Source of the DNA: Candidatus Omnitrophota bacterium
GTDB lineage: Bacteria > Omnitrophota > Gorgyraeia > Duberdicusellales > Duberdicusellaceae
Assembly (NCBI GenBank): GCA_016932855.1
Contig: JAFGCB010000024.1
Span: forward strand, 2,813 to 66,812
Reading direction: 5' to 3'
Length of the DNA stretch: 64,000 nt
The position numbers were made by a program, and so were the translations under genes. This document shows positions 1 through 64,000 of this stretch, in pieces (position 1 is the stretch's first letter; the number at the start of each line of letters is the position of its first letter). The notes below the pieces were generated by a model, which saw only the letters and a program-made list of their open reading frames with translations, was not told the DNA's origin and made no database searches.

Positions 1-4
1 GAAT

Positions 5-610
5 TCAAAAATAAAAATTCGATTTTTTAAATAAAACTTGCCAGTCTTTGCGTTGGAAATCAGCTTTAGCGATAGAAGCACAGTTGTAATTAAGGAAAAG
101 ATATCGGGCAAGTTGTGAGATTGATTTGGCTTTTGTTTTTTTAAGACTGGTGTTATCGATCAGATAGTAGCAATCCTCATCTTTGAATACGCATATTGCA
201 TGACTTTTGAACAAGCGCAGCAAGGCCAGGACTTCAGGTTCAAATCCCAGCGCTTTTAAAACCGCTTTGTGCAGAAAAGCCAGATCTTCGCAGTCGCCAC
301 CTTTAGTTTTAAGAGTATCAATAGGGTCAGACCAGGAATCAGTTTTTTCATCGGCCCTGTATTTTAGGTTTTTGCTCAGCCAGCCTGCGTAGTCTCGGGG
401 CGTAATGATTTTATTAAAGGTAAGAAGGTGCATGATTTCCTCATCAAGGGGATCCGGCCGGGATATCAGCAAGCCTGCTTTTTCGAAGCGCTGCTGGCTT
501 ATGCGCATATTTACTCCTGAACCGGAAGTCTTTTCTCTGGCCGGCAAATGGTTTTGGAAAATCACCAGGCTTAAAATGATACAGCTAAACCAAACCTTAA
601 AACGCCTCAT
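5..610 (-). CDS. secreted transglutaminase-like cysteine protease domain protein
   Basis: 201 aa ORF with N-terminal signal peptide; KGGDCEDLAFLHKAV resembles the transglutaminase-like Cys core, with downstream His and Asp. Confidence 0.4.
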   Translation of the reverse strand: MRRFKVWFSCIILSLVIFQNHLPAREKTSGSGVNMRISQQRFEKAGLLISRPDPLDEEIMHLLTFNKIITPRDYAGWLSKNLKYRADEKTDSWSDPIDTLKTKGGDCEDLAFLHKAVLKALGFEPEVLALLRLFKSHAICVFKDEDCYYLIDNTSLKKTKAKSISQLARYLFLNYNCASIAKADFQRKDWQVLFKKSNFYF

Positions 611-616
611 TACTTT

Positions 617-1087
617 TTAACCTTTTAAGTGCTTTTTAATCTCGCGCCGGGCTTCGCGTTTTGTGTATTCTTCTTTTATTTTCCGGCGCTTATCATAGAG
701 AAGTTTTCCTTTTGCCAAGGCGATCTCGATTTTTACAAATCCCCTTTCGTTAAAATATACCTTAAGAGGAATAAGGGTATAGCCTCTTTGCGAAGTCAGG
801 CCCCACAAGCGGTCGATCTCTTTTTTGTGGAGCAGAAGCTTCCGGGGCCTTCGGGGATCGCTTTTAAAGTAGGATGATTTGATGAATTCCGGTATGTGCA
901 TATTGTAGAGTATTGCCTGGCCGTTTTCAACCCGGGCGTAACTTTCCTCGATGCTGCCTCTTGACCAGCGCAGGGATTTTACTTCATCCCCTTTTAAGGC
1001 TATCCCGGCTTCATAAGCGTCGAAGATTTCGTAATTTTTTCTGGCTTTGCGGTTTGTCGCGATTACCTTACTTTCTTTTTTAGTCAT
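617..1087 (-). CDS. smpB: SsrA-binding protein SmpB
   Basis: 156 aa; KNYEIFDAYEAGIALKGDEVKSLR and the C-terminal basic tail are typical of SmpB. Confidence 0.9.
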   Translation of the reverse strand: MTKKESKVIATNRKARKNYEIFDAYEAGIALKGDEVKSLRWSRGSIEESYARVENGQAILYNMHIPEFIKSSYFKSDPRRPRKLLLHKKEIDRLWGLTSQRGYTLIPLKVYFNERGFVKIEIALAKGKLLYDKRRKIKEEYTKREARREIKKHLKG

Positions 1088-1144
1088 TTAAAGCTTTTGG
1101 TCTTAAGTCTTTTTTAAGGGTTTATAATCGAAGGTTTAATAAGC

Positions 1145-2104
1145 TTAAAACGCGATTCGAGAAAAAACCCGTATCCAGAAAGGTACGGTTATAAGCGAAA
1201 ATACATGAGTAAAGAATACAATTTGAGAAGCATAACCGAAGTCAGCGCCTTTCCATTTCGTCACTATCGGCAATGACGCTGCCGAAGGCATCGCAGCTTC
1301 TAAAATAATAAAAAGCCCTAAAAGCCCTGCTATTTTTAAGTTTGCCACCAGGATTATAAAAATAAAGGGAACCGCGACGAGTTTAAGCGTTGATATAACC
1401 ACGGTATTTAATAGAAGTCTGTTATTTATCTGCGAAAAACCGGCCCTAGACAGACCCGCGCCCAATACCAGCATTGATAAGGCAAAGCTCATATGTCCTA
1501 TCATTTTCATGGGTGACAGCATAACTTCCGGCAGCATGCCGGCGGGGATGATTCTCCTGACCGCAAGAGCGATTATTATTGCCAGCACCGGCGGGTTCAG
1601 CAGAGATTTTAAGTCGAAGTTTTCGCTTTTCTTTTTAAATATAAAAAAGCTTCCCACTGACCACATAAGGATATTAAAGCCGAGAATATACAAGAATATG
1701 TATCCCAAGAGCTCATCTTTTTGCGGTGATGAAAACAGAAAATAAACTATGTTCATGGGAAGATATCCGCAGTTCTGAAAGGCTAAAAGGGCTATGGTTT
1801 CCTTGGAAAAGGATTTGTCTTTAACCAGCCACGTATAGAGTATCCCCAGGGTTAGCCCCACCAGAAAAATAACTATGCTTAATATAATAAATATCCATAC
1901 TGATGGGCCAGAGCTTAGTATGGGGTTTTCAACCAGATTAGTAAAAATTAAACAAGGGACGCATATTTTTATTAAAAAATCAGTCAGGAAATTGACCCCG
2001 GCCTCAGTAAGAGTTTTTTTTCGATATAGAAAGAAGCCAAGCCCGGCCAGGATAATAAGCTTGGTTATTATGGAATAAATATTGAGAAGCGATGCGTCGT
2101 GCAT
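1145..2104 (-). CDS. AEC (auxin efflux carrier/malate permease-like) family membrane transporter
   Basis: 319 aa polytopic membrane protein with two hydrophobic halves, the AEC-family architecture. Confidence 0.6.
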   Translation of the reverse strand: MHDASLLNIYSIITKLIILAGLGFFLYRKKTLTEAGVNFLTDFLIKICVPCLIFTNLVENPILSSGPSVWIFIILSIVIFLVGLTLGILYTWLVKDKSFSKETIALLAFQNCGYLPMNIVYFLFSSPQKDELLGYIFLYILGFNILMWSVGSFFIFKKKSENFDLKSLLNPPVLAIIIALAVRRIIPAGMLPEVMLSPMKMIGHMSFALSMLVLGAGLSRAGFSQINNRLLLNTVVISTLKLVAVPFIFIILVANLKIAGLLGLFIILEAAMPSAASLPIVTKWKGADFGYASQIVFFTHVFSLITVPFWIRVFSRIAF

Positions 2105-2221
2105 TTCTTTTAATATTGAACCTAATTATATCAGAAAAGAGTTGATTTAAAAAGGCCAATTGATACAATAAATAAGCTAACCCTTGCTGGCAGCGGCGTT
2201 TTTTTTGGTCCCCTGAATAAA

Positions 2222-2305
2222 GCCGGGGTGGCGGAATTGGCAGACGCGCAGCGCTCAGAACGCTGTGGTCGAAAGGCCTTCGGGGTTCAAATCCCCGCTC
2301 CGGCA
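2222..2305 (+). tRNA. tRNA-Leu (anticodon CAG)
   Basis: Cloverleaf read by eye: acceptor GCCGGGG/CTCCGGC, anticodon stem CAGCG/CGCTG with loop CTCAGAA, long variable arm, T-arm GGGG-TTCAAAT-CCCC; a TTGATT-N16-TACAAT promoter-like element sits about 75 bp upstream. Confidence 0.85.
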
Positions 2306-2340
2306 TTATTTTTCGAAGCAAGAATCCAATATTGAATTAG

Positions 2341-3327
2341 TTGAAGAATACAAGGCATTCAGCGCGATTTTACGGGCTTGTTTTGTTGTTATTTGTTTGT
2401 CTAGGCATATCTTGCTATTTTATCGATAATCCCAGGCCTGCTAGCGTTACTTCGGGAATCCCTTCTTCTTACCAACCTCCCACAGATAGCCAGATCATAG
2501 AAGACTTGCTCGAAAGTCCTTTAAAAGTATTTTTCCTGGAGATTTTAACCCTGCTTATTATTTTCGGGATTATAGCCGGATTGCTTATAGATTTTAAATT
2601 TGTCGTTGAAGTGGTGAAGGCAAAAACCTTGGGGTTTTCTGAAAAATTTCCCGGTTTTCCGGTTAACCTTTCGACTTTCCTGAAAGTTTCGCTCTTAATG
2701 GGTTTTTTTTACCTGGCTTTTAAGTTTGTTCAAATTTATCTAAATTACTTTTTTCCGTCCCGGGTACTTTCGATCGCAATCACATTTAACGGTCTTTTTG
2801 AAATCGCGTCGATTATTTGCATAGTTTCTTTTTTTGGAGAAAGAAATATCTTTTCAGGCAGAGTTTCGATTAACCTTTTTACATCGGCCCTCAGGACATA
2901 CATCGGAATTTTGCCTATTTTGCTGGGCGTTTTGCTTTTAAATATTTTGATATTTAGATTTTTTAAGATTGAGCCCGAGTATATGCAGCCGGTCAAGATA
3001 ATTTTTCAAGAGAAGAGCCTTTTTAACGTTGCGCTTTTATTGCTGGAAGGAGCGATCTTCGCTCCTCTATTTGAGGAGCTCTTTTTCAGAGGTTTGTTTT
3101 ACGGCCTTTTAAGGAACAGATTTTCAATTGGTTTTTCCGCGTTGGCAAGCGGGTTATTCTTTTCTTTACTTCACCAAAACGCTTTTGCTTTTCTGCCTAT
3201 ATTTATTCTAGGCTTAAGTTTTGCTTTTCTGTATGAACGGACAAAGAATATATTCGTTCCGATTTTACTCCATGCCTTTCACAATTCTTTTATCCTCGTG
3301 CTTATTTTCATCATAAAGCCCTGGTAA
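2341..3327 (+). CDS. CPBP family intramembrane metalloprotease (CAAX protease-like)
   Basis: 328 aa multi-TM protein with FEELFFRG and HAFHN motifs. Confidence 0.8.
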   Translation: MKNTRHSARFYGLVLLLFVCLGISCYFIDNPRPASVTSGIPSSYQPPTDSQIIEDLLESPLKVFFLEILTLLIIFGIIAGLLIDFKFVVEVVKAKTLGFSEKFPGFPVNLSTFLKVSLLMGFFYLAFKFVQIYLNYFFPSRVLSIAITFNGLFEIASIICIVSFFGERNIFSGRVSINLFTSALRTYIGILPILLGVLLLNILIFRFFKIEPEYMQPVKIIFQEKSLFNVALLLLEGAIFAPLFEELFFRGLFYGLLRNRFSIGFSALASGLFFSLLHQNAFAFLPIFILGLSFAFLYERTKNIFVPILLHAFHNSFILVLIFIIKPW

Positions 3328-3440
3328 CCTCCAGGAATTAAAAGTCGCAAGTCTTGCTTGCCCCGTGGCGTAGCTTTACGGGGCTTGCCCCTTGACGAGC
3401 GTCAGGGAGTTTTGCGGGGAGCTTTTGGTTTTAAGTCTGA

Positions 3441-4244
3441 TTAATCGTTTATTATATCCTGAAATTCCAAAGGCAGGCCCAGTAATTGTTTTATTGATCG
3501 TATCCTCTGAGATATGTAGGGGTGGGTGCGGAAATAGGATATGGGACGGGGTTTTTCCTCCCGGTTTTTTTCCCGTAGCTTATTTAAAACGTTGATTCCT
3601 TCTTTGGGATCAAAACCGGCCTTTTCAGTGTATTTGACAGCTAATTCGTCAGCCAGAAGTTCGTCTTCCTGCGAATATTCGCTCATTATCGTGGCGAATA
3701 TCAAATCTACTCCCTGGGCTCCGGAGATATTCCCTGATGACGGCACCTGGGAAGCGGCGAGAAGAAGAAAGTTGTATCCCAGAGCCGCTTGCAGCTTTTT
3801 TATATGATGTCTGGCGACTATATGTCCGATTTCATGAGCCAAGACAAAAGCTATCTGGTCGTCATTATCAAGCATATCCAGAAGACCCCTGTAGACATAG
3901 ATATAACCTCCGGGCAGGCTGGCGGCATTTATTTCATCCTTTTCGTCGATCACTCCGAAATAATAATTTATTTCTTTTCGGTCACAGACATCAGAGACCA
4001 TGCGCCCGATCTCAAAAATTTTATTTGTTATCCGAGGGTCTTTAAATATAGGCAGTTTATTTTCGACTGATTTGGATACGTTACGGCCGAGATTTACCTC
4101 TTTTTCGGTAGAATAGAAGAATATATCTTGCTGGTGAGTCGCGGTGTTGTATTCAGTGGTGATGCAGCCATAAAGGCCGAGGCCACAAAGCATTAAAATA
4201 AAAATGGTCCGGGAAGGTATGATTTTATTATTCGGTAAATTCAC
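3441..4244 (-). CDS. M48 family zinc metallopeptidase, probable lipoprotein
   Basis: HEIGHIVARH HEXXH motif; signal peptide with LMLCGLGLYGC lipobox-like segment. Confidence 0.8.
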   Translation of the reverse strand: MNLPNNKIIPSRTIFILMLCGLGLYGCITTEYNTATHQQDIFFYSTEKEVNLGRNVSKSVENKLPIFKDPRITNKIFEIGRMVSDVCDRKEINYYFGVIDEKDEINAASLPGGYIYVYRGLLDMLDNDDQIAFVLAHEIGHIVARHHIKKLQAALGYNFLLLAASQVPSSGNISGAQGVDLIFATIMSEYSQEDELLADELAVKYTEKAGFDPKEGINVLNKLREKNREEKPRPISYFRTHPYISQRIRSIKQLLGLPLEFQDIIND

Positions 4245-4779
4245 GAAGTTTGAACAGGGATTGTAGCGGGCAGCCGTAGCCGGAAAGTGCTTCCCCGGCG
4301 CCCTCTTCTCTGTCTACGACCACAAAGGCTTTTGTAACGTTTATTTTTAAGGTGCGCAGTTTCTGGATTGCTTCAACCAGGGATTTGCCGGTCGTGGCGA
4401 CATCGTCGATTATAATAACTTTTGAGTTCTTGGGTATGTTTGGGCCTTCAATTATTTTAGCCCGGCCGTGTTTTTTGGCTGATTTTCTAACAATAAATGT
4501 CTTAAGGCATTTCCGCTTAATGTGAGCGTGGTAGGCCAGGCTGGAAAGTATGGGATCAGCCCCTAAAGTCGGACCCCCGACAGCGGAAAATTTCTCTTTT
4601 TCAAGTTCTTTCCAGAGAAGGTTCGCGATTAAAAACGCGCCTTTGCTTTTAAGGCTTATTTTGCGCACGTCGACATAGAAGCTGCTTATTTTACCTGAGG
4701 AAAGAAGTATGCGTTTTTTAAAGAAAGCTTCGTTATATATAAGCTTAAATAAATCTCTTCGCAAATCTTTTTCATTCAT
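4228..4779 (-). CDS. pyrE: orotate phosphoribosyltransferase
   Basis: PRTase motif VIIIDDVATTGKS; length 183 aa. Confidence 0.85.
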   Translation of the reverse strand: MNEKDLRRDLFKLIYNEAFFKKRILLSSGKISSFYVDVRKISLKSKGAFLIANLLWKELEKEKFSAVGGPTLGADPILSSLAYHAHIKRKCLKTFIVRKSAKKHGRAKIIEGPNIPKNSKVIIIDDVATTGKSLVEAIQKLRTLKINVTKAFVVVDREEGAGEALSGYGCPLQSLFKLREFTE

Positions 4780-4896
4780 AGCCGCCTATTGTAACGCGTC
4801 TTTGAGCCGAAGTCAATCGTCGACTTGTCGTGGCTTTACGGCACGCAAGTAGCGACAAAAAGGTTTACAACAGCGGCTTTCATGTTAAAATAGTCT

Positions 4897-5640
4897 GTGA
4901 TTTTCACTGAGTACGCGAAAGGGTTGTTGGATGTCTTGATTCCCAGGGCTTGTCTTCGTTGCGGAGTTAAACTTATTAAAAAGTCCGCTCTTTGTGATAA
5001 TTGCTTGAGCTTTAAAAGGAATTTTCCCCCTTTTTGTCCAAGGTGCGGTCAGGGTATATCCGCGGGATTTAAGACAAAGACCTGTCCGCGCTGTTTGCGA
5101 ACAAAATTTTATTTTGACCGGAATTTAAGCCCCTTTTTATTTGAAAGCCCTTTGACGGAGCTTATCCATTTATTCAAATATCAGGGCTTCGACAATTTAG
5201 GCCTTATTTTCTCGGAAAAATTAGCCCTTTTTATACGAAGTCTAAATTTAAGGCTTGATAATTACGATTTCATAACCAGCGTTCCTCTTCACCCTCGGAA
5301 GCTGCGGGAACGCGAATACAATCAGAGCAGAATTTTAGCCGAAAATATAGGTTTAAAATTCGGGTTACAATTTTTTCAGGCATTAGGCGTAAAGAGATAT
5401 TTGAAAAGCCAGGTGACCAGGACTTATCGGCAGAGGCAAACCGAGCTCAAAGATAATTTTTATCTAAAGGCAGATGTTTCAGGAAAGCGGCTTGTCCTGG
5501 TGGACGATGTTTTTACAACCGGAGCAACGGTTTCGGAATCCGCCAAAGTCTTAAAGGAAAATGGCGCCTCGGAGGTTTTAGTTTTAACTCTGGCTATTAG
5601 AAAGCCTCAGTATCAAAAAAGCGATGAGAATAATACGTAA
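4897..5640 (+). CDS. comF: ComF family protein (PRTase-like competence protein)
   Basis: N-terminal CxxC...CxxC zinc ribbon; C-terminal PRTase motif VLVDDVFTTGAT. Confidence 0.75.
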   Translation: MIFTEYAKGLLDVLIPRACLRCGVKLIKKSALCDNCLSFKRNFPPFCPRCGQGISAGFKTKTCPRCLRTKFYFDRNLSPFLFESPLTELIHLFKYQGFDNLGLIFSEKLALFIRSLNLRLDNYDFITSVPLHPRKLREREYNQSRILAENIGLKFGLQFFQALGVKRYLKSQVTRTYRQRQTELKDNFYLKADVSGKRLVLVDDVFTTGATVSESAKVLKENGASEVLVLTLAIRKPQYQKSDENNT

Positions 5641-6694
5641 CTATTTTTTAAGCGAGTTTTTCAGTAACTTTTTCTTTTCTTTCCTGATTATTACCTTTTT
5701 TATGGTTTTGGGAAATTTAATGGTATTGCCCGACCTTATTATTCGTAAGGGTATAGGCGTAATCGCTGCCTTTCAGATTTTTATCTATCGCATGCCTTAT
5801 CTTCTTATCTATACTTTACCTTTATCGTGCCTATTGGGAGTGCTTTTGTCGATGGGCAGAATTTCCGCCGATAATGAAATAATAGCCCTTAAGGTGGCCG
5901 GAATTGCTTTTTCCCGGATTTTAGCGATGTTTTTTGTTGTGGGTCTTATTATTTCCTTATTTTTAATTGTTCTTAACGATTCTTTTATTCCTCGGGTCCA
6001 TTTTGCCTCCCGCAAGCTTTACAAGCAGGTAAGTAAAGAAAACCCTTTTATTTTCATTGAACCGGGCTCTTTTGTCGAGTTCAACGAATATAAACTTTTT
6101 GCCCAGGATATAGAGCGGAATTCTCTTAAGAAAGTCTTCATCTATGAGCTTAAGGAGGGTTCTTCTAATGTTATTTATGCTGATGAGGGTGATTTTGTGA
6201 TTGACGAGTCGCTCTTGAAGATAAAGCTTAAAGACGGATTTATCGAAGGACCGGGCATGAAATATCGAATACATTTTAAGAATCATTTTATGCATCTGCC
6301 TATTGAGAAGGAAGGTGCGAAGGCTTCCAAAAAGGCAAAGGATATGGGTATAAAAGAGATTAAAAGAAAGATTGAGCGCCTTGAACAGGAAGATATTGAT
6401 CCCCTTCCTCTTCGGGTGGAATTCCATAGGAAGATAAGCCTTTCGTTTTCAAGCGTGGTTTTTGTTCTTTTAGGATTTGGGATAGCCGGTATAGTTCGCC
6501 ACAGAGAGAAAAACATAAACATAGGTATTTGCATTTTGGTTGGCTTGCTGTACTATTTTCTGGCTGATGGTCTGGACGTGGGTAAACTCCTTGCATTTAA
6601 GGGAATAATGCCGGCATTCTTGTCGATGTGGACACCGAATATAGTATTTCTTGCTATCGGAGGTTATTTTTCGTATAAAATATGCGTATCATAG
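5624..6694 (+). CDS. lptF: LPS export permease, LptF/LptG (YjgP/YjgQ) family
   Basis: 356 aa; 3 TM + periplasmic domain + 3 TM; paired with a downstream paralog. Confidence 0.7.
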   Translation: MRIIRNYFLSEFFSNFFFSFLIITFFMVLGNLMVLPDLIIRKGIGVIAAFQIFIYRMPYLLIYTLPLSCLLGVLLSMGRISADNEIIALKVAGIAFSRILAMFFVVGLIISLFLIVLNDSFIPRVHFASRKLYKQVSKENPFIFIEPGSFVEFNEYKLFAQDIERNSLKKVFIYELKEGSSNVIYADEGDFVIDESLLKIKLKDGFIEGPGMKYRIHFKNHFMHLPIEKEGAKASKKAKDMGIKEIKRKIERLEQEDIDPLPLRVEFHRKISLSFSSVVFVLLGFGIAGIVRHREKNINIGICILVGLLYYFLADGLDVGKLLAFKGIMPAFLSMWTPNIVFLAIGGYFSYKICVS

Positions 6695-7770
6695 ACAGAT
6701 ATATATTTAAACAAGTTACCTCAGGTTATGTCCTGTTGCTTGTAGCCTTTTTATTCCTTTACGTAATTATCGACGCTTCTAGCCAGCTTCAGGACATACT
6801 TAAAGACAAAATACCTTTTTTAATAATCCTTAAATATTATCTTTTTTTTCTGCCCCAGATATTTATAGTAGTTTCGCCTTTTTCGTTTCTTCTTTCTTCC
6901 TTGTACTGCATAGGCGTGCTCAATAAAGACAATGAGATAATTTCTTTACGGACCCAGGGGATGAGCGTGCTCGGCATTGCCCAGGTGTTTATTGTCTTGG
7001 CTATTTTTTTAAGTTTTGTTTCTCTGTTTCTGGAAGACCAGATTATTCCCCAAAGCTACGGCCAGCTTAAGCAAATCCGCGGTTACAAAGAATTGAAGCT
7101 TAAAGAAGATGAAATCGTTGAAAAATTCGCGTTTTATTCCTCGGAAGGATATGTGGTATTTGCCCGGGATTTCAATCTTAGCCAGCGTACATTGAACAAT
7201 GTTAATGTTTTTGTTCAGGATGAAAAAGGCAATATCACCCATGAAATAATCGCCGAAAAATTAGTCTATCGCGCAGGATCCTGGAATTTTATAAATGCCT
7301 CCTTTTATATGCTTGTCGAAAATCGATTGATGCCCGGAAGCCCTAGTTTTATGGAAGAAAGAGAGCTGGATTTGTCGGATACCCCCCGGGAACTTTTTGA
7401 GAAATCTAATATGCGCTGGCAGGATTTATCTTTGAAGGATATCCAGAATCAAATTTCGAAATTAGCTGCTTGGAAAGCAAGAAAGATTATAAACTCCCTG
7501 CGGGTTGAATTTCACCGCAAGATCGCTTTAAGCTTCTCCACTTTTTTCATGCTTTTAGGAAGCCTTCCTTTCGCCTTGAAGATTAAAAAACGCCAGGTCG
7601 GCCTTTCAAGTCTGGGCCTTGCGTTTTTTACCGGTTTTTTGTACTACGTGATGTTTTCTTTAAGTTCGCCTTTAGGTAAAGTCGATTTTTTCTTTCCCTG
7701 GTTATCCTGCTGGCTTCCTAACGTATTCTTCGGTATTTCCGGTGCTGTAGGCCTTTACACTCTTACCTAA
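6682..7770 (+). CDS. lptG: LPS export permease, LptF/LptG (YjgP/YjgQ) family
   Basis: 362 aa paralog of the upstream gene, overlapping it by 13 bp; C-terminal SLRVEFHRKIALSF matches LRVEFHRKISLSF of the upstream gene. Confidence 0.7.
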   Translation: MRIIDRYIFKQVTSGYVLLLVAFLFLYVIIDASSQLQDILKDKIPFLIILKYYLFFLPQIFIVVSPFSFLLSSLYCIGVLNKDNEIISLRTQGMSVLGIAQVFIVLAIFLSFVSLFLEDQIIPQSYGQLKQIRGYKELKLKEDEIVEKFAFYSSEGYVVFARDFNLSQRTLNNVNVFVQDEKGNITHEIIAEKLVYRAGSWNFINASFYMLVENRLMPGSPSFMEERELDLSDTPRELFEKSNMRWQDLSLKDIQNQISKLAAWKARKIINSLRVEFHRKIALSFSTFFMLLGSLPFALKIKKRQVGLSSLGLAFFTGFLYYVMFSLSSPLGKVDFFFPWLSCWLPNVFFGISGAVGLYTLT

Positions 7771-8876
7771 ACGTAAATTCTTTTTATATCGCTGGCAAGT
7801 CCGGTGAAGATTTCGTAAGGAATGGTTGCGGATTTCTCGGCAAGTTCCCGGGCAGTAATTTCTTCGCTTCCGCTTTTACCGATTAAAACGGCGGTGTCGC
7901 CGATATTTACATTACCCTTTAAGGGGCTTAAGTCTATAACTATGTGGTCCATGCACACCCGGCCTAAAACCCGGCAGCGCCTTTGTTTTATCAAGGCTTC
8001 GGCTTTTCCGGAAAGCCGCCAGGGATAACCATAAGCATAACCGCAGGCTAACACTCCTGCCAGGGTATCTTTTTTTGTTTTAAAAGTATTGGAGTAACTC
8101 ACAAAAGAATTTTTTGCTATTTTCTTAATGTGTATAATCCTTGATTTAAGACTAAGCGCAGGTTTTAGGTTTATTTTCAAGTGAGGGTCCGGCTTCGCGC
8201 CGTAAAGAAGCAGACCCGTTCTTACCATATTTAAGTGCGCATGCTTAAAGTTTACCAGGCCTGCGCTGTTGCAAAGATGCAAAATTGCAATAGGTATATT
8301 TTTTTGCTTAAGTCTTTCAATTAAGGCTTTAAATCTCTTTATTTGAAGATTAGTAAATTGCACGTTGCTTTCGGCTGATGAAAAATGCGAGTAGAGACCT
8401 TCGATCTTTATATTTTTAAGGCTGTATGCTTTTTCGATAAAAGATTGGGCCGTTTCGTATTTAAGCCCGAGCCGGCTCATTCCGGTATCCACCTTAATGT
8501 GTATTAAAGCTTTAATATTGCATTTTTTTGCGCTGTTGTTAAGGTGTTCAAGCAAGCTTTCCTCCATTACCGTAAAGCGCACTTTTTTCTTTATATAATA
8601 AGCCAGATTCTCGTAAAGAATAATATTGCTTAAGATTAATAAGGGAGTTGTAATTCCGGCTGCCAGCATTTTCCGAGCTTCGTTAAGGCTGTTAATTCCC
8701 AGGAAATCAACTTTTTCTTTTTCCAAAACTTCGGCTATCTTTATAAGTCCGTGGCCATAGGCGTTTTGTTTGATTACTCCCATTATCTTTGTTGAGGCCG
8801 GAATTTTTGCCCGCACACGTTTTAGGTTTTGCGAAATATTCTTCAAGCTTATCTCAATCCAGATATTATCATTCAT
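7767..8876 (-). CDS. alr: alanine racemase
   Basis: PLP-lysine region VIKQNAYGHG; 369 aa. Confidence 0.85.
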   Translation of the reverse strand: MNDNIWIEISLKNISQNLKRVRAKIPASTKIMGVIKQNAYGHGLIKIAEVLEKEKVDFLGINSLNEARKMLAAGITTPLLILSNIILYENLAYYIKKKVRFTVMEESLLEHLNNSAKKCNIKALIHIKVDTGMSRLGLKYETAQSFIEKAYSLKNIKIEGLYSHFSSAESNVQFTNLQIKRFKALIERLKQKNIPIAILHLCNSAGLVNFKHAHLNMVRTGLLLYGAKPDPHLKINLKPALSLKSRIIHIKKIAKNSFVSYSNTFKTKKDTLAGVLACGYAYGYPWRLSGKAEALIKQRRCRVLGRVCMDHIVIDLSPLKGNVNIGDTAVLIGKSGSEEITARELAEKSATIPYEIFTGLASDIKRIYV

Positions 8877-8898
8877 GCGTTATGCCTTTAATTGAAGG

Positions 8899-8916
8899 AC
8901 GCTAATTTCCGCGAAT
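8899..8916. repeat. intergenic motif A copy (ACGCTAATTTCCGCGAAT)
   Basis: Exact 18-mer; related copies at 19525, 33040 and (reverse complement) 16508. Confidence 0.6.
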
Positions 8917-8934
8917 TTAAAGACTAATTCGAGT

Positions 8935-9603
8935 TCAACGTTTTCTAATTTGACAGGTTTCAGGGTGTAAGTATAACGGTTCAAGCGCGCCGACATCAAT
9001 GAAATTTTTATTTGCGTATTCTTCCTCGCTTTTCGGCACAAGATTGGCGGCCGTGGGGTAGCTTAGACCTTCGGTTATATGAGCATCGGGATGTATTTTT
9101 TCTATCCCTTCTTTAAATTTTAGACTTTCCCCGCAGAAAATACAATCTTTATCCGTAAATTTTTTTAAGAATTCCTCTAAGGGCATGAGTTTAGGCTTTA
9201 CGCGGGCTTTAATCCTATTTTTTGTTTTTGTATAAACCGCCCCGTAGATTAGGGTTTTTTTTGCGTCAGTAATTATCACTGTTTTTTTACCCGGGCAGGA
9301 TATTTCCTGGGCAACGGCAATAAAGCTTGAAAGGCCGATTATCGGCTTTTTCAAAGCCGCGTGAAAGCCTTTGACAGTGCTGCAGGCGATTCTTAGGCCT
9401 GTAAACGAACCCGGTCCCAGCCCCACGGAAAAGGCATTGATTTCGTTGATATCCAAGCCGGCTTTATTTAAAAGTTTATCGGTGATCGGAATTATCTCTC
9501 TTGAGGCGTCAGAGGCGGCGGTATTTTCTTGAAATATTTTACCTTGTTTGCATAAAGCGATGCTCAGACTGGGAGTTGAGTTCTCTATGACTAGGATGTT
9601 CAT
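8935..9603 (-). CDS. tsaB: tRNA t6A biosynthesis protein TsaB
   Basis: YeaZ-like inactive Kae1 paralog, 222 aa; adjacent to tsaE. Confidence 0.8.
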   Translation of the reverse strand: MNILVIENSTPSLSIALCKQGKIFQENTAASDASREIIPITDKLLNKAGLDINEINAFSVGLGPGSFTGLRIACSTVKGFHAALKKPIIGLSSFIAVAQEISCPGKKTVIITDAKKTLIYGAVYTKTKNRIKARVKPKLMPLEEFLKKFTDKDCIFCGESLKFKEGIEKIHPDAHITEGLSYPTAANLVPKSEEEYANKNFIDVGALEPLYLHPETCQIRKR

Positions 9604-9613
9604 ATTATTTAGG

Positions 9614-10075
9614 TTAGGGTATCGGTTTTAGTTTAGATAATTTTTTCATTAGGCCGGCCGTATTGGCGCTTATGGTTATTTTTCTTGAAGTAAGAGATTT
9701 TAGCTCGATATGTATTTTAAAACAGGCCCCTTTGATTTCGATTTTATCAGCCCATTCGATTAAGACTAATCCTTTTTTATCTGAAATTAGTTCGAAAACT
9801 TCGTCGGGTATTTGTCTTGAGTTTAAGCGGTATAAGTCAACATGGTAAAGGGGAAGCCTGCCTCGATGTTCCTTAAGAATAACAAAGGAACTGCTGGTTA
9901 CTTCATCAGGCTTTATTGCGAAACTTTCGGCAATCCCTTTTATGAAAGTGGTTTTTCCCGCACCAAGCCTGCCCTGGAAGCCCACCACATCGCCCTTACT
10001 CAGGATTCGGGAGAATTTGCGGGCTAAGACCAGGGTTTGGCCCAGGTTCTTCGTTACAAACTTTTTCATAGACAA
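9614..10075 (-). CDS. tsaE: tRNA t6A biosynthesis ATPase TsaE
   Basis: Walker A GRLGAGKTTFIKG; 153 aa. Confidence 0.85.
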   Translation of the reverse strand: MSMKKFVTKNLGQTLVLARKFSRILSKGDVVGFQGRLGAGKTTFIKGIAESFAIKPDEVTSSSFVILKEHRGRLPLYHVDLYRLNSRQIPDEVFELISDKKGLVLIEWADKIEIKGACFKIHIELKSLTSRKITISANTAGLMKKLSKLKPIP

Positions 10076-10929
10076 AAGTACCCTTCGATTTTTAAAGGCA
10101 GGGTTTTTCCCTCTGTATTCCGGATTGATACCTTGGCTTTTCGGGAGTTTTTAATAAAGCCGATATAAAAAAAACCTTTTTTTTCAAGGGTGCCACGATT
10201 TTTTAGCGGGCTCGTAAAAAGGAGTTCATAGTCCTCTCCGTCATAGAGGGCATTTTCTATTTTAGCCCCGGGATTTAAAGGTATGTGGTCTTTGAATAAG
10301 ACAGCTTGTTTCTTGCTCTCAGAAAGAATTCTGTAAAGATCAAGAACCAGGCCGTCGGAAATATCTATCATGGAGTTTATCTTAAAATTCCTGGTTAAAA
10401 ATTGCGCTTCTTTTATTTTCGGCCTGAACCTTACTTTGCCATTTAGAGAACATCCCAGTTTTCCGCTCGTGAATATCCCGTCCGCGTCTTTAGCGCCGCT
10501 TCGGGTTGTTATTCTATTTTTTTCGGCATAACCCAAGCACCAGACATCCAAAAAGATTTTTCTTGCCCTGCTCATATCTCCTCCGACTATGCTGAGTTTA
10601 AACTTTTCGGAGATTTCCCTGATTCCTTTTAGAATCGAAAGAGCTTTTTTTGAATATTTTCGGGGTAAAGCCAGAGATACGCCTATATATTTGGGTCTGC
10701 CGGCCATTGCCGCGACATCACTTAGGGTTCTTGCCACAGCGCGATATCCTATATCTTCGAATTTGCATTTCTTTATGGTAAAATGCACGTCTTCGATAAA
10801 CATATCCCCGCAAAAAAGTAAATATTTCTTGCCGGATTTAATAACCGCGGCATCATCCCCCGGTCCTATGTAGACGGATTTATCCTGTCGTAACTTCTTG
10901 AATTTCTGAATTAGCTTAAGCTCTTCCAT
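10066..10929 (-). CDS. thiL: thiamine-monophosphate kinase
   Basis: AIRS-domain signature GDDAAVI...CGDMFIEDVHF. Confidence 0.8.
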   Translation of the reverse strand: MEELKLIQKFKKLRQDKSVYIGPGDDAAVIKSGKKYLLFCGDMFIEDVHFTIKKCKFEDIGYRAVARTLSDVAAMAGRPKYIGVSLALPRKYSKKALSILKGIREISEKFKLSIVGGDMSRARKIFLDVWCLGYAEKNRITTRSGAKDADGIFTSGKLGCSLNGKVRFRPKIKEAQFLTRNFKINSMIDISDGLVLDLYRILSESKKQAVLFKDHIPLNPGAKIENALYDGEDYELLFTSPLKNRGTLEKKGFFYIGFIKNSRKAKVSIRNTEGKTLPLKIEGYFCL

Positions 10930-10964
10930 CTTTTACAAATTTACCTATTAATCACAAATCACTA

Positions 10965-11013
10965 ACCGCTATCGCTATACGCTATACGCTATACGCTATA
11001 CGCTATACGCTAC
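10965..11013. repeat. tandem heptamer array (ACGCTAT)x~6 preceded by CTAACCGCTAT
   Basis: Read directly: atcgctat acgctat acgctat acgctat acgctat acgctac, in the upstream region of thiL. Confidence 0.8.
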
Positions 11014-12051
11014 TCAACCTATAACCTTCTTTATATTTTTTCCATAGGGCGGTCGTATTATCCCTTTTTCGGTTATTATCGCAGTTATAAGCTGGGGAGG
11101 TGTTATGTCGAAGGCAGGATTATAGGCTTTCACTTTCTTGGGGGCAATAGCTTTTCCGAAAACGCTTTTTATTTCCTGGGGGCTTCTTTCCTCGATAGGT
11201 ATACTCCGCCAGCTTCGCAGGTTAAGGTCAAATGTCGATGACGGCGCGGCTACATAGAAAGGTATCTTATGGTATTTGCACAGGACCGCGAGACTATATG
11301 TGCCGATTTTATTGGCAGCGGCTCCGTCTTTGGTTATTCTGTCGGCACCCACAATGGTTTTATCTATTTGTCCGGCCTTGATAAGCGCGGCTGCCGCATT
11401 ATCGCAGATTAAGGTAGTATCTATTTTTCGCGAGGTTAATTCCCAGGCTGTAAGCCTGGCCCCTTGCAAAAGCGGCCGGGTTTCATCAGCAAAGACTTTT
11501 ATCCCCGGATATCGTTTATGGGCCCGATAGATTATGGCTAGAGCCGTTCCTTGGCCGGAGGTCGCTAAGAAGCCGGCATTGCAGTGGGTAAGAATAGCAT
11601 CTTTTGGTTTTATGAGCTTGGCTCCGAAAGCAGCGATTCCCTGACAAAGCTTTATATCTTCATTGTGGATTGCCCGGGATTCATTTTTGATTACAGTTTT
11701 GATGGTTTTGATGCTTCTATTTTTGTTAGCAATTATTTTATTTTGAATTCTATCCAGAGCCCAAAACAGATTAACCGCCGTGGGCCGGCTTATTTTTAAG
11801 TGCTGGATGTTGTTAAAGACTGTTTTTAAAAAAGCTTTTTTTGATTTTGTTTTTATATTCTTTATTGAAACGTATACGCTGTAGCCGGCAAATACGCCTA
11901 TTAACGGCGCGCCCCGGACCTTAAGCCGCTTTATAGCCGTAAAGGCGTCTTTTATGGTTTTAATCTCAAGGTAGCTTACTTTTAAAGGTAATTTAGTCTG
12001 ATCGATTATTGTCAGCTTTGAATTTTTGAAGGACAAGGAAAAATGCTTCAT
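11014..12051 (-). CDS. mtnA: S-methyl-5-thioribose-1-phosphate isomerase (eIF-2B-like)
   Basis: eIF-2B alpha/beta/delta family; CNAGFLATSGQGTALAII signature. Confidence 0.8.
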   Translation of the reverse strand: MKHFSLSFKNSKLTIIDQTKLPLKVSYLEIKTIKDAFTAIKRLKVRGAPLIGVFAGYSVYVSIKNIKTKSKKAFLKTVFNNIQHLKISRPTAVNLFWALDRIQNKIIANKNRSIKTIKTVIKNESRAIHNEDIKLCQGIAAFGAKLIKPKDAILTHCNAGFLATSGQGTALAIIYRAHKRYPGIKVFADETRPLLQGARLTAWELTSRKIDTTLICDNAAAALIKAGQIDKTIVGADRITKDGAAANKIGTYSLAVLCKYHKIPFYVAAPSSTFDLNLRSWRSIPIEERSPQEIKSVFGKAIAPKKVKAYNPAFDITPPQLITAIITEKGIIRPPYGKNIKKVIG

Positions 12052-12071
12052 TTAGCCCCTTTCATGTTAAA

Positions 12072-13217
12072 TCAGCTTAAGGTTTCTTTTGTTTTCGGCT
12101 TAGCCCCCAGGATGCTCTTCAATAACTTATACAACAGACTGTACTCTACGTCAACCGCGGCGTAGGGGCATACTTCCCGGCAGCAGAGGCATTTTATGCA
12201 CCGGGAATAATCGATTTCAACTTGTTTTTTTTGATTTATTTTGATGGCGGCAACAGGGCAGGTTTCAATGCACTTTTTACAGATTTTGCAAACTGACGTA
12301 TTGATTACGGGCTTAAGACTAAGAAGCGTTCCGGCGAGCTTAAGAACCGGTCTGGGGATTGTTGCGAGAATCGTCGGTGGTGCAAAAATAAAATCATTTA
12401 TTTTGAATTTTTGCCAGTCTTCGGGTTCGATTTGGATCTGCGAAGGGTCAAAAAGATGTTGCGTAAGGCCCAGCCGAATGTAGGGAATTTTTTCAGGGTC
12501 TATTTTTATAAGTTTGCATAAAACCCAATCTAAAGCCCAGGCAGAGTCGGAAAATACTATTAATCCTCGCTTTTTTGGCGTACCTTTTTTAGCAGGGCCT
12601 TCTCCTTCCAGGGATACTATCGCATCAAGTATATTTATTTGAGGTTTAAACATTTTAAAGATATCGACCAGTATGCGGGCAAAATCATCCGGCTTAGGGA
12701 AATCTTTATGCAGCGAGCTTTTTTTCATTCCCTGGACAAACCCGTAGGTGTTTTTTACGGCCGCGGTTATAAGCATTAAGTCGTGGGTCTTCAGTTTAGG
12801 CAAGTTAATGACAGCATCAAATCCTTTTGTCCACCATGAGAACGGGATTTGATTCTTTGCATAGGGAGGTTTATCATTGGAAAGAAGGGTCAGGGTCTCG
12901 GGGAATTTATCAAGGCCGAGGGTTGTGTAAATTTCTGAAACTGAAGTTACGGATGTGAAGCCGCCCGGGTTATCAGCCAGAAAAACTTTTGTTCCTTTAT
13001 CTTTTAGGGCATGAGCCAAAGCCAGGATGAAGTTTGGATGAGTGGTTATTGCTTCGTGGGGTTCCGCATTCATTAAAAGATTTGGTTTAATGAGGACGCG
13101 TTTTTTATCCTGAAAATAATTTTCGCCAAAAACGTTATCTAATCTCTCTCTTATCAGGTGGTATAATTTTTCCTTATCGTAGTCGTAATTATCGGTTTTG
13201 CTTATAAAGACCTTCAT
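12072..13217 (-). CDS. DUF362 domain protein with C-terminal 4Fe-4S dicluster ferredoxin domain
   Basis: Two CxxCxxCxxxCP motifs at the C-terminus (CKICKKCIETCP, CIKCLCCREVCP). Confidence 0.65.
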   Translation of the reverse strand: MKVFISKTDNYDYDKEKLYHLIRERLDNVFGENYFQDKKRVLIKPNLLMNAEPHEAITTHPNFILALAHALKDKGTKVFLADNPGGFTSVTSVSEIYTTLGLDKFPETLTLLSNDKPPYAKNQIPFSWWTKGFDAVINLPKLKTHDLMLITAAVKNTYGFVQGMKKSSLHKDFPKPDDFARILVDIFKMFKPQINILDAIVSLEGEGPAKKGTPKKRGLIVFSDSAWALDWVLCKLIKIDPEKIPYIRLGLTQHLFDPSQIQIEPEDWQKFKINDFIFAPPTILATIPRPVLKLAGTLLSLKPVINTSVCKICKKCIETCPVAAIKINQKKQVEIDYSRCIKCLCCREVCPYAAVDVEYSLLYKLLKSILGAKPKTKETLS

Positions 13218-13969
13218 ATATTAAATATTCTTTTCGCGTTTTCAAGAATTATTTCCTTCATGGCATTTGGGTCTTTATTTTTTATTCTGGCAATTTCCAT
13301 AAGGCCCTCTTTGACATATAAAGGATTATTCCTTTTGCCTCGAATCGCCTGGGGCGCGAGATACGGTGAATCGGTCTCGGTTAAAATAAGTTCTTCAGGC
13401 GCAAGCTTTATTGCCTCTCTTAGTATATCAGCTTTTTTAAAAGTGATGTTTGTCGCGAACGAGGCGAAATAGCCGCAGGAGGCGACTTCTTTTATGAATT
13501 CTTTGTCCTGGGAAAAGCAGTGGAATACAACTTTTTTTAATCCTTTTTCTTTGAGCATTTTAAGGATTGTTTCTTTAAAGCCCCGGTTATGAATAAAAAG
13601 AGGCAAGTTGTATTCTTTTGCCAGGTCCATAAATTCGGAAAACACCTCTTTCTGCTTTTCGATGGCTACAGTTGATTTGGTATCCAGCCCTACTTCGCCG
13701 ATAGCGACAATCCGTTTATTATTTTCAATGAAGCGGCTGTATTCCTGTATTACCCCGGGATTAAAATCCTGCGCGTAATAGGGGTGGAATCCTAAGCTGA
13801 ATTTAATTAAATTGCAGCCGGAAAAAAGCTTGATGGCATTTCTTGCGTTTTCAAGGTTTACCGCGCTTTCTATTGCAGCGTAAAGACTATTTTCTAAACT
13901 TTTAAGAACTTTGTCCAAATCATTAGAAAAGTCAGGGAAGGACAAGTGGCAGTGGCAGTCAATCAGCAT
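13214..13969 (-). CDS. tatD: TatD family hydrolase
   Basis: MLIDCHCHL N-terminal metal-binding motif; 251 aa. Confidence 0.85.
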   Translation of the reverse strand: MLIDCHCHLSFPDFSNDLDKVLKSLENSLYAAIESAVNLENARNAIKLFSGCNLIKFSLGFHPYYAQDFNPGVIQEYSRFIENNKRIVAIGEVGLDTKSTVAIEKQKEVFSEFMDLAKEYNLPLFIHNRGFKETILKMLKEKGLKKVVFHCFSQDKEFIKEVASCGYFASFATNITFKKADILREAIKLAPEELILTETDSPYLAPQAIRGKRNNPLYVKEGLMEIARIKNKDPNAMKEIILENAKRIFNI

Positions 13970-13989
13970 TTTAATTCTTAATAAAATAT

Positions 13990-14021
13990 GTCACAAGGAT
14001 ACAAAGTCACAAGGTCACATG
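13990..14021. repeat. direct repeats GTCACAAGG x2(+half) upstream of tatD
   Basis: gtcacaagg ataca aagtcacaagg tcacatg read directly. Confidence 0.6.
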
Positions 14022-14031
14022 CGGCTTGTAA

Positions 14032-15573
14032 TCAGGTTTCGATTCTGGGGAATAAAGGTTCGCCCTTTTTGGTTGCCAGGCCCGAAGGTAAACTCCCCCA
14101 TTCTATTTCTTTCTGAAAATCCGCTTTATCCAGGGGTTTATCAAGGCCGAGCTGGTTATAGATTTTCTGGCAAGTTTCCGGGATAAACGGGTAGAGATAG
14201 ATGCTTATTATACGCAGCGATTCCATTAAGAAGTATATAAAGTTTTCAAGCTCTTTAATCTTTTTTTCTTTCGCTAAAGACCAGGGTTTCTTTTCTTCTA
14301 CTGATTTATTGGCAATTCTTACCAGCTCCCAGATATTTTCCAGGCTTAAGTAGAAATTTATATCCTTCATTGACTTAAGATATTTTTCAGGAAGCTCGTC
14401 TATCACTTTTTTGTATTCAGCCGGCATTTCTTTGCCGGCTTCGGGAATACGTCCCATGAAATATTTTTCAACCATATTTAGGCTTCGAAAGACAAGGTTT
14501 CCTAAATCATTAGCCAGATCGCTGTTTACTCTCTGGATCATTGCCTTGTAGGAGAATTTCCCGTCTAAGCCAAAAGGCACTTCCCGTAAAAGAAAGAAGC
14601 GGAAACAGTCCTTTCCGAATTCTTCGACTATATCCAGGGGCGATACTACATTTCCTTTCGACTTGGACATCTTTTCGCTGCCGCTATCTTTTTCTACCAG
14701 CCACCAGCCATGGGCAAATACGCATTTAGGCGGCGGAAGTTCCAGAGCTTTAAGCATTATCGGCCAGTAAATCGCGTGTTGACGCAGGATATCTTTTCCT
14801 ATGAAGTGAAAATCCGCCGGCCAGAGCCTTTCGAATTTCGCCTTATCGGAAAAACATCCTGCCGCACTTATATAATTTAGAAGGGCGTCAAACCAGACAT
14901 AGGTTACATAATCAGGGTCAAATGCGAATTCGATTCCCCATTCGAGGCGCTCTTTGGGGCGCGAAATGCATAAGTCGTTGAGCTTATTACCTTTAAGGAA
15001 GCTTAAAACTTCGTTATAACGTTCTGTAGGCTTTATGAAATCTTTATTTTTTTCAATGTGGCTGATAAGCCAGTCCTGGTATTTGGAGAGTTTGAAGAAA
15101 TAATTCTTTTCTTTGATAAATTCAACATCTCTCTTGCAGTCAGGGCATTTATTATCGGCGGCTTGAGTTTCGGTCCAGAACGATTCACAGGGCACGCAGT
15201 AAAAACCTTCATAGACCGATTCATAGACATCTTTTTTTTCATAGAGATCTTTGATTACTTTCTGGACTACTTTTTTATGCCGGGGTTCGGTTGTGCGTAT
15301 AAAATCATCAGTTCTTACATTAAGGGTCTGCCACAAAATCTTAAAATTATCAGATGTTTTATCCACAAAATCCTGGGGTGATAAATTTTGTTCTTCAGCC
15401 GCCCGTTTAATTTTTTGTCCGTGTTCATCGGTCCCGGTTAAAAAGAAAACCTCGTCGCCCAGGAGTCTATGAAACCTTGCCTGGACATCACCGGCTATAT
15501 TAGTGTAGGCGTGGCCGATGTGGGGTGAAGAGTTGACATAATATAAAGGCGTGCTTAAATAGAATTTTTTCAT
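14032..15573 (-). CDS. metG: methionyl-tRNA synthetase
   Basis: HIGH variant PHIGHAYT, KMSKS present, zinc knuckle CPDCK. Confidence 0.9.
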   Translation of the reverse strand: MKKFYLSTPLYYVNSSPHIGHAYTNIAGDVQARFHRLLGDEVFFLTGTDEHGQKIKRAAEEQNLSPQDFVDKTSDNFKILWQTLNVRTDDFIRTTEPRHKKVVQKVIKDLYEKKDVYESVYEGFYCVPCESFWTETQAADNKCPDCKRDVEFIKEKNYFFKLSKYQDWLISHIEKNKDFIKPTERYNEVLSFLKGNKLNDLCISRPKERLEWGIEFAFDPDYVTYVWFDALLNYISAAGCFSDKAKFERLWPADFHFIGKDILRQHAIYWPIMLKALELPPPKCVFAHGWWLVEKDSGSEKMSKSKGNVVSPLDIVEEFGKDCFRFFLLREVPFGLDGKFSYKAMIQRVNSDLANDLGNLVFRSLNMVEKYFMGRIPEAGKEMPAEYKKVIDELPEKYLKSMKDINFYLSLENIWELVRIANKSVEEKKPWSLAKEKKIKELENFIYFLMESLRIISIYLYPFIPETCQKIYNQLGLDKPLDKADFQKEIEWGSLPSGLATKKGEPLFPRIET

Positions 15574-15575
15574 CT

Positions 15576-16412
15576 TTAAGGTTTTTGGTGGCCTTTGGGT
15601 TTATCAACCGGCAACTTTTCACATTGCATATCTTTATCGTAAGCTAATCTTTCGCGGCTTCCTCCTTCGAATTCCAAGACAACTTCTCGCTTAAGAGGAT
15701 TGACTTCCAGGACCCGGGCTTTTCCTTTTGGGGTATTTAAGGTTTGGCCTTCTTTGGGCAGTTTTTTCCGCAGTTCCTTATAGACTTTGTGCTCATAGCT
15801 TAGACAGCACATAAGTCTTCCGCATATTCCGGATATCTTTGTGGGGTTAAGGGGCAGGTTTTGTTCTTTGGCCATTTTTATCGTAACCGGTTCGAAGTTT
15901 CTTAAGAAAGACGTACAGCATAGGGCTCTTCCGCACGGCCCTATCCCCCCGAAAAGGCGGGTTTCATCCCGTACGCCCATTTGGCGCATCTCAATCCGGG
16001 TCTTGAATATCTTGGCTAGGTCCTTTACCAGGTCACGGAAGTCAATTCTTCCTTCAGCGGTAAAATAGAAAATAATCTTGGACTTATCGAAGGAATATTC
16101 CGCGTCAATAAGTTTCATGTTAAGGTTATGTTCGCTTATATTCTTTTCACAGGTCTTTATTGCTTTTTTTGCTTTGCTGTTGTTTTCTTTTACCTGCTTA
16201 AGGTCGTCCATGTGCATTATCCGGACTATATTCTTTACCGAATTCTTTGTTTCTTCCGCGATTTCTTCGGGTTCGGATATCACTTGACCGTAGTCTTGTC
16301 CGCGTTCGGCTTCGACTATGACGTAGTCGCCGATTTTCACTTCCAGGTCACCGTAGGCAAAAAGGTTTGTAAGCCCCACCTCTCTTAATCTTACTGCTAC
16401 TGTTTTATTCAT
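15576..16412 (-). CDS. ricT: PSP1-domain regulatory protein RicT (YaaT)
   Basis: Strong match to YaaT: RIEMRQMGVRDE...GPCGRALCC...GICGRLMCCLSYEH. Confidence 0.85.
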   Translation of the reverse strand: MNKTVAVRLREVGLTNLFAYGDLEVKIGDYVIVEAERGQDYGQVISEPEEIAEETKNSVKNIVRIMHMDDLKQVKENNSKAKKAIKTCEKNISEHNLNMKLIDAEYSFDKSKIIFYFTAEGRIDFRDLVKDLAKIFKTRIEMRQMGVRDETRLFGGIGPCGRALCCTSFLRNFEPVTIKMAKEQNLPLNPTKISGICGRLMCCLSYEHKVYKELRKKLPKEGQTLNTPKGKARVLEVNPLKREVVLEFEGGSRERLAYDKDMQCEKLPVDKPKGHQKP

Positions 16413-16507
16413 CTCTTACTCCTTTAAACGCTGATTTTCGCTAATCAAGACACTAATTTTCGCTAATTAGAACGCGTACGCTAATACTATCTTGCTTTGT
16501 TAATCTT

Positions 16508-16546
16508 AATTCGCGGAAATTAGTCTTCAATTCGCGTAAATTAGCG
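16508..16546. repeat. intergenic motif A copies in reverse orientation (AATTCGCGGAAATTAGTC, ATTCGCGTAAATTAGCGT)
   Basis: Reverse complements of GACTAATTTCCGCGAATT and ACGCTAATTTACGCGAAT; the surrounding 16413-16556 spacer is rich in CGCTAAT units. Confidence 0.55.
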
Positions 16547-16556
16547 TCTTTAAGCT

Positions 16557-17474
16557 TTACGCTAGTATATCCCTAATAAGGTTATTTGCCAGGTTTAAAT
16601 TGATATTGTCCAAGGTTTCGTTTATTGCGAATAAACGTTCGACTTTATCGGCAAGTTCATCCAGGCTAAAGCGCTTCTGGTAATTTTCGATTTTTTGGTC
16701 GAAGTCCGAATTCATTACCTCGTTTTCTTCACCGACTTTTGTCAATAAGCAGTCCCGCAGAAACGAAAGCAAAAGCTGGGTCGTCTCTTTAAGGGATTTA
16801 CGGTCTGTTTCGTATACATTGAACTGTAAAGTCGAATCAGCGAAAATTTTCTGCCGTTTCAGTAAATAGCTTTTTGATGTCAATTTATTTATTGAGTTTA
16901 AGCGGCCTTCGGAGAATTTAAGCAAAAAGTCAATATTTTCGGCTGAAGCGTATTTACTTAAAACATATTTTTTCGATTCGTCGATTTTAAGGCAAAACCA
17001 TATTTTTTGAGTTCTCGAGCGTATAGTCGCAAGAAGGTTTTCCGGCTTTGAGCTTATCAGGAAAAAAACTACATTGGCCGGCGGCTCTTCCAGGGTTTTG
17101 AGGAAGGCGTTGCTGGCGTCAGGGGTCAGTTTATCCGCCTCGTCGATAATTATCACTTTGTAAGTAGCGGAGAAATTCTTCAAGCAGACCTTTTGTTGTA
17201 TTTCCCGGATATCCTGAATGCCGATTGAGTTCTTGGGTTTCACTTCAATTACGTCAGGATGAATTTTTGCCTGGATATTCCGGCAGGTCTGACAGGTAAG
17301 ACAAGGCCTATCTTCTTGAGGGCAATTAAGAAGACTTACAATATACCAGGCTGTCTTTTTTTTGCCGATGCCGTCCTTTCCGGTGAAAAGATAGGCGTGC
17401 CCTATCCGTTTATTTTTTTGAATAAGTTTAAAATAATCAATTACGTTCTTATGACCGATAATTTCTACTGACAT
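16557..17474 (-). CDS. holB: DNA polymerase III delta' subunit
   Basis: AAA+ motif HAYLFTGKDGIGKK and zinc module CLTCQTCRNI. Confidence 0.85.
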   Translation of the reverse strand: MSVEIIGHKNVIDYFKLIQKNKRIGHAYLFTGKDGIGKKKTAWYIVSLLNCPQEDRPCLTCQTCRNIQAKIHPDVIEVKPKNSIGIQDIREIQQKVCLKNFSATYKVIIIDEADKLTPDASNAFLKTLEEPPANVVFFLISSKPENLLATIRSRTQKIWFCLKIDESKKYVLSKYASAENIDFLLKFSEGRLNSINKLTSKSYLLKRQKIFADSTLQFNVYETDRKSLKETTQLLLSFLRDCLLTKVGEENEVMNSDFDQKIENYQKRFSLDELADKVERLFAINETLDNINLNLANNLIRDILA

Positions 17475-18121
17475 ATTTTTTTGCGGCAGGGTTTTATTTT
17501 TAAGTTTACGACTTCTGCGATTTGTTTATGAGTGCGCGCTTTGTCGCCGTCTGCCTTTATGATTTTTATGCGTTTTGGCTCTTTTTTAGCTAAAACCCGG
17601 TAGCCTTTCCTTAAGGCTTCGTGGAATTTTAAGGGCCTGCGTTCAATACGGTCTTTTTTCCGCTTTATCCTAAGAAGAGCTTTCTTTGGGGCAACATCCA
17701 GGACAAAGGTTAAATCCGGCTTTATGCCTTGGCAGGCTAATTTAACCACTGTTGATATTTTTTTTATCCCTAAGCCTAAGGCATACCCCTGATATACAAG
17801 GGTTGAGTCAGAAAACCTGTCGCAGATCACTACCTTGTATTTTTTTAAGGCCTTAAACAGTTCTTCTTTAACAAATTGAGCCCTGGCCGCGCAGTATAGA
17901 AAAAGCTCTGTTTCCGGGGCTATCCCCCTTTTAGAATAAAGAAGTACCTTTCGTATTTGTTCGCTTAACTTTGTTGAGCCGGGCTCCCGGAATCTTTTAA
18001 CGCTTAAGCCTCTTTTACGCAGAAGCTTTGCCAGGAACTTGATATGGGTGCTTTTACCGGTGCGTTCCCCTCCTTCAAAGGTTATAAACAAGGCTTTTCT
18101 CTTTAAAGTTTTCTTCGCCAT
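17465..18121 (-). CDS. tmk: thymidylate kinase
   Basis: P-loop ITFEGGERTGKST; DRF motif ICDRFSDST. Confidence 0.85.
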   Translation of the reverse strand: MAKKTLKRKALFITFEGGERTGKSTHIKFLAKLLRKRGLSVKRFREPGSTKLSEQIRKVLLYSKRGIAPETELFLYCAARAQFVKEELFKALKKYKVVICDRFSDSTLVYQGYALGLGIKKISTVVKLACQGIKPDLTFVLDVAPKKALLRIKRKKDRIERRPLKFHEALRKGYRVLAKKEPKRIKIIKADGDKARTHKQIAEVVNLKIKPCRKKICQ

Positions 18122-19521
18122 TCGGTGCCGTCCTTTGTATCTTCCAGTATTACGCCCTTATTTTCAAGCTCTTTGCGGATCTTATCAGCTTCGGCGAATT
18201 TCTTTTCTTTTCGAAGTTTAAGGCGCAAGTTTATGAGTTCGCTTATTTTCTCGTTGTCCATCGAGCCGCTATCAATTTCAGGGAAAGTAAAACCGAACAC
18301 GTCGGTTATTACGGTCATTAAATTAACGATTTTACCGAGCTTTATTTCGCTTTGAGAATCTTCAGTTTCAAGAAGCTTATTGGTCATATTAACCAATTCG
18401 AATAAGACAGCCAGGGCTTTTGGGGTATTAAAATCGTCATCCATTGATTCCTGAAACTGAGCCCTGATTTCTTCTATGCCGCCGATTTTCGTTTCACATG
18501 CCGGAAGTGACATTTTTTTAAGTTTGTTTACCAAAAGATATATTCTTTCGTAAGCGCTTTTTGCCTCTTCCATCTTCTCCCAGGAAAAGTCAACCGGGCT
18601 TGAGTAATGAGCCTGCAGGTAAAAGATCTTAAGGATGTCCGCCGGGTATTTATTTATGACATCTTTAATTGTATAGAAATTACCCAAAGACTTTGCCATC
18701 TTTTGCCCGTTTATGGTCAAAAGGCCGTGATGTATCCAGAAATTAGCAAAAGGTTTTCCGGTTAAGGCCTCGGATTGAGCGATTTCATTTTCGTGATGAG
18801 GAAAGACAAGGTCGCGTCCGCCTCCGTGTATGTCCAGAGTATCGGTTTTTAGGTATTTCTGGCTCATGACCGAGCATTCGATATGCCAGCCGGGCCGGCC
18901 CTTTCCCCAAGGGCTTTGCCATGAAGGCTCGTTTTCTTTTGCGGCCTTCCAGAGGGCAAAATCAAGCGGGTCCTCTTTTAAGGGGTCTTCTTCGATTCTT
19001 ACCGAAGACAATAAATCATCGATTTTTTTGCCGGAAAGTTTTCCGTAATCCTTGAATTTCCTTACCGAGAAATAGACGTTTCCCTGTTTTTCGTAAGCAA
19101 TGTCTTTTGCGATTAGGCCCTGGGCGAATTTAATCATTTCAGGGATATTTTCCGTAGCTTTGGGCTCTATGTCGGCTTTGGGGATTTTTAAACTTTCCAG
19201 GTCCTGGTAGTAGCTGTCAATATAAGTCTTTCGGACTTCCTCAAAACCTTCTTCTAGTGAGATATTTTTATCTTTGCTCCACTGCCTGGCTTTATTTATG
19301 ATCTTGTCGTCAATGTCAGTTATATTTCGTATAAAATCAACCTTAAACCCCCTGTATTTTAGATATTTGCGTATTACCTCGAATATATAGAGTGAGCGGG
19401 CGTGTCCTATATGACAGTCGTCATATACCGTTACCCCGCAGGTATACATCTTTATTTCCTGGTTTTTTTGGGGCTTAAATTCCTGCTTTTTCCTGGTTAA
19501 AGTATTGTAGATCTTGATCAT
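18103..19521 (-). CDS. cysS: cysteinyl-tRNA synthetase
   Basis: HIGHARS and KMAKSLGN class I motifs. Confidence 0.9.
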   Translation of the reverse strand: MIKIYNTLTRKKQEFKPQKNQEIKMYTCGVTVYDDCHIGHARSLYIFEVIRKYLKYRGFKVDFIRNITDIDDKIINKARQWSKDKNISLEEGFEEVRKTYIDSYYQDLESLKIPKADIEPKATENIPEMIKFAQGLIAKDIAYEKQGNVYFSVRKFKDYGKLSGKKIDDLLSSVRIEEDPLKEDPLDFALWKAAKENEPSWQSPWGKGRPGWHIECSVMSQKYLKTDTLDIHGGGRDLVFPHHENEIAQSEALTGKPFANFWIHHGLLTINGQKMAKSLGNFYTIKDVINKYPADILKIFYLQAHYSSPVDFSWEKMEEAKSAYERIYLLVNKLKKMSLPACETKIGGIEEIRAQFQESMDDDFNTPKALAVLFELVNMTNKLLETEDSQSEIKLGKIVNLMTVITDVFGFTFPEIDSGSMDNEKISELINLRLKLRKEKKFAEADKIRKELENKGVILEDTKDGTEWRRKL

Positions 19522-19524
19522 AAG

Positions 19525-19542
19525 ACGCTAATTTCCGCGGAT
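19525..19542. repeat. intergenic motif A copy (ACGCTAATTTCCGCGGAT)
   Basis: 17/18 identical to the 8899 copy; immediately upstream of cysS. Confidence 0.55.
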
Positions 19543-19670
19543 TACAATGACAAATTTACACTAATTTTATTAGCCGTAATCCTTTTTAAGTTAACCCAGA
19601 TTATACCTTTTTTTTATCGGAGAATCAAGGTCGTTATAATCGGCAAAAACCATCTAGCACTATTCTCAAA

Positions 19671-19727
19671 TTCTTAAGAATATTGGAATAGTTAAGGGTG
19701 AATAAAGTATTCCAATATTCTTAAGAA
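19671..19727. repeat. perfect 20-bp inverted repeat (TTCTTAAGAATATTGGAATA / TATTCCAATATTCTTAAGAA) with 17-nt loop
   Basis: Read directly; a third partial direct copy TTGGAATAGCTAGG follows; lies between the stop of the downstream HK gene and the cysS upstream region. Confidence 0.8.
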
Positions 19728-19749
19728 CGTTGGAATAGCTAGGAATGGT

Positions 19750-21369
19750 TTAGGTAGACAAGGGTAAGGTTATTGTGAAGGTAGTGCCGTGGTTGGGCGT
19801 GCTTTCCACGTTTATCGTACCTTTATGGTTTTGGATTATTCCGTAGGTAATTGCCAGGCCAAGGCCGACGCCCTTTTCTTTCTTGGAGTAGAAAGCATCG
19901 AATATATGGGGCATATCCTCTTCTTTTATTCCTTTTCCTGTATCCTTTATCATTATAATAATGCTGTTTGTGTCCTGCAGCTTGTAGCCTGCAGCTGTAT
20001 TCAAGGTCGTTTCAACTACTATCTCTCCCCCATCCGGCATGGCATCTATAGCGTTTAATATTATGTTTAGAAAGGCCTGCTTAATTTGTTTTGAATCCAC
20101 CGAAACTTCGGGGATATCCTGGCAAAAGTTTTTCGCTAAGGAGATGTTTTGCTGTTTCAGTTTAATTTCGATTAATTCCAGGGTTTCCTCAAGAAGGTTG
20201 CGGACATTAGAAGGTTTAAGCTCTAAAGGCTTAGGAGAAGAAAATTCAAGGAGCTGTTTTACAATAGAGCCTATTCGGTCAAGTTCAGAAGGCACTATTC
20301 TTTTAAACTTCTTTCTAAATTCAGCATCAGCATATTTCTTATCAACATAATCAGCAAATGTCCTAATAGATGTTAAGGGATTCTTTATCTCATGAGCAAG
20401 CCCGGAAGCCATAGTCCCGGCAGCAGCAAGTCTTTCTGCCTGAAGAAGCTTAGCTTGGGTAGTCTGGAGCTCTTCTTGAAGAAGGGTTGTTCGGGAAAGC
20501 AAAAACCGCTCTGCCTTGCGTTGGAAATAGATGTATAGAAATGGACCAGCAGTTGCTAATACAAACATGCTTATTCCCATAGTGAGCCATGATTTTGTCT
20601 GATATCCTATGTAAAAAGGTAGTCCTAAAACGACAGTATACACTATAGTAAATATACTTACTCGAGTTGCAGCAATTTTAATGTCCATTAGTCGATATTT
20701 AATTATTGCATAAGTAATAAATAGTGGATAAAAACCAATCATTAAAATCGAATAAGGATATAAATGGATTCCAAAACTAGGCAAAAACTCGAATTCAGCT
20801 CCTATCCATCCTATCGTAACGCCAAGGATAAAGTATTTGAGCTGATTGCGTCGTATTCCAGTGGAGCGGTTATATGCTTTAATTATTAAGAAAAAATTAT
20901 AACCCAACAAAACCATGTAGAAGCCTACATAAAAAACTAAATAAATAATACTTTTTGTGTTAAGCCAGTCGTGCCAGTAGAATTGCTCAAAGATAAAGTT
21001 TAGTTTGCCTAAAAATAGGCGCGAGCGGCCATACCAATTTAAAAGTAGAAATAAAAAACTGAGTAGATAGATAGTTCGTATAAACCATTTCTTTTGAAGG
21101 CTTAAGTAGCGGATAACAAAGTGTGTGAAAAAAGCACAAACAAAAATCACGCCACTATAGCCAATTTGCCACCACAAGAGCGCTAAATTATATGATGTTT
21201 CAGGAAGACTCGAGGACACGCTACAGGCAAGTCCCCATAGACCACTAGATACCGCTACCCCGCTAAAAATTCTTGCAGAAGGGTTCTTTTTCCATTTGAG
21301 CAGAAGAAAAATCGCGATACCAAAGTTACTTACCGTGGTGATAATTGAAAATAGCGTAAAGAGCTTCAT
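19750..21369 (-). CDS. sensor histidine kinase with N-terminal 7TM sensor domain (HisKA_7TM-like)
   Basis: Multi-TM N-terminus with KYRLMDI motif shared with two paralogs; H-box LAHEIKNPLTSI; HATPase_c G-boxes; overlaps ispF by 4 bp. Confidence 0.8.
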   Translation of the reverse strand: MKLFTLFSIITTVSNFGIAIFLLLKWKKNPSARIFSGVAVSSGLWGLACSVSSSLPETSYNLALLWWQIGYSGVIFVCAFFTHFVIRYLSLQKKWFIRTIYLLSFLFLLLNWYGRSRLFLGKLNFIFEQFYWHDWLNTKSIIYLVFYVGFYMVLLGYNFFLIIKAYNRSTGIRRNQLKYFILGVTIGWIGAEFEFLPSFGIHLYPYSILMIGFYPLFITYAIIKYRLMDIKIAATRVSIFTIVYTVVLGLPFYIGYQTKSWLTMGISMFVLATAGPFLYIYFQRKAERFLLSRTTLLQEELQTTQAKLLQAERLAAAGTMASGLAHEIKNPLTSIRTFADYVDKKYADAEFRKKFKRIVPSELDRIGSIVKQLLEFSSPKPLELKPSNVRNLLEETLELIEIKLKQQNISLAKNFCQDIPEVSVDSKQIKQAFLNIILNAIDAMPDGGEIVVETTLNTAAGYKLQDTNSIIIMIKDTGKGIKEEDMPHIFDAFYSKKEKGVGLGLAITYGIIQNHKGTINVESTPNHGTTFTITLPLST

Positions 21370-21824
21370 TGAATAACAGCTACGCTAATGCAGAATAGGC
21401 ACTCTTTCCTGGCGGGGATTAGGCCTTCTTGAGATTTTACTTTGAGGTTGAGTTTAGTTTCAGGCAGTTTTAGGAGTTTGCAAAGGCTTTGCACTATTTT
21501 TTGTTTGAAGCTTTTAAGTTTCGGCCTTTCAAGGATTACGGTTATATCAATATTGTTTATTCTTCGCTTGCCGAGTAGTTTAAGGACTTTTTTAAGGATT
21601 TCTTTGCTTGAGATGCCTTTACATTTCGGGTCTTCCGGAGGAAAATAATCACCGATATCCCCTTTTCCTAATGCTCCTAATATGGCATCGCAGACACTAT
21701 GCAGTATTACGTCGGCATCAGAAATACCGGCTAAACCCTTTGTGTAAGGAATTTCCACCCCGCCAAGGATTAATTTTCTTCCTTTAACCAGTCTGTGAAC
21801 ATCGAAGCCGAGTCCAATCTTCAT
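21366..21824 (-). CDS. ispF: 2-C-methyl-D-erythritol 2,4-cyclodiphosphate synthase
   Basis: IGLGFDVHRL motif; 152 aa. Confidence 0.9.
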   Translation of the reverse strand: MKIGLGFDVHRLVKGRKLILGGVEIPYTKGLAGISDADVILHSVCDAILGALGKGDIGDYFPPEDPKCKGISSKEILKKVLKLLGKRRINNIDITVILERPKLKSFKQKIVQSLCKLLKLPETKLNLKVKSQEGLIPARKECLFCISVAVIQ

Positions 21825-21909
21825 TGTTTGTAAAATTGTTTTTCGGGCATAGCGTTTTGGGTGTGGGGTGCCGGGAAGAAACGAAACCCGATACGCGACA
21901 CCCGAAGAC

Positions 21910-24111
21910 CTACCGCTTTGTTGTTGGTAGTTCCATGTAAAAGGTTGAGCCCTTCATGTATTCCGATTCAAACCAGATTTTACCCCTGTGGTTTTCTTCA
22001 ACAATTCTTTTTATAACGTACATCCCAAGGCCGGTTCCGGATTTTGCCGATGATTTGGTGGTATAAAAAGGAGCGAACATCTTGGATTTATTCTCTTCGG
22101 CTATGCCGATCCCGTTATCACTGACTTTTACAAGCAAGGAACCTTCAAGAGGCTGTAATTCTATATTCAGCTCTTTTTCGACTTTTTGAGGATTTCCATG
22201 ATTTTTAAGAGCCATCTGCTTATCTTCTATTGCTTCATAAGCATTATCAATTAAGTTAAAAACTGCCTCGGATAGCTGGGCCGGCGAGCCCCAGACCTTG
22301 GGAGTACCGTCAGTAACTTTTATTGAAGGCTTAAAATCTTTGAGGTTATGCTTTACGCCTAAGAGGTCAACCGCAACGTTTATTATCTCGTTTATGTCGA
22401 AGAATCTAAAGGAAGCGTCTTTTTCAGTGCGGGCATAATTAAGAATTCCCCGGATAATCTGGGCTGAATGAAGCACGTTTTTTTCTATTTTATCAAGACC
22501 GTAGAGACAATATTCTAAATCCTTCCTTAAGTTTTCGGGGTTTTCTTTCTCAAGGGTAGTCTGCACTACGTCTTTTAAGTCTCCGGCAACCGCGGCAAAA
22601 GCCTGGAGACGGTTATTTAACTGGTGCGATACCCCTTCAGCCATAGCACCGACTGTAGCTAATTTATCAGCGTGGAATATCTTCTCCTGCGTTTTCTTAA
22701 ACTCTTCCAGAAACAAGCAGTTCTCAATTGCCAAAGAAGCCTGGTGCGCTAAAATCTTAAAGACATTTATATCATCCTCCGTAAAAACCTGCTTATTCGG
22801 TTTCGAGCCTAACGCTAATATGCCTAGAAGGTCTCTTTCGGTAAGTGAAGGGATTACTAAATGGAGCTTGAATCTTTCGAAAAATTCTTTAATTTCCTTT
22901 TGATTGGCGCTATCTTGAATAACAAAGGGGATATCTTCCAATAATAAAGCCTCTTGGGTTTTTAAAAGATATTCAATAATCGGATGGTCGTGAGAGATTG
23001 CAACCTCCTCTTTAAATAATTCTCTATCCCGGTAAGCTTCTAGTTTGTAAACCTTTCGTTCTTTGTCGAAACGGAATATCGCCGCTACATCGACCCGCAC
23101 AGCTTTCGTAACAATATGAACAATTAAATTGATAAGTCGTTTAAGTTCCCGAATTTTCACCATTCCCTGAGCAGCCTGGATTAGTGTTTTTTGGTATCTC
23201 TTTTGCTGGGCCAGTATAAGATTTTCAGCTTTCCTTCGTAAGCGTGTATAAATCAGAGGCCCGGTGCTTGCTAAAAGAAACATTATCGCAGTAGACGGAA
23301 GCCAGGATTGAGTGGTGTATCCTATCCAGAACGGAATACCGAGAACTAAGGCGTATACAAAAGAGAAAATTCCGAAGCGGGTCAAAACAACGTTGATGTC
23401 CATGAGACGGTATTTAAGTATTGCATAGGTAAATATCAAAGGATAGAGAACAATACAGAGGTTGCTATAAGGATAGAGTTTTACACCAATCTCTATTGAC
23501 CACATTAATATTGGACCTAGCCAGCCAATGACTGATGCAACTATGAAATATTTTATTTGATTTCGGAAAATGCCACTAGATCGCTTGTAAGATTTAACTA
23601 GTAATAAGAATGAGAATCCTAAAAGTATCCAGTAAAACGAAATGTAAAAAACCAAATATAGAGGTATTTTATATATCCACCAATCAGAGTAATAAAATTT
23701 ATTAAAAACAAAACTCATTCCGCCTACAAAATATTCCTTGGGGAAAAACAAATTTAGGGATAGGAAAGTGTAAGCCAGTGTATATATGGTAATTAATATA
23801 TATCTGAAATAATCCTTTTTGAGACTAAGGAATGTGTAGATGAAGTGATAATAAAGCACAGGAGTGAGGATAACTCCTATGTTGGCAATTCTCCGCCAGA
23901 AAATTGCAGTCTCAAGGTCAAAGGTTGTAGAGAATTTATATACACCTACGCCCCAAATTGTTGTGAGTATACATAGCCATCCCCAGATTTTAGTTTTAAT
24001 GTTACGAGTCTTTTTGTCTCTCCAGAACAAAAATATTGCCAATAGAGAATTGGTAACAACAACCAAAATTCCAGAAATGCTAAATAAGTTAATATTTTGC
24101 ATAAGAGGCAA
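21910..24111 (-). CDS. sensor histidine kinase, HisKA_7TM-like membrane domain + GAF + HisKA + HATPase_c
   Basis: 733 aa paralog of the 19750 and 34502 kinases; H-box GVSHQLNNRL; last gene of the lipid operon. Confidence 0.8.
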   Translation of the reverse strand: MPLMQNINLFSISGILVVVTNSLLAIFLFWRDKKTRNIKTKIWGWLCILTTIWGVGVYKFSTTFDLETAIFWRRIANIGVILTPVLYYHFIYTFLSLKKDYFRYILITIYTLAYTFLSLNLFFPKEYFVGGMSFVFNKFYYSDWWIYKIPLYLVFYISFYWILLGFSFLLLVKSYKRSSGIFRNQIKYFIVASVIGWLGPILMWSIEIGVKLYPYSNLCIVLYPLIFTYAILKYRLMDINVVLTRFGIFSFVYALVLGIPFWIGYTTQSWLPSTAIMFLLASTGPLIYTRLRRKAENLILAQQKRYQKTLIQAAQGMVKIRELKRLINLIVHIVTKAVRVDVAAIFRFDKERKVYKLEAYRDRELFKEEVAISHDHPIIEYLLKTQEALLLEDIPFVIQDSANQKEIKEFFERFKLHLVIPSLTERDLLGILALGSKPNKQVFTEDDINVFKILAHQASLAIENCLFLEEFKKTQEKIFHADKLATVGAMAEGVSHQLNNRLQAFAAVAGDLKDVVQTTLEKENPENLRKDLEYCLYGLDKIEKNVLHSAQIIRGILNYARTEKDASFRFFDINEIINVAVDLLGVKHNLKDFKPSIKVTDGTPKVWGSPAQLSEAVFNLIDNAYEAIEDKQMALKNHGNPQKVEKELNIELQPLEGSLLVKVSDNGIGIAEENKSKMFAPFYTTKSSAKSGTGLGMYVIKRIVEENHRGKIWFESEYMKGSTFYMELPTTKR

Positions 24112-25566
24112 TTATTTTCCAAATGGCCAATGTTTTCCGAGGTCTTCCAGGATTAACCGTGCGCATCGTCGTCCAGAAAATGCAACATTTGGGATACCGC
24201 CTTGCCCGGAAGAACCAGTGGTTGTCCAGTGGCCAACGAGATAGATCCCATCTATAGAAGTTCGTTGCGGAATAATATTAGATTTAATCTGGTTTAATGT
24301 AGATACCCATCCGAGTACGGCTCCGTTTTTATTTAAGGTGTACCGATGAAATGTATGCGGAGTGGCAAATATTTTGACGTCAATTAAATTACGGAGATCG
24401 TAAAAGACCTTCTCCGATTTTTTAATTATGCGATTGCCGACCTCTATTTTATTCTCATCCCAGAATTTCTTGGAAATATAAGGAGAATATATAAATAGTT
24501 GCATGGTCGGCCTATTGGTGTTGCTTAAGCTTATGTCATGAGCAGATGGGAAACAGCAGAAAAAGTAATCGAGGTCAGCGTTCAATATGTTATATTGCTG
24601 AGAATAAATTCTTGAGTACACTTTCTCGATATCGTAAGTGGCGAAATAGCAAGTATTTATTCTTTCAGCAATTTCATTGTGCGCGTTTTCTTTGAGACCT
24701 AAATATACCAAGAACATAGACGGAGATGGAGTTAGTTTATTAATTGTGTTAAGTTCCTTAGTTTTGACATCAATCAGGTCTCCGAATGTCATGGAAACGT
24801 CTGCATTCGAGATAATTATGTTAGATGCTATTTCATCGCTAGTATCTAGTATTACCTTTTTGATTTTATTAGTTGTAATTATCTTTACAACCTTGCGGGA
24901 GAAAATTATCTCTCCTCCTCGCTCTTTTAATTTCTTTACTAGCATATTTGGCAGAGTTTGAATGCCACCTTTTGGATAATAGCCAGAATCCAAAACATAC
25001 TCTCGAAATAGAATTATAGCTGAGATAGCTGCGGCTTTTTTAGGAGAAAGTGCAATATTACTTGATAGGCCACCTAAAACAGATTTTAGATTTGGATCTC
25101 GAAAAAAATAATCCAGGGTTTCTTGAAAGACTTGTCCCTTAACTTTTTTATAAATATTAAAAAGCTGTTCTTGCAGAATGAAGCCGAAAAACTTTTCAAG
25201 ATTTTTTCGTTCTTTAGGGAAGCTTTTTTGAAATTCCGTTAGTGTATTTTTGGGACAAGCCCGAATGTATGTAGTATTATCGGGGAATATTATTTTATCA
25301 GTTGGATCAGCTTGGGAAAATTCGAGGCTTTCGTCCATTTGTAGCTCTCGGAGAGTTTTGCCTAATATTCCTCGCTTGATGCCGCCTAGGTAGTGTACTC
25401 CAATGTCAAATTTATAACCCTTTCGTTCAAAAGAAGTGCAGTAGCCACCTGGTTTATCATGCTTTTCGATGATTAAAACCTTTAATCCGGCTTTTGATAA
25501 ATAATTTGCGCAGATTAAGCTTCCAATGCCAGAACCTACGAATATTGCATCAAATTGGGTGTTCAT
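24112..25566 (-). CDS. FAD-dependent oxidoreductase, phytoene desaturase (CrtI)-like family
   Basis: N-terminal dinucleotide-binding fold FDAIFVGSGIGSL...LIIEKHDKPGGY; 484 aa. Confidence 0.7.
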   Translation of the reverse strand: MNTQFDAIFVGSGIGSLICANYLSKAGLKVLIIEKHDKPGGYCTSFERKGYKFDIGVHYLGGIKRGILGKTLRELQMDESLEFSQADPTDKIIFPDNTTYIRACPKNTLTEFQKSFPKERKNLEKFFGFILQEQLFNIYKKVKGQVFQETLDYFFRDPNLKSVLGGLSSNIALSPKKAAAISAIILFREYVLDSGYYPKGGIQTLPNMLVKKLKERGGEIIFSRKVVKIITTNKIKKVILDTSDEIASNIIISNADVSMTFGDLIDVKTKELNTINKLTPSPSMFLVYLGLKENAHNEIAERINTCYFATYDIEKVYSRIYSQQYNILNADLDYFFCCFPSAHDISLSNTNRPTMQLFIYSPYISKKFWDENKIEVGNRIIKKSEKVFYDLRNLIDVKIFATPHTFHRYTLNKNGAVLGWVSTLNQIKSNIIPQRTSIDGIYLVGHWTTTGSSGQGGIPNVAFSGRRCARLILEDLGKHWPFGK

Positions 25567-26153
25567 TTAATGTAGTTAACGCTGTCTTTTATTGGCTTTC
25601 GGAGAGATCGTGTATTTCTCTGGCTCGCGTATCCGAGTGTGATTACAGCAACCATTTTGCCTTTGTGTCTAAGCAATTTATTTATTTTCTGTGCTTGAAG
25701 TAACGGCGTATCAAGCCAACAAGAGCCAACCCCAAAACTTTCCGCTACTAACATCATATTTTGTATAGCTGCGGCGATGGCGGACAGTTCAACAATATCA
25801 AGGATTCGCTCAAATTTTAAGTACAGTTGCTTGAGTCTGTGTCTCATTGCGTGCATATCTCCAGAATTATAAACAATAATGATGGCTGCCGCGCTACGAA
25901 TTATATTGCTTGCAGAATACTCTAGCAGATTGGATACTGTCTTCGTAGAGGAATCGGCTCTTAATAAAAGTTGAGCAATCTCAACTATAGTTTTTTTGTT
26001 AGTTATCGCGAAGAACTTCCATGGTTGGTAATGATGAACGGCAGGTCCCCATATTCCAGCTTCAATAATTTTCGAGAGAATATTATGAGGTATTCGTTTT
26101 TTCTTATATTCTCGTACACACTGTTTAGACTTTATTAAGCGTAATAATTCCAT
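25563..26153 (-). CDS. nitroreductase family protein
   Basis: 196 aa; N-terminal RIPHNILSKIIEAGIWGPAVHHYQPW nitroreductase-like; 4-bp overlap with the downstream gene. Confidence 0.6.
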   Translation of the reverse strand: MELLRLIKSKQCVREYKKKRIPHNILSKIIEAGIWGPAVHHYQPWKFFAITNKKTIVEIAQLLLRADSSTKTVSNLLEYSASNIIRSAAAIIIVYNSGDMHAMRHRLKQLYLKFERILDIVELSAIAAAIQNMMLVAESFGVGSCWLDTPLLQAQKINKLLRHKGKMVAVITLGYASQRNTRSLRKPIKDSVNYIK

Positions 26154-27241
26154 CTTTTTTCCCCGATTATATCATAAATCGACTTTTGTTCATGGTAATA
26201 TTGAAACGACGGCAATAATTTTTGATCAGTGATCTGTGGAATTCGGAAATTATAACCATCAAGAGTTTTTTGTGTATGTATATAACAGAATTTTGTTGTA
26301 TAGTTAAAGTAGGGTATATATGGTGATGCTAAGATTTTTTGCGCAGGAGTCCAATAAGAATAATCAAACCTCTCAGCCGGTATTAGCCTCGGTGTTCGAA
26401 ATTGAAAAAAACGCGAGGCCAAATCCATGAATTTACCAACATTAAAGGGTTTTGGCGAAACAACATGATAAGTAGTATTGCTGCCCTGATCCCCTAGTAA
26501 AAAAAATACTTTTGCCACTGTATCGATGTTGATTAGATTTTGGTGACAATCAATGTTGATAGGAAACTCATTGTAGATCTCTTTGGAAAAAAAACGAATC
26601 GGTTCGTAGAAAAGTCGGAAAGTGGTGGCTTGGCCAGTCTTGGAATGCCCTATAACCATACTAGGTCTAAAAACAGAAATATTCAGTCCTTTTACGCGAT
26701 AGTCTTGGACTAAAAGCTCGGCTTCATATTTTGTCTGTTCGTAGGTGTTGTTAAATCCCTGGCCGAGCTCTAATTCGTTCTCTCTAAAGTTATAGTCATT
26801 TTTTGTCCCTACTACGTATGCTGTGCTTATATGGTTAAACTTTTCAAGCTTCGGGAATTTCAAAGCGAAATCAAGAACATTTTTTGTGCCCAGAACGTTT
26901 ATTTTTCGGATTACTTCGAGTTCAACTCTTAATTTTGCCAGGGCTGCGCTGTGAAAGATTATTTCGCAATCAGCGCGAATCTCGTCGATTAATTGTTTTG
27001 ACTTTATGCCTAAGTCGGTTAAGGTAATATCGCCATCGACTATTACCAGGTTTTTTGGACTTTGGCTGGTATGTTCTTCAGTCCAGAATTTTAGGGCATT
27101 TAATACTCGCGCCCGCGCAGCTTCTTTTTTACTGCTTCTTGCCAGAGCATAGACTTTACAGCCATTCTCAAGCAGGATTTTTAAAAGATAAGAAGCAACA
27201 AATCCGGTTGCCCCGGTCAATAATACAATTCGTTTTTCCAT
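26135..27241 (-). CDS. thioester reductase-domain (NAD_binding_4, fatty acyl reductase-like) protein
   Basis: LLTGATGFVASYLL Rossmann motif, catalytic YEQTK, alternating CLVR/GDI/HSAA blocks typical of terminal reductase domains. Confidence 0.7.
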   Translation of the reverse strand: MEKRIVLLTGATGFVASYLLKILLENGCKVYALARSSKKEAARARVLNALKFWTEEHTSQSPKNLVIVDGDITLTDLGIKSKQLIDEIRADCEIIFHSAALAKLRVELEVIRKINVLGTKNVLDFALKFPKLEKFNHISTAYVVGTKNDYNFRENELELGQGFNNTYEQTKYEAELLVQDYRVKGLNISVFRPSMVIGHSKTGQATTFRLFYEPIRFFSKEIYNEFPINIDCHQNLINIDTVAKVFFLLGDQGSNTTYHVVSPKPFNVGKFMDLASRFFQFRTPRLIPAERFDYSYWTPAQKILASPYIPYFNYTTKFCYIHTQKTLDGYNFRIPQITDQKLLPSFQYYHEQKSIYDIIGEKRWNYYA

Positions 27242-27256
27242 TACAGTTCGCTAAGT

Positions 27257-28480
27257 TTATTTGTTATTTAAGCTGCCAAATACCACACAACAATTATTTC
27301 CGCCAAACGCAAAGCCGTTATTTAGGACAATTTTTACTTCTTTTTTTCTAGCCGTATTAGGCACACAATCTATATCACATTCAGGGTCAGGGGTTTCATA
27401 ATTTATTGTGGGCGGGATTAGGCTATTTTCAATAACCAAGCAGCAGACTGCCGCCTCAATCGCCGAGGCTGCGCCCATAGGATGACCAAGCATTGATTTA
27501 ACGGAACTTACAGGAACTTTATAATCCGCGAAGACATCTTTTATAGCTGCGCATTCAACTTTGTCGTTAGTTGGGGTTCCGGTGCCATGGGCGCAGATAT
27601 AATCTACATCCCTGGTAGATAAACCAGCGTCTTTAATCGCCTTTTTCATCACATTCGCAACTCCTTTTGGGTCAGGAGCGGTTATGTGGTAGGCATCACA
27701 GGACAGACCATACCCTAAGACTTCCGCGTATATTTTGGCGTTTCGTTTAAGAGCTGATTCTAAAGACTCCAGAAGTATTACTCCCGCGCCTTCTCCTAAA
27801 ATTAAGCCCTTTCGGTTTTTATCAAACGGCTGGGGTTTTTCAGGGGCCATGCTGTAAAGGCGTTGAAAGCCGACATAGGCGACATGAGAAAAGGCTTCGG
27901 CGCCACCGGCAAGTATAAAATTTAAGTCTCCTTTTCTGATTAAATCATATCCATAGCCGATAGCGTAATTTCCGGCAGCGCAGGCAGTGGGGATTAAGCA
28001 ATTTAATCCCATTGCCTTAAATTGTATCCCGACATTAGCCGGGATATTGTGAACTGCTGCCTGAAGGACTCTTGTCCGGTCAACCTCTTTAAGCCCGCCT
28101 TTTGCCCAGGATTCTATCAATTCTTCCATTGGACGTTCGCCTACCGTAGTCCCGAAGATAATTCCGAATTTTTTTGAGTCGATAGCCGAAGGGTTGAGTT
28201 TCGCGTCTTCCAAGGCCAGATGAGCACCGGCTATCGCCAGCTGCGAGGTTTTCCCGAGAAACCTTGTTTTTCGTTTCGGGATAAAGGCGGCAGGATCAAA
28301 ATCTTTTATTTCACCTCCGTATTTGCAACGAAAACCTTCGGTATCAAAGGAGGTAATTTTACTTACCCCGGATTTTCCGGCGGTCAAGGCTTTCCAGAAA
28401 CCATCTTTCCCTGTTCCGATTGACGATATTACTCCCAGTCCGGTTACAACTATACGTCTTTTATTCCTCATATTTTGCAA
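27257..28480 (-). CDS. beta-ketoacyl-ACP synthase II-like, catalytically intact
   Basis: Active-site Cys in PTACAAG; both His present (CAHGTGT, MLGHPMG). Confidence 0.85.
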   Translation of the reverse strand: MQNMRNKRRIVVTGLGVISSIGTGKDGFWKALTAGKSGVSKITSFDTEGFRCKYGGEIKDFDPAAFIPKRKTRFLGKTSQLAIAGAHLALEDAKLNPSAIDSKKFGIIFGTTVGERPMEELIESWAKGGLKEVDRTRVLQAAVHNIPANVGIQFKAMGLNCLIPTACAAGNYAIGYGYDLIRKGDLNFILAGGAEAFSHVAYVGFQRLYSMAPEKPQPFDKNRKGLILGEGAGVILLESLESALKRNAKIYAEVLGYGLSCDAYHITAPDPKGVANVMKKAIKDAGLSTRDVDYICAHGTGTPTNDKVECAAIKDVFADYKVPVSSVKSMLGHPMGAASAIEAAVCCLVIENSLIPPTINYETPDPECDIDCVPNTARKKEVKIVLNNGFAFGGNNCCVVFGSLNNK

Positions 28481-29732
28481 TTATCGCGCTGGCGTTTCCT
28501 CCACCGGGGCCAAAATTGTTTATTAAAATATTATTAAGGGATTCATGCCTAGCTGAGTTAGGAACGTAATCAAGGTCACATCCGGATGCATTTCCTTCAA
28601 AATTTATTGTAGGAGGGATAACCGCATTTTTTAAAGCTCCTATAGAGGCCGCAATTTGTAATCCTCCATTGGCGCTTACGCTTTCACCGATCATTGACTT
28701 AATCGAGCTTACCGGGATGCTTTTCGAATAAAGTTTAAAGACTTTTTTTATGGCTTCAGTTTCAAGCGTATCCTGCACAGGGACTGAATTGGCAGAGGCG
28801 CAGATGTAGTCTATCTCTTCGGTATTAAGCTCTGCATTCTCTATTGCTCTTGTCATACTTTGGATAAGTCCCTCGGCCTTAGGGGCGTATTTACCGGTTT
28901 TGTAGGCGTCAAAAGAATTTTCAACGCTAAGAATTTCCGCCAGGATATTCGCCTTGCGTTTTTGAGCATATTCTTTATTTTCAATAACCAACGTCGTTGT
29001 TCCTTCGCCGAGAACTATGCCGTTATGTCTTTTATCGTAAGGACAGCTGATTTCAGGGCCTTTTAATCCGGCAAGAAATCCGATTTTATAAAATCCGGTA
29101 AAGTTGGAAAAGGAGAAGCTTTCAATCCCGCAGACAAGAACGATTTGAGCCCGGCCCAGTCTTATCAAATCAATAGCATACTTAAGGGCGTCAAGACCGG
29201 CTGTATAGCCGGTAGATATAGTCGTGTTGAAAGCCCTTGCTTTAAATCGTATAGACAACTGACTGGATGGAAAATTCATGGTAGTAGGCGGAAATAAAGC
29301 CGGGTTAACAAGCTGGGCTCCTTCGTCTACTTGTTCTTTAGTAAATTTTGCCAGATCCGAGGTAATTGAAAGCGTAGTCGCGGTTACCACTCCGATATCG
29401 TCAGCATTCTCGTCGGTTATCTGCAAGTTTGCGTCATCTAAGGCTAATTTTACTCCGGAGCAGAGCAGGGTTGTAGTGCGGTCAAGATTTCTTAAACCCT
29501 TAGTGCCTAAAAAATCTTCAGCTTTGAAATCAGTACATTCTCCGGCAGTTTTAGTCTTAAAAAAGGAGACATCAAAAAGAGTTATGGGTTTAATTCCCGA
29601 TTGGCCAGCATTGAGCGCTTTCCAAAAGGCTTCCTTGCCTGTTCCGTTAGGAGAAATAACACCGATTCCGGTAACTACGACTTGTTTGGCGTTCATTTTT
29701 TTACGTATCCAGGTTTCGTTCAATAATTTCAA
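28461..29732 (-). CDS. ketosynthase-like partner lacking catalytic residues (chain-length-factor-like)
   Basis: KS fold, but Cys replaced (ISTGYTAG) and both His replaced (CASANSV, MIGESVS); 20-bp overlap with the catalytic KS. Confidence 0.75.
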   Translation of the reverse strand: MKLLNETWIRKKMNAKQVVVTGIGVISPNGTGKEAFWKALNAGQSGIKPITLFDVSFFKTKTAGECTDFKAEDFLGTKGLRNLDRTTTLLCSGVKLALDDANLQITDENADDIGVVTATTLSITSDLAKFTKEQVDEGAQLVNPALFPPTTMNFPSSQLSIRFKARAFNTTISTGYTAGLDALKYAIDLIRLGRAQIVLVCGIESFSFSNFTGFYKIGFLAGLKGPEISCPYDKRHNGIVLGEGTTTLVIENKEYAQKRKANILAEILSVENSFDAYKTGKYAPKAEGLIQSMTRAIENAELNTEEIDYICASANSVPVQDTLETEAIKKVFKLYSKSIPVSSIKSMIGESVSANGGLQIAASIGALKNAVIPPTINFEGNASGCDLDYVPNSARHESLNNILINNFGPGGGNASAIIAKYEE

Positions 29733-30078
29733 GAAATTCGTTTGTATCGAACGGTTTATGCAGGTAGCCGGCGACTTTTAAGTTGACTGCCGATTTGTAT
29801 TTATCTTCGTCCACAAAACCGGTAATGAAAACTTCGGGAATCGGTGCTTTTCCCTGTTTTTGGCGAAAGTCACGAATTGACTTTATGGTTTCTATGCCGT
29901 CCATCTCCGGCATTCGTATATCGCAGACTATCATATGGAAATCGTCATTTTGAATCTTCGTAAGAGCATCCGCTCCCCCGTAAGCAATCGTTACCTCATA
30001 GCCTTTCTCTTGGAGTAATTTTTGCAGACTTTTCGTTATAATTTTCTCATCCTCGATTATTAAGATTTTATTTTTCAT
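29701..30078 (-). CDS. single-domain response regulator (CheY-like receiver)
   Basis: 125 aa; acidic pocket IEDE and phospho-Asp in VCDIRMPEMDG; embedded in the lipid operon. Confidence 0.8.
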   Translation of the reverse strand: MKNKILIIEDEKIITKSLQKLLQEKGYEVTIAYGGADALTKIQNDDFHMIVCDIRMPEMDGIETIKSIRDFRQKQGKAPIPEVFITGFVDEDKYKSAVNLKVAGYLHKPFDTNEFLEIIERNLDT

Positions 30079-30548
30079 TATACGCCCCTTTTGTTATTTT
30101 CTTTTAATTTGACTCCGAAAAAAATACGCGCTCGCGCCACTACTTCGTTTTCGACTAAGGCACGGGCTTCGACCATCCCGCTATTATTAAGGATTTTTGC
30201 GGCATTGACTTCTAGAGTCAGCTGGCTACCTGCGGATACAGGCTTAAGGAAATGCGCGTCGACTTTTCCAAGATAATACGACGGTTTTTTATTGGCAATA
30301 TCAGGTTTAAGGACGGAATAAAGGATAATGCTTGCTTGGGCCAGAGCTTCGATGATTATGGCGCCGGGAACAACGGGGTTTTTCGGGAAATGCCCCTGAA
30401 AGAAATGTTCGTTGTAGGAAAAATTTTTCAGGCACTTTATTTTTTTATCCTTTTCGTTAATTTCGGTCACTCTATCGATAAATAAAAACGGATAGTCTTG
30501 GGGAAGAATTGCTTTGATTTGTTCGATATCCCAAATCGCACTCATCAT
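30078..30548 (-). CDS. 3-hydroxyacyl-ACP dehydratase, FabZ/FabA hot-dog family
   Basis: HFFQGHFPKNPVVPGAIIIEALAQ catalytic His motif. Confidence 0.8.
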   Translation of the reverse strand: MMSAIWDIEQIKAILPQDYPFLFIDRVTEINEKDKKIKCLKNFSYNEHFFQGHFPKNPVVPGAIIIEALAQASIILYSVLKPDIANKKPSYYLGKVDAHFLKPVSAGSQLTLEVNAAKILNNSGMVEARALVENEVVARARIFFGVKLKENNKRGV

Positions 30549-30797
30549 TCATTTGTTTAGTGACTTTAAGACAACTTCATATACATTCTCTAGAGACCGT
30601 ATATTCGGTATTTCTTCTTCAGGTATGGTTACTTTATATTTCTTTTCAATGCTGGCTACAATTTCTAATGCCATCATGCTGTCTACGCCCAGCTCGTCGG
30701 CAAAGCTGGCATCATCACGAAGCTCACTTTCGGGCATTTCCACGATCTCCGAGACAGCCTTTTTTATTTCTTTTTTGATTTGTTCAGGCTTGGCCAT
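30549..30797 (-). CDS. acyl carrier protein
   Basis: 82 aa; phosphopantetheine attachment site DLGVDSMMALE. Confidence 0.85.
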   Translation of the reverse strand: MAKPEQIKKEIKKAVSEIVEMPESELRDDASFADELGVDSMMALEIVASIEKKYKVTIPEEEIPNIRSLENVYEVVLKSLNK

Positions 30798-30815
30798 AGG
30801 CCTCCTTTCTTTAAA

Positions 30816-31565
30816 TTAAATTGCCAATCCTCCGTCGATCTTTATAACTTCACCTGTTATGTATTCAGATTCACCGGAAGCAAGAAACGCGCAGAGGTTT
30901 GCAACTTCGTTTGCGGTCCCCATCCTTTTTACTGGTATATTTTCGATTATCTTTTTTTTGACATCATCGCGTAAAGCGGTGACCATCTCCGTGGCGATAT
31001 ATCCGGGGCATATGGTATTGACTCGGATATTGTATGACGCAATTTCTTTTGCCAGGGCTTTCGAAAAGCCGATTATGCCGGCCTTTGAAGCGCAGTAATT
31101 AGTTTGCCTTGGCGTTCCTGTTAAACCGCTAACAGAGCTGATATTTAGGATACATCCGCTTTTTTGTTTAAGTAGAGTAGTAATGCAGGCTCTTGTCATA
31201 TTGAATGTGCCGTTTAGGTTTGTATCAATGACGTCTTTCCAGTCTTCCAGGGTCATCATCATTAAGGCTTTATCTTTTATTATGCCGGCATTATTTATTA
31301 AAATATCGATTTTCCTGAAATTATCAAGGGTTTTAGTGACTATTTCCCGGCATTGACCATAGTCGCGTACATCTGCCTGTAAGCTTAAATGCTTACATTG
31401 GCAAGTTTTTAGTTTTTTGGCTAATTCTTGGGCTTCGTCTTTACTTTTAGCGTAGGTAAAGACTACATTTGCACCTAGCTGTGCAAAGAGTTCGCAACAG
31501 GCCCGGCCTATTCCGCGAGAGCCACCGGTAATTATAGCAGTCTGATTTTTAAGCGTTTTTTCCAT
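30816..31565 (-). CDS. fabG: 3-oxoacyl-ACP reductase (SDR)
   Basis: TGGSRGIGRA cofactor motif; NAG, S..YxxxK catalytic residues. Confidence 0.85.
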   Translation of the reverse strand: MEKTLKNQTAIITGGSRGIGRACCELFAQLGANVVFTYAKSKDEAQELAKKLKTCQCKHLSLQADVRDYGQCREIVTKTLDNFRKIDILINNAGIIKDKALMMMTLEDWKDVIDTNLNGTFNMTRACITTLLKQKSGCILNISSVSGLTGTPRQTNYCASKAGIIGFSKALAKEIASYNIRVNTICPGYIATEMVTALRDDVKKKIIENIPVKRMGTANEVANLCAFLASGESEYITGEVIKIDGGLAI

Positions 31566-31664
31566 AAATTTCTTTAGGTCTTAATTATCTCACTGCAAAA
31601 AAGATATGTAAAGCTTATATTTTCATAGCGTTACGCAAAAAAATGTCTATTCGAATACCGCGTT

Positions 31665-33017
31665 TTATTCCTTCGTCACAATAAAAAAATAAATGTAGCC
31701 GAAGTTGTCAGATTCCAGTATAAGTGCTGAATTTGGAATTCCTGAATCAAGAAATAACTTTCTTACGTCATCCTTTGTTCGGGAGACAAATTTCCAGTCG
31801 CAAAACCAATCCGGGCAAATAGGCGGAATGGTCTTTTCACGATTTTTATGAGTCATTATTATTTTACCATTTTTTTCCAATACCTGAAACAAGGCAAAAA
31901 TGAGCTTTTTTAGGACTCTATCCGGCAAATAGTCAATGAGTCCTATGCTGTAGATTAAGTTTTGTTTTACGGGCAGGTGAGCGATCTGTTTATTTCTTTC
32001 AATATTAACCCCTTGTAGGTGCGAAAAGTGAAATTTAATATTCGGAAACTGCTGGTTAGCAAAAGCCTCGGCTGAGAATTTCAAGGCTTCGCCATCCCAA
32101 TCAAGGCATCTGAAAATCACTGTTTTTTCAGTTTTAAGGCTGAGTAAAAGTTCTCTTATTTCTCTGCAGCAGCTGCAGGCAATGCTTAGAATATGTACCG
32201 GTGAAGCTGGAGTTTCGTGAATAAACTCGGTAATAAGGTTTTTAAGGCGGTCTTTACGTGACCGGGCAGCTACCGCGTAAGGGCTTTTTAGAAAAATGTT
32301 ATCGAAATAAAGACCTATATTTTGGGAAACAGGTTTATTTGAATAAATAAATTCAAGAGCCCGGTGGTCTTCGGAATAGCCCCGGGGTTTGTCAAAGGCC
32401 TGTTTTACGATAATGCTTTTATATATCCAGGCGTCTACCAGGCGCCGGAAGTTGTCTTTAATCCGCTGGGTAGTCTTTTTATCGGCAAGAATAAGCTCCA
32501 GGCTGTAACCTTTTAAGAGGATTTTATTATTTAATTGTTCTATAATAGATTCTAATTCAGGTAGATAGGTTTTGTCGGTATAGGTGCCGGGAATAAGACG
32601 GGTTATTTCAGTTATATATTCAAACATATCTTTGGTAAAAAAATCCCGGACCAATAATCTAGCATCAGATTTCCTAATATCTCGAAGAAGTTGGCTTATT
32701 TGAGCTTTGATTAATTCCTTTCTTAAAGACGTTTTTTCATTTTCGTTAAGTCCGGTAAACTCGAGGCCATAGATGGTGTTGCCGTTATCGACAGTTTTTC
32801 GCCAGGCAAGTTTAGCGGTAGTTTTTATTTTAGAGGTTTTACCGGGGAAATTTATTTGTAAGGAGATTTCCGGACTCGATATCACTTGCGATGCGACAAA
32901 ACTTACCCCTCCTTCGCTTAGGTCAATCGAATCACCCGCGCTTTTAGGGGAAAATTTGAGTTTTAAGTTTGCCTTTATTCTGGGATAAGCCCGTTTTTCC
33001 TGGTAATTTTTATTCAT
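31665..33017 (-). CDS. PilZ domain - class I SAM-dependent methyltransferase-like fusion protein
   Basis: N-terminal RAYPR...DLSEGG PilZ motifs; C-terminal ILSIACSCCREI / LDWDGE / IYSIGLIDYL resemble MTase motifs I, post-I and II. Confidence 0.5.
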   Translation of the reverse strand: MNKNYQEKRAYPRIKANLKLKFSPKSAGDSIDLSEGGVSFVASQVISSPEISLQINFPGKTSKIKTTAKLAWRKTVDNGNTIYGLEFTGLNENEKTSLRKELIKAQISQLLRDIRKSDARLLVRDFFTKDMFEYITEITRLIPGTYTDKTYLPELESIIEQLNNKILLKGYSLELILADKKTTQRIKDNFRRLVDAWIYKSIIVKQAFDKPRGYSEDHRALEFIYSNKPVSQNIGLYFDNIFLKSPYAVAARSRKDRLKNLITEFIHETPASPVHILSIACSCCREIRELLLSLKTEKTVIFRCLDWDGEALKFSAEAFANQQFPNIKFHFSHLQGVNIERNKQIAHLPVKQNLIYSIGLIDYLPDRVLKKLIFALFQVLEKNGKIIMTHKNREKTIPPICPDWFCDWKFVSRTKDDVRKLFLDSGIPNSALILESDNFGYIYFFIVTKE

Positions 33018-33057
33018 ACGCTAATTTACGCTAATTATAAAGCTAATTTCCGCGAAT
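33018..33057. repeat. intergenic motif A copies (ACGCTAATTT, ACGCTAATTA, AAGCTAATTTCCGCGAAT) with ~10-bp phased GCGAAT/ACTAAT units
   Basis: Read directly; repeat-rich spacer 33018-33124 upstream of the PilZ-MTase gene. Confidence 0.6.
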
Positions 33058-33124
33058 CAAGATGCGAATTTAAAGCGAATTTACACTAATCTACGACGAA
33101 TTAAGACTAATAATACATATCACA

Positions 33125-33577
33125 TTAAACGCTTGAATAAGCATTTCGCGAAGAGGAGATAATTCTTTTTTTATCCAGAATTCTGCGCCTTATATCGATT
33201 TTTGTAGCGCCAAAGTTGATTATATATCCTAATTTATAATTCGTACCTTTTAAGTAATTGTATAGCTGAGTTTCATAGAATTTCGGCATAATTTCCACGG
33301 CTTTTATTTCTATGATAATTTTCTTATCAATAATGAAGTCCGGGGTATAATAACCCGCAGTTTTGTTTTTGTACTTTATCGGAATGCGCCTTTCTTCTTC
33401 GTGCGTAATATTTTTAAGCGCGAATTCGATTGTCAGCGCCTTACGGTAAACCGATTCCTTAAAGCCCGGTCCAAGTTCATTATAAACTTCAAAGAAACAG
33501 CCCACAATATCATAGGAAAGGTCCTTATATAATAGATTCTTGCAATTTTTACTCTTTATACGCATAGAATTTTTCAA
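33125..33577 (-). CDS. GxxExxY family protein (PD-(D/E)XK nuclease-like fold)
   Basis: IVGCFFEVYNELGPGFKESVYRKAL signature; 150 aa. Confidence 0.75.
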   Translation of the reverse strand: MKNSMRIKSKNCKNLLYKDLSYDIVGCFFEVYNELGPGFKESVYRKALTIEFALKNITHEEERRIPIKYKNKTAGYYTPDFIIDKKIIIEIKAVEIMPKFYETQLYNYLKGTNYKLGYIINFGATKIDIRRRILDKKRIISSSRNAYSSV

Positions 33578-33617
33578 TCCGCGAAAATTAGTTTAATCAA
33601 TTAGCGAGAATTAGCGT

Positions 33618-33998
33618 TTAAATAATAGTTTTTTTAATCGCCTCTAAAAGCACTGCGTTGTCAAAAGGTTTGTATAAATGCTCTGCTACTTTTAGTTTCA
33701 TCGCTTCCTGGTATTTCTCCATATCAGCATAACCTGTTATTAAAATCTCAGGGATTTGCTTCTTTTTTGCTTTATTTAAGTAGCTGCGGATTTGTTTAAT
33801 TATTTCAATGCCGTCCGCCTCGGGAATTCTGATATCGCAGATAATAAGATTAAAATCAGTTTCCTTTATTTTTTCTAAAGCTTCTTTCCCGCTTTGAGCA
33901 ATGCTTGTTTCATAGCCCGAGGTTTTTAAAAGCATGGATACGCTCTTTGTTACCAGCTCTTCGTCGTCAATCAATAGAATTCTTTTGCTCATAATCAA
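33618..33998 (-). CDS. single-domain response regulator (CheY-like receiver)
   Basis: 126 aa; clear paralog of the 29701 RR (ICDIRIPEADGIEIIKQIR...ILITGY). Confidence 0.8.
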   Translation of the reverse strand: MIMSKRILLIDDEELVTKSVSMLLKTSGYETSIAQSGKEALEKIKETDFNLIICDIRIPEADGIEIIKQIRSYLNKAKKKQIPEILITGYADMEKYQEAMKLKVAEHLYKPFDNAVLLEAIKKTII

Positions 33999-34076
33999 GC
34001 TCCTTTATAAGGGATTCCAGAGATTATTAAAATAGATTACAGAGATTAAATAAATATTACGTTGATTGCGCATTGA

Positions 34077-34487
34077 TTACGGTGATTTTAAATTCAGCCT
34101 TCGTATTTTGCAGCTTTTATTGCCAAAGTTTATCAATAAACCTACATTATAACCTGAGACTTTCATGTAAGACAAAAGCTGCGCTTCGAATAGCCTAGGC
34201 ATGATTCCGGTTACAGCCTTAACTTCGACTATTACCGAATTTTCAATAATTAGATCTATACGAAGAGTTCCGACTTTACGGCTGCGATAATCTACTTTAT
34301 ATTCGCTTTTCGTTGAGTACTTTAGGCCCGCGTCATTTAATGCCAGGTTTAAAGAATTATGATATATTTTTTCATTAAACCCCGGACCTAATTCGCTGTG
34401 AACTTTATACGCACAAGCGATGATTTTTTCCGTAAGCGGATCTCTTTCTTTAATCTTTGAAATCGGTTTCTTAATCTCTGTAATTAT
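34077..34487 (-). CDS. GxxExxY family protein, second paralog; no canonical start codon in frame
   Basis: My own minus-strand translation gives ...EIKKPISKIKERDPLTEKIIACAYKVHSELGPGFNEKIYHNSL...NFGNKSCKIRRLNLKSP*. The frame has no ATG/GTG/TTG near the expected N-terminus (only ATA/ATT) and runs on into the 3' end of the HK gene in another frame. It is absent from the ATG-based ORF track. Confidence 0.5.
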   Translation of the reverse strand: MITEIKKPISKIKERDPLTEKIIACAYKVHSELGPGFNEKIYHNSLNLALNDAGLKYSTKSEYKVDYRSRKVGTLRIDLIIENSVIVEVKAVTGIMPRLFEAQLLSYMKVSGYNVGLLINFGNKSCKIRRLNLKSP

Positions 34488-34501
34488 TGAAGAATATTTT
34501 G

Positions 34502-36697
34502 TTAACTTTTTACTTTGCTTTCTTCTTTCATTGCAGGGAGTTGCACGGTGAATACGGCGCCTTGGTTGGGTTCGGATTCTACTGAAATCGTGCCTTTATG
34601 CTTTGCGATAATTGAATGGCAGATAGAAAGCCCTAGACCAAGTCCTTTGCCTACGTCTTTCGTAGTAAAAAACGGGTCGAATATTTTGGAAAGAATACCT
34701 TGTGGTATGCCCGGACCTTCATCTTGGACTTCAATCATTATCGTTTCATCTTTTTTTGAGATAGCTACATGTATTATACCACTTTTCTTTAAGCGTTTAA
34801 TCGCGTCTTTTGCGTTGAGGATTAGATTGGTTACGACTTGTTCAAGCTCATTGTGATTACCGGAAACAAAATATCCGCCTTCGTCTATTTGAGTGTTTAT
34901 TTTGATATTTTCCTGCTCTAACTGGTAGCTGATAAAAGCAATGGTTATATCTAATACTTTTCTTAAATCGACTTTATCAAGTCGTGCGGATTCAAGAGGC
35001 TTCTTGGCGTAAGTCATAAGTTTCTGGACAATTGTCCGGCATCGTTTCGTCGCCTCCTCTATCAGTTCCAGTGATTCTCTGTCTAATTCCGAATCAATCG
35101 GTTTAGCGGCTAAAAGCATTTGAACATTAGTAAGGATTGCGGTTAAGGGGTTATTTATTTCATGGGCCACTCCTCCGGCCAGGGTGCCTACTGTTGCTAA
35201 CTTTTCTGCCTGAACGAGTTGGTTCTGGACTTCCATTAGTTCTTTGGTCCGCTGGCGCACCTGTTCTTCAATATTTTCATAGCGCAAGGCATTATCAATA
35301 GCCAAAGCAGCTTCGGTTACAAAAACAGAAAAGTTATGTAAATCTTCCGAGGTGTAAGGCCTTTTGGAGAGTTTGTCTCCCAAAATAAGGATGTTTAGCA
35401 ATTTTTCTTCCAGGAAACTAGCCACGACTACCTTGGCGTTTAAAAGGGCCATTTCGCTTTCTAGCTGCGTAAAGACAGAGTCAGGATTGTCTTCGGATTT
35501 TCGTTTTACTTCTTCGTATACAAGGGGTTCGTTTTGCTTTTCAAGGTAGTGAATTAAAGGATTTTTTTTGTCGATGGAAATCGGCTGTTTTTCGTTTAGA
35601 TTGCGGCCGGCTTTAAGGATAAATTGGTTAAATTCCGGATCAAAAAGATAAATTGCGGAATGAGAAATACGGACGGTCTTAGTAATCGTATAAGCAATAA
35701 AATCCAGAAGCTTCTTTGAATTACGGATACGGGCTATTCCGATTGCGGCCTGCTTTAGCGTTTCCTGATAGCTGCGCTGTTCCCGCAAAAGTATTGCTTC
35801 AGCGTTTCGCAGTAAATATATATACGCAAAAGGGCCAGTGGTTGCCAAGATTGCCATAAGAATGAGAGGTCCCAGCCACCAGTTTGTCCCCAAAAAAATA
35901 ATTAACCAATCTTTGCCAGCATTGATTAAAAGAAAAGGCAAGCCAAGTACGATAGTGTAAACTGCAACGAATATAGCAGTGCGAGTTACGACTACGCGGA
36001 TATCCATTAGGCGGTATTTGACGATAGCGTAAGCCATCAGGAGTAAATAAATTATAGTCAAAACATCATGCGGAAAAGAAATCTTGATCCCGAAGACTGA
36101 GAGAAAATAAATAGCTGAACCTAGAAAGCCGATAAATGTAGCTAATAGAAAATATTTAAGTTGATCATTCTTATGGGCTATTGATTTTTTATAAAAGGAA
36201 TATGCTTTACAGAAACCGTATGTCGCATATGAGTACCAATAAAAAAGAAAAAAGTAATAACTCACCCCTGGAACGAGATGCGTTTTAATAAAAGGCAAGT
36301 TGCTAGGAGTAATTTCTCTAAAGAAAAAAGGACTAAGCGTTAATAGAAAGCATAATGGAGAAAGAATGAACGAAGACCGGGCCAGATAAAGACCGATTCG
36401 ATCATTTTCTATCTTTTTGCCAGCTATATTATATACAACTAATAGCCAAAACGCAGGCATAAAGGAAACCGGTGCAAAAAAAAGTTTCTCGTAGAATATT
36501 GATGTCGCTACATTTTGTTTCGTCATTGTTATAAAGTGACTAAAACACCAGCTGCTAATGCAAAGACTAAAAACAAAAAAAACAAAGTTTAGGCTGTTTT
36601 TAATGTTTTTGAGTAATACAAAAACACCAATCCCGAAACTAATTAATACAGCGCTTAGGGTAACGGCCTGGTATACGTTCATACTTATATCCGGCAT
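34502..36697 (-). CDS. sensor histidine kinase, HisKA_7TM-like membrane domain + GAF-like + HisKA + HATPase_c
   Basis: 731 aa; third paralog; H-box GVAHEINNPLTAI; KYRLMDIRVV motif in the membrane domain. Confidence 0.8.
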   Translation of the reverse strand: MPDISMNVYQAVTLSAVLISFGIGVFVLLKNIKNSLNFVFFVFSLCISSWCFSHFITMTKQNVATSIFYEKLFFAPVSFMPAFWLLVVYNIAGKKIENDRIGLYLARSSFILSPLCFLLTLSPFFFREITPSNLPFIKTHLVPGVSYYFFLFYWYSYATYGFCKAYSFYKKSIAHKNDQLKYFLLATFIGFLGSAIYFLSVFGIKISFPHDVLTIIYLLLMAYAIVKYRLMDIRVVVTRTAIFVAVYTIVLGLPFLLINAGKDWLIIFLGTNWWLGPLILMAILATTGPFAYIYLLRNAEAILLREQRSYQETLKQAAIGIARIRNSKKLLDFIAYTITKTVRISHSAIYLFDPEFNQFILKAGRNLNEKQPISIDKKNPLIHYLEKQNEPLVYEEVKRKSEDNPDSVFTQLESEMALLNAKVVVASFLEEKLLNILILGDKLSKRPYTSEDLHNFSVFVTEAALAIDNALRYENIEEQVRQRTKELMEVQNQLVQAEKLATVGTLAGGVAHEINNPLTAILTNVQMLLAAKPIDSELDRESLELIEEATKRCRTIVQKLMTYAKKPLESARLDKVDLRKVLDITIAFISYQLEQENIKINTQIDEGGYFVSGNHNELEQVVTNLILNAKDAIKRLKKSGIIHVAISKKDETIMIEVQDEGPGIPQGILSKIFDPFFTTKDVGKGLGLGLSICHSIIAKHKGTISVESEPNQGAVFTVQLPAMKEESKVKS

Positions 36698-36709
36698 AAT
36701 TAGTTTAGG

Positions 36710-38179
36710 TTATTGTTTTCCATTCTTGAATTTATAGGCAAAATCATGCAAATTTAGCCCAAATAGGACAGCCACCAAAGATGCATTTCTTATTTTCCAT
36801 AAGCTTCGGATTACAAAATTAAATCGTTGTTTGTCGAACGAAAGAAAAGCTTTTAACGTAAGCATTAATCTTGTTCGTGAAAATAGAGCGGAAATACTAT
36901 AATTACGTTTTATTAAAACACCGCTTTTCCAGAGATTGACTAGGCGACTATACAGTTGCGGGTAGGAGTATATTTCTTTTAGAACTCGAATGTAGCCTTC
37001 TTCCAGTATTTTTTCGGACATAAATTTTGGTCTAAAACAAACATTGCTAAAAGTATATTTTTCCCAGCTTTCATGCAATAATCTTTGGTCTTTTTTTAAT
37101 CTTTTGTATAAACTTGTACCTACTAAAGGCGTCAGAATAGAAATTTGAGGAAACGCTATGTTAGATTCTTGCACAAAATTGATAATTTCATCAAATGTTT
37201 TTTCATCATCATAATCTTCGCCCAAAACAAAAGCACCCACTATCGAAATTCCAGAATGATGAATCCTATTAATTAATTCAATATATTCATGTCGTTTATT
37301 GACAGTGTTTTTTTTAATTAAATCCAAATTTTCTTGTCGCAAAGATTCGAAGCCGATCAATAATTGTCGACAACCACTCTTGTACATTAACTTCAATAAC
37401 TTATCATCTTTTGCAACATTCAATGAAACTTGTCCCCACCAATATTTAATTTTAAAAGGGGTAATAGCAGTAAAAAGTTCTTTGGCTCGTTCCGTATCAA
37501 AAACTATATTGTCATCGGCGAAAAAAATTCCTTTTCTTTTATCAATTCTTAATAAAGTTTCAATCTCGTGGATAACATTCTGGATTGGCTTTGGCCGGTA
37601 AGTATTACCTAAAAATGAAGTCACAGAACAAAATTCACATTTAAACGGGCACCCCCTAGCGGTTTGCATAATGTGAATATTATAAAGCTTATTTTTTAGC
37701 AAATCCCATCGCGGTACAGGAGAATGTGCTAAATCCGGAAATTTAGGTGCGTAATATATACTTTTAAGCTTTCTCTGACGAAAATCCTTTATTATGTCGG
37801 ACCATATCAGTTCTGCTTCTCCGACAACTACAGAATTTGCAAATTTAGAAGCTTCTTCAGGTAACATAGATGCATGAATTCCTCCTAGAATTACCGGTAT
37901 ATTTCGTTTTCGAAAATTATTTGCTATTTCATAGGCGCGCGGAGCTAGCGACGTATTAAACGTAATTCCTATTAAATCAACATCCTGTTGATAATTAATT
38001 GATTCGATGTTTTCGTCGATAAGTGTTATTTTGACATCTTTTGGAGTCAAGGCGGCTATGGTTGGTAATGCTAAAGGGGCACCCCCGCCGTATTTTCTAC
38101 CCAAAAGCTGAGCGGCAAATTTAAAATCCCAAAAATCGTAATCATCTTTTCTTGCAGGAGATATTAAAGCAAGTTTCAT
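36710..38179 (-). CDS. B12-binding domain radical SAM protein
   Basis: N-terminal cobalamin-binding-like Rossmann region; CPFKCEFCSV CxxxCxxC radical SAM cluster motif; 489 aa. Confidence 0.8.
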   Translation of the reverse strand: MKLALISPARKDDYDFWDFKFAAQLLGRKYGGGAPLALPTIAALTPKDVKITLIDENIESINYQQDVDLIGITFNTSLAPRAYEIANNFRKRNIPVILGGIHASMLPEEASKFANSVVVGEAELIWSDIIKDFRQRKLKSIYYAPKFPDLAHSPVPRWDLLKNKLYNIHIMQTARGCPFKCEFCSVTSFLGNTYRPKPIQNVIHEIETLLRIDKRKGIFFADDNIVFDTERAKELFTAITPFKIKYWWGQVSLNVAKDDKLLKLMYKSGCRQLLIGFESLRQENLDLIKKNTVNKRHEYIELINRIHHSGISIVGAFVLGEDYDDEKTFDEIINFVQESNIAFPQISILTPLVGTSLYKRLKKDQRLLHESWEKYTFSNVCFRPKFMSEKILEEGYIRVLKEIYSYPQLYSRLVNLWKSGVLIKRNYSISALFSRTRLMLTLKAFLSFDKQRFNFVIRSLWKIRNASLVAVLFGLNLHDFAYKFKNGKQ

Positions 38180-38243
38180 TGTGCAAATATGTTTAATCTA
38201 GTATTTATGATTTTTAGCAAATAGATAGCAAATAAAAAGCTCA

Positions 38244-39812
38244 TTAAACCTTAGCAGTTTCTTTTATTTTTTCAATAAGTGGCTTATCGACTAATCGGTT
38301 TCCCCAGTGGAAATCAGAGACTTCAAAGCCGTGTTTTTTGCCGAGGTTTCTTATTTCATCAATCTTTTCTATGGTTATGTTTCCGCGTCCGAAACTAAAG
38401 TTTTCAAAGCGTTTTTCTAGCGCAAGAATAATTGCTTCAGCAAAGCACCCGTACAGAGTCTCAGTTGTGGGCAGGCCGGTGTCGAAAGGAAATGTAATCG
38501 GCGTGGGAGTTTTGGTTAAGCCTCCGGAGAAAATAAGAATATCTTCCCGGGCGGTGGGCATATAGGAAACATTCTTTGGATATCCGACGTCACAGATTAT
38601 TGCGCCGGGCTTAAACCAACTGACATTAAGAATTGAAGCGCTTACGCTTGCGGCAGCAATAATAATATCAGCATCTCTTACGGCCTTTTCGTTGTCTGTG
38701 GAAGCGACAATTTCAGCTTTGTGTTTTTTTGCTAATTCGTGGCGTAAAGCCCGGAGGTTTGTCTTTGTCCGGCCGGTGATAGTTAATGTTTTTACTTTAT
38801 CGGACAATACTCTTGAGCAAGCGCTTCCGATATCGCCGGTACCACCGATTATAGCGACTTTCACTTGACTTACATCGAGATTTAAAAGTTGCGCGCCTTT
38901 TAGGACTCCATCAATAGCCATGGCTGCGGTAAAGGTATTTCCGGAGGTAAGAGGTACGTCAACTTCATGGGCAGCTTGGTGGCCTATTCTTTCTGCGACG
39001 ATAGAAGTAAAGCCACCCAGGGTTACGATTCCCACTCCTTGTTTTTCAGCGATTTTACAGGCTTTAACAACTTTGGAGAATATTGCCCATTTATCCTTCT
39101 CCATCATATCCGGGATAAAAGTGGCTACAATAAAGCATCCATCTACTGTTTGCCCGGTTTTGGAGCGAAAATCTTTAATGTCTGATAATTTGAACGACGG
39201 TGTTATCTGGAAAAGCTGGCCGAGAAATTCCTGCGACGGTATTTTAAAATCCGGGTTTAACATTTGAAGGCATCTGGCCAGATGATTAAAATTATAGAGA
39301 TGTCCGATAATGCCGAAGCCGGCTAATTTTTCGGTGTCGCCGTTTTTATAGCTGGTATACCTTGTGGATACCAGCCTTTTTTCCAGGGCCATTAATATTG
39401 CGGTAAAGTTGCTAGTAACTATTTGTTTCATAAAAGGTTCGGCAAAATCGCTTATTGCCGGGACACCTGCCCTCAGGTAAACTTTTAGGGAAACTAAAGT
39501 CCCTTCGGGGCGGTCTTCGAATTTCCACTCACCATGAAACTCTTCCAGGTCCCCTTCGATTGTCGTGAAACAGATGGTATTATTTTTTAAATCAAGAGTA
39601 TCTTCCTCTATCCAGCGTATAGGTACCTTGCTTACTTCTATTCGCCAATTTGTTTTCATTTTATTGTGAGTTTTCTCAATTACAGTAGCTTCCTTAACAC
39701 AAGGTACATATGACGGGAATTCCCACACTTTGGTTAAAAGTCGAACTACTCTCCATTTTTGGGCAGGGATTATTCTTGAAACGTTTACTTCGATTAGGTT
39801 TTTATCCGGCAT
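38244..39812 (-). CDS. SRPBCC (polyketide cyclase/START-like) domain fused to acyl-ACP reductase (cyanobacterial AAR-like)
   Basis: C-terminal ~340 aa aligns block by block with Synechococcus acyl-ACP reductase as I recall it: FGIIGHL, LGGFTSIV, TSGNTFTA, VAIIGGTGDIGSACSRVL, DVGYPKN, YGCFAEAIILALE, NFSFGRGNITIEKIDEI, KHGFE. N-terminal ~150 aa is an SRPBCC-type lipid-binding fold. Confidence 0.7.
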   Translation of the reverse strand: MPDKNLIEVNVSRIIPAQKWRVVRLLTKVWEFPSYVPCVKEATVIEKTHNKMKTNWRIEVSKVPIRWIEEDTLDLKNNTICFTTIEGDLEEFHGEWKFEDRPEGTLVSLKVYLRAGVPAISDFAEPFMKQIVTSNFTAILMALEKRLVSTRYTSYKNGDTEKLAGFGIIGHLYNFNHLARCLQMLNPDFKIPSQEFLGQLFQITPSFKLSDIKDFRSKTGQTVDGCFIVATFIPDMMEKDKWAIFSKVVKACKIAEKQGVGIVTLGGFTSIVAERIGHQAAHEVDVPLTSGNTFTAAMAIDGVLKGAQLLNLDVSQVKVAIIGGTGDIGSACSRVLSDKVKTLTITGRTKTNLRALRHELAKKHKAEIVASTDNEKAVRDADIIIAAASVSASILNVSWFKPGAIICDVGYPKNVSYMPTAREDILIFSGGLTKTPTPITFPFDTGLPTTETLYGCFAEAIILALEKRFENFSFGRGNITIEKIDEIRNLGKKHGFEVSDFHWGNRLVDKPLIEKIKETAKV

Positions 39813-40398
39813 TGATTAACTCCTTGATTGTGTTTTTGGTTTTAAGAGTACCTTCCTGTAAGTAAATATCATTAATTACTTCCCCGAATTCTTTCAAAAT
39901 GAATACCGGTTTACCGATTTTTACTTTAATAGGAAGAAAGAATTTTGCGAATCGCGCTCCAAAAGGAAGGGCTTTGTAAGCGCCCAGGATTGCGCAGGGA
40001 AGAATAGGCCTGCCGGTTTTAGCGGCTAAAAGCGCTGCGCCTCTGCGAAATTCACCGAGACTTCCGTCAGTGCTAAGTTTTCCTTCCGGATACAGGCCCA
40101 CGTTTTTATTCTTTAATAATAATCGTACAGCCTTATCTGAGGCATTTCCAGTAGGCAAAGCTTCCACTTTTAAGAGAAACCATTTTATGAAGGCAATTCC
40201 GTAAAGATAACGGGCCACCAGGCAGTAGATTTTTTTGGGAACAGCAGCCATGATGATTAAAGGATCAAGAAAGCTGGCATGGTTGGCAACGATAATGAAA
40301 TTTGTTTTCTGGGGGATGTTTTCTAATCCCTCCACTTCAAATTTGTAAAATGTTTTGAAAAACACGCGAAATATAGCGCAAAATATATAGTACCACAT
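39802..40398 (-). CDS. lysophospholipid (1-acyl-glycerol-3-phosphate-type) acyltransferase, PlsC family
   Basis: HxxxxD motif VANHASFLD; FPEG motif YPEGKLS; 198 aa. Confidence 0.75.
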   Translation of the reverse strand: MWYYIFCAIFRVFFKTFYKFEVEGLENIPQKTNFIIVANHASFLDPLIIMAAVPKKIYCLVARYLYGIAFIKWFLLKVEALPTGNASDKAVRLLLKNKNVGLYPEGKLSTDGSLGEFRRGAALLAAKTGRPILPCAILGAYKALPFGARFAKFFLPIKVKIGKPVFILKEFGEVINDIYLQEGTLKTKNTIKELINAG

Positions 40399-40584
40399 CT
40401 ACTTATTATTGTTATTTTCCTGGTTTTCGACCCATTCCTCTATTTTAGCTTTTTTAAAGCGCCAGTGTTTACCGACCCTAAAGGCCGGGATTTTCCCGGT
40501 CCTTGCCAGTTGATAAAGACTCGAGCGAGGTATTTTTAAATATTTACAGACTTCTTCTGCGGTTAAGATTACTTCTTGTACCAT
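40399..40584 (-). CDS. excisionase/AlpA-family helix-turn-helix DNA-binding protein
   Basis: 61 aa; LTAEEVCKYLKIPRSSLYQLARTGKIPAFRVGKHWRF is typical of the MerR-like excisionase HTH; abuts the plsC-like gene. Confidence 0.6.
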   Translation of the reverse strand: MVQEVILTAEEVCKYLKIPRSSLYQLARTGKIPAFRVGKHWRFKKAKIEEWVENQENNNNK

Positions 40585-40600
40585 CTTAATTCACGGTTCT

Positions 40601-40628
40601 AGCAGTTATAGCGGTTATAGCAGTTATG
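40601..40628. repeat. iteron-like direct repeats AGCAGTTAT-AGCGGTTAT-AGCAGTTAT
   Basis: Three contiguous 9-mers read directly, about 20 bp upstream of the HTH gene start. Confidence 0.7.
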
Positions 40629-40715
40629 TTACAGGATAGCTAAAAGTTTGTCAAGCATTTCTTGGGAGATTTGCAACAGGTCATCGAATTATTATTCACG
40701 CAATAAAACCACGGT

Positions 40716-41405
40716 TTATGGGCTTTGAGGGGCTAGTTTAAAGGGTTTATCCCGGCAGGTATCAAAAAGTTCCTTTAAGTCTTCTAGGTTAGACAAAATC
40801 AGGAGTAAATCTTTCTTTTTATCCTTATCACAATTATCTAAAGCGACGGCGACTTCGGCAATCATTGCTTTTAGTGCTGTTTCATAATCTTCCTTATTGT
40901 CCGGCCCGACAAGGGGCAGGTTGATTGCCGCAGGGTCCATGAAGGAGACGACTATTGCTCCGTCGATTTCTTTGGTCGACAGATTAAGGCGGTAAACTAC
41001 GTGCAAGACCATGGGTTTTTCGCCGATAGAGGCATTTCCATCTTTTGCAACGGAATCGCCATTAATGCCGGGGAAGAAATTTTGGTCGCGAAGCCGAAAG
41101 ATGATTGAATGTTCAGTTAGCAACTCGTCATCATCTGCGGTTATCCCAACCATATTTTTGGTGATTTCAATTTCGGGTATTGTAAAATCTTGCCCATAAA
41201 GAGTCAGATTGCTGTTTATAGGTAAATCAACAGTCATTTCCATCTCTTTAAATTTCAACTTGTAGAGCTGCATGGGCGTAAACAGCGAATCAAGGGATAA
41301 CGCCGGCATTTGCGTATTGAAATCAGGTTTTACTTTTTCTCGGTCAGGGTATGTGCTATGCAGGCAAAAAAGAAACCCTATTACAAAAATCAATGTTTTT
41401 TTCAA
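40716..41405 (-). CDS. hypothetical secreted protein
   Basis: 229 aa with N-terminal signal peptide; no recognisable motifs. Confidence 0.4.
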   Translation of the reverse strand: MKKTLIFVIGFLFCLHSTYPDREKVKPDFNTQMPALSLDSLFTPMQLYKLKFKEMEMTVDLPINSNLTLYGQDFTIPEIEITKNMVGITADDDELLTEHSIIFRLRDQNFFPGINGDSVAKDGNASIGEKPMVLHVVYRLNLSTKEIDGAIVVSFMDPAAINLPLVGPDNKEDYETALKAMIAEVAVALDNCDKDKKKDLLLILSNLEDLKELFDTCRDKPFKLAPQSP

Positions 41406-41761
41406 GAAGACCTCCTGTTATAAAAAAAAACTGAACCCCTCGCCTCCCAGCGATAAGTTCATTTTAGAACAGGAGTATAGCATATTTTGGATCACTTTTC
41501 AACATATTCAAATATTCTCGTCCGACAGAACTGTTATGGATGAGGAACTTCGTAAAGAAAACGAAACGAAATACACGCGAAGTTGCTTTTCGAATTTTGG
41601 AATGGGTAGATTTAAGGGGTGATGGCGAAAGTGGTTTGTCGTGCGCCTGGCTTTAACGAAATTGAGGCGGTGCAAACAAAATTTTGCCGCCGAAAGTTAG
41701 AAATTTGTATTTTTTTTAAAGGTTTTTTGGGTGTGTAATTATTAAACATATTTAAAAAGTC

Positions 41762-41790
41762 TTGAAAATACTTGATGCTATTGCTAAAAT
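41762..41790 (+). promoter_or_regulatory. sigma70-type promoter TTGAAA-N17-TAAAAT
   Basis: Near-consensus -35/-10 with 17-nt spacer on the plus strand in a 560-bp gene-free spacer. Confidence 0.45.
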
Positions 41791-41796
41791 TATGTT

Positions 41797-41889
41797 ACCT
41801 TAAAGTCGCTTTAAATGGGTCTCCATCGAGGGACCAAAGCCACGTATATACCCCTTCCCTGTCTATGTAGGGAAGGGGTTCTTTATTTC
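41797..41889 (+). ncRNA. candidate small RNA (~90 nt) between promoter and intrinsic terminator
   Basis: Promoter at 41762-41790 and terminator hairpin at 41851-41878 + T-tract bracket a ~90-nt unit with no coding potential. Confidence 0.3.
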
Positions 41890-41905
41890 TCGCAAGGCGA
41901 GAAAT
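41851..41905 (+). terminator. intrinsic terminator hairpin CCCCTTCCC-loop-GGGAAGGGG + TTCTTTATTT, followed by a second hairpin ATTTCTCGC/GCGAGAAAT
   Basis: Perfect 9-bp GC-rich stem with T-rich tail read directly; the second hairpin could terminate ispD on the minus strand. Confidence 0.55.
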
Positions 41906-41965
41906 AAATCCAACTGACAAATGACAAAATCCAAATGAAATCCAGAATCTATTGGGATTAGTTTA

Positions 41966-42652
41966 TTATTGGGAATCCCGTAGTTTTGACAAGTAAAATC
42001 TCGCAAGGGAAAGGTCGTGGGGAGTTGTTATTTTGAAATTCGAAGGAGAGGACGGAATAATCTTAACTTCTTTGTGTTTTTCGATTAAGATCACATCATC
42101 ATAGACATTTTTCGCCTTTTTACTTTTTGCCAAGAGATTTTTAATAAGTTTTACCCGGAGTCCCTGGGGAGTTTGAATCTGATAAATATTTCTTCTATCC
42201 AGGGTGCTTTTAACAATTTTTTGGCTATTCACAGACTTCAAGGTATCCTTGGCCGGTATTCCCGGAACCGCAGCCTCATATTTTTCTAAGGCAGAAATAA
42301 TCCTGGTAATCAGCTCTTTTTTTACGAATGGCCTGGCGGCATCGTGAATAAGGACATATTTAGCCTTAGGGCTAATACTTTCTAAGCCGTTAACAACAGA
42401 GTCTTTGCGCTGTCTTCCTCCGGCTATAACCTTTCCTGTCTTGTTAAATCCATAACGCCTGACTAAATCTTCAGCTTTTTTAATCTGATTTTTCCGGACA
42501 ACCAGTATGATTTCGCTGATTTTGGGGTGTTTCTGGAAGGTCTTCAGGCTGTAAAACAAGATAGGTTTGCTGCCCAGGGCAAGGAAAGCCTTAGGCTTTG
42601 CGCCCATGCGCTTGCCTTTGCCGGCGGCAACGATTATTGCATCAGTTTTCAT
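41966..42652 (-). CDS. ispD: 2-C-methyl-D-erythritol 4-phosphate cytidylyltransferase
   Basis: AIIVAAGKGKRMG N-terminal motif; 228 aa. Confidence 0.9.
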   Translation of the reverse strand: MKTDAIIVAAGKGKRMGAKPKAFLALGSKPILFYSLKTFQKHPKISEIILVVRKNQIKKAEDLVRRYGFNKTGKVIAGGRQRKDSVVNGLESISPKAKYVLIHDAARPFVKKELITRIISALEKYEAAVPGIPAKDTLKSVNSQKIVKSTLDRRNIYQIQTPQGLRVKLIKNLLAKSKKAKNVYDDVILIEKHKEVKIIPSSPSNFKITTPHDLSLARFYLSKLRDSQ

Positions 42653-42715
42653 GTTTAGCGTATAGCGGATAGCGTTTAGGGTGTAGCGATTAGGGATTGT
42701 TTATATCACTATAGG

Positions 42716-42738
42716 CTAACCGCTAAACCTTATACGCT
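42716..42738. repeat. intergenic motif B copy (CTAACCGCTAAACCTTATACGCT)
   Basis: Related to CTAACCGCTATACGCT at 10963 and 45198; preceded by TAGCG-rich spacer 42653-42715. Confidence 0.5.
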
Positions 42739-42739
42739 C

Positions 42740-43723
42740 TTATTGGACTACTTTGGTAAAGATTATCCGGCCGCTGGGGCTTTGGAGAATCGAGGTAACC
42801 TCTACTTTTACGGTCTTTCCTATCAGCCAGCGGGCGTTCTCCACTACTACCATTGTTCCGTCGTCTAAATAGCCTACTGCCTGGTTGTATTCTTTGCCTT
42901 CCCGGATAAGCTTTAAAGAGAACCGTTCGCCCGGCAGGAGTACCGGCTTTAAGGTTTCAGAAAGCTCGTTAATATTCAAAACTTTTACTTTTTGAAGGGC
43001 TGCTACTCTATTTAGATTGTAGTCGGTAGTCATTACCCGGGCGTCAAGAAGCTGGCCGAGCTTTACCAGCTTAGCGTCAGTATCAAGGCGGCCTTCAACT
43101 TCCTGTTCATGTATTTTCAGTTCAACGTCAGGCAGTCCCTGTAAGGTCTTTAAGATTTCAAGACCTCTTTGGCCGCGCTGGCGCTTGATGGGATCCTGGG
43201 AGTCGGAGATTATCTGGATTTCCTTAAGAATAAAGCGGGGAACAAAAAAGCGGGCTTCAATAAAGCCGGTTTTTATGATGTCTACAATTCTACCATCAAT
43301 AATCACGCTTGTATCAAGAAGTATAATATCCTGATACTGCTGTTGTTTTTTAAACTGGACATAAGGAATTACCAGGTGGAATTCGTCCTGGCCGCGCAGG
43401 CCTAAGACTAGTCCAATATAAGCAAAAACCATAAGAAAGATCGTATTAAGGGTTTCAATAAGAACTTCGTCTTTTATGCGAAGAAGCCCTAAGACACCCA
43501 TCATAATCCTGGCCAGAAGAATACCTAAAAGAAAGCCAAATACCGCTGAGGAAAGGCCTCGCAGGGAAATTTTCTTAGTGATATATTCAAAAAAGGCCAC
43601 AAAAGAAGAAATAACAAAAGCCAGGGTCATCCCCAAGAAGGGGTTATTATAGTTTGAGCCGACCTGAAACCCGATTATTACTGAGACAATAATAAAAAAT
43701 ATTCTTATTAACCAAAGTGCCAT
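42740..43723 (-). CDS. yacL: PIN and TRAM domain-containing membrane protein (YacL-like)
   Basis: N-terminal TM segments, central PIN-like domain, C-terminal TRAM (GKTVKVEVTSIL); sits between radA and ispD as in Bacillus. Confidence 0.7.
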   Translation of the reverse strand: MALWLIRIFFIIVSVIIGFQVGSNYNNPFLGMTLAFVISSFVAFFEYITKKISLRGLSSAVFGFLLGILLARIMMGVLGLLRIKDEVLIETLNTIFLMVFAYIGLVLGLRGQDEFHLVIPYVQFKKQQQYQDIILLDTSVIIDGRIVDIIKTGFIEARFFVPRFILKEIQIISDSQDPIKRQRGQRGLEILKTLQGLPDVELKIHEQEVEGRLDTDAKLVKLGQLLDARVMTTDYNLNRVAALQKVKVLNINELSETLKPVLLPGERFSLKLIREGKEYNQAVGYLDDGTMVVVENARWLIGKTVKVEVTSILQSPSGRIIFTKVVQ

Positions 43724-43818
43724 TGCAATCCTCCGTTAAAAAATTAAAATTACAGATAAAAAATTAAAATAAACCCAAAATTGACTTTCTGTTCTATTCT
43801 TTTCTTCCATTTTAATTT

Positions 43819-45156
43819 TTACGTTTTCATTTTTATTTTTTCAATCACCTCCTTTGCATTGTTAAATCCCAGGATATTAAGGCCGAAGAAATCCTTAGGA
43901 TTAAGCTTTTTGTGGTTTATTTCCGGGATAAAGGCCTGTTTAAAGCCTAAACGCTTTGCTTCCATGAGGCGCTGGGTAATATTATACGCTATTCTTAGCT
44001 CTCCGGAAAGCCCTACTTCACCGATAAAAATAGAGTCAGCCGGGACGACAAAATCCTGAGCGCTGGAGGCGACTGCCGCTACCAGGGCAAGGTCAGCAGT
44101 AGGGTCATCTATTCGTATGCCTCCGGTAATATTAACAAATACGTCCTGGGTAGCCAGATGAAGCCCCAGCCGCTTCTCAAGCATGGCTACAAGCAGGCTA
44201 AAGCGGTTAAAATCAAACCCTGAGGTTTTTCTGCGGATCATTCCGAAATTCCCCTTAGTTACCAGGGCCTGTATTTCTACAAGCATGGGGCGCATTCCTT
44301 CTAAGATGCAGGCGGTGCTTCTTCCGGGCATAATCTGGTTGTCCTGGGAGATAAAAATTGATGAGGGGTTTTCGACTTGCTCGAGGCCTTTTTGGGTCAT
44401 TTCAAAAACACCGATTTCACCTACTGAGCCGAACCTGTTCTTCATTGCCCGCAGGATTCTGAAATTTGAGTTTTTTTCACCTTCAAAGTATACCACGCAA
44501 TCAACAATATGCTCCATGACCTTAGGTCCGGAAATAACCCCTTCCTTGGTAACGTGGCCCACAATAATCAGGCATACGCCTGTTTTTTTGGCTTTTTCAG
44601 TCAGAACACCGGTGGTTTCCCTTACCTGGACCAGACTTCCGGCGGAGCCGCTTAGATAATTCAAACGCACGACCTGAATGGAATCGATTATTACGACTGA
44701 GAAGTCTTTGTCAAACAGCGGCAAAATATCTTCGATATTGTCTTCAGTGACTATAAAGAGGTTGTCAGGGCAAATACCTAAGCGTTTTGCTCTTAAGTTA
44801 ATTTGGTTTATTGATTCTTCGGCGCTTACATATAAAACTTTATTTTCCTGAGCAAGCTTGGCCGCGGTTTCAAGCAACAGGGTTGATTTGCCTACTCCCG
44901 GCTCACCGCCGATTAAGACTACTTCTCCTTTGACCAATCCTCCGCCAAGAACCCTGTCAAATTCGTTTATCCCGGTAGGCAATCTTTTTTCGGTGGTTTG
45001 CGCGAGTTCTTTTATGTTCACAAGGGTTACATCTTTAGTTTTTGCCGCCTTCCGGGGTTTTGCGTCTTCCTCTATAAAACTTTCCCAAAAGCCGCATTGA
45101 GGGCATTTGCCCAGCCATTTTAGAGTCTTATATCCGCAATTCGTACAGGCAAACAT
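43819..45156 (-). CDS. radA: DNA repair protein RadA/Sms
   Basis: C4 zinc finger CTNCGYK...CPQCGFW, Walker A GEPGVGKST, KNRFG motif, Lon-like C-terminus. Confidence 0.9.
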   Translation of the reverse strand: MFACTNCGYKTLKWLGKCPQCGFWESFIEEDAKPRKAAKTKDVTLVNIKELAQTTEKRLPTGINEFDRVLGGGLVKGEVVLIGGEPGVGKSTLLLETAAKLAQENKVLYVSAEESINQINLRAKRLGICPDNLFIVTEDNIEDILPLFDKDFSVVIIDSIQVVRLNYLSGSAGSLVQVRETTGVLTEKAKKTGVCLIIVGHVTKEGVISGPKVMEHIVDCVVYFEGEKNSNFRILRAMKNRFGSVGEIGVFEMTQKGLEQVENPSSIFISQDNQIMPGRSTACILEGMRPMLVEIQALVTKGNFGMIRRKTSGFDFNRFSLLVAMLEKRLGLHLATQDVFVNITGGIRIDDPTADLALVAAVASSAQDFVVPADSIFIGEVGLSGELRIAYNITQRLMEAKRLGFKQAFIPEINHKKLNPKDFFGLNILGFNNAKEVIEKIKMKT

Positions 45157-45195
45157 ATTTCTTCAGTTTAGGCTTGGCTAGTCACTCTACACTAG

Positions 45196-45214
45196 ACGCT
45201 AACCGCTATACGCT
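45196..45214. repeat. intergenic motif B copy (ACGCTAACCGCTATACGCT)
   Basis: Read directly upstream of radA. Confidence 0.55.
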
Positions 45215-45215
45215 T

Positions 45216-45908
45216 TTATTTACGGGGTTTGTGGAGTAGTTTCCAGGGATGCGTTTTCAAATCAGTAACAAATTCTTCGAGCTCAGTGTATAAAGCGTCT
45301 TCATAAAAAAGTTTACCTATTGTTCCCTTGCCTGATTTTAAGTCATTTAGAAGAGTTTCCAGATTTGTGGAGGCACCCTGGAGGCTTCCCACGAATTTTT
45401 TAAAGGTTTCGGTTATTTCCTGGTCTTCAACCAATTTGGCAAAGGAAGTTAATACTCTGTCAAAACGCACCAGAATATTACGGGCAAATTCCCCCATGCG
45501 ATATATAGGCACGGAATCCTGGCCGATAATCGAATCCCCGTCTTTAAGATAACCGGTGGGATCTTCCTTGGGTATAATTTCCAAATATTTTTGACCAAGG
45601 ATACTTAAGTTGTTTACAAAAGCTTCGGAACCCTGGGGTATCTTTACTGTCCGGCGTATCCAGGCATATACACATACTTTTGTTTTACCGCCTACGTTTA
45701 CCAGGGCGATATTTTTAACTTCGCCCACGTCGACTCCCGAAACCCTTACCGGCGAAGCAGGCTTCATCCCGTCGCCGAAATTAAAAAATACTTTGATAGT
45801 GTATCCGGGATTAAAAATTCTGAAATCATTGATGGAAAAAATCGCAATAATGAATATTACCAGAGCGCCTACTATAAATGCACCTAAGGCGATTTCTTTT
45901 GTTTTCAT
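45216..45908 (-). CDS. mlaD: MCE-domain protein MlaD-like
   Basis: N-terminal TM + MCE domain; operon with mlaE and mlaF. Confidence 0.7.
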   Translation of the reverse strand: MKTKEIALGAFIVGALVIFIIAIFSINDFRIFNPGYTIKVFFNFGDGMKPASPVRVSGVDVGEVKNIALVNVGGKTKVCVYAWIRRTVKIPQGSEAFVNNLSILGQKYLEIIPKEDPTGYLKDGDSIIGQDSVPIYRMGEFARNILVRFDRVLTSFAKLVEDQEITETFKKFVGSLQGASTNLETLLNDLKSGKGTIGKLFYEDALYTELEEFVTDLKTHPWKLLHKPRK

Positions 45909-45924
45909 CAGCTAAATCCCCCCT

Positions 45925-46677
45925 TTAAATATCAACTTCTTTAATCGGACCGGACATATTCCCGTCAATAAACTGCCGCAATTTCGAATCGTCAGTTTTT
46001 TTAAGATCTTCGGGTGTCCCGGTAAAGATTATCTTTCCTCCAAAAAGCATGGAGATAGAGTGCGCAATCTTAAAAGCGCTGTTTAAATCATGAGTAACTA
46101 CCACCGAGGTTGTACCCAGTTTATTCTGCAAGTTTTTTATAAGAGAATTAATCATATCCGCGCCGATAGGGTCGACTCCAGTAGTCGGTTCGTCATAGAG
46201 AAGAACCGAAGGATTAAAACAAAGAGCCCTGGCAATAGCTACTCTCTTTTTCATCCCGCCGCTTAATTCTTGAGGATATTTAGTTTCGATATCTTTAAGC
46301 CCTACCAGGCTTAAGGAATTTGTCACTTTTTCTTTTATTTCGGATTTAGAAAAGCGGGAGTTTTCATATAAAAGAAAACCCACGTTTTCCCGTATGTTTA
46401 AGGAATCAAAAAGAGCCGCGCCCTGGAAGACCATTCCGAATTTAATTCGTATTTTATCCAGCTCTTTTTCGCTTAAGGCGGTTATTTCCAGATCATCGAT
46501 AAATATCTTTCCGGCATCAGGCTTGATAATGCCGAGTATATGCTTAAGGAGCACGCTTTTGCCGCTTCCCGAACGGCCGATTATTACATGGGTTTTGGCG
46601 GCCTCTATAGACAGATTTACTCCCCGCAAAACCCGAAGGCCGTTAAAATTCTTTTGAAGCTCTTGTATTCTTATCAT
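45925..46677 (-). CDS. mlaF: ABC transporter ATP-binding protein MlaF-like
   Basis: Walker A GRSGSGKS, signature LSGGMKKRVAIARA, Walker B LLYDEP. Confidence 0.8.
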   Translation of the reverse strand: MIRIQELQKNFNGLRVLRGVNLSIEAAKTHVIIGRSGSGKSVLLKHILGIIKPDAGKIFIDDLEITALSEKELDKIRIKFGMVFQGAALFDSLNIRENVGFLLYENSRFSKSEIKEKVTNSLSLVGLKDIETKYPQELSGGMKKRVAIARALCFNPSVLLYDEPTTGVDPIGADMINSLIKNLQNKLGTTSVVVTHDLNSAFKIAHSISMLFGGKIIFTGTPEDLKKTDDSKLRQFIDGNMSGPIKEVDI

Positions 46678-46680
46678 TTC

Positions 46681-47442
46681 CTAAGGTATTAGTAAATAAA
46701 ACAAAGCTGTCAGTATACAGTCCGCGGTAAGGATTAGAAGAAAGGACCTTACCACCGAATTAATAACAGATTTACCTACGCCCGTTGCTCCGCCCTTAGA
46801 AGAAAAACCTTCATGGCAGCAAACTACTCCGATAATAGCTCCGAATACGCCGGCTTTAACTAAACCGGTAAGTATGTCTTTAAGATGGAGTGACTCTATA
46901 GTCATTCTCATGTATAAATTAAAGGATATATTAAGTTTGGTAGCGCCTACAATGTAGCCTCCCAGAATCCCCACTAAATCCGAATACAGTACCAGCAAGG
47001 GAAGGGTAAGTACCAGCGCGACGAATTTCGGCGTCGCTAAGTAATCAACAGGGTCAGTACCCAGGCTTTTTAAAGCGTCTATCTGTTCGGTCACTTTCAT
47101 CGAGCTTATTTCGGCTGAAATCGATGCCCCGCTTCTTCCGGCAACTATAAGCGACGTAAGCATGGGCCCCAGTTCCCGGGTCAACGACAAAACAACAAGA
47201 GATGCGATATGAATTCCCGACGATATTTTTTCAAGCTGGTATGATGTTTGAAAGCCCATGATAATACCGGTAAACAAGGCTATAAGCGATACAATAGGAA
47301 GCCCTTCCGCGCCTAAGGTTATCATCTGATAAACAGTGTTTCTAATTCTCTTTTTACCGTATAAAATATAGTGGATTATTTCAAAAAAAAGAATCGCAAT
47401 TTTTCCGAAATAAACGAGTAATTCTTTTAAACCGGCTATCAT
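46681..47442 (-). CDS. mlaE: ABC transporter permease MlaE-like
   Basis: 253 aa polytopic permease of the MlaE/YrbE family. Confidence 0.75.
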   Translation of the reverse strand: MIAGLKELLVYFGKIAILFFEIIHYILYGKKRIRNTVYQMITLGAEGLPIVSLIALFTGIIMGFQTSYQLEKISSGIHIASLVVLSLTRELGPMLTSLIVAGRSGASISAEISSMKVTEQIDALKSLGTDPVDYLATPKFVALVLTLPLLVLYSDLVGILGGYIVGATKLNISFNLYMRMTIESLHLKDILTGLVKAGVFGAIIGVVCCHEGFSSKGGATGVGKSVINSVVRSFLLILTADCILTALFYLLIP

Positions 47443-47443
47443 T

Positions 47444-48385
47444 TTAGAATTCCAATGTAGGCGCGGCTTTAGGAAAAATACTTTCTTTAGGAGTAAGCCG
47501 CAGGAAACTGTCAGTATCCAGTTTATAAACTAAAAGATTATGGGAGCTCGGCAAGGCTAAAAAACCTTTAACCGAGTCAGCCACGATCATGTTTTGTTCT
47601 GTTTCGTCAAAAAATCTTATCGGCGGAAGATCCGGAGACTGGCCGACTTTATCGTAAGGCAGATCGTAAAGCCTGGCGACGTTAAAAGTACCTTCGATAT
47701 TAAAGCCAAAGCCTTGAATAGAAGCGTAAGAATCCGAAAACCTAATCCAGGGGTATGTTCCTTTAAACATAAGAAAAACCTTTTCGTATTTATATCCCTC
47801 GAGATTTCCATGGTAGGCTTCAAGAAATCCCTGAATCAGGATACTGTTGACGTCGCCCTTAAGGGATATTTTTCCTCTGAAGTCGCCTTCGAAAGGAAAA
47901 TTCTCAATGCCCCAGAGCTTGTTGAAATCCTCGAGGTTTATCCCCCTGATATCAACGTCTAGGTTCAGAAAAGCGTTTTTACTGAAGTCTATTGCCCCGC
48001 TAAGAATCAATTCTTTTGTTTTAAAGTAGGTGATTGTGGCCAGTTTGTCGCTGTAGACGAGATACAGGGAAAAATCGTGGCTTATAGCTCCGTCTATAGT
48101 TATGTTACCTGAGGTTATTTCCAGTATGCTGCGCTCGGCGTCTATTTTAAGATAGCCCTGAAGGATTACATCGACTATTTTATCGTTCCAGTGTATTTTC
48201 TGGCCGATGCCTTGAAAGTCGTAGCAGGCTTTATCAGGCTCGGCGTCTTTTTTTTTAATGGTGAAATTAAGGACAGGTTTTTCGAAGGCGCCGGTTGTTG
48301 TCGCCGGTGACGCTGCAAGAAAAGAAGGAATAACAGCCCCTCCGGCCAAAAGTATAAAAAAAAATCGAAAGAAAGTTATTTTCAT
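47444..48385 (-). CDS. hypothetical secreted protein (Mla operon-associated)
   Basis: 313 aa with signal peptide; first gene of the mla operon; no recognisable domain. Confidence 0.4.
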
Positions 48386-50826
48386 TCAAAGTAAAGCGTG
48401 TCGTTTTTCCGGGTTATTTTTATCACGGCCACCTGGCCTTTTTGCGCCTCTTTTTTCTCCTTGAATTTACCGGAAATTATATCCTCGGCTAAGGGGTCTT
48501 CCAAGAACCGCTGGATAACCCGTTTTAAGGGCCGGGCGCCGAACACAGGATCGAACCCTTTTCCAATAAAAAATTCCTCTGCCTCGGCATTCAGCTCTAC
48601 TTTTATGCCTTGTTCTTTTAAGCGCTGGTTAACGTAGTCTATTTCGATATTTACAATATTTCTTAAACCTTCCTTTGAAAGGGGTCTAAAGACTATAATT
48701 TCATCAAGGCGGTTCAAGAACTCCGGTTTAAAGGTTCTTTTTACTTCATCGAGGAGCCGGGTTTTCATTTCTTCGTAACCTATCTCTTCTTTGACCGCCG
48801 CAAAGCCTAAAGAGCCTTTGCGTTTAAGAATATCCACCCCTACGTTAGAGGTCATAATCAGAATAGTATTTTTGAAATCAACGCGTCTTCCGAAGCTGTC
48901 GGTAAGGCGGCCTTCTTCCAATATTTGAAGAAGCAGGTTAAAGACGTCGGGGTGCGCTTTTTCTATTTCGTCCAAAAGAATTACTGAATAAGGTCTCCGC
49001 CGTACCCGTTCCGAGAGCTGACCGCCTTCTTCATATCCGACGTAACCGGGTGGCGCGCCGATAAGCCGGGAGACGTTGAATTTTTCCATGTATTCAGACA
49101 TATCAAGCTGGATAAGGGCGTCTTCATCGCCGAACATAAATTCCGCCAGGACCCTGGCTAAAAGAGTCTTTCCTACCCCGGTAGGCCCCATAAAGACAAA
49201 AGAGCCTATGGGCCGCTTGGGGTCTTTGATCCCCGCCCGGGACCGACGCAAGGCTCTGGCTATGGCTTGTATGGGTTCACTCTGCCCGACTACTCTCTTC
49301 GAGATTTGCTCCTCCATTCGCAATAGCTTTTCAGATTCCTTTTCTTCCAGGCGGAATATCGGTATCCCGGTCCATTGCGATACAAGTCTTGCGATATCTT
49401 CCGCGTTAACCTGGGGCAGAATCTTATCGCGTGATTTAAACCAGTCTTTACGCTGTTGCTCTAATTTAAATTTGAGTTCCCGTTCCTGGTCGCGCAGTTT
49501 TGCCGCGGCTTCGAAATCCTGCTGTTTAATAAGGGCTTCCTTTTCTTTTGTGATATTTTGCAGTTCCTGCTCCAGGTCTTTTATTTCTTTCGGAGTGGTC
49601 AACACTTGCAAACGGGCCCGTGAGCCGGCTTCATCGATAAGATCCACAGCTTTATCAGGCAGAAACCTTCCGGAAATATAAATATCGGATAATTTTGAGG
49701 CGGCTTCCAGGGCTTCATCAGTGAATTTTACTCTGTGGTGAGCCTCATAGCGGTCACGCAATCCTTTTAATATTTCCACGGTTTCGTTTACCGTGGGGGG
49801 GTCAACGATTATAGGCTGAAATCTACGCTCTAAAGCAGCGTCTTTTTCTATATGTTTTCTGTATTCGTCCAGGGTGGTAGCGCCTATGCATTGTATTTCG
49901 CCGCGGCTTAAGGCTGGCTTTAAGATATTGGAAGCGTCTATTGCGCCTTCGGCAGCGCCGGCTCCGACCAAAGTATGCAACTCGTCAATGAACATGATTA
50001 CGTCTTTTGAGCGTTTGATCTCCTCCATTATCGCTTTTATTCGTTCCTCGAATTGACCGCGGTACTTTGTTCCGGCTACCATCATGGCTAAATCTAAGAC
50101 AATAATTCTTTTATTTCGCAGGACTTCGGGGATATTGCCGATAACTATAGATTGGGCAAGACCTTCGACTATTGCGGTTTTGCCGACCCCGGCTTCTCCC
50201 AGAAGGACCGGGTTATTCTTTGTCCGGCGGGACAATACCTGGATTACCCGCTCGATTTCGTTTAATCTTCCGATAACCGGGTCGAGCATGTTTTTCTGAG
50301 CAAGGGAGGTAAGGTCACGGCCGAAGGAGTCTAAAGCAGGAGTTTTTTTAACTGTGGGCTGAGATTGGCTGGCCGTGGGACTAGAGAACTCTCCTCCTAA
50401 AAGCTCAAGCACCGCCCTTCTTACAGAATTTATATCTAGGCCTAGGCCCAGAAGCACCTGGGAGGCGATTCCTTCCTGTTCACGTAAAAGCCCAAGAAGT
50501 AAATGCTCTGTGCCTATATAGTTATGTCCCATACTGCGCGCTTCTTCAGCGGCAAGTTCCAATACTTTTTTTGCCCGGGGGGTAAAAGGGAGCTCTCCTA
50601 ATACCTGGGTCTGGCCGCCGGGACGAAGAAGTTTTTCAATTTCCTGCTTTACCGTAGATAAATCTGTGCCCAGGTTCTGAAGAACTGCGGCAGCTACTCC
50701 TTCCTGTTCGGAGACCAAAGCCAAGAGCATGTGCTCGGTGCCGATATAATCATGATTAAAACGCCTTGCCTGCTCTTTGGCAAGCAGCAAAACTTTACGT
50801 GCCCGTTCAGTAAACTTATTAAACAT
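48382..50826 (-). CDS. clpC: ATP-dependent Clp protease ATP-binding subunit ClpC
   Basis: Two Clp_N repeats, two AAA+ modules ([16 protein letters not shown]), UVR motif between them; 814 aa. Confidence 0.9.
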
Positions 50827-50871
50827 CTTACCTCCTTAAATGTGCGTAGGATAACTTTAATATCCGCGGTA

Positions 50872-51930
50872 TTAAATGCTTATTTTTTCCAGTTTTTCCC
50901 GCAGAAGAGTCGCTCTTATAGAATCTCTTTCCTGATGGGAAAGTTTCTTTTTATATATTTTTTGCAAATGCGCCGGCTGGATTATAATGAATAAATTATT
51001 GATAAGTTCCGTATCCAAACCCCGTATTATACCTAAATCCATGCCTAGACGCAACAAAGAAAGATGACTCAAGGTTTCGTTGCTGGCGATAAGGCGGGAG
51101 CTTTTAAGTGTTCCCAGGGCCCGCCATATTCTGTCTTCCATAGACAGCTTGTATTTCGAAACCATATACTCTCTGGCTTCCATTTCTTGGCTTTTAAGTT
51201 GTTTTATAACTCCGGCGAGATTGCTTAAAATTTCACTTTCGCTTAAGCCTAAGGTTATCTGGTTTGAGACCTGAAAGAAGTTTCCGATTGCCTGAGTCCC
51301 TTCACCAAAAAAGCCCCTGGTGGTAAAAGATAGTTTGGCAACCAGTTCCAGGATTCGATTTATCCGTTTAGTCATTATCAGCCCTGGAAGATGAAGCATG
51401 CAGGAAGCGCGAATTCCGGTACCAACATTAGTGGGACAGGAAGTAAGATACCCGATGCTGCCGGAAAAGGCAAAATCCAGATTTTTGGCGAATTCAGCCT
51501 CTATTTTGCTGGCGATTTCCCATGTATCGTATAAATCGAAGCCTGATTTTATCACCTGGATGCGCAGATGGTCTTCTTCGTTTATCATAATCGAGCAAAC
51601 TTCATCTTTGCGCAAGAGCAGGGCTTTGCCCTGGGAAGTGGTTATATGCTCCTGGCTTACCAGATGCCGCTCAAGAAGCAGCTCTTTGTCCAGGGTTGAA
51701 AACTCTTCCATTTTCAGGAAATTGAAGCTGCGCAAGATACTGCTTTTGGCTTGAGCTTTTTGTATTTGCTCAAAGGCCTCCTGAGATTGTTTAAGGTCCA
51801 TTTTATTAGGGAAAACAAAACCTTTTATGTTTCTGGCAAGGCGAATACGCGAAGAAACGATAATATGGGAGTCAGGGCCTTTGCCTTTTAGCCATTCCCC
51901 GGGTTTATTAAGTAGTTCTTCCAAGTCCAT
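50872..51930 (-). CDS. mcsB: protein arginine kinase McsB
   Basis: Guanido phosphotransferase signature CPTNVGTGIRAS. Confidence 0.85.
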   Translation of the reverse strand: MDLEELLNKPGEWLKGKGPDSHIIVSSRIRLARNIKGFVFPNKMDLKQSQEAFEQIQKAQAKSSILRSFNFLKMEEFSTLDKELLLERHLVSQEHITTSQGKALLLRKDEVCSIMINEEDHLRIQVIKSGFDLYDTWEIASKIEAEFAKNLDFAFSGSIGYLTSCPTNVGTGIRASCMLHLPGLIMTKRINRILELVAKLSFTTRGFFGEGTQAIGNFFQVSNQITLGLSESEILSNLAGVIKQLKSQEMEAREYMVSKYKLSMEDRIWRALGTLKSSRLIASNETLSHLSLLRLGMDLGIIRGLDTELINNLFIIIQPAHLQKIYKKKLSHQERDSIRATLLREKLEKISI

Positions 51931-51954
51931 AATAATAGCTTTTTCTTTTATTTC

Positions 51955-52470
51955 TTAACGATTGTTGGGTTTACTTTTTTTATTCTTTCGCTCAAGTTCC
52001 CTGATTTCGTCGCGGATACGAGCTGCTTCCTCGTATTCTTCCAGTTTGATGGCCCGCTCCAGGTAAGCTTTTAATTCCTTCATTCGCTCATCGAAGGGGA
52101 TTTCTTTTTTTATCTTTATTTTGGGAGTTTTGCCTCTATGGCGGCTGGAACCTTGCATTCTCCGCAAAAGAGGTTGAAGTTGGCTTTTAAAATCTTCATA
52201 GCACTGGGGGCAGCCGAGCCGGCCTTTTTTCTTGAATTCCTGATAAGTAAGCCCGCAGTTTGAGCAATGTAGCGCGGGCAGACCTGTTTTGCCAGCAGGA
52301 TCGACATTTACCAGCTCCGAGAGAAAGTTGGTAATGTTGAACTGTTTTTGGAATTCTTCGGATTTCTTTTTAGCGCATTCTTCGCAGAGATGGACTTCAA
52401 TAATCTTACCGGCGATTATTTCGGTTAAATGGACTGTAGCCGGATTCTTAGTGCAAACATCGCAGAGCAT
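51955..52470 (-). CDS. mcsA: McsA (ClpC adaptor/activator of McsB), zinc-finger + UVR motif protein
   Basis: Paired CxxC motifs (CDVC...CEEC, CSNC...CPQC) and UVR-like EEYEEAARIRDEIRELE. Confidence 0.7.
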   Translation of the reverse strand: MLCDVCTKNPATVHLTEIIAGKIIEVHLCEECAKKKSEEFQKQFNITNFLSELVNVDPAGKTGLPALHCSNCGLTYQEFKKKGRLGCPQCYEDFKSQLQPLLRRMQGSSRHRGKTPKIKIKKEIPFDERMKELKAYLERAIKLEEYEEAARIRDEIRELERKNKKSKPNNR

Positions 52471-52551
52471 ATTTTTACTCGGTTTGGGATTTGCGCCGGG
52501 TCATTTGCAGTAATTATGCAAAGCTTTAACCGCAACACAAACCTTAAAAAA

Positions 52552-53427
52552 TTATAGTTTATAGGGAATGCCTTCTTTTTTTGTAACTTCGTGGAAATTC
52601 TGCATAAGTTTTTTAGTGACCGGGCCGGGCACTCCCGTACCGATAACCCTTCCATCTACTTTGACTACAGGAACAATTTCAGCGGCAGTCCCTGTTAAGA
52701 AACACTCATCGCTGATATAGACTTCGTGACGTGTGATTACATGTTCATGGGCCGGGATTTTAATCTTTTTCGAGATATCTAAAACAGTATCCCGGGTAAT
52801 TCCCCGCAATGTGCCCATGCATTGAGGCGGCGTGTAAAGATTACTTTCTCTTACCACAAAAATATTGTCTCCGGTGCATTCGGCGACATAGCCCAAAGAA
52901 TCGAGCATTATTGCTTCTGCGAACCCGGAGTTTATAGCCTCAATTTTTGCAAGGATGTTGTTTAGATAATTCAGAGATTTAATTTGAGGGTTTAAGGCCT
53001 CGGGCAGATTGCGCACCGTAGGAACAGTTATTATTTCCATGCCGTTTTTATAGTATTCCTTGGGATAAAGAGTGATCTTATCGGTAATGATAATAAGGGT
53101 TTCGTTGCCTTTGCATTTTCGGGGGTCAAGGCCTAAATCGCCTTCCCCGCGCGTAAGTACCACCCGGATATAAGCGTCCTTAAGGTTATTTGCTTTAAGG
53201 GTATTAATAATCGCCTTTTCCAGATCTTTTTTGCTTAAAGGGGTCTTAAGCATGATTGATTGCGCTGATTTGAAGAGGCGGTCAATATGTTCCGCCAGTT
53301 TAAAAACCAAGCAATTATAGGACCTTATACCTTCGAACACACCGTCTCCATACAGAAGACCGTGGTCAAAAACAGAAACCTTGGCATCCTTTTTATCCAC
53401 TAAGCTACCGTTAACATAAACCTTCAT
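52552..53427 (-). CDS. ilvE: class IV aminotransferase (branched-chain amino acid / D-amino acid aminotransferase)
   Basis: DHGLLYGDGVFEGIR motif; 291 aa. Confidence 0.75.
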   Translation of the reverse strand: MKVYVNGSLVDKKDAKVSVFDHGLLYGDGVFEGIRSYNCLVFKLAEHIDRLFKSAQSIMLKTPLSKKDLEKAIINTLKANNLKDAYIRVVLTRGEGDLGLDPRKCKGNETLIIITDKITLYPKEYYKNGMEIITVPTVRNLPEALNPQIKSLNYLNNILAKIEAINSGFAEAIMLDSLGYVAECTGDNIFVVRESNLYTPPQCMGTLRGITRDTVLDISKKIKIPAHEHVITRHEVYISDECFLTGTAAEIVPVVKVDGRVIGTGVPGPVTKKLMQNFHEVTKKEGIPYKL

Positions 53428-53472
53428 TCTGACCTCCTGTAAGCTAAAAAAGCGTAGTAGTAAGCTATTTAT

Positions 53473-54150
53473 TTAATTTGTGATCCGGCCGTCTTTTATA
53501 TTTAACACTCTTTGAGCGTCTTTTGCAAGTTCTAAATTATGAGTTACTAAGACAACGGTTGTCTTATGCGCGGCGTTAAGTTTTTTTATTAAATTCCGGA
53601 TATTTTCAGCTGAATCATGGTCCAGGTTCCCTGTGGGTTCGTCACAGAATAAGACTTTCGGTTCGTTTATTACGGCCCTGGCAAAAGCCACTTTTTGCTG
53701 CTGGCCGCCGGAAAGCTGGCTGGGATAAAAGTTCAAGCGTTGTGATAAGTCTAATTCCCTGGCTATTTCCTCAGCCCGTTTGCGGACAATTCGTTTTTTC
53801 TGGCCGGAAAGCCGGCAAGGCAGCATGATATTTTCCAGGGCTGTAAGTTCTTTAAGCAGGTGGTAAAACTGAAACATAAACCCTACTTTTTTATTTCGTA
53901 AAGAAAAAAGCCTTCGGAATTTCAGGGAAACCAGATTTCTTCCTTCGAAAAAAACTTTTCCGGAAGAAGGTAAATCAAGCCCTCCTAGAATATGAATAAG
54001 CGTGGATTTGCCGGCTCCTGAAGGCCCGACAATAGCGATGTATTGCGAAGATTCTATTTGAAGATTTATATCATTCAGGGCAGCGACTTGTCGGGACGCG
54101 TCCTTATAGAATTTGGATAATTCTTTTGTTTCCAGAATATAACTACTCAT
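53473..54150 (-). CDS. lolD: lipoprotein-releasing ABC transporter ATP-binding protein LolD-like
   Basis: Walker [10 protein letters not shown], signature [14 protein letters not shown]. Confidence 0.75.
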
Positions 54151-55300
54151 ATCTTAAAGCCTCGATTTCTTTTATTTTTGAGGCCCGAATACTGGGCATT
54201 AAACTGAATATAAAGCTCATAGTAAGAGCCACGATGCAAACGCTGGCAATGTCATTGTAATCAATAGTTACCGGTAGATAATCTATGGAGTAAATTTTAG
54301 CCGGAAGAACCTTCAAATGGTATTTTTCGAGAAAAAGACAGATTCCGATACCGGCACCCGAGCCCAAGAGAGTACCTAGTAATCCCAGAAATATTCCCTG
54401 CAGGCAGAAAAGAAGATTTATCCCCCAGCCGGTCATGCCTAAAGATTTAAGAATGCCGATATCCTTTACTTTTTCTACGACCTTTACGGTTTGAGTCGCG
54501 AATATATTAAACGAGGCTACGAGAATTATCAGGTTTAAAATAACGAACATCGTGATTTTTTCCAGCTGAAGAGCTGAGAATAGGGTTTCATTCAACTCTG
54601 CCCAGGTTTTAATCAGATATATTCCTTTGGGATTTCGATCCAGTATAGCTTTTTTAATAGGTTCAGCTTTATAAATATCGTCTACCCTTATTCCTAAGGC
54701 AAAAAGGGCTTCAACTTCCTTAAGGAAATCCCGCGCTTCTGATAAGGGGTAGACGACGAAATTAGCGTCAAGGTCATAAATGCCGAAGCTAAAAATCCCG
54801 CTTACCTTGAACTTCTTCGGCTTAAAAGTCTTAGGGTTAAAAACCTCAACTTCGTCTCCGATATAAAGGTCTAAACTTCTTGCCAATATACGGCCTATGG
54901 CTAAACCTTGGAAATTGCCGTCGGTCAAGTATGTTTTCCAAAGGGCTTCTTCAGCTTCGTTAAATTTAAGGCCTTCAAAAATAACCGGGGTGATGTTTTT
55001 GTCCTTTTTGACGGCTGTTTGTATTTGAGAAAATTCAACCAGGCTTTTTACGCCTTCAACGCTTTGAATTTTCTCAAACTCGACTTGCCCGCTGTTATCC
55101 AAATAGGCTACCAGATGGAAGCTTGAGCCCAGCAATTTTTCTTTAAGATTATTGTCAAATCCGCTCATTACCCCCAGGACTACTATCAGACAGCAAACCC
55201 CCAGGGCTATACCCAGACAGGTAACTATGCTTATAAACGAAATATGCCGTTTACGGTTTCGCGACATAAATCTAAGTGCCAGCCAGAGTTCGATATTCAT
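54143..55300 (-). CDS. lolC: LolC/LolE-family (FtsX-like) permease with MacB-like periplasmic domain
   Basis: 385 aa, 4 TM FtsX fold; overlaps lolD by 8 bp. Confidence 0.7.
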   Translation of the reverse strand: MNIELWLALRFMSRNRKRHISFISIVTCLGIALGVCCLIVVLGVMSGFDNNLKEKLLGSSFHLVAYLDNSGQVEFEKIQSVEGVKSLVEFSQIQTAVKKDKNITPVIFEGLKFNEAEEALWKTYLTDGNFQGLAIGRILARSLDLYIGDEVEVFNPKTFKPKKFKVSGIFSFGIYDLDANFVVYPLSEARDFLKEVEALFALGIRVDDIYKAEPIKKAILDRNPKGIYLIKTWAELNETLFSALQLEKITMFVILNLIILVASFNIFATQTVKVVEKVKDIGILKSLGMTGWGINLLFCLQGIFLGLLGTLLGSGAGIGICLFLEKYHLKVLPAKIYSIDYLPVTIDYNDIASVCIVALTMSFIFSLMPSIRASKIKEIEALRYE

Positions 55301-55309
55301 AAGATTGAA

Positions 55310-56734
55310 TTATTCTTCAGCTTCTTTCGGCTTAAGCAAAGGAAAGAGAATGACTTCTTTAAGGGAGGGTTGGTTAAGAAGAATCATTACCAGCCTGTCG
55401 ATGCCTATTCCTAAGCCAGCGGCCGGAGGCATGCCGTATTCCAAGGCTTCAAGAAAATCCTCGTCTAGTTTTTTAGGAAGCTCTTCTTCGGTATCAAGTT
55501 GCTTTACCAGGCGCTTTTTTTGTTCGACAGGGTCGTTTAATTCCGAATAAGCGTTGGCGACCTCAATGCCGGCTATAAACAACTCGAAACGTTCAACTAT
55601 ATGAGGATTGTCTTTTTTAGCTTTTGCTAAAGGTGACATCCAGGTGTAAAAATCCGTAACAAAAACCGGTTCCTGGCCGTAGTACTTTTCTTCAATCAAA
55701 TCTTCAATAAGCTTTATTATTTGAGAACGGCTTAAATTCTCCTTGATTTTAAGCCGGGAAGACATCTTTTTTATAAACTCCTGGGGCGAGTCGTCGAATT
55801 CTACGCCGAAGTCCTCTTTCAGCTTTGAAGCCAGAGAAAAAATCCTGAATTTCCTTGAAAAATCAATGGTTTTATCCTGATAGTCTAGCATCAGGCTTTC
55901 ATTTATTCTTTTGGCCAGCTCTTTTATCATATTTTCGGTTAATTCCATCATATAAGCGTAGTCTTTATAGCAGCTGTAAACTTCAAGCATGGTAAATTCC
56001 GGGTTATGCCGCACAGAAATTCCTTCATTTCGAAAGGAGCGATTAAGTTCATAAATATTATCAAAGCCGCCCACAAGGAGTTTTTTAAGGTAAAGTTCCG
56101 GCGCTATTCGCAGATAAATATCAAGCCCCAGGGCATTGTGAAAAGTTTTAAACGGCCTTCCCGAGGCTCCTCCGGGAATAGAGTGAAGCAAGGGTGTTTC
56201 GACTTCAATAAAGCCCTTTTGATCAAGGAAGCTTCGAATTTCTTTAACGATCTGGTTTCTTTTAATGAATATAGCGACACTTTGAGGGTTGGCTATCAAA
56301 TCCAAGTAGCGTTTTCGAAAACGCAGTTCAATATCTTTGAGGCCGTGCCATTTCTCAGGCAGCGAGCGCAAAGCTTTGGCTAAAACCGTGAATTTCGACA
56401 CAAAAACAGTTATCTCGCCGGTCTTTGTCTTGAACAGCTTACCGCTTACGCCGAGGACATCTCCTATATCAAGCTCTTTTGTCTGCTCAAAGTTTTCTGT
56501 CGCATCTTTTCGCAGATAGCACTGGATATGGCCGGAAAAATCCCTCAGGTCGCAAAACATGCTTTTTCCGTGTTCGCGCCTGGTTGTAAGCCTGCCGGCC
56601 AGGCTTACCTCTTTTTCTTCGAGGAATTCGCTTTTAACCGCGGCTATAGTCTGGGTTTTTTCAAAACGGTTCTGTGAATAGGGATTACCGGTTTTTTCCG
56701 AAATTCTGGCAAGTTTATCTAATCGTTCTTGCAT
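55310..56734 (-). CDS. lysS: lysyl-tRNA synthetase (class II)
   Basis: N-terminal OB anticodon-binding domain; class II motifs FRNEG, GGASGRPF, GLGIGIDRL. Confidence 0.9.
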   Translation of the reverse strand: MQERLDKLARISEKTGNPYSQNRFEKTQTIAAVKSEFLEEKEVSLAGRLTTRREHGKSMFCDLRDFSGHIQCYLRKDATENFEQTKELDIGDVLGVSGKLFKTKTGEITVFVSKFTVLAKALRSLPEKWHGLKDIELRFRKRYLDLIANPQSVAIFIKRNQIVKEIRSFLDQKGFIEVETPLLHSIPGGASGRPFKTFHNALGLDIYLRIAPELYLKKLLVGGFDNIYELNRSFRNEGISVRHNPEFTMLEVYSCYKDYAYMMELTENMIKELAKRINESLMLDYQDKTIDFSRKFRIFSLASKLKEDFGVEFDDSPQEFIKKMSSRLKIKENLSRSQIIKLIEDLIEEKYYGQEPVFVTDFYTWMSPLAKAKKDNPHIVERFELFIAGIEVANAYSELNDPVEQKKRLVKQLDTEEELPKKLDEDFLEALEYGMPPAAGLGIGIDRLVMILLNQPSLKEVILFPLLKPKEAEE

Positions 56735-56853
56735 AGACTAAAGATTATATAGAAGATTATATATTATGTCAAATATTCTTGATTTCCGCTTCTCTGTGCC
56801 GGAATTTTATCCTGAATAACCGTTTTTAGGGTTTACCGGCTAAGAGGCGCGTT

Positions 56854-57609
56854 TTATAAAATACCGGTTTTTTCGAGGATTTCTTTTAGGGATATTAGAA
56901 AGGGGCTGCTTTTGTCTAGATGGGAAAATGATTTGCCTTCAAGGTTTATTTTTTCCAGTTCTTTATCATGAGGTAATTTGCCTATCGCCTCCAGCGAGGT
57001 CTTCTCTTTTATAAGCCTAAGGCTTTCTTCAGGAAAGCGGAAATTCGCAACTAAAAAGGTATTACGACAGTTTATTTTGATATCTTTCAATAATTTTTCT
57101 AATTTAGCCACGCCCTGTAAAGATTTTTGAGAGGGATCTAGCAAGATGAATAGATAATCCACATCATTGGTGATCCGGCGGTTTATGTGCTCGAGGCCGG
57201 CAGGAGAATCAAGGAGAACAAAATTATAATTTTTCTCCAAGCGGCCCAAGGTGCCTTTGAGGATATTATTAGGTTGGCAGTAACAGCCTTCAGACCACTT
57301 GATTCCTAAAGATATAAAATCGAAGAAATCGCCTTCGTATAAGGCGTCATGCTGAAGAAGATAGTCGATTTTTTCGGGAAGACTGAAATTTTTTATATCC
57401 TGCGAAACCGAGCCTTCTTTGATATTAAAAAGCACTTCGGAGATTGTCTTCAAATTATCCTTTATCCCCAGGATGCTTATAAGGCTTTCGTCAGGGTCAG
57501 CGTCCACAATAAGCAAGGGGGACTTGTTGTGTAAAAGAAATGCAGCCCCGCCTAAAAATGAACTTTTTCCGACTCCTCCGCGTCCTACACAAACAATTTT
57601 TTTGCCCAT
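56854..57609 (-). CDS. CooC/MinD/ParA-family P-loop ATPase
   Basis: Deviant Walker A KIVCVGRGGVGKSS. Confidence 0.6.
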   Translation of the reverse strand: MGKKIVCVGRGGVGKSSFLGGAAFLLHNKSPLLIVDADPDESLISILGIKDNLKTISEVLFNIKEGSVSQDIKNFSLPEKIDYLLQHDALYEGDFFDFISLGIKWSEGCYCQPNNILKGTLGRLEKNYNFVLLDSPAGLEHINRRITNDVDYLFILLDPSQKSLQGVAKLEKLLKDIKINCRNTFLVANFRFPEESLRLIKEKTSLEAIGKLPHDKELEKINLEGKSFSHLDKSSPFLISLKEILEKTGIL

Positions 57610-57625
57610 TGGTATTTTTAAAGGT

Positions 57626-58552
57626 TTATGAAGGTGTTAGTATAACATCGCCCGGCCGGCAGTTCAAGTGCTTGGCTACAACCGGACATTTAGCCCGAAA
57701 TAGAAAAAATATATGGTTATGTCCTGACGACAAGGCTTCAAAATTACCTTGTCCCTTGCTAATTATTAAATCCGCCGCTTTCAAAACCTTAACGAAACTT
57801 TTTGAACAGAATTCAAGTATAGCACCCGGAGCGTCACAACCGCTGGATATCACTTTTGCTATTTTGTCGATTCCGCAAAAAAAGGCGTCTTCGATTAAGG
57901 CGTCGTTTATTATCGGTTTCCCCCTCACGGCAAAAACCAAATCTTTGTCCTGCCATTTATTTATTATTTCTTCGATTAAAACCTTGTCAAAAACAATCTC
58001 GCCAGCGTTATCAGCGATATAAAGGATAGTTTTTGCCGCTCGCAAAGCATTTTTGAATTCTTTATAACGAAATGTAGCTTTAGCATGCGGCTTATGGATA
58101 TTAAAATTACCGTTTAGGAAATCGTCAACTTCTTTTTCTACATCAAGGCAATTCTTAACTCCCAAGTCAATGATATTTCCTCGGCAGGCAAGCTCAACAG
58201 CCATCAGCAAAGGATCAGGCGATGTCATCACTTTTTTCTTTAGATGCCTGTATAACTTAAGCGCTAATTTGTTGCTTTTTTTCTTAACGGCTAAATACGG
58301 GTCGGGACATCTAGTCTGTTTTTTAGCGATTTTATAAGCCAGGCGTCCCATATAAGGCGGGCTTTTTTTTAAGCGGTGTTTCGGTATGGCCATAGCCAGC
58401 TTATCCAGAATTCGCTTTTGGACTTTGGGGCTAGCTTTAGCCAGTCTTCCGGCCTCTAAGGCCTGCTTAAAAAAACACGGTATGCAATCTAGATAAGTTT
58501 TCATTGTCAGGTCAGGTTTTGTCCGTCCGTGGCCCGAATAACCCCGTTCCAA
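57626..58552 (-). CDS. DUF89 (ARMT1-like damage-control phosphatase) family protein
   Basis: DNAGE and KGQGNFE signatures. Confidence 0.7.
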   Translation of the reverse strand: MERGYSGHGRTKPDLTMKTYLDCIPCFFKQALEAGRLAKASPKVQKRILDKLAMAIPKHRLKKSPPYMGRLAYKIAKKQTRCPDPYLAVKKKSNKLALKLYRHLKKKVMTSPDPLLMAVELACRGNIIDLGVKNCLDVEKEVDDFLNGNFNIHKPHAKATFRYKEFKNALRAAKTILYIADNAGEIVFDKVLIEEIINKWQDKDLVFAVRGKPIINDALIEDAFFCGIDKIAKVISSGCDAPGAILEFCSKSFVKVLKAADLIISKGQGNFEALSSGHNHIFFLFRAKCPVVAKHLNCRPGDVILTPS

Positions 58553-59174
58553 TCCGTACCATATTCGCGCCTTCTTCTATGGCAATTTTAAAGGAATCGC
58601 TCATGCCCATGGAAAGATACCGCCAGGTTAAATTATCGTGGTGTAATGATTTTGCGCTATCAAAGAGATCTTTAGCTTGCCGAAAGTACGGCCTTAAACC
58701 TTCGGGGTTATCCCGGAAAGGGCCCATGGTCATAAGACCCATAATCTTGATATTTCCAAGCGTTACTATTTTTCGTACGGATTCGTTGACTTCCTCGGGC
58801 ATAAACCCGTATTTTTGAGGCTCTTTAGCTATGTTTATCTCGATCAACGCCGGCATAACTTTATTTATTTTTTTGCATTCAGCGTCTATAACGTTTGCGA
58901 GTTCAAGAGAATCAAGGCTTTGTATCAAGTCAAACATCTCGACAGCCTTTTTAACTTTATTTTTCTGCAAGTGGCCTATAAGATGCCATTCCGCTTTATT
59001 TCCTATTAGATTGATTTTTTCCCCGGCTTCGCTTACGTAGCTTTCCCCGAGAATCTTTACTCCTGCTTCAAGCACTTCGAGAATTTCCTGAACAACTCTT
59101 TTTTTTGTTGCCGCAACAAGAGTTACGTTTTCAGGCAGGCAGGCAATTATTTTTTTTGTATTATTTTTGATCAT
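58512..59174 (-). CDS. yggS: YggS-family PLP homeostasis protein
   Basis: 220 aa alanine-racemase-N-like TIM barrel; MGLMTMGP motif. Confidence 0.8.
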   Translation of the reverse strand: MIKNNTKKIIACLPENVTLVAATKKRVVQEILEVLEAGVKILGESYVSEAGEKINLIGNKAEWHLIGHLQKNKVKKAVEMFDLIQSLDSLELANVIDAECKKINKVMPALIEINIAKEPQKYGFMPEEVNESVRKIVTLGNIKIMGLMTMGPFRDNPEGLRPYFRQAKDLFDSAKSLHHDNLTWRYLSMGMSDSFKIAIEEGANMVRIGTGLFGPRTDKT

Positions 59175-60105
59175 CAGTCCTTTTGACAGCTGCCGTAAAA
59201 AAATTTTTGCGGCTGTAGAATTTCTGCATAATCTTATTTTTTCTAAGAAGGGACTTTATAATTTTATCAAAAGCGGCATCATCTATAGCCAGCGAGTTTA
59301 TCAAGTCTTTTGCCGTTGCAGGGCGCCGTAGAAGATAAGTTAATATCTGCGTTCGGGCTTTAGATGGAGATGTTTGTTGTTTGTTTTTGAAAGGCGAAAT
59401 GACTTCGACCGCGCAGCCCAGGATCTTCTTAATCGTCTTTATTTTTTCAAAAGAAGGAATTTTAACCTGATTTTCCGAAGGCCGCGTTGGTAAATTAAGC
59501 TGTACCTTATCCGGGCGAATTCGCGAGATTATTTTGCGGAATTTAATTGCTTCGGAAACCGAATCGTTACGCCCGGCTACAAGCATTATTTCCAGCCAAA
59601 TTTCACCTTTAAAATTCTTTTTTAAGGCTTTAAGGCCGGAAATTATTTTATCAACGGCAAGGCTTTTATGGGGATTATTTATGTTTTTGAAAACCCTCGG
59701 GCTTACTGCGTCCAAAGACGGAATGATTAAATCAATTTCTTTTATTTCGTTTCTTACGTCTTTTCGATGAAGTAAAGACGAATTGGTAATCAGGCAGACC
59801 GGGTATTTATTTTTTGTTATTTTTTTTACTGCCGAAACTATTTTATCCAGATCTTTATGCAGTGTCGGCTCGCCGCAGCCGGAAAGGGTTATGTAATCGA
59901 TTTTCACCCTTCGCTTGATTATCTGCCTGAGTTCTTTTTTAAGTCTTTGCAAATTGACCGATGAAAATCTGCGAAGGCTTTTCCGGGTCGTTTTTCCCAG
60001 CTGGCAGTAAACACAGTCAAAAGAACATATTTTCCTGGGTATTAAATCAAGCCCCAGAGAAAAACCTAGACGGCGTGAAGGAACCGGCCCGTAAAAATAA
60101 GTCAT
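59161..60105 (-). CDS. radical SAM protein (YGPVPSRRLG family) with C-terminal winged-helix-like region
   Basis: CSFDCVYC CxxxCxxC cluster motif preceded by YGPVPSRRLGFSLGLDL. Confidence 0.7.
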   Translation of the reverse strand: MTYFYGPVPSRRLGFSLGLDLIPRKICSFDCVYCQLGKTTRKSLRRFSSVNLQRLKKELRQIIKRRVKIDYITLSGCGEPTLHKDLDKIVSAVKKITKNKYPVCLITNSSLLHRKDVRNEIKEIDLIIPSLDAVSPRVFKNINNPHKSLAVDKIISGLKALKKNFKGEIWLEIMLVAGRNDSVSEAIKFRKIISRIRPDKVQLNLPTRPSENQVKIPSFEKIKTIKKILGCAVEVISPFKNKQQTSPSKARTQILTYLLRRPATAKDLINSLAIDDAAFDKIIKSLLRKNKIMQKFYSRKNFFTAAVKRTDDQK

Positions 60106-60162
60106 ACTGCTTAAATTTTAATTATATGCAACGCTTTTGTTTCAAACAAAAAATCTTGCATT

Positions 60163-60474
60163 TCAAAGATGGGGCTTAAATTTAGACTCAATTTCTTCTT
60201 TTGTAAGGGTGCCGGAGGCGGTTGTTAGGATTTTACCTTCTTTAAATACCGCTACTGTAGGCATACTCATGATTCCGTAAGCGGAAGCGGTGCGGGGGGA
60301 ATCCTCTATGTTTAATTTGCAGACTTTAAGACGATCTTTGTAATCTTCTGCTATTTTATCGATAATCGGCGAGAGTATTTTGCAAGGCATGCACCAGCTT
60401 GCCCAGAAATCGACCAGAACAGTTTTGTCGGTTTGAAGGACTTCTTTTTTAAAGTTAGCGTCGGTTACAACCAT
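60163..60474 (-). CDS. trxA: thioredoxin
   Basis: WCMPCK active site; 103 aa. Confidence 0.85.
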   Translation of the reverse strand: MVVTDANFKKEVLQTDKTVLVDFWASWCMPCKILSPIIDKIAEDYKDRLKVCKLNIEDSPRTASAYGIMSMPTVAVFKEGKILTTASGTLTKEEIESKFKPHL

Positions 60475-60660
60475 AGCGGTATTTCCTCCTTTCAGTTGTC
60501 TAGTGTCACGTGTTATTGCGATTTAACAAACGCGCCCGGCAGGACTTCCCCGCCTCCTTGATTTTTATTTTCGGCGGGGTCCCGCTGTGCATAGTCAGTC
60601 ATATTAAGGTTGCGGGAGAACCTGCACACCCTTATTTCAAAGATTTACCTAAAACAAGAA

Positions 60661-60734
60661 TGCGCCCGGGGTGACTTGAACACCCAACCCCTTGGTTCGT
60701 AGCCAAGTACTCTATCCAGTTGAGCTACGGGCGC
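60661..60734 (-). tRNA. tRNA-Arg (anticodon ACG)
   Basis: Reverse complement folds as acceptor GCGCCCG/CGGGCGC, D-arm GCTC..GAGT, anticodon stem CTTGG/CCAAG with loop CTACGAA, T-arm GGGTG-TTCAAGT-CACCC. Confidence 0.85.
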
Positions 60735-61069
60735 AATATTTCGTAATGCGTAATGCGTTGTGCGTAACGTGTATCAAATACTTATTTATTTTACTATTAT
60801 ATAAAAAGAACTTTTTTCTACCGTAGTGAAATTGTATAGCCGATTGCGAGCCACCTTAATATTTTGTTTATTAAGGCTAGTCCGCCGAAGCTCTTTTAGA
60901 GCGAAGGCGGAAGCTACGGGCGCTAAATGAAAAATAGCTAATGGCGTATGGCCGATAGTTTTTCGCATTATAAGCCATTAGCTGTTAGCCATTCGCTATT
61001 AAGGAGCGATTTTATCACGCTGCCGACAGGTTCTCAAGGAAAATATCCGATAAAATTAGGTAGGTTAGT

Positions 61070-61549
61070 TTATTGTTTTTGATTCTCGGCAGGATCATCT
61101 GGCCTAGTCTGGTTTAAAGGGGTAATGAATTCTTCAAGCAGGTCAGTTACAAAAAGCTCCTGCTTAAAGCCTGTTTCTTTATCTTCAAGAATGACAGAAT
61201 TGAGGTTGATTTTTTTTATTATGTGGTCGTTTACCGAATCGCCCGCTTCGTAATATTGAGTTCCGATAAGAGCTTTTGGGGTCGCATCGCTAAGAAAGAC
61301 TCCTCGCAAGACAAACTTTATTTTTTTCGGCTGCATCATAAAATCCTCGATTAGTTTATTCATTTCGGGAGTCCGGGAGATTAATTTTTCCGCTTCCGTA
61401 AGCTCGTTCCGTAAACGAGAAAGATTCTTGATTTGGATTTTACTTTGGCCGTGAATATAAAAAAGCGCAATTATAATAACAATAATAGCAATTAAACGAA
61501 AACGAATTGCCGGGTCGATAAAAATGTATTTCAAAAAATTAATTTTCAC
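61070..61549 (-). CDS. bitopic membrane protein, PilO/GspM-like pilus assembly component (tentative)
   Basis: Single N-terminal TM followed by coiled-coil; lies in a pseudopilin cluster. Confidence 0.35.
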   Translation of the reverse strand: MKINFLKYIFIDPAIRFRLIAIIVIIIALFYIHGQSKIQIKNLSRLRNELTEAEKLISRTPEMNKLIEDFMMQPKKIKFVLRGVFLSDATPKALIGTQYYEAGDSVNDHIIKKINLNSVILEDKETGFKQELFVTDLLEEFITPLNQTRPDDPAENQKQ

Positions 61550-62492
61550 GAGTTAGCTTCTCCAGTTTTTCCTTAAGGGCCTTGGCTTGCTGATATTGCT
61601 CAGAGGCCAGGTATTCATAGTTACGGCGGATGGTTTTTTCGGTTTTTAACATATCCGAAACGGAAACCAGAACGATTATAAGACTTGCAGTAATTATGAT
61701 ATTGAGCAGTCCCAGTACGGCTCGACGCAGGCCAAGACTTAAGGCGTGTTTTCTTAGCAGGTTTATTTTGAAGAATTTATCCGCGTTGTAGGCGTGGAAA
61801 TCAGAGTTCATGGGGCGGCTGGTTTCAATCTCGGCATCCAGCTCGGCCTTAAGCCGGTCAATAAGTTCGTCTTTCTCGGATGAATATGGACAAAGGTAGA
61901 TTTTGGTAATTTTTTTGCTTCTGCCTTTTGTGTAACTGTACTTTAGCGAACCCAGTATTTTTTTCCTTGCTTCATCCAGGCTGTCGTAGAGAATTTCGCG
62001 CAGCAATATGCATTTTGAATTGTCGAATACCGCAAGCCTCAGCACTGCCTCGGTTGAAAAATCCAAAAGACAGAAGTTTTCATCAGGAATTTTATTTTTT
62101 TCCAGAAAAGAATTTACAGTCGTGAGGATCGCGGCAGTTGCGCTTACCGGAATAGTTTTCTTTTTGTAGCAAATCGCGGCATATTCGCGTATAAGCTTGG
62201 CTGACGACGCCGCAAAAACACCGTTTATCCTTTTTTCAGAAACACTAAGGATTTGATAATCAATTTCTGTTTGAGAAGGATTAAGAGAAAGCAGTGAAAC
62301 CGCTTCGAGCTTGAGACTTTCTCTAAGCTCGGATAAAGATAATTGAGGAAGGTCGAATTGGCCGGTTACAACCTGAGGATTCGGGATACTAAGGGCGACA
62401 AGAGGCCATTTCTTCTTTTTCGCGAGAGGGGTTAATTTTTCCTCTAATTGTTGAGCTGAGCCGATTTCGAGATTTATTACGTTGTTTTTCAC
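61539..62492 (-). CDS. PilM/PilN (GspL)-like fused pilus assembly protein (tentative)
   Basis: Cytoplasmic domain followed by a TM segment (LGLLNIIITASLIIVLV) and coiled-coil periplasmic tail. Confidence 0.35.
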   Translation of the reverse strand: MKNNVINLEIGSAQQLEEKLTPLAKKKKWPLVALSIPNPQVVTGQFDLPQLSLSELRESLKLEAVSLLSLNPSQTEIDYQILSVSEKRINGVFAASSAKLIREYAAICYKKKTIPVSATAAILTTVNSFLEKNKIPDENFCLLDFSTEAVLRLAVFDNSKCILLREILYDSLDEARKKILGSLKYSYTKGRSKKITKIYLCPYSSEKDELIDRLKAELDAEIETSRPMNSDFHAYNADKFFKINLLRKHALSLGLRRAVLGLLNIIITASLIIVLVSVSDMLKTEKTIRRNYEYLASEQYQQAKALKEKLEKLTREN

Positions 62493-62506
62493 AAGTTCGA
62501 TTAATC

Positions 62507-63382
62507 TTAGAATACTTCCTGCCAGGTTAAGACTTCGTACCGGCCCTGCTCAGGGGTACCGCCGAAGGCTTCGCTTACTGCCCTGGCATCGTATTCTATT
62601 GTGGGGTTCCCGGTAAGTTTTGTATCGACTGTCAGGCCGCATTCAACAAAAACAGAACCATAAATTTCAGGATTTCCAGCACCTACTTGCAGAGTACCTA
62701 AAATATATAGAACACCGGTAAAAATCCCCCCGCTTATCTTGGCATCGCCGTCAACAATAAGTATGCCGTCACCTTTCCAGTGTTCATTTGTGATCTGAAA
62801 GACATTATTATCGGTTAGCGTAACCCAGGTGATGTCCTCGGCAATAAAATCATTAGGGCCGGGATTGACGTATTTGTTTACAGCTAAGTCGTACATTTCT
62901 TCGGGAGTTTTCTTAAAAAGATTATCAAAATTAAAGCTGGCGTATTCCTCATAGCCGCCAGCGATACACTCGCCGTTCTTGCAGTTTCCTTTAAGAGTAA
63001 TGGGTCCGGTTGCCTGAAGGGCTTTGCCTGCAGGAGGACCGGCTACAACTTTTATTTTTCTTTCTATTGAGCCGACAGTGCCTTTGGATTCAATGGTCCA
63101 GCGATAGACTAGCCCAGTATCAGGGTCAGGCGGAAAAGGGATTATCTCGGTCGAGTATCCTCCTTCTCCCAAAGAGCGGTTGAGAGTGTCGGTAGCAGGC
63201 AAATGATCGATCGCCTCTTCTATTCCGGCCTCAGCCAACCAAAAGGATTTTATGGAAGAAACCTTTTTATTGTAAGCAATACGGTGTAAGCCGGAGAAAT
63301 TTATACTGGCAAAGCCCAGGATAGTAAAGGCTAAAATTAAAGATAAAGTGATAGCCAATATTGAGGAACGTCTTTTTTTCAT
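62507..63382 (-). CDS. secreted PilX/GspK-like pseudopilin-associated protein (tentative)
   Basis: N-terminal hydrophobic segment then WLAEAGIEEA, as in PilX/GspK N-termini. Confidence 0.35.
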   Translation of the reverse strand: MKKRRSSILAITLSLILAFTILGFASINFSGLHRIAYNKKVSSIKSFWLAEAGIEEAIDHLPATDTLNRSLGEGGYSTEIIPFPPDPDTGLVYRWTIESKGTVGSIERKIKVVAGPPAGKALQATGPITLKGNCKNGECIAGGYEEYASFNFDNLFKKTPEEMYDLAVNKYVNPGPNDFIAEDITWVTLTDNNVFQITNEHWKGDGILIVDGDAKISGGIFTGVLYILGTLQVGAGNPEIYGSVFVECGLTVDTKLTGNPTIEYDARAVSEAFGGTPEQGRYEVLTWQEVF

Positions 63383-63855
63383 CAGTTTCGTTTAAGAACT
63401 TTTGTTGAAAAGTCAAAAGGATTTAGGTTTTGCTTTCCTACCAGACGAATCGAGAACAGATTGCCGTTTTTCGCAGGATAAAAATTAACTAGTCCCGATT
63501 GAAAAATTGTTTTCCGGATTGAAGTGTCGCTTCGGTCGGGAAGGTAAACAAAGGAAGCCATTTGATCCTGTGTAGAATTGTATACAGCAAAAGCGCTGTT
63601 GTCAATTATAAGGATATCGCTTGTCCAGGGAGGATTAGGCCAGGTGTTTTCGACCCAGGCTGAGTTAGCCGCTCTTAAGCGGTTTGCCGCAAGTTCAAAT
63701 CCGTAAAAAACATCATTATGTACCTGGGCTTGGTTGTGTATTGTCATATGGGATTTGTGACTCGCCAGAGAAATCGCTCCGATCATAAGAATTAGAATCC
63801 CGCCGATAATTAAACTGATAAGTAACTCGATTATGGTGAATCCTCTTTTTCGCAT
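63382..63855 (-). CDS. prepilin-type N-terminal cleavage/methylation domain protein (type IV pilin-like/pseudopilin)
   Basis: KRGFTIIELLISLIIGGIL class III signal peptide. Confidence 0.75.
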   Translation of the reverse strand: MRKRGFTIIELLISLIIGGILILMIGAISLASHKSHMTIHNQAQVHNDVFYGFELAANRLRAANSAWVENTWPNPPWTSDILIIDNSAFAVYNSTQDQMASFVYLPDRSDTSIRKTIFQSGLVNFYPAKNGNLFSIRLVGKQNLNPFDFSTKVLKRN

Positions 63856-64000
63856 TATCTTTTGATGAGAGTATCCAAAGCAAACTGTTCGGGATTGCCT
63901 GAAGCAGGATCGGTCCAGTCGATTGTAATTTGAACATTTTTAGCGTTTGTACCGGATAGAGACCGTACATAAATTTTCTGCCAGGCTGTTAAATCTCCCA
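63856..64000 (-). CDS. C-terminal fragment of an upstream pseudopilin-like gene (5' end outside window)
   Basis: Open frame ...AWQKIYVRSLSGTNAKNVQITIDWTDPASGNPEQFALDTLIKR* ends at 63856, directly abutting the next start codon. Confidence 0.4.

Follow-up and report, generated by a model that had tools for sequence, protein, structure and literature searches.

Two overlapping ketosynthase (KS) genes in the window, the whole 64-kb stretch of DNA that was analysed, most probably specify the two halves of a condensing enzyme that is an obligate heterodimer like the anammox amxFabF2/amxFabFmut, a reading to which we assign a probability of about 80%. The window belongs to a MAG of Candidatus Omnitrophota, and its exact proteins are annotated as Candidatus Omnitrophica. 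Because the match to the anammox KS/CLF-like pair is close, we regard the two genes as an already known kind of enzyme pair; the instance outside the anammox bacteria is new, the architecture itself is not. In the anammox 'Cluster I' the heterodimer consists of amxFabF2 and amxFabFmut (amxFabFhet; KustE3605/3606), it has been solved from Brocadia fulgida (PDB 9S5H, 9S5I), and co-purification, activity assays, crosslinking and crystal structures have shown that the pair works only as a heterodimer (bioRxiv 10.64898/2026.05.19.726425). In a phmmer search of the PDB, the two window proteins each find one chain of 9S5H as their top match. The active KS matches 9s5h_B (amxFabF2) with 468 bits (E 1.9e-139) compared to 245 bits for 9s5h_C, and its partner matches 9s5h_C (amxFabFmut) with 338.8 bits (E 3.9e-100) compared to 259 bits for 9s5h_B and 250 bits for FabF. 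The same crosswise pattern was found by BLASTP against the Brocadia-type and Scalindua loci, where the active KS shows 54–55% identity to the active and 36–38% to the dead subunit, and its partner 43–45% to the dead and 37–39% to the active subunit. The KSα/KSβ reading of the earlier note is thus borne out insofar as the closest characterised relatives are the subunits of one solved heterodimer, but the pair is FAS-like and of the anammox type and not an aromatic-PKS CLF system.

Both proteins possess the N- and C-terminal ketoacyl-synt domains and are 38% identical to each other (BLASTP). As had been noted before, the active KS keeps the triad with Cys in PTACAAG, His in CAHGTGT and His in SVKSMLGHPMG, and we find that the Lys of the last motif and the gate Phe are also present. 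The reported loss of the triad in the partner is equally correct, with Tyr in ISTGYTAG at the Cys position, Ser in CASANSV at the first and Glu in SIKSMIGESVS at the second His position. In addition, the partner keeps the Lys and carries Asn and Val instead of the two PPant-binding Thr, Gln instead of Glu342 and Pro instead of the gate Phe. The same catalytic columns were obtained in three independent alignments, namely phmmer against B. subtilis FabF (4LS5), MAFFT with references and pairwise BLASTP. A Cys at the nucleophile column of the partner had been named as the observation that would speak against the loss; none is present there or within 10 columns on either side in the MAFFT alignment, so the loss stands. 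As one subunit lacks every residue of the catalytic triad, a symmetric homodimer with two active sites can be excluded. Among the curated families FabF gives the highest score with either protein, and both remain under the cutoff of the fabF equivalog TIGR03150 (429.6 and 334.9 bits, cutoff 493.75).

The triad-less gene lies upstream and the active KS gene downstream. Since the NCBI protein identical to the product of the triad-less gene has 411 aa, this gene starts at ATG 29696 and not at TTG 29732. Together with ATG 28471, from which the gene caller derives an active KS of 404 aa, the overlap of both genes is therefore 11 nt and not the 20 bp stated earlier. Translational coupling, which had also been proposed, is in line with this local overlap, but it does not seem to be general: of 67 related non-anammox loci, 66 have the triad-less gene in front of the active one, but the two are immediate neighbours in only 10.

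To describe the conservation of the triad-less partner we used a set of 119 close homologues, in which K328, E333, Q342 and N300 are invariant (119/119 each) and the Cys position is occupied by Tyr (90), Phe (28) or His (1). The observation that Tyr differs from the Gln usual in aromatic PKS CLFs was right, and the non-anammox relatives as a rule have Tyr or Phe. More than 100 homologues show 57–69% identity and further relatives occur in several phyla; the same signatures recur in representative genomes of species labelled Omnitrophota, Nitrospirota, Planctomycetota, Desantisbacteria, Syntrophales and Deltaproteobacteria, where the intact partner is always C-H-K-H-F. Database scans find the family commonly in Omnitrophota and Nitrospirota, the cluster is present twice in some genomes (isolates STC_8 and Prado152), and natural fusions of about 800 aa that join an active to a triad-less KS exist among the relatives. 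In a neighbour-joining tree the dead and active subtrees are congruent and form two sister clades. Their distance matrices correlate with r = 0.92, a value reached by 0 of 999 permutations, and the dead subunit has diverged at a marginally higher rate (mean distance 0.47 versus 0.42 for the active subunit).

The AF2 model of the triad-less partner shows a FabF fold (TM 0.89) with a pLDDT of 88.9 and is confident except for residues 111–139, a helix-loop-helix. This is the same segment that is disordered in the amxFabFmut homodimer and becomes ordered only in the heterodimer (bioRxiv 10.64898/2026.05.19.726425). There, F135, T138 and V139 of the inactive subunit line the tunnel of the active one, and residues of the dead subunit change the preferred chain length (bioRxiv 10.64898/2026.05.19.726425). 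The window protein has F, T and T at these positions, and among the 119 homologues F135 is found in 119 and T138 in 116, with Thr (108) or Val (11) at position 139. Foldseek against a PDB copy ending in April 2026, which does not contain 9S5H, gave FabF as best fold (TM 0.89–0.92); the top 50 contain FabF and related active ketosynthases such as the human mitochondrial KAS and Iga11, and no CLF chain is among them. For the anammox dimer an electrostatic asymmetry of the interface has been reported (bioRxiv 10.64898/2026.05.19.726425); in a crude sequence-level test, the net charge of the helix-loop-helix and the partner helix gave no distinction between the subunits, not even in Brocadia.

Features of the KS locus and its surroundings (window positions)
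Feature	Position	Strand	Remarks
Histidine kinase	21910..24111	(-)	last of the tightly packed FabG-to-kinase row; N-terminal 7TM character read from sequence, Pfam run only on paralogue 34502-36697
CrtI/phytoene-desaturase-like flavoprotein	24112..25566	(-)	homologue of Cluster I 'PDH', 33-34% full length, E 3e-86; in 32/84 related loci
Nitroreductase-family flavoprotein	25563..26153	(-)	in 9/84 related loci
Thioester-reductase-type protein (NAD_binding_4)	26135..27241	(-)	candidate for reductive chain release; in 15/84 related loci
Active ketosynthase partner, 404 aa	27257..28471	(-)	Cys-His-Lys-His, PPant-binding Thr/Thr and gate Phe intact
11-nt overlap ATGAGGAATAA	28461..28471	(-)	active-KS start codon within 3' end of the triad-less gene
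Triad-less FabF-like partner ('mut', CLF-like), predicted catalytically dead, 411 aa	28461..29696	(-)	FabF positions C163/H298/T300/T302/K328/H333/E342/F392 are Y/S/N/V/K/E/Q/P
CheY-like single-domain response regulator	29701..30078	(-)	4 nt upstream of the triad-less gene
FabZ-type dehydratase	30078..30548	(-)	best PDB matches anammox amxFabZ (7qv0_A, E 1.1e-33); 43% to anammox locus proteins
Dedicated acyl carrier protein	30549..30797	(-)	best PDB matches amxACPs 7qv0_D, 7auf_A, 9s5i_E; 48% to anammox loci
FabG-type 3-oxoacyl-ACP reductase	30816..31565	(-)	TIGR01830 305.9 bits, above cutoff; in 65/84 related loci
PilZ domain + SAM-methyltransferase-like domain fusion	31665..33017	(-)	weak homologues in 15/84 loci
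HisKA_7TM histidine kinase	34502..36697	(-)	response regulator 33618-33998 downstream
B12-binding radical SAM protein (DUF4070)	36710..38179	(-)	homologue of Cluster I rSAM, 35-36% identity, E 6e-72
SRPBCC (START/polyketide-cyclase-like) + acyl-ACP-reductase-like Rossmann fusion	38244..39812	(-)	TIGR04058 AcACP_reductase 183.9 bits, below cutoff 449.7
PlsC/acyl-ACP:phospholipid acyltransferase-like protein	39802..40398	(-)	

The two KS genes are embedded in a cluster (see table) whose CrtI-like protein is matched better by the anammox 'PDH' than by any curated CrtI model. The adjacency of the response regulator to the triad-less gene is kept in the nearest relatives, kinases are located behind the cluster in many related loci, and the accessory genes (thioester reductase, CrtI-like flavoprotein, nitroreductase and rSAM) vary among them. 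A dedicated enoyl reductase as well as FabD, FabH, FabI and Acc are absent from the cluster, and neither further FAS II genes nor anammox genes are present within the window. Scanning the cluster for promoters and terminators gave counts no higher than in shuffled sequence.

The radical SAM gene lies 7 kb upstream in the region with the lowest GC content of the window (33%), and an rSAM gene is found nearby in only 4 of 84 related loci, with the window's own contig included. We also considered a complete six-gene Cluster I (ACP, FabZ, FabF2, FabFmut, PDH and B12-rSAM), but orthology of the rSAM is not claimed as closer homologues abound: it is more similar (43–54% identity) to over 120 proteins of Omnitrophota, Elusimicrobiota, Actinobacteria and even Lokiarchaeia than to the anammox rSAM. 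The cutoff of the NCBIfam model 'rSAM_ladder_B12' is reached by neither the window rSAM nor the anammox enzyme. A recent foreign insertion of the rSAM gene was rejected, because the same slot of PlsC, SRPBCC-reductase, rSAM, 7TM kinase and response regulator is filled in other Omnitrophota.

From homology, residues, conservation, co-variation and gene context we infer a biosynthesis model in which the active KS would hold the sole working active site (Cys-His-His), decarboxylating malonyl-ACP for priming and carrying out Claisen condensations on the ACP that the cluster itself provides. The triad-less protein would be a folded, non-catalytic partner whose helix-loop-helix (F135/T138/T139) may form part of the acyl-tunnel wall of the active subunit, and we propose that it thereby helps to set the chain length. 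Its former active site would be dead, with Tyr at the Cys position, both His replaced by Ser and Glu, the PPant-binding Thr lost and the gate Phe changed to Pro, and the aromatic side chain probably plugs this site. Together with FabG, FabZ and ACP and without an enoyl reductase, the pair might build a special acyl chain, probably partly unsaturated, which the CrtI-like flavoprotein, the thioester reductase, the acyl-ACP-reductase-like protein and the PlsC-like acyltransferase could then modify and release for membrane lipids. The product is probably an unusual lipid chain.

The heterodimer could also be real and yet the cluster be simply the housekeeping fatty-acid synthase of a small-genome organism and not a specialised lipid pathway. 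It would fit that the rest of the window is free of FAS II genes, that the cluster occurs very commonly in Omnitrophota, and that lipid acyltransferase genes adjoin it here and in the related locus L002. We nevertheless consider this rather unlikely, as the cluster is missing FabD, FabH, FabI and Acc, a canonical FAS exists separately from Cluster I in anammox bacteria, the genomes of STC_8 and Prado152 have two clusters, and the variation of accessory genes between loci is typical of specialised pathways. Little credence can be given to a neofunctionalised enzyme or an ACP-binding or regulatory protein that would act alone or as homodimer, performing non-condensation chemistry via the conserved Tyr/Phe, Lys, Glu and Gln. 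The four invariant residues and the restriction of the Cys position to aromatic residues are indeed tighter than a mere filler might need, a distinct function has been proposed for such triad-less paralogues (Rattray et al. 2009, PMC2649909), and amxFabFmut from S. brodae can crystallise as a homodimer (bioRxiv 10.64898/2026.05.19.726425). Against it stand the loss of both PPant-binding Thr and the gate Phe and the constant co-occurrence and co-variation of the triad-less gene with an intact KS; moreover, the isolated anammox homologue shows neither activity nor reaction with probes and its tunnel does not lead to a catalytic triad (bioRxiv 10.64898/2026.05.19.726425).

A classical aromatic type II PKS, in which a KSα/KSβ (CLF) pair makes a poly-β-keto chain that is cyclised afterwards, shares the architecture of an active and an inactive KS, and the cluster does include a protein with an SRPBCC or 'polyketide cyclase' domain. 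It is highly improbable all the same: this domain is fused to an acyl-ACP-reductase-like domain, FabG and FabZ indicate reducing chemistry, Gln is not found at the Cys position, the Foldseek top 50 are free of CLF chains, and the actinorhodin CLF 1tqy_B matches the triad-less protein (phmmer, PDB; E 6e-38) more weakly than FabF (E 4e-73) and amxFabFmut (E 4e-100). That the triad-less gene is a decaying duplicate without function, leaving the active KS as an ordinary FabF homodimer, might be suggested by the loss of all three catalytic residues and by the failure of both proteins to reach the NCBIfam fabF equivalog cutoff. This has hardly any chance of being correct and is refuted by the conservation pattern, with motifs invariant across more than 100 homologues and several phyla and nearly equal divergence of both subunits, in addition to the full-length reading frame and the confident AF2 model.

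It is possible, and we suggest it only tentatively, that the heterodimer forms the centre of a so far undescribed pathway to membrane lipids in Omnitrophota, Thermodesulfovibrionia and other anaerobes that is evolutionarily continuous with the ladderane 'Cluster I' and would comprise the KS and the dead KS, ACP, FabG, FabZ, the CrtI-like flavoprotein, reductive release enzymes and the PlsC-like acyltransferase. If so, Cluster I would not be unique to ladderane producers, and a comparison of anammox and non-anammox versions could pinpoint genes or residues specific for ladderanes, such as the choice between Val/Thr and Tyr/Phe in the dead subunit, or a specific rSAM. Features that the anammox clusters have in common with the non-anammox ones cannot alone explain cyclobutane formation, and the non-anammox clusters are therefore a natural comparison set for the long-standing problem of ladderane biosynthesis. 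Ladderane-like cyclised lipids are unlikely in these organisms. The cluster also suggests a lipid pathway that is so far uncharacterised and widespread among abundant anaerobes not yet in culture. Previous work has listed antiSMASH 'ladderane' hits for Omnitrophota but offered no functional explanation of them.

Among the known systems, the canonical FabF (KAS II) homodimer has the same fold as the window proteins. The actinorhodin KS/CLF (PDB 1TQY) is also a heterodimer of an active KS with an inactive homologue shaping the acyl tunnel, but has Gln instead of Tyr at the CLF Cys position, is non-reducing with cyclases and its KS gene comes first. Iga11, the ishigamide KS (PDB 6KXD), ranks second among the solved matches of the active KS (E 7.6e-109), and both systems combine a KS/CLF with KR, DH and ACP and lack a dedicated enoyl reductase. 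In the Iga system this combination leads to polyenes. It is, however, a highly reducing type II PKS of the secondary metabolism of an actinomycete with other tailoring genes, and Iga12 is absent from the 60 best PDB matches of the triad-less partner.

Triad-less FabB/F paralogues including Kuste2805 have been described in Kuenenia stuttgartiensis (Rattray et al. 2009, PMC2649909). Compared by signature alone, Kuste2805 (F/N/N/C/K/E/Q/F), which lies near the B12-rSAM Kuste2803, resembles the window protein in having an aromatic residue in place of the Cys together with Asn300, Lys, Glu and Gln. The exact residue signatures of Kuste2805 and Kuste3606 (Rattray table) do not occur among 150 library representatives, and representatives with a Kuste2805-like signature are only 35–42% identical to the window protein.

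The anammox heterodimer, for which only decarboxylation and formation of acetoacetyl-ACP and no full elongation were detected (bioRxiv 10.64898/2026.05.19.726425), remains the closest counterpart, even at the modest identities given above. Both pairs consist of one C-H-H subunit and one without the triad, B. subtilis FabF is the closest solved fold for both triad-less subunits, and these have in common H333E, E342Q, the retained K328, the loss of T300, T302 and F392 and the retained F135 and T138. The full signatures differ (Y/S/N/V/K/E/Q/P in the window and V/N/Y/G/K/E/Q/R in Brocadia): the window protein and its non-anammox relatives have Tyr/Phe at the Cys position, Ser/Ala at the first His and Pro at the gate, whereas the anammox proteins have Val/Ile/Thr, Asn/Cys and Arg/Asp, respectively. 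Tyr/Phe versus Val/Thr at the nucleophile position is a clade-specific difference and not a loss of the architecture. The gene order is reversed as well, being dead-then-active outside and active-then-dead within the anammox bacteria, and the host belongs to the Omnitrophota, which are not known for ladderanes, in contrast to the ladderane-making anammox bacteria. The residue at the Cys position, the gene order and the usual separation of the two genes in related loci weigh against the heterodimer reading. Beyond the anammox Cluster I, the window offers FabG, a thioester reductase, a nitroreductase, an acyl-ACP-reductase-like fusion, a PlsC-like protein, histidine kinases and response regulators.

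Both genes of the pair encode proteins with N- and C-terminal ketoacyl-synthase domains and FabF as the top-scoring curated family (429.6 and 334.9 bits), each under the FabF equivalog cutoff of 493.75 bits. As the NCBI protein identical to the upstream product has 411 aa, this gene starts at ATG 29696, and the gene caller places the start of the downstream gene at ATG 28471; the resulting overlap is 11 nt (ATGAGGAATAA) and not 20 bp as claimed in the earlier note. The catalytic columns were taken from three independent alignments (phmmer to B. subtilis FabF, MAFFT with references, and BLASTP of the two window proteins, which are 38% identical), all giving the same residue placement. The downstream, active KS has its Cys in PTACAAG, a His in CAHGTGT, Lys and His in VKSMLGHPMG, and both phosphopantetheine-binding Thr as well as the gate Phe. 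In the upstream partner, here called the dead KS, the triad positions are occupied by Tyr (ISTGYTAG), Ser (CASANSV) and Glu (IKSMIGESVS), the Lys is kept, the two Thr are replaced by Asn and Val, Glu342 by Gln and the gate Phe by Pro. No Cys lies near its nucleophile column in the alignment with FabF and the references, and the proposal that one KS keeps Cys-His-His while its partner has all three replaced is thus confirmed.

Using phmmer against the PDB, the top solved-structure match of the dead KS was 9s5h_C (E 3.9e-100, 338.8 bits), with lower scores for 9s5h_B (259 bits), B. subtilis FabF (250 bits) and Iga11 (170 bits). For the active KS it was 9s5h_B (E 1.9e-139, 468 bits), followed by Iga11 (367 bits) and FabF (326 bits). 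Entries 9S5H and 9S5I are the amxFabF2/amxFabFmut heterodimer of the anammox bacterium Brocadia fulgida (May 2026 preprint, bioRxiv 10.64898/2026.05.19.726425), in which each subunit is inactive by itself and the two co-purify, jointly decarboxylate malonyl-ACP and form acetoacetyl-ACP. According to the same work only one tunnel reaches a catalytic triad in the crystal; it starts on amxFabF2 and has Phe135, Thr138 and Val139 from the amxFabFmut helix-loop-helix along its wall, and mutations of these residues altered the chain-length preference in crosslinking assays. The dead KS has F135, T138 and T139 at these positions, and the active KS conserves all listed tunnel, Mg-site, phosphopantetheine-binding and gate residues with one change, A110V. 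H333E, E342Q, the retained Lys and the loss of both Thr and the gate Phe are derived states common to the dead KS and amxFabFmut (our alignment; Rattray et al. 2009, PMC2649909, Table 2). The window ACP and FabZ likewise had anammox amxACP and amxFabZ as top solved-structure matches, and direct comparison with one Brocadia-type and one Scalindua locus gave identities of 54–55% for the active KS, 43–45% for the dead KS, 48% for ACP, 43% for FabZ, 33–34% for the CrtI-like protein (E 3e-86) and 35–36% for the B12-radical SAM protein (E 6e-72). Net charge taken from the sequences, as a test of the asymmetry reported for the interface, did not separate the subunits even in Brocadia.

The neighbour-joining tree shows an active-KS clade with amxFabF2 and the window KS, Iga11 being nearby, and a dead clade with amxFabFmut and the window dead KS, the internal branching of both clades being congruent. 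Over 53 loci the distance matrices of dead and active KS correlate with r = 0.92 (0 of 999 permutations as high) at similar mean divergence (0.47 for dead versus 0.42 for active), which rules out a decaying pseudogene. This co-variation is in keeping with an obligate pair, though co-inheritance by itself would give a correlation too. The AlphaFold2 model of the dead KS (pLDDT 88.9, pTM 0.89) is confident except for residues 111–139, the helix-loop-helix segment that is disordered in an amxFabFmut homodimer and takes on order only when paired with amxFabF2 (bioRxiv 10.64898/2026.05.19.726425). With Foldseek, in a PDB copy older than 9S5H, B. subtilis FabF was closest to this model (TM 0.89), as its authors also report for amxFabFmut (same preprint). 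Despite this fold and the family score, a canonical FabF identity of the pair was rejected as both proteins fall under the equivalog cutoff and the dead KS has no triad. An aromatic-PKS CLF was rejected as well: the dead KS scores 134 bits against the actinorhodin CLF (160 bits against its KS), far below its match to 9s5h_C, and no CLF chain is among the top 50 Foldseek hits of its model. Judged by sequence-based tests, the pair can be placed in the amxFabF2/amxFabFmut family of FAS-like KS/CLF heterodimers, so that the suggested KSalpha/KSbeta (CLF-like) pair holds in this form and not in the aromatic-PKS one. From homology and co-variation we infer that the window proteins form a heterodimer, in which the 27257 protein would supply the sole active site and the 28461 protein would complete the acyl tunnel, its own pocket being dead and probably aromatic-plugged.

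In a large protein database more than 120 proteins show 57–69% identity to the dead KS, the named ones being nearly all from Omnitrophota. Among 119 homologues the Cys position is Tyr in 90, Phe in 28 and His in one, and the first His is Ala in 70 and Ser in 44; Lys328, Glu333, Gln342, Asn300 and Phe135 are invariant (119/119 each), Thr138 is found in 116 and the gate Pro in 118. When one genome per GTDB species was scanned, 80 related loci were found, 44 from Omnitrophota, 24 from Nitrospirota (mostly Thermodesulfovibrionia) and seven labelled Planctomycetia or Planctomycetales, the remainder being single Desantisbacteria, Syntrophales, Deltaproteobacteria and unclassified MAGs; one further locus from Firestonebacteria was found separately. 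Their conserved core is FabG, dead KS, ACP, FabZ and KS, and behind it there is often a CrtI-like gene together with a 7TM histidine kinase. Genes for the thioester reductase, nitroreductase, SRPBCC-reductase and PlsC are present in subsets. All complete partner KS carry the signature C-H-K-H-F. As a rule the dead and the active KS share an operon. In 66 of 67 loci the dead gene comes first, with the active gene directly next to it in just 10, and the order is reversed in the Brocadia-type and Scalindua loci; the overlap, and with it the proposed translational coupling, is therefore a local feature of this sub-lineage. Searched exhaustively and without profiles, 1.8 billion cluster representatives yielded a far larger group of FabF-like proteins that lack the Cys and show an x-x-Lys-Glu signature, and also dozens of proteins of ~800 aa in which an intact KS (C-H-K-H-F) is joined to a triad-less KS at the C-terminus (library representatives P0122–P0268). 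In the triad-less half of these fusions the residue at the Cys position is very varied. Many Nitrospirota and some Omnitrophota clusters (loci L010–L026, L013, L016, L059 and others) have a third, distant KS directly after the active partner, with intact C-H-K-H-F and 26–32% identity to the window KS; the window has none. Isolates STC_8 (loci L060/L072) and Prado152 (L034/L081) each have two paralogous dead-KS clusters on different contigs.

Features of the cluster and its borders
Feature	Coordinates	Strand	Remark
ispD	41966-42652		
PlsC-like acyltransferase	39802-40398	-	
SRPBCC domain fused to acyl-ACP-reductase-like domain	38244-39812	-	
B12-radical SAM protein	36710-38179	-	
Histidine kinase	34502-36697	-	HisKA_7TM (Pfam); long multi-pass N-terminal region
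Single-domain response regulator	33618-33998		upstream part of cluster
GxxExxY / PD-(D/E)XK_3 family gene	33125-33577		TIGR04256; between upstream response regulator and PilZ-methyltransferase gene
PilZ domain (c-di-GMP receptor-type) fused to SAM-methyltransferase-like domain (Methyltransf_20)	31665-33017	-	directly upstream of FabG
FabG	30816-31565	-	start of packed row
ACP	30549-30797	-	
FabZ	30078-30548	-	
CheY-like response regulator	29701-30078	-	single-domain receiver
Dead KS	28461-29696	-	maximal ORF 28461-29732, 423 aa, TTG start
Active KS	27257-28471	-	maximal ORF 27257-28480, 407 aa, TTG start
Thioester reductase	26135-27241	-	
Nitroreductase-family protein	25563-26153	-	
CrtI-like flavoprotein	24112-25566	-	
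Histidine kinase	21910-24111	-	end of packed row; long multi-pass N-terminal region
ispF	21366-21824		
Histidine kinase	19750-21369		long multi-pass N-terminal region

From FabG to the second histidine kinase the genes form a tight row with gaps or overlaps of at most ~20 nt. The exact proteins were found by database match among annotated Candidatus Omnitrophica MAG proteins. No FabD, FabH, FabI or Acc genes are present within the 64-kb window, which outside the cluster holds housekeeping genes. The three kinases are interleaved with the lipid genes, amid which the two receivers also lie; the association is seen again in loci of both Omnitrophota and Nitrospirota and hints at membrane-state sensing coupled to the lipid pathway. 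Weak homologues of the PilZ-methyltransferase occur at the same position in Nitrospirota loci, and the GxxExxY gene is probably unrelated to the pathway. The B12-radical SAM protein is homologous to that of the anammox putative ladderane cluster (Cluster I), yet over 120 proteins of several phyla match it more closely. At 43–54% identity its family comprises Omnitrophota, Elusimicrobiota, Actinobacteria and one Lokiarchaeia MAG; its slot is conserved in a module of Omnitrophota that may lack the KS genes. For these reasons the window is taken as an equivalent of most of Cluster I and not of all of it. In the window the gene for the B12-radical SAM protein lies in the stretch of lowest GC (33% at 36001–38000, ~40% elsewhere).

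The ~20-kb cluster sits between ispD and ispF within the order mcsA-mcsB-clpC, radA-like, ispD, cluster, ispF, cysS (43819–45156 and 48382–52470 included), which apart from the cluster resembles the order in Bacillus. Related Omnitrophota clusters have other neighbours (gatCAB in locus L003, a GMP-synthase-like gene in L002), and because of these differing neighbourhoods and the Bacillus-like flanks the cluster would seem to be a block that was inserted or moved. The McsA/McsB (protein arginine kinase)/ClpC operon at 48382–52470, here in an Omnitrophota genome, is of a kind known from Gram-positive bacteria.

The second domain of the SRPBCC/'polyketide cyclase' lipid-binding-type fusion, which in Omnitrophota loci always follows the PlsC-like acyltransferase, resembles cyanobacterial acyl-ACP reductase and the N-terminal part of PigE (TIGR04058, 184 bits, under cutoff). 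Together with the thioester reductase and the PlsC-like (acyl-ACP:phospholipid acyltransferase-like) protein, this fusion suggests that the chain may be freed as aldehyde or alcohol and/or moved into glycerolipids.

With ACP, FabG and FabZ and no dedicated enoyl reductase, the window set is similar to the Iga system, a highly reducing type II PKS, and it would fit the 'anaerobic polyunsaturated chain' proposed for related anammox and Desulfotalea clusters (Rattray et al. 2009). The architecture of the pair is already known. Earlier reports contain antiSMASH 'ladderane' calls, left unexplained, for Omnitrophota and further non-anammox phyla, and syntenic clusters are described in a deltaproteobacterium (Rattray et al. 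2009). Unlike the anammox pair, the window pair has an aromatic residue at the nucleophile position, and it is also distinct in gene order, accessory genes and host phylum. Kuste2805, another triad-less paralogue from Kuenenia, has Phe at the Cys position and shares Asn300 with the window dead KS (Rattray et al. 2009), which makes it a second candidate, beside amxFabFmut, for the anammox orthologue of this protein. The main value of the pair is comparative: the predicted heterodimer and most of Cluster I also occur outside ladderane producers, and this points to a widespread, uncharacterised lipid pathway of uncultured anaerobes.

Follow-up and report, generated by a model that had tools for sequence, protein, structure and literature searches.

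A single open reading frame in a 64,000-nucleotide stretch of Candidatus Omnitrophota DNA (contig JAFGCB010000024.1; the whole stretch is called the window below) had been read as a PilZ domain fused to a methyltransferase (MTase) and heading a lipid operon. The locus raises the question of what such an enzyme would methylate, and whether it belongs with the lipid genes on one side of it or with the signalling genes on the other.

Domain organization of the PilZ-methyltransferase

The window protein is 100% identical to the NCBI entry 'PilZ domain-containing protein [Candidatus Omnitrophica bacterium]'. An AlphaFold model of the whole chain (pLDDT 84, pTM 0.81) comprises an N-terminal six-strand barrel followed by four helices and an alpha/beta domain, and the parts of the gene map as follows.

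31665..33017, minus strand: PilZ-MTase (PilZ-MT) open reading frame, 450 aa
32718..32999, minus strand: PilZ domain, aa 7-100, a predicted six-stranded beta-barrel (Pfam, model, profile match to MotI 5VX6)
32979..32993, minus strand: RxxxR motif, R9-A-Y-P-R13 (homolog conservation; alignment to MotI and Alg44)
32907..32924, minus strand: (D/N)xSxxG motif, D32-L-S-E-G-G37 (homolog conservation)
32214..32744, minus strand: helical linker/cap segment, aa 92-268 (helices in the model)
31749..32432, minus strand: aa 196-423, the part with homology to PhcB-family proteins (hhalign)
31674..32198, minus strand: class I SAM-MTase Rossmann-type domain, aa 274-448 (model, fold matches, homolog conservation)

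The RxxxR and DLSEGG signatures originally reported for the N-terminal ~100 residues are present, and the Pfam PilZ profile PF07238 scores above threshold (36.2 bits against a cut-off of 22.5, E = 7.9e-9). Residue conservation was counted over 107 full-length homologs: R9 and R13 are found in 107/107, position 32 is Asp or Asn in 107/107, S34 is kept in 103/107 and G37 in 107/107. The RxxxR motif aligns with QRRQYVR of MotI (5VX6) and RQFAR of Alg44 (4RT1), which places the PilZ motifs at the c-di-GMP-binding positions. Model strands at residues 19-23, 26-33, 37-42, 50-56, 63-75 and 81-87 are followed by a helix at 92-113, with pLDDT values of 73-89 over residues 11-100. By motifs, profile and barrel, the domain is of the canonical c-di-GMP-binding type, and binding itself is predicted.

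The three sequence blocks on which the MTase assignment had been based are likewise found in the C-terminal half: ILSIACSCC (276-284, motif I), LDWDGE (305-310, the acidic end of strand 2) and IYSIGLIDYL (355-364). The PF12147 (Methyltransf_20) profile matches residues 218-390 with 29.4 bits, above its gathering score of 21 (E = 6e-7). Both halves of the protein are above cut-off in the HMM scan, well outside what chance would give. Alternating strands and helices over residues 274-448 of the model form a SAM-type Rossmann fold that is also seen in the PDB fold matches. These number 953 at E ≤ 1e-3, and the best 50 are all SAM methyltransferases or the function-unknown 3OCJ; 3OCJ, from Bordetella parapertussis, is the top structural match (E = 1.6e-11), and the best structural neighbours mix C-methyltransferases (SgvM, CurJ, citrinin CMeT) and O-methyltransferases. 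Searching the PDB by sequence gave nothing useful, whether the query was the entire protein or the MTase profile. As modelled, the C-terminal domain is a class I SAM MTase fold, for which SAM binding and methyl transfer are predicted.

Two positions of the putative SAM pocket deviate in the window copy. Motif I (aa 276-286) reads ILSIACSCCRE, the family pattern being (N/D)IACGSC; the central glycine is present in 104/107 homologs and replaced by Ser in 3/107, as here (G282S). The acidic residue after strand 3, an adenine contact, is absent (Q335); it is Asp in 92/107 homologs and lost in 15/107. The strand-2 acid, D306, the expected ribose contact, is Asp in 102 and Glu in 5 of the 107. The motif I central glycine is missing from some active class I MTases, and MTases in general are less consistent in having an acid after strand 3. 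Deviations of the same kind occur in the sister protein P0002, which has ACSSS in motif I and has lost the ED pair. The window copy is 58% identical to P0002 over its whole length and keeps D306, Y356, D362, H390 (invariant across the family), W404, C406 and R413.

More than 200 homologs share the full PilZ-MTase architecture, at E ≤ 1e-3 the MTase profile recovers 4,849 representative clusters, and PilZ (PF07238) is present in 58/66 distant N-extended relatives; locus L031 holds a PilZ-less MTase of the same family. The PilZ-MTase fusion family is large and uncharacterised, with most of its members in Omnitrophota. No characterised fusion of this kind was found in the literature searched. One distant relative is labelled 'CheR' in GenBank, and a family member, P0047, carries the PhcB name in its JGI annotation.

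PhcB as the closest characterised relative

By sequence comparison, the MTase domain has its closest characterised relative in PhcB, which in the phcBSRQ operon of Ralstonia synthesizes a quorum signal, a 3-hydroxy fatty acid methyl ester. Aligned with hhalign, the two families match with a probability of 99.6% (E = 5.4e-24, 222 columns), the range over comparisons being 99.4-99.6% and E = 3e-21 to 5e-24. P0047 matches a Paraburkholderia PhcB-like gene at E = 2e-13 (tblastn). A phcBSRQ-like operon on a Paraburkholderia plasmid encodes an MTase of 468 aa together with a kinase and two REC proteins, and the family name of that MTase is 3-hydroxypalmitate methyl ester biosynthesis protein; the reference operon, with its kinase and receiver-only regulators, was seen in L039. 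The cap carries the hallmark KPRGY(P/S)(G/E)D(Y/H) at aa 210-218, which is common to PhcB. PhcB produces 3-OH MAME/PAME, which is sensed by PhcS, and the cognate regulators are receivers without DNA-binding domains (PMC11960443); PhcQ, a REC-containing regulator, affects signal production (PMC6989110). Identity is ~22% over aa 196-423 only. The invariant His390 aligns with Asn in PhcB, and the chemistry and substrate may therefore differ.

Other MTases were compared and set aside as close relatives: E. coli CheR (hhalign probability 2.1% over 43 columns; PF01739 match absent), the malonyl-ACP O-methyltransferase BioC (5.7%, E = 6.7e-3) and Cfa (62%, confined to the Rossmann core). PF12147 was also rejected as a name for the PhcB family, as the PhcB-like protein has no PF12147 match at E ≤ 0.01 and PF12147 is unmentioned in the literature searched.

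A kinase and receiver accompany the gene across loci

Upstream of PilZ-MT the window contains a receiver and a membrane histidine kinase on the same strand.

33125..33577, minus strand: small PDDEXK_3 gene between REC and PilZ-MT, outside the module and absent from the syntenic locus L035
33618..33998, minus strand: stand-alone receiver (REC), the conserved upstream partner, with canonical D11, D12, D55, T88 and K110
34502..36697, minus strand: HisKA_7TM histidine kinase upstream of REC, with 7TM, HisKA (H512) and HATPase regions and a weak, sub-threshold GAF_3 match

Gene context was counted over 29 non-redundant homolog loci, and a kinase or REC gene directly adjoins PilZ-MT in 26 of them. 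The REC gene lies immediately upstream in 13/15 close homologs; in another lineage the gene is flanked by GAF hybrid kinases, with a GGDEF-EAL gene close by. The same partners also occur as single chains, namely REC-PilZ-MT in P0147 and REC-MT in P0172, and the REC domains of these two proteins are 43-49% identical to the upstream REC class versus 24-38% to other RECs.

Genes for c-di-GMP turnover are found in several of the loci. HD-GYP proteins with HDxGK/HHE/GYP motifs are encoded in L005, L031 and L036, where MT, HK, REC and HD-GYP stand in one row, and GAF-GGDEF genes in L002, L014, L015 and L016. Within the window, tblastn with queries from related loci returned no GGDEF, EAL, HD-GYP or FadL relatives, the domain scan having covered about half of the window ORFs. 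An Rfam scan of the window found two tRNAs only and no riboswitch.

Relationship to the neighbouring lipid genes

On its downstream side PilZ-MT is followed by a block of genes resembling fatty-acid synthesis (FAS), and further acyl-related genes lie upstream in the PilZ-MT unit.

30816..31565, minus strand: FabG-type 3-oxoacyl-ACP reductase, with which the downstream FAS-like block begins
30549..30797, minus strand: acyl carrier protein (ACP)
30078..30548, minus strand: FabZ-type dehydratase
29701..30078, minus strand: second stand-alone REC, directly before the first ketosynthase (KS) and KS-fused in L001
27257..29732, minus strand: two FabF-like ketosynthases (28461-29732 and 27257-28480)
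26135-27241, minus strand: thioester reductase
25563-26153, minus strand: nitroreductase
24112-25566, minus strand: CrtI-family oxidoreductase
21910-24111, minus strand: 7TM-GAF kinase
39802-40398, minus strand: PlsC-type acyltransferase, upstream in the PilZ-MT unit
38244-39812, minus strand: SRPBCC and acyl-ACP-reductase-like fusion, upstream in the PilZ-MT unit
36710-38179, minus strand: B12-binding radical SAM enzyme, upstream in the PilZ-MT unit

PilZ-MT is separated from the FabG start by 99 bp on the same strand, and ACP, FabZ, REC, KS and KS follow. The original prediction took this arrangement to mean that the gene heads the lipid operon; its domain calls stand, but the operon position is not a conserved property of the family, as only 2/29 loci have FAS genes within 3 kb, and 4/29 if the distance is widened to 10 kb. 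Moreover, the closest homolog (58% identity) lies in a locus that is syntenic with the window between radA/ispD and ispF/cysS/tmk, except that a ~9.7 kb block, running from FabG through the FAS genes to the 7TM-GAF kinase, is missing there. In that relative ispF directly follows PilZ-MT, and PilZ-MT therefore ends a unit made up of acyltransferase, acyl-ACP-reductase-like gene, kinase, REC and PilZ-MT. The GC profile gave no sign of a foreign origin of the extra block.

The acyltransferase and reductase-like genes recur close to PilZ-MT in L001, L003, L005, L018, L019 and L035. A possible resemblance of the cluster to ladderane-type lipid loci is unsupported by TIGR04072, on which the B12 radical SAM enzyme scores 80 bits against a cut-off of 360. 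Of 22 long loci, roughly 10 have lipid genes within 10 kb; roughly half have none that near, L002, L014 and L037 being examples. Where they do occur the association can be close: the order in L031 is KS-FabG-ACP-FabZ-FadL-KS-MT-HK-REC-HD-GYP, a paralog in L001 follows REC-KS and ACP, and another family member sits beside a desaturase and the FeeM N-acyl amino acid synthase. A polyketide synthase (PKS) with the order KS-ACP-MT carries the family domain in cis directly after the ACP, and this C-terminal domain matches PF12147. From the sequences, a link of PilZ-MT to acyl chemistry is likely, given the PhcB homology, the post-ACP occurrence in a PKS and the lipid genes near some loci.

Proposed function and alternatives

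The architecture, the conservation of the c-di-GMP motifs, the PhcB homology of the MTase, the adjacency to kinase and REC genes and the natural REC-PilZ-MTase fusions are direct observations. The reading that we favour, with a probability of about 0.5, is that the protein is a PhcB-type small-molecule MTase with an intact c-di-GMP PilZ domain, serving as the output of the 7TM kinase/REC module rather than as a tailoring enzyme of the FAS operon. The enzyme would O-methylate a fatty-acyl carboxylate in a SAM-dependent manner, yielding a hydrophobic methyl ester; by analogy with PhcB, the substrate may be a 3-hydroxy fatty acid, or the ACP thioester of one, drawn from fatty-acid synthesis. The N-terminal half would take two switching inputs, c-di-GMP at RxxxR/DxSxxG and the phosphorylated receiver. 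The product could be a diffusible signal read by the neighbouring membrane kinase in a Phc-like loop, or a lipid modification under kinase control. Related loci carry a second kinase-receiver pair with a GAF/HD-GYP phosphodiesterase gene behind it; that phosphodiesterase would determine how much c-di-GMP there is for PilZ to respond to.

A dedicated tailoring or priming MTase of the adjacent KS/ACP/KR/DH pathway, C- or O-methylating an ACP-bound intermediate (giving, for example, methyl-branched or methoxy lipids) with c-di-GMP tuning the membrane lipids, is in our view unlikely. It agrees with the 99-bp, same-strand spacing to FabG, in which no terminator-like site was seen, and with the homologs of L031 and L036 lying in or beside FAS-like blocks. 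The L001 paralog after REC-KS and ACP, the PKS C-methyltransferases among the top structural matches, the post-ACP position of the family in cis, and receivers fused or adjacent to KS, suggestive of two-component control of lipid enzymes, all point the same way. Such a role is hard to square, however, with the rarity of FAS genes within 3 kb, the loss of the whole FAS block from the syntenic closest relative, the loci without lipid genes within 10 kb (L002, L014, L037) and a promoter-like site between PilZ-MT and FabG, itself a consensus match only; in addition, PhcB, the nearest relative with a characterised role, produces a signal in the form of a free methyl ester rather than a membrane lipid. 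Those same lipid-free loci, together with the GAF domains that recur in nearby kinases, HD-GYP and GGDEF proteins across lineages, would suit methylation of a small molecule other than a fatty acid, such as a metabolite ligand for these GAF domains, and the helical cap, typical of small-molecule MTases, points to no particular substrate. We regard this as less likely again, given that GAF domains are so common in signalling that the association may be non-specific, and that all informative relatives stand in an acyl context (PhcB, the PKS domain, the FeeM/desaturase neighbourhood and L031).

The remaining alternatives concern the catalytic domain itself. G282S and D335Q, rare in the family and of the same kind in P0002, could mean that the window copy and its sister are weakened or inactive pseudo-MTases acting as c-di-GMP-dependent adaptors for the receiver or kinase; this seems improbable, as all other invariant residues are kept, the full length is conserved at 58% identity, and the motif I glycine is not present in every active class I MTase. 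A CheR-like protein MTase that modifies the adjacent kinase or receiver for adaptation, its PilZ domain doing in cis what MapZ does to CheR1 in trans, would draw on the strict adjacency to kinases and receivers, on the MapZ-CheR1 precedent for PilZ control of an MTase and on the GenBank label of one distant relative. We consider it very improbable in view of the negligible hhalign match to E. coli CheR, the missing Pfam CheR match and the absence of any CheR among the best 50 of 953 structural matches, which are small-molecule MTases; the loci showed neither a CheB-like esterase nor MCP-like methylation helices.

If the PhcB-type, kinase-controlled reading is correct, it would put this MTase on the short list of enzymes with a cis c-di-GMP receptor, and would reveal a widespread signalling output, combining receiver, PilZ and MTase, in a phylum that has hardly been studied experimentally. 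The receivers fused to or beside ketosynthases further suggest post-translational two-component control of lipid or acyl enzymes in Omnitrophota.

Comparison with known systems

The PhcB family resembles the window protein in its homologous cap and MTase, with the KPxGYxGDY, motif I and YxxGLxDYL blocks common to both, and in length (~465 aa versus 450 aa here). The phcB gene adjoins a membrane histidine kinase and receivers without DNA-binding outputs (PMC11960443), comparable to the order kinase, REC, PilZ-MT in the window, and a REC-containing regulator influences MTase output in the Phc system (PMC6989110). The two systems differ in the kinase sensor, here of the HisKA_7TM type plus a GAF match, either strong or weak, and in PhcS a MASE8-like region, in the PhcA-like LysR regulator, which is not in the window, and in lineage, PhcB being found in Betaproteobacteria (Ralstonia, with relatives in Cupriavidus, Paraburkholderia and Massilia) and the present family in Omnitrophota.

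The N-terminal halves also invite comparison. The predicted PhcB N-terminus has six strands and four helices in the same order, and PilZ domains head its list of PDB matches (model pLDDT 69; best PilZ fold match E = 9e-4). PhcB lacks RxxxR and (D/N)xSxxG, however; its N-terminal ~200 aa, with the conserved R22, gave no sequence alignment to the N-terminus of the Omnitrophota family, and Pfam found no PilZ in the PhcB-like protein at E ≤ 0.01. A sequence-level PilZ relic in PhcB was not found, the support coming from the predicted fold. Tentatively, PhcB-type synthases and the Omnitrophota proteins might represent one ancient PilZ-helix-MTase architecture. In Omnitrophota and other uncultured lineages, c-di-GMP and a phosphorylated REC would then gate the synthase of a diffusible fatty-acid methyl ester, tying a second messenger and a two-component system to autoinducer production at the enzyme itself; the Burkholderiales PhcB would have kept a motif-less PilZ relic, where the adaptive mutation R22C lies, that is still regulatory, possibly via PhcQ. 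The tie would be to a virulence quorum-sensing enzyme that is well studied and to whose N-terminal half no function had been assigned, and a PilZ fold there would offer a testable account of the R22C phenotype and of the PhcQ effect on signal production.

Two further groups share one half of the architecture each. The PF12147/3OCJ group is akin in the gathering score passed by the window protein and in 3OCJ being its best structural match, but is itself a family without characterised function. BcsA cellulose synthase likewise carries PilZ, with both binding motifs, in cis with an enzyme, giving post-translational c-di-GMP control, which is predicted here. PilZ proteins that control MTases in trans include MapZ, acting on CheR1, and a Xanthomonas PilZ protein paired with an N5-glutamine MTase. 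In contrast to BcsA and MapZ, PilZ is here covalently fused to a small-molecule-type SAM MTase, and the enzyme class and receiver input also differ; a PilZ-MTase fusion is not mentioned in the PilZ surveys consulted.

The Xanthomonas DSF/Rpf system (RpfF/RpfC/RpfG) joins a fatty-acid-derived signal, a membrane histidine kinase, a receiver with an HD-GYP phosphodiesterase, c-di-GMP and PilZ effectors. Its synthase RpfF is a crotonase and not an MTase; no synthase homology is implied. RpfG also unites in one chain the REC and HD-GYP parts that are separate proteins here. The circuit logic is nevertheless similar, as the MT/HK/REC/HD-GYP rows of L005, L031 and L036 illustrate.

Domain architecture and predicted fold of PilZ-MT

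The gene at 31665-33017 (-) encodes a 450-aa protein, hereafter PilZ-MT, which is a 100% match to an NCBI entry from a Candidatus Omnitrophica MAG whose sole annotation is 'PilZ domain-containing protein'. An AlphaFold model built on an input alignment of 31 homologs was confident (pLDDT 84, pTM 0.81), and the PilZ and methyltransferase (MTase) domains proposed in the original prediction, together with all of its quoted motifs, were borne out by Pfam, the sequence and the model.

Residue features of PilZ-MT
aa 7-100, PilZ domain (Pfam, 36.2 bits; cut-off 22.5)
aa 9-13, motif RAYPR
aa 32-37, motif DLSEGG
aa 19-87, six beta-strands (model)
aa 92-268, helical segment (model)
aa 218-390, Methyltransf_20 (Pfam, 29.4 bits; cut-off 21)
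aa 274-448, alpha/beta domain (model)
aa 276-284, motif ILSIACSCC
aa 305-310, motif LDWDGE
aa 355-364, motif IYSIGLIDYL

Using Foldseek against the PDB, the model matched small-molecule-type class I SAM methyltransferases, led by 3OCJ (unknown function) and followed by SgvM, AprA MT2, CurJ C-MT and several O-methyltransferases. The predicted C-terminal domain has a SAM-type Rossmann fold and the PilZ motifs were in register with c-di-GMP-binding positions, as the original prediction required. The initial observation is confirmed and its interpretation supported in part.

Across 107 full-length homologs, R9, R13 and G37 of the PilZ domain are invariant, position 32 is Asp or Asn in 107/107, and S34 is kept in 103/107. 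The N-terminal family profile returned a single solved structure, B. subtilis MotI/YpfA (5VX6), at a marginal E of 0.027; in that alignment the family's RxxxR and (D/N)xSxxG were in register with the motifs of MotI/YpfA, and the single PilZ-MT sequence aligned likewise with Alg44 (4RT1). Judged from these residues, the PilZ domain looks functional.

In the MTase domain, family motif I reads (N/D)IACGSCRE, the strand-2 acid D306 is conserved across the family, and H390, Y356, D362, W404, C406 and R413 are invariant (107 homologs). At two SAM-pocket positions the window protein departs from the family, carrying Ser at 282 (Gly in 104/107 homologs) and Gln at 335 (Asp in 92/107); its closest relative, P0002, has like kinds of change at both. 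Catalytic activity is therefore less certain for the window copy than for the family.

PilZ-MT belongs to a kinase-receiver unit

The sample comprised loci of distant homologs carried on long contigs, plus 28 loci taken from species-representative genomes (mostly Omnitrophota, with a few bins labelled otherwise). We mapped the window cluster proteins onto the homolog loci by tblastn and counted adjacency on 29 non-redundant loci.

Genes of the window cluster
41966-42652, ispD
38244-39812 (-), SRPBCC (polyketide cyclase/lipid-binding) fused to a long-chain acyl-ACP reductase-like domain (TIGR04058, 184 bits, below cut-off)
34502-36697, HisKA_7TM kinase (weak sub-threshold GAF_3 match only)
34077-34202 (-), 41-aa ORF resembling the C-terminus of a PDDEXK_3-type protein ('...LLINFG...')
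33125-33577 (-), small intact PDDEXK_3 gene (PF13366), separating the receiver (REC) gene from PilZ-MT
21910-31565, FabG-ACP-FabZ-REC-KS-KS-reductase-nitroreductase-CrtI-kinase block, downstream of PilZ-MT
29701-30078, stand-alone REC, overlapping the start of the first ketosynthase (KS)
28461-29732, first KS
21910-24111, HisKA_7TM kinase (significant GAF matches)
21366-21824, ispF
19750-21369, HisKA_7TM kinase

A same-strand histidine kinase (HK) or REC gene lies directly beside PilZ-MT in 26/29 loci, and of the 15 close homologs with enough upstream DNA, 13 have a stand-alone REC 9-77 bp ahead of the MTase gene. The proposal that PilZ-MT heads a lipid operon was not borne out: fatty-acid synthase (FAS) genes are found within 3 kb of it in just 2/29 loci and within 10 kb in 4/29. 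The closest relative, syntenic locus L035 (58% identity), reads radA, PIN-TRAM, ispD, acyltransferase, SRPBCC/reductase-like, kinase, REC, PilZ-MT, ispF, cysS, tmk, holB. Because ispF there directly follows PilZ-MT, the FAS-like block of the window is an extra module; the PDDEXK_3 gene is an insertion too. PilZ-MT thus closes a kinase-REC-PilZ-MT unit as its last gene. Lipid genes are nonetheless enriched nearby, in varying order: of the 22 loci whose flanks reach at least 8 kb, roughly 10 have them (L001, L003, L005, L007, L018, L019, L031, L035, L036 and the window).

Several further features of these loci were recorded. The three HisKA_7TM kinases fall within 17 kb and alternate with lipid-type genes, and ispD and ispF flank the cluster as a whole. 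The kinase/REC gap, unusually long at 503 bp, holds the 41-aa ORF; both this ORF and the PDDEXK_3 gene are missing from L035, which suggests a small selfish gene repeatedly inserted and decayed. The SRPBCC/reductase-like gene is always paired with an upstream PlsC-type acyltransferase (also in L001, L003, L005, L018, L019 and L035), and the pair appears to be a module of the aldehyde/alcohol or ether-lipid type. A tiny HTH_17 gene (58-68 aa) heads several kinase/REC/MTase or acyltransferase operons (L002 5212-5415; L003 12922-13098; L035 3391-3567; L038 1219-1425). Tandem modules (MT-HK-REC-MT) with two MTase copies (L009 6-1229 and 2841-3668; L018 10001-11341 and 17516-18355) suggest paralogous signalling units.

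Receiver fusions and c-di-GMP turnover genes

A profile of the helical and MTase region, searched exhaustively, matched 4,849 representative clusters at E<=1e-3, of which 582 reached E<=1e-30. Among the best 150 matches, 66 have an N-terminal extension, 58 of them with a Pfam-significant PilZ; P0147 is REC-PilZ-MT, P0172 is REC-MT, and others are PilZ-PilZ-MT. The fused RECs share 43-49% identity with the upstream-REC class, the window's included, versus only 24-38% with other REC genes of the homolog loci. Canonical phospho-acceptor residues are present in the upstream receiver, as is an H-box in the kinase. These fusions lend Rosetta-stone support to the upstream receiver acting on PilZ-MT.

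The same REC class is also fused to a ketosynthase in L001 and adjoins KS in the window. The L001 protein (CP070807.1, 4217-5824), found in one Omnitrophota genome, joins REC to a FabF-like ketosynthase (535 aa), and the window's KS-overlapping REC is of that subfamily, which points to a condensing enzyme under two-component control at the protein level.

In L005, L031 and L036 the MTase is followed by a second kinase-REC pair, after which comes a protein that starts with a GAF-like region and bears the motifs HDxGK, HHE and GYP; L002, L014, L015 and L016 have GAF-GGDEF genes near the MTase. A 4.6 Mb genome of another lineage places PilZ-PilZ-MT between two GAF hybrid kinases, with PAS-GGDEF-EAL nearby and no lipid genes beside it. 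No c-di-GMP turnover gene of the GGDEF, EAL or HD-GYP kind was detected in the window by tblastn with queries from related loci. A conserved 345-aa rhizobial MTase relative occurs in 123 Rhizobium plasmid records; in one (L033, 3553-6765) it stands divergent beside a GGDEF-EAL gene and an acyltransferase, possibly another c-di-GMP/acyl association of the family.

Kinship with the quorum-signal synthase PhcB

P0047, a family member with the JGI name for PhcB function, retrieved by tblastn against plasmids a Paraburkholderia graminis gene (E 2e-13) whose product is an MTase of 468 aa; genes for a histidine kinase and two REC proteins come next, in the phcBSRQ layout. Among relatives of this protein in Paraburkholderia, Cupriavidus, Massilia and Janthinobacterium (64-92% identity) the name '3-hydroxypalmitic acid methyl ester biosynthesis protein' recurs, and residue 22 is the Arg that is described as conserved in PhcB (PMC6989110). 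When the profiles of the PilZ-MT and PhcB families were compared, residues 196-423 of PilZ-MT aligned with 99.6% probability (E 5e-24), and PhcB is, by sequence profile, the closest characterised relative of the MTase domain. On the same comparison E. coli CheR (2%), BioC (6%) and Cfa (62%, Rossmann core only) were rejected as close relatives.

The N-terminal 207 residues of PhcB-family proteins were modelled with moderate confidence (pLDDT 69) as six strands then four helices, the order of the PilZ-MT model. Its best PDB matches were almost all PilZ domains (YcgR, MrkH, BcsA, PP4397, MotI, Alg44 and VCA0042; best E 9e-4), although no sequence similarity was found between the two N-termini. 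The first ~90 residues of the PhcB family (P0276 and relatives; 6383-7789 in the reference operon L039) are predicted to form a PilZ-fold barrel. R22C, an adaptive substitution reported for Ralstonia PhcB, would fall in its second strand. No link of PhcB with PilZ was found in the literature searched.

Proposed function

Members of the MTase family form the C-terminal end of a KS-ACP-MT polyketide synthase (Enterobacter plasmid), neighbour a fatty-acid desaturase and a FeeM N-acyl amino acid synthase (Deinococcus), lie inside KS-FabG-ACP-FabZ-FadL-KS-MT-HK-REC-HD-GYP (L031, Endomicrobiales) and, as a paralog, come after REC-KS and ACP in CP070807.1. These contexts favour acyl substrates. By analogy with PhcB, the reaction would be O-methylation of the carboxyl group of a 3-hydroxy acid; C-methylation, the activity of CurJ C-MT among the structural matches, is a less likely alternative. 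A 3-hydroxy acid is the product of the FabG step, and FabG is the gene directly downstream of PilZ-MT in the window.

The most likely role of PilZ-MT, to which we give about even odds (roughly 0.5), is that of a PhcB-type acyl O-methyltransferase forming the output of a 7TM-kinase/receiver system, with c-di-GMP as a further gate. Kinase and receiver would act upstream, PilZ-MT would be the enzymatic output, and c-di-GMP would provide an additional gate through the PilZ domain. A dedicated lipid-tailoring enzyme is unlikely, and action on another small-molecule substrate slightly more so. Ser282 and Gln335 in the SAM pocket are what would be expected of a pseudo-enzyme adaptor, which we consider improbable for the window copy, and a CheR-like protein methyltransferase is the most improbable reading.

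The PhcB-type reading has a counterpart in the Phc system, in which PhcB makes methyl 3-hydroxymyristate or -palmitate, PhcS is the sensor and the cognate regulators have receivers without DNA-binding domains (PMC11960443); PhcQ influences signal production, not transduction (PMC6989110). Together these features parallel the window's kinase-REC-PilZ-MT module. PilZ-MT would join a PilZ-regulated enzyme and a PhcB-type signal synthase in an uncharacterised protein kind that is widespread in uncultured bacteria. PhcB lacks both c-di-GMP-binding motifs, whereas PilZ-MT has both; if the PilZ-fold prediction for PhcB is correct, PhcB and the Omnitrophota proteins would have a common architecture, in which the Omnitrophota proteins alone keep an intact c-di-GMP site.

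Follow-up and report, generated by a model that had tools for sequence, protein, structure and literature searches.

Several described systems share parts with the locus analysed here. PigE of prodigiosin biosynthesis (NF053554; PDB 4PPM) consists of a thioester reductase and a class-III transaminase, and has been shown to convert a thioester into an aldehyde, with subsequent transamination (PMC8341465). The elb operon of Myxococcus xanthus, with ElbD and MXAN_1675 (PMC9131029), combines a fatty-acyl reductase, an AGPAT/GNPAT-like acyltransferase, an ACS-ACP module, and a NAD-dependent epimerase-type SDR, and ElbD homologues have been reported in 93 of 267 Omnitrophota MAGs (PMC11868695). Kuenenia stuttgartiensis and Desulfotalea psychrophila have ladderane-type, anaerobic 'PUFA' FAS clusters, which bring together a dedicated ACP, FabZ, two divergent FabF proteins, a phytoene-desaturase-like oxidase, and a radical SAM (rSAM) enzyme with a B12 domain in one neighbourhood. 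Finally, the cyanobacterial long-chain acyl-ACP reductase, AAR (TIGR04058; PDB 6JZQ/6JZU), belongs, with the N-terminal part of PigE, to a family of aldehyde-forming acyl-thioester reductases.

The window, by which we mean the whole 64-kb stretch of DNA analysed, comes from a Candidatus Omnitrophota MAG. The original prediction described four contiguous genes on its minus strand; the ORF list reproduces this contiguity, the intergenic distances being 64, -11, and 0 bp. Profile searches uphold all four domain assignments (Table 1). The second fatty-acyl reductase, placed about 10 kb away, is also found, as the NAD_binding_4 thioester reductase. We place the four genes at the 5' end of a single long lipid locus on the minus strand, whose arrangement goes beyond chance, because the PlsC gene adjoins the fusion gene in 54 of 77 species-level loci and the rSAM gene occupies the same place in at least three further lineages. 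On balance, we favour a sensor-controlled pathway to fatty-aldehyde-derived, possibly ether-type lipids, in which the rSAM enzyme is an anaerobic tailoring add-on.

Table 1 Features of the locus in the window, listed in the direction of transcription.
Feature	Position	Strand	Size or residues	Evidence
Promoter and operator-like region, 5' of HTH gene	40592-40654	-		motif and repeat counts
-35 TTGACA	40654-40649	-
-10 TAACAT	40631-40626	-
Four tandem 9-nt repeats, ATAACTGCT / ATAACCGCT / ATAACTGCT / AGAACCGTG	40627-40592	-
HTH_17/excisionase-family protein, first operon gene	40399-40584	-	61 aa	PF12728 69.5 bits; TIGR01764 61.9 bits
PlsC/LPLAT-family acyltransferase	39802-40398	-	198 aa	PF01553 81.4 bits
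Fusion gene, SRPBCC + AAR-like reductase	38244-39812	-	522 aa
START/SRPBCC (Polyketide_cyc) domain	39372-39791	-	aa 8-147	PF03364 52.4 bits; PF10604 33.3 bits
Predicted aldehyde-forming acyl-thioester reductase domain (AAR/PigE N-terminal family)	38322-39317	-	aa 166-497
Radical SAM protein, B12-binding-like Rossmann N-terminus, C-terminal DUF4070	36710-38179	-	489 aa
7TM (HisKA_7TM)-GAF-HisKA-HATPase sensor histidine kinase	34502-36697	-	731 aa
Receiver-only response regulator, kinase partner	33618-33998	-	126 aa
Probable continuation of locus, eleven genes	21910-33017	-
PilZ-methyltransferase	31665-33017	-
FabG	30816-31565	-
ACP	30549-30797	-
FabZ	30078-30548	-
Second receiver	29701-30078	-
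FabF-type ketosynthases (two)	28461-29732, 27257-28480	-
NAD_binding_4 thioester reductase	26135-27241	-
Nitroreductase-family protein	25563-26153	-
CrtI/phytoene-desaturase-like oxidase	24112-25566	-
Second 7TM-GAF kinase	21910-24111	-

A genome scan for the fusion gene returned 84 relatives, from which 80 species-level loci were kept, virtually all from the uncultivated phylum Omnitrophota. They share a conserved order, namely promoter, HTH_17 gene, PlsC gene, SRPBCC-AAR fusion, a variable slot, 7TM histidine kinase, and response regulator. No neighbour of the fusion gene is better conserved than the kinase, which lies at most 4.2 kb downstream of the fusion in 44 of 45 species loci and directly abuts it in 25 of the 45; the response regulator follows 3' of the kinase in nearly all loci. 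Of the 45 loci, 25 have an empty slot and three carry an rSAM gene in it, to which the window has to be added. An rSAM gene in this slot is seen in L007/L008, L031, L032, L043, and L066. Other occupants are a PigE-like transaminase, a GMC oxidoreductase, an HpnA/OleD-like SDR, an ACS-ACP-acyltransferase, and BioF/SPT-like and formyltransferase-like genes. Since the slot is empty in most species, the rSAM enzyme is dispensable for the core pathway; it is an optional add-on and not a fixed part of the cluster. The four genes of the proposed co-directional module do not form a conserved unit, the true conserved partner of the fusion being the kinase, which the original prediction had left out. 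Behind the kinase and regulator, the dedicated FAS-type gene set of the window is found again in 8 of the 30 species loci with at least 9 kb of downstream sequence, and such genes flank the PlsC gene in L038, L057, and L068.

The reductase domain of the fusion aligns end to end with residues 2-335 of S. elongatus AAR (6JZQ, E = 9e-38), with C456 at the position of the catalytic Cys294. This cysteine is invariant among 24 homologues and the NADPH motif, GGTGDIGSA (GxTGDIGSA as shared with AAR), is retained, so that aldehyde-forming thioester reduction is expected from the sequence. Nevertheless, the fusion differs from cyanobacterial AAR in several respects. Its score against TIGR04058 is 183.9 bits, compared to a cut-off of 449.7, and PigE (aa 2-353, 187.7 bits) is the other top curated family. 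It also carries the additional N-terminal START/SRPBCC domain, which matches the TTHA0849 START protein (2D4R, E = 1.3e-12), it is coupled to both PlsC and a 7TM kinase, and its host phylum is known mainly from anoxic samples. The scanned ORFs included no aldehyde-deformylating oxygenase. More than 120 clusters of fusion homologues, 65-73% identical and all about 520 aa long, were found, and those with names are Omnitrophota.

PlsC matches the acyltransferase region of Aas best (PRK08633, 98.7 bits) and retains the motifs NHASFLD (HX4D, aa 39-45) and YPEG (aa 103-106). Its stop overlaps the start of the fusion gene by 11 nt in the window, as it does in 35 of the 54 loci with adjoining genes, and the two genes are translationally coupled. 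In basal lineages PlsC is absent beside the fusion, with a FadL-type porin upstream in its place, which means that the PlsC link is not universal.

The basal loci also show a class-III transaminase 3' of the reductase, corresponding to the other half of PigE (best match PigE aa 377-727, 467 bits). A PigE-like transaminase is also encoded beside the reductase in L174, where the SRPBCC domain is a separate gene adjoining the AAR-like gene; reductase and transaminase together amount to a split PigE. The pathway could follow a PigE-like logic, from thioester through aldehyde to amine, and yield a product outside the membrane, for example a fatty amine or amino-lipid or else a signalling or secondary metabolite, N- or O-acylated by PlsC and tailored by the rSAM enzyme. 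The reductase half of PigE is indeed the best curated match of the fusion, whose plasmid matches are PigE-like fusions only; the closest rSAM relative is likewise accompanied by a class-III transaminase, and the BioF/SPT-like and formyltransferase-like slot genes point in the same direction. We nevertheless regard such a product as rather unlikely. There is no transaminase in the window or in most crown-group loci, the reductase of the window being joined to SRPBCC instead, and PlsC is of the Aas/LPLAT type, its glycerolipid-type motif set being intact. Moreover, so tight a tie to a 7TM membrane sensor and FAS II-type genes points to a bulk component of the membrane. The substrates of the fusion are presumably long-chain acyl-ACPs, compared to the 3-acetyloctanoyl thioester of PigE.

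The favoured reading, a pathway to aldehyde-derived lipids, draws on the comparison with elb. Besides the reductase and the acyltransferase, the Omnitrophota loci include an ACS-ACP module (L004 and L037) and a NAD-dependent epimerase-type SDR (L001, L003, and others), and the slot protein comprising ACS, ACP, and acyltransferase (891 aa) resembles ElbD-like proteins without the FAR domain reported in other phyla. The likeness lies in the parts list, as the reductase is of the AAR superfamily instead of the FAR/NAD_binding_4 type, the parts are separate polypeptides, and the SRPBCC domain and sensor kinase are additional. Since a reductase and an AGPAT-like acyltransferase, with or without ACS-ACP and NAD-epimerase, parallel elb, an alkyl-ether or other aldehyde-derived membrane lipid would be the most likely product, judging from this parts list. 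AGPS, PlsA/Ger, or another known ether-bond-forming enzyme was not found in the window.

We propose that acyl-ACP would hand its acyl chain to C456 of the fusion, which would reduce it with NADPH to a fatty aldehyde that the fused START domain may keep hold of. PlsC, supplied from the same acyl-ACP pool, would acylate a glycerolipid acceptor. The slot enzyme, whether transaminase, GMC oxidoreductase, SDR, ACS-ACP-acyltransferase, or rSAM, would then finish the aldehyde or alkyl chain. For the rSAM enzyme, this would most likely be an O2-independent radical modification of a thioester-, aldehyde-, or lipid-bound alkyl chain. As for the 7TM kinase, it is probably a sensor of membrane or lipid state that adjusts the pathway accordingly. 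The idea of membrane-lipid tailoring is retained for a lipid-type pathway, given the Cys and NADPH motif of the reductase, the HX4D and YPEG motifs of PlsC, and the downstream FAS-like set, but not for the rSAM enzyme as a constant member, given its probable recent import and the mostly empty slot.

The rSAM protein shows Radical_SAM (52.3 bits) and DUF4070 (41.3 bits) domains, a B12-binding domain slightly under the Pfam cut-off (31.6 versus 32.1 bits), and the cluster motif C177-x3-C181-x2-C184. The nearest folds of its AF2 model (pLDDT 93.1) are AprD4 (6FD2), MgmA (9CCB), CysS, TsrM, OxsB, and TokK, with Foldseek TM-scores of 0.71/0.76 to AprD4 and 0.57-0.66 to the methylases. It shares with these structures the N-terminal Rossmann-like domain, the CX3CX2C partial TIM barrel, and a helical C-terminal domain, but is only 13-18% identical to the solved B12-domain rSAM enzymes and has a DUF4070 tail. 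C-methylation, the commonest chemistry of this fold, was considered, but it would be a guess, because the B12 domain is under the cut-off and AprD4 is the nearest solved fold. AprD4 is a diol dehydratase that is not known to use cobalamin.

By sequence, the rSAM enzyme is an orphan that fits no curated rSAM family, as every curated family HMM scores far under its cut-off; HpnJ (102 bits) and BchE (95 bits) give partial matches. It therefore does not fall into a characterised non-lipid clade among these HMMs, and nothing ties it to the hopanoid, ladderane, or tetraether synthase families, whose HMMs likewise score far under their cut-offs. A function in membrane-spanning-lipid or tetraether-type C-C coupling, similar to Mss, Tes, or Gms and one of several options in the original prediction, would suit the anaerobic setting and the lipid genes alongside, and Mss and Hbs/Gms homologues have been reported in some Omnitrophota MAGs (PMC11868695; bioRxiv 10.1101/2023.10.20.563219). 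Yet the Tes family HMM reaches 15 bits, its cut-off being 450, neither the sequence nor the fold matches include a Tes structure, and only two conserved cysteines, C270 and C381, lie outside CX3CX2C, so that no auxiliary-cluster motif is evident. We consider this function very unlikely.

The rSAM gene of the window (GC 0.34) was probably acquired recently by horizontal transfer, because its GC3 is 0.265 compared to 0.42 ± 0.04 and its position on the fusion tree is patchy; L064 and L071, the closest relatives, have nothing in the slot. Selfish GxxExxY genes have likewise inserted into the same locus. These features would also suit a mere passenger, dropped into a permissive intergenic gap and functionally unconnected to its neighbours, an explanation we find highly doubtful. 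Indeed, the same family occupies the same slot in other lineages, the gene begins 64 nt from the fusion stop and ends 12 nt before the kinase start on the same strand, and no terminator-like site was found between the fusion, rSAM, and kinase genes. Furthermore, the closest homologue (54% identity, L174) lies in the order transaminase, SRPBCC, AAR, rSAM, 7TM kinase, with domains unfused and an AAR only 38% identical, and thus again between SRPBCC/AAR genes and a 7TM kinase, showing that the partnership and its neighbourhood recur elsewhere. Other relatives, at 45-49% identity, stand beside AAR-like genes, acyl-AMP ligases, ketosynthases, squalene-hopene cyclase, or a LuxD-like acyltransferase accompanied by MGDG synthase, CobO, and a BtuF-like protein. 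A 7TM kinase follows rSAM relatives 3' in L093, L174, and L175. At 38-44% identity the neighbourhoods become heterogeneous, with a lipid-type neighbour in only 18 of 64 loci and a near-versus-far enrichment of about 2-fold.

The rSAM enzyme might instead serve the downstream FAS-like set, in ladderane-type or anaerobic polyunsaturated or modified fatty acid synthesis, acting on ACP-bound chains ahead of PlsC and the reductase. The window has the gene set of the published ladderane-type clusters (PMC2649909; PMC13459092), antiSMASH 'ladderane' clusters have been reported in Omnitrophota MAGs (PMC9902471), the solved relatives CysS and TokK work on pantetheine-bound substrates, and rSAM relatives adjoin ketosynthases in L093 and L135. 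However, the enzyme scores 80 bits against a cut-off of 360 for the ladderane-cluster family TIGR04072, and the window differs from those clusters in the kinase/regulator block between the rSAM and FAS genes, the nearest FAS gene being 5 kb off and of different composition. The rSAM and FAS genes also show no co-variation across loci, as rSAM-bearing L007, L031, L032, and L043 have no FAS genes within reach, whereas FAS-bearing L003, L004, L047, and L089 have no rSAM. This role is therefore improbable.

Xis-type proteins bind sites arranged head-to-tail, and BldC shows that small HTH_17-type proteins can act as transcription factors. The likeness of the HTH protein to Xis/AlpA/TorI and BldC consists of its 61-aa length and HTH_17 domain (61.8 bits against MADS1, under the cut-off of 80), and the tandem direct repeats at its own promoter recall the head-to-tail sites. 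Unlike excisionases, it has no integrase, att site, or prophage context and is, phylum-wide, the first gene of a metabolic operon. Indeed, in 34 of 61 species loci it lies 5' of the PlsC/fusion genes in the same orientation, as the first gene behind the promoter, and no integrase, tRNA, or att-like repeat was found flanking it. The HTH gene is therefore not the suggested island-border relic, whereas the suggested local regulator persists as a probable role, given also the conserved promoter and repeats. The HTH_17 protein is thus a probable local (auto)regulator, which would act on the operon through the 9-nt repeats. The promoter is of the sigma-70 type with operator-like repeats attached. 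These repeats overlap the -10 and the likely transcription start, and within the window their pattern is unique to the HTH upstream region (expected matches 0.01). Across 46 loci, TTGACA is found 5' of the HTH gene in 29, AAYYG repeats with 9-nt spacing in 8 (background 0.005 per 162 nt), and triple AAYYG repeats in 4, compared to none across 1.57 Mb of background.

The four genes under study were predicted to be contiguous on the minus strand, with gaps of 64, -11 and 0 bp, and the ORF listing agrees exactly; Pfam and NCBIfam also agree with the domains assigned to them, the B12-binding domain falling just below its cut-off. The coordinates of these and the other features discussed are collected in the table. 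The genes belong to a stretch, 21910-41405, that is encoded on the minus strand throughout and that begins, at its 5' end, with an unknown 229-aa ORF, followed by the HTH gene, PlsC, the START/SRPBCC-AAR fusion, the B12-domain radical SAM protein (rSAM), a 7TM-GAF histidine kinase and a receiver. Downstream of the receiver are a GxxExxY selfish gene, a PilZ-methyltransferase, FabG, ACP, FabZ, a second receiver, two FabF-type ketosynthases, a thioester reductase (the ORF first noticed as a second fatty-acyl reductase), a nitroreductase-family protein, a CrtI-like oxidase, and a second 7TM-GAF kinase. The rSAM is identical in sequence to a protein from a "Candidatus Omnitrophica bacterium" MAG, and an exact-sequence search with the fusion protein gave no match. 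A Logan contig shows a gene order matching that of the window. This lipid/signalling block of about 20 kb separates ispD from ispF, which are neighbours in most bacteria and are adjacent in L092, a locus carrying a relative of the rSAM; no ispD was found near the locus in the other Omnitrophota loci examined. The block is set within a Firmicutes-like mcsA-mcsB-clpC-radA-PIN/TRAM-ispD ... ispF-cysS run, and no tRNA, no flanking repeat and, among the ORFs scanned, no integrase points to a classical island.

Features of the operon and its surroundings in the window
Feature	Position	Strand	Description
rSAM ORF	36710-38179	minus	489 aa; Radical_SAM + DUF4070 + B12-binding
Fusion ORF	38244-39812	minus	522 aa; START/SRPBCC (Polyketide_cyc) aa 8-147, AAR-like aa 166-497
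PlsC-type acyltransferase ORF	39802-40398	minus	198 aa
HTH_17 / excisionase-family ORF	40399-40584	minus	61 aa
HTH promoter	-35 40654-40649, -10 40631-40626	minus	cross-locus conservation
Four tandem 9-nt repeats	40627-40592	minus	pattern nowhere else in window
7TM histidine kinase	34502-36697	minus	HisKA_7TM
7TM histidine kinase	21910-24111	minus	HisKA_7TM
Third 7TM histidine kinase	19750-21369		HisKA_7TM; 4-nt overlap with ispF
Thioester reductase ORF	26135-27241	minus	NAD_binding_4
PilZ-methyltransferase	31665-33017	minus	PilZ (c-di-GMP receptor) domain + Methyltransf_20-like
GxxExxY selfish gene	33125-33577	minus	PDDEXK_3, complete
GxxExxY fragment	34077-34202		C-terminal
41-nt sequence	33042-33082 and 19527-19567		73% repeat; by intact GxxExxY and downstream of cysS
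ispF	21366-21824
ispD	41966-42652
mcsA-mcsB-clpC ... radA-PIN/TRAM-ispD block	43819-53427		Firmicutes-like
MlaE/MlaF/MlaD operon	45216-47442		lipid transport
Unknown ORF	47444-48385		313 aa; without Pfam match
Small radical SAM protein	59161-60105		314 aa; without B12 domain
Inverted repeat/palindrome	19647-19751		47 nt, imperfect; 77% complementary, 11-nt spacer

Clusters of the fusion protein at 65-73% identity number more than 120, all of about 520 aa, and those that are named belong to Omnitrophota. A scan of one genome per GTDB species returned 84 relatives, of which 80 loci were kept, essentially all from Omnitrophota MAGs or SAGs; loci were annotated by blastp and with HMMs built from the window's proteins. 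A 7TM histidine kinase lies at most 4.2 kb downstream of the fusion in 44 of 45 species loci and abuts it directly in 25 of 45. PlsC is found directly upstream of the fusion in 54/77 species loci, and in these its stop overlaps the fusion start by 8-14 nt in 46 of the 54, the overlap being exactly 11 nt in 35. The HTH_17 gene occurs upstream in the same orientation in 34/61 species loci, and its own upstream neighbours are different in every locus examined. At least two FAS-type genes follow the kinase and regulator in 8 of 30 species loci, and three further loci have such genes flanking PlsC. These counts define the unit kept across loci as HTH - (stand-alone AAR paralogue) - PlsC - fusion - [slot] - 7TM kinase - response regulator, where the slot is a variable position between the fusion and kinase genes, empty in the 25 loci with an abutting kinase. 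This differs from the four-gene lipid-tailoring module of the original prediction, which included the rSAM and not the kinase: the rSAM fills the slot in only 3 of the 45 species loci with enough downstream sequence (L031, L032, and L043).

In other lineages the slot holds a GMC oxidoreductase (about 430 aa) or an HpnA/SdmB/OleD-like SDR, the latter accompanied by an unknown 511-aa protein in some cases and by a formyltransferase-like protein in others. Further occupants are an ACS-ACP-acyltransferase of 891 aa, built like an ElbD that lacks FAR; a BioF/SPT-like oxoamine synthase; another AAR paralogue; and a class-III transaminase, for which the best curated match (467 bits) is the part of PigE that acts as a transaminase.

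The reductase part of the fusion aligns end to end with residues 2-335 of the Synechococcus AAR structure 6JZQ (E 9e-38). C456 falls on the catalytic Cys294 of AAR, GGTGDIGSA corresponds to the NADPH-binding GxTGDIGSA motif, and both C456 and G323-S330 are invariant among 24 homologues. The protein scores below the cut-off of the AAR family TIGR04058 (183.9 vs 449.7 bits), and the best curated match of its reductase domain is the N-terminal half of PigE, an enzyme that reduces a thioester to an aldehyde and then transaminates it (PMC8341465). Given the AAR alignment, the invariant Cys and NADPH motif, and the PigE match, the assignment of the fusion as a probable aldehyde-forming thioester reductase is well supported. 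In the transaminase lineages, the matches of the fusion and its neighbour correspond to those of a split PigE, so that an aldehyde is independently indicated as the likely fusion product. No ferritin-like aldehyde-deformylating oxygenase (ADO) was seen among the scanned window ORFs, which are those outside 1-11 kb apart from a few such as 60163-60474 and 63382-63855. No paper pairing "SRPBCC" with "acyl-ACP reductase" was found in the literature searched.

The rSAM matches PF04055 with 52.3 bits, and C177, C181 and C184 of its CX3CX2C motif are invariant or nearly so among 40 homologues. Its B12-binding domain scores 31.6 bits against a PF02310 cut-off of 32.1, and the Rossmann-like N-domain is modelled with high confidence (AF2, pLDDT 93 for the protein). 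Among solved folds AprD4 is the nearest, the cobalamin-dependent methylases MgmA, CysS, TsrM, OxsB, and TokK coming next, and PDB sequence and fold searches returned distant class-B-type relatives only. None of the curated families is reached, all 24 NCBIfam matches being far below cut-off, among the lipid families (HpnJ 101.8/577.6 bits, HpnR 58.7/650, TIGR04072 80.1/360, Tes 15.2/450) as among the non-lipid ones (BchE 94.8/481, PhpK 85.4/600, AprD4 55.4/500, MJ_0865 (MgmA) 51.4/360, Trp methylase 19.6/500). A place in a characterized non-lipid clade, which would have spoken against a role in lipid tailoring, was thus not seen with the BchE, PhpK, AprD4, MgmA, and Trp methylase HMMs. These scores assign the rSAM to an orphan clade outside the curated lipid and non-lipid families compared.

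Besides the three species loci, the rSAM occupies the slot in L066, L007/L008, and the window, and when the fusion proteins are placed on a neighbour-joining tree, the loci with this arrangement are split among three positions. The nearest fusion relatives of the window, L064 and L071, have an empty slot. The GC content of the window rSAM (0.34, GC3 0.265) is below that of the window genes (0.41 and 0.42 +/- 0.04, respectively), which argues for a recent horizontal acquisition; the composition of the copies in L031-L043 is native. A stand-alone AAR paralogue is present in all slot-rSAM loci other than the window (Fisher p = 0.002, the three species loci being one clade).

The closest rSAM homologue (54%) is found at 175-5594 of L174, a hydrothermal-vent contig (ERZ940666), in the order class-III transaminase - SRPBCC (168 aa) - AAR-like (344 aa) - rSAM - 7TM kinase. 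The SRPBCC and AAR-like proteins are encoded there by separate genes, 32% and 38% identical to the fusion, so that the contig confirms the fusion in the Rosetta-stone sense and adds a second, divergent case of the neighbourhood. The rSAM neighbourhood thus recurs elsewhere, in the same slot in other lineages and in this unfused version, and the partnership of the rSAM with the SRPBCC/AAR neighbourhood is not accidental.

For neighbourhood evidence, we restricted the rSAM relatives to those with at least 45% identity, because the contexts at 38-44% are too heterogeneous: a metagenome survey of the latter gave 226 clusters from 294 neighbours, with an approximately 2-fold enrichment of lipid-type genes. 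Relatives at 45-49% lie beside AAR-like genes and kinases in L094 and L096, beside acyl-AMP ligases in L092, L095, and L096, and beside a squalene-hopene cyclase in L009. L093 (GCA_011771205.1, 3085-12231), outside the Omnitrophota loci, has a lipid-type cluster with several rSAM genes: after a ketosynthase come three with a B12 domain, then an ICMT/PEMT-like membrane methyltransferase, and next a split 7TM protein and a 7TM-GAF kinase. In L175, an Omnitrophica MAG (GCA_028688215.1, 4655-17447), a relative (49%) is flanked by a LuxD-like acyltransferase-methyltransferase fusion on one side and a 7TM-GAF kinase on the other; the genes that come next encode an HD-GYP protein, an MGDG synthase, an acyltransferase of the lipid A type, a GT2, the cobalamin adenosyltransferase CobO, and a binding protein like BtuF. 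Both L092 and L175 encode HD-GYP or GAF-HD proteins after the rSAM relative.

Some more distant contexts were also recorded. A 1385-aa protein similar to the ether-lipid enzymes PlsA/Ger (two BcrAD_BadFG and DUF2229) is encoded at 10507-14664 of L169, three genes from an rSAM relative (43%), and Ger-like fragments lie near rSAM relatives in four metagenome loci (L122, L123, L127, and L129). Plasmid searches gave distant matches only; on the Citrobacter portucalensis IncF plasmid NZ_CP134684.1 (L176, 52126-63512), five radical-SAM paralogues, 38% identical to the window rSAM, share a block with a GH3-type adenylase, an N-acetyltransferase, a PAP2 phosphatase, and a fatty-acid desaturase.

The first gene of the operon encodes an HTH protein scoring 69.5 bits with HTH_17 and 61.9 bits with TIGR01764. 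A TTGACA(A) -35 element precedes it in 29 of 46 loci, and a TAGTATAT-like -10 is also conserved. A promoter/terminator scan of the window was not above chance (27 sites vs 24.2 expected), so this promoter is credible because of its conservation across loci, a single-window scan being insufficient. In 8/46 loci the region ahead of the HTH gene contains AAYYG repeats with a 9-nt period, for which the background rate is 0.005 per 162 nt. Triple repeats are seen in 4/46 loci, and 1.57 Mb of background sequence contains none; the remaining loci share another conserved leader. Xis-type winged-helix proteins bind tandem direct repeats. With tandem repeats of this kind at its promoter, the HTH protein is best read as a putative promoter-proximal autoregulator of the operon. 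The original prediction had also considered it a possible relic of an island border, and this is contradicted both by the window, with no tRNA within 20 kb (Rfam finds just two tRNAs in the whole window), no flanking direct repeats, and no integrase among the scanned ORFs, and by the other loci, where the HTH gene stays ahead of PlsC while its flanks vary. A reading as a defence-system component (MADS1) was rejected at 61.8 bits against a cut-off of 80.

PlsC matches PF01553 with 81.4 bits (cut-off 23) and keeps both the HX4D motif (NHASFLD, aa 39-45) and YPEG (aa 103-106). It falls below the cut-off for canonical 1-acyl-G3P acyltransferases (TIGR00530, 65.6 vs 102.95 bits), its best match being the acyltransferase region of Aas (PRK08633). 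In basal Omnitrophota, where PlsC is absent, a FadL/TodX-type outer-membrane long-chain fatty-acid porin (PF03349, 190 bits in L055) is encoded upstream of the fusion, directly so in L055, L062, L072, L078, L079, L084, L085, and L086. The porin hints at a supply of exogenous fatty acids to the reductase in these FadL-bearing lineages.

A mechanism may be proposed from these assignments. The fusion would reduce acyl-ACP to a fatty aldehyde, which would then be held in the START pocket, and PlsC, kept at a fixed stoichiometry by translational coupling, would use that acyl pool as well in acylating a glycerolipid acceptor. Finishing the aldehyde or the alkyl chain would fall to the slot enzyme, and the 7TM-GAF kinase and receiver-only regulator would adjust the pathway to the membrane state. 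The PilZ and HD-GYP genes in the window and L175 suggest a c-di-GMP input to the pathway. Where the slot enzyme is the rSAM, we favour a radical modification of the alkyl chain that needs no O2, methylation being the commonest chemistry among enzymes of this fold. We favour it only weakly, since AprD4, to which the solved fold nearest to the rSAM belongs, is a dehydratase and the rSAM is a putative cobalamin binder.

As to the product, the myxobacterial elb ether-lipid operon includes a FAR-like reductase, ACS, ACP, an AGPAT-like acyltransferase, and NAD-epimerase-type SDRs (PMC9131029). Its parts list is mirrored here, with the reductase and acyltransferase adjacent in the window, but the ACS-ACP-acyltransferase and HpnA-like SDR are found in other loci only, and the reductase is from another superfamily. 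A survey of 267 Omnitrophota MAGs reported homologues of ElbD in 93 of them (PMC11868695). On account of this elb-like parts list and these homologues, an alkyl-ether or related aldehyde-derived membrane lipid is the product we prefer, tentatively and by analogy. "Ladderane-type" FAS clusters, described in Kuenenia and Desulfotalea (PMC2649909, PMC13459092), offer another comparison: ACP, FabZ, two FabF, a phytoene-desaturase-like oxidase, and a B12-rSAM all lie within 24112-38179, a likeness of gene content only. antiSMASH "ladderane" clusters (PMC9902471) and Mss-like matches (PMC11868695; bioRxiv 10.1101/2023.10.20.563219) have both been flagged in Omnitrophota genomes. A more specific idea casts the rSAM as an O2-independent enzyme dedicated to working with AAR-type aldehyde generators in anaerobes. 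It would perform on the fatty aldehyde or alkyl chain the chemistry for which aerobes use an oxygenase, such as deformylation to an alkane under anaerobic conditions, or the making of an alkyl-ether or branched alkyl chain by a radical mechanism. The recurrence of SRPBCC, AAR, and rSAM, fused or unfused, beside a 7TM sensor is compatible with this idea, which we nevertheless consider improbable.

Each component of the locus is assigned by sequence to a known superfamily. What appears undescribed is the fusion of START with AAR, the translational coupling of this fusion to PlsC across the phylum, the 7TM sensor kinase linked to it almost without exception, and the swappable finishing-enzyme slot with an orphan rSAM family as one occupant. 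Omnitrophota are common in anoxic waters, sediments, and aquifers and are essentially uncultivated. The ElbD-, Mss-, and "ladderane"-like survey matches have so far missed a coherent picture, and a phylum-wide operon is now defined, in which a START-fused, putatively aldehyde-forming reductase, an acyltransferase, and a membrane-embedded sensor kinase accompany a hot-swappable slot for a second enzyme. It is a candidate, and a clonable one, for another route by which bacteria might make ether-type lipids or others derived from aldehydes, and a natural experiment, with six different finishing enzymes on one core, of use in enzyme discovery. The orphan radical-SAM family gains a defined metabolic partner and becomes a candidate for new anaerobic radical-SAM chemistry. 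Ether or branched alkyl lipids as products would make the operon relevant to the biological sources of sedimentary lipid biomarkers, and a dedicated partnership of the rSAM with the reductase, if real, would mean a new enzymatic route by which biomarkers of the hydrocarbon or ether-lipid type could form in anoxic settings.

Several other features of the window were observed. The three HisKA_7TM kinases, two of them with GAF, are paralogous and lie within 17 kb, and two receiver-only response regulators are interleaved among the lipid genes; no response regulator with a DNA-binding output domain was seen in the locus. The PilZ-methyltransferase has no NCBIfam match, and its homologues follow the kinase and regulator in L042, L050, L051, L064, L068, and L081. 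A response-regulator gene is flanked by the complete GxxExxY gene and its C-terminal fragment, and a similar case is found in L003, where a 23S_rRNA_IVP gene is inserted among FAS genes. The mcsA-ispD block is interrupted by the MlaE/MlaF/MlaD operon and the 313-aa ORF. The small radical SAM protein lies amid housekeeping genes and is unrelated to the rSAM finding. Finally, the palindrome just 3' of the third kinase gene could serve as a terminator or as a binding site.
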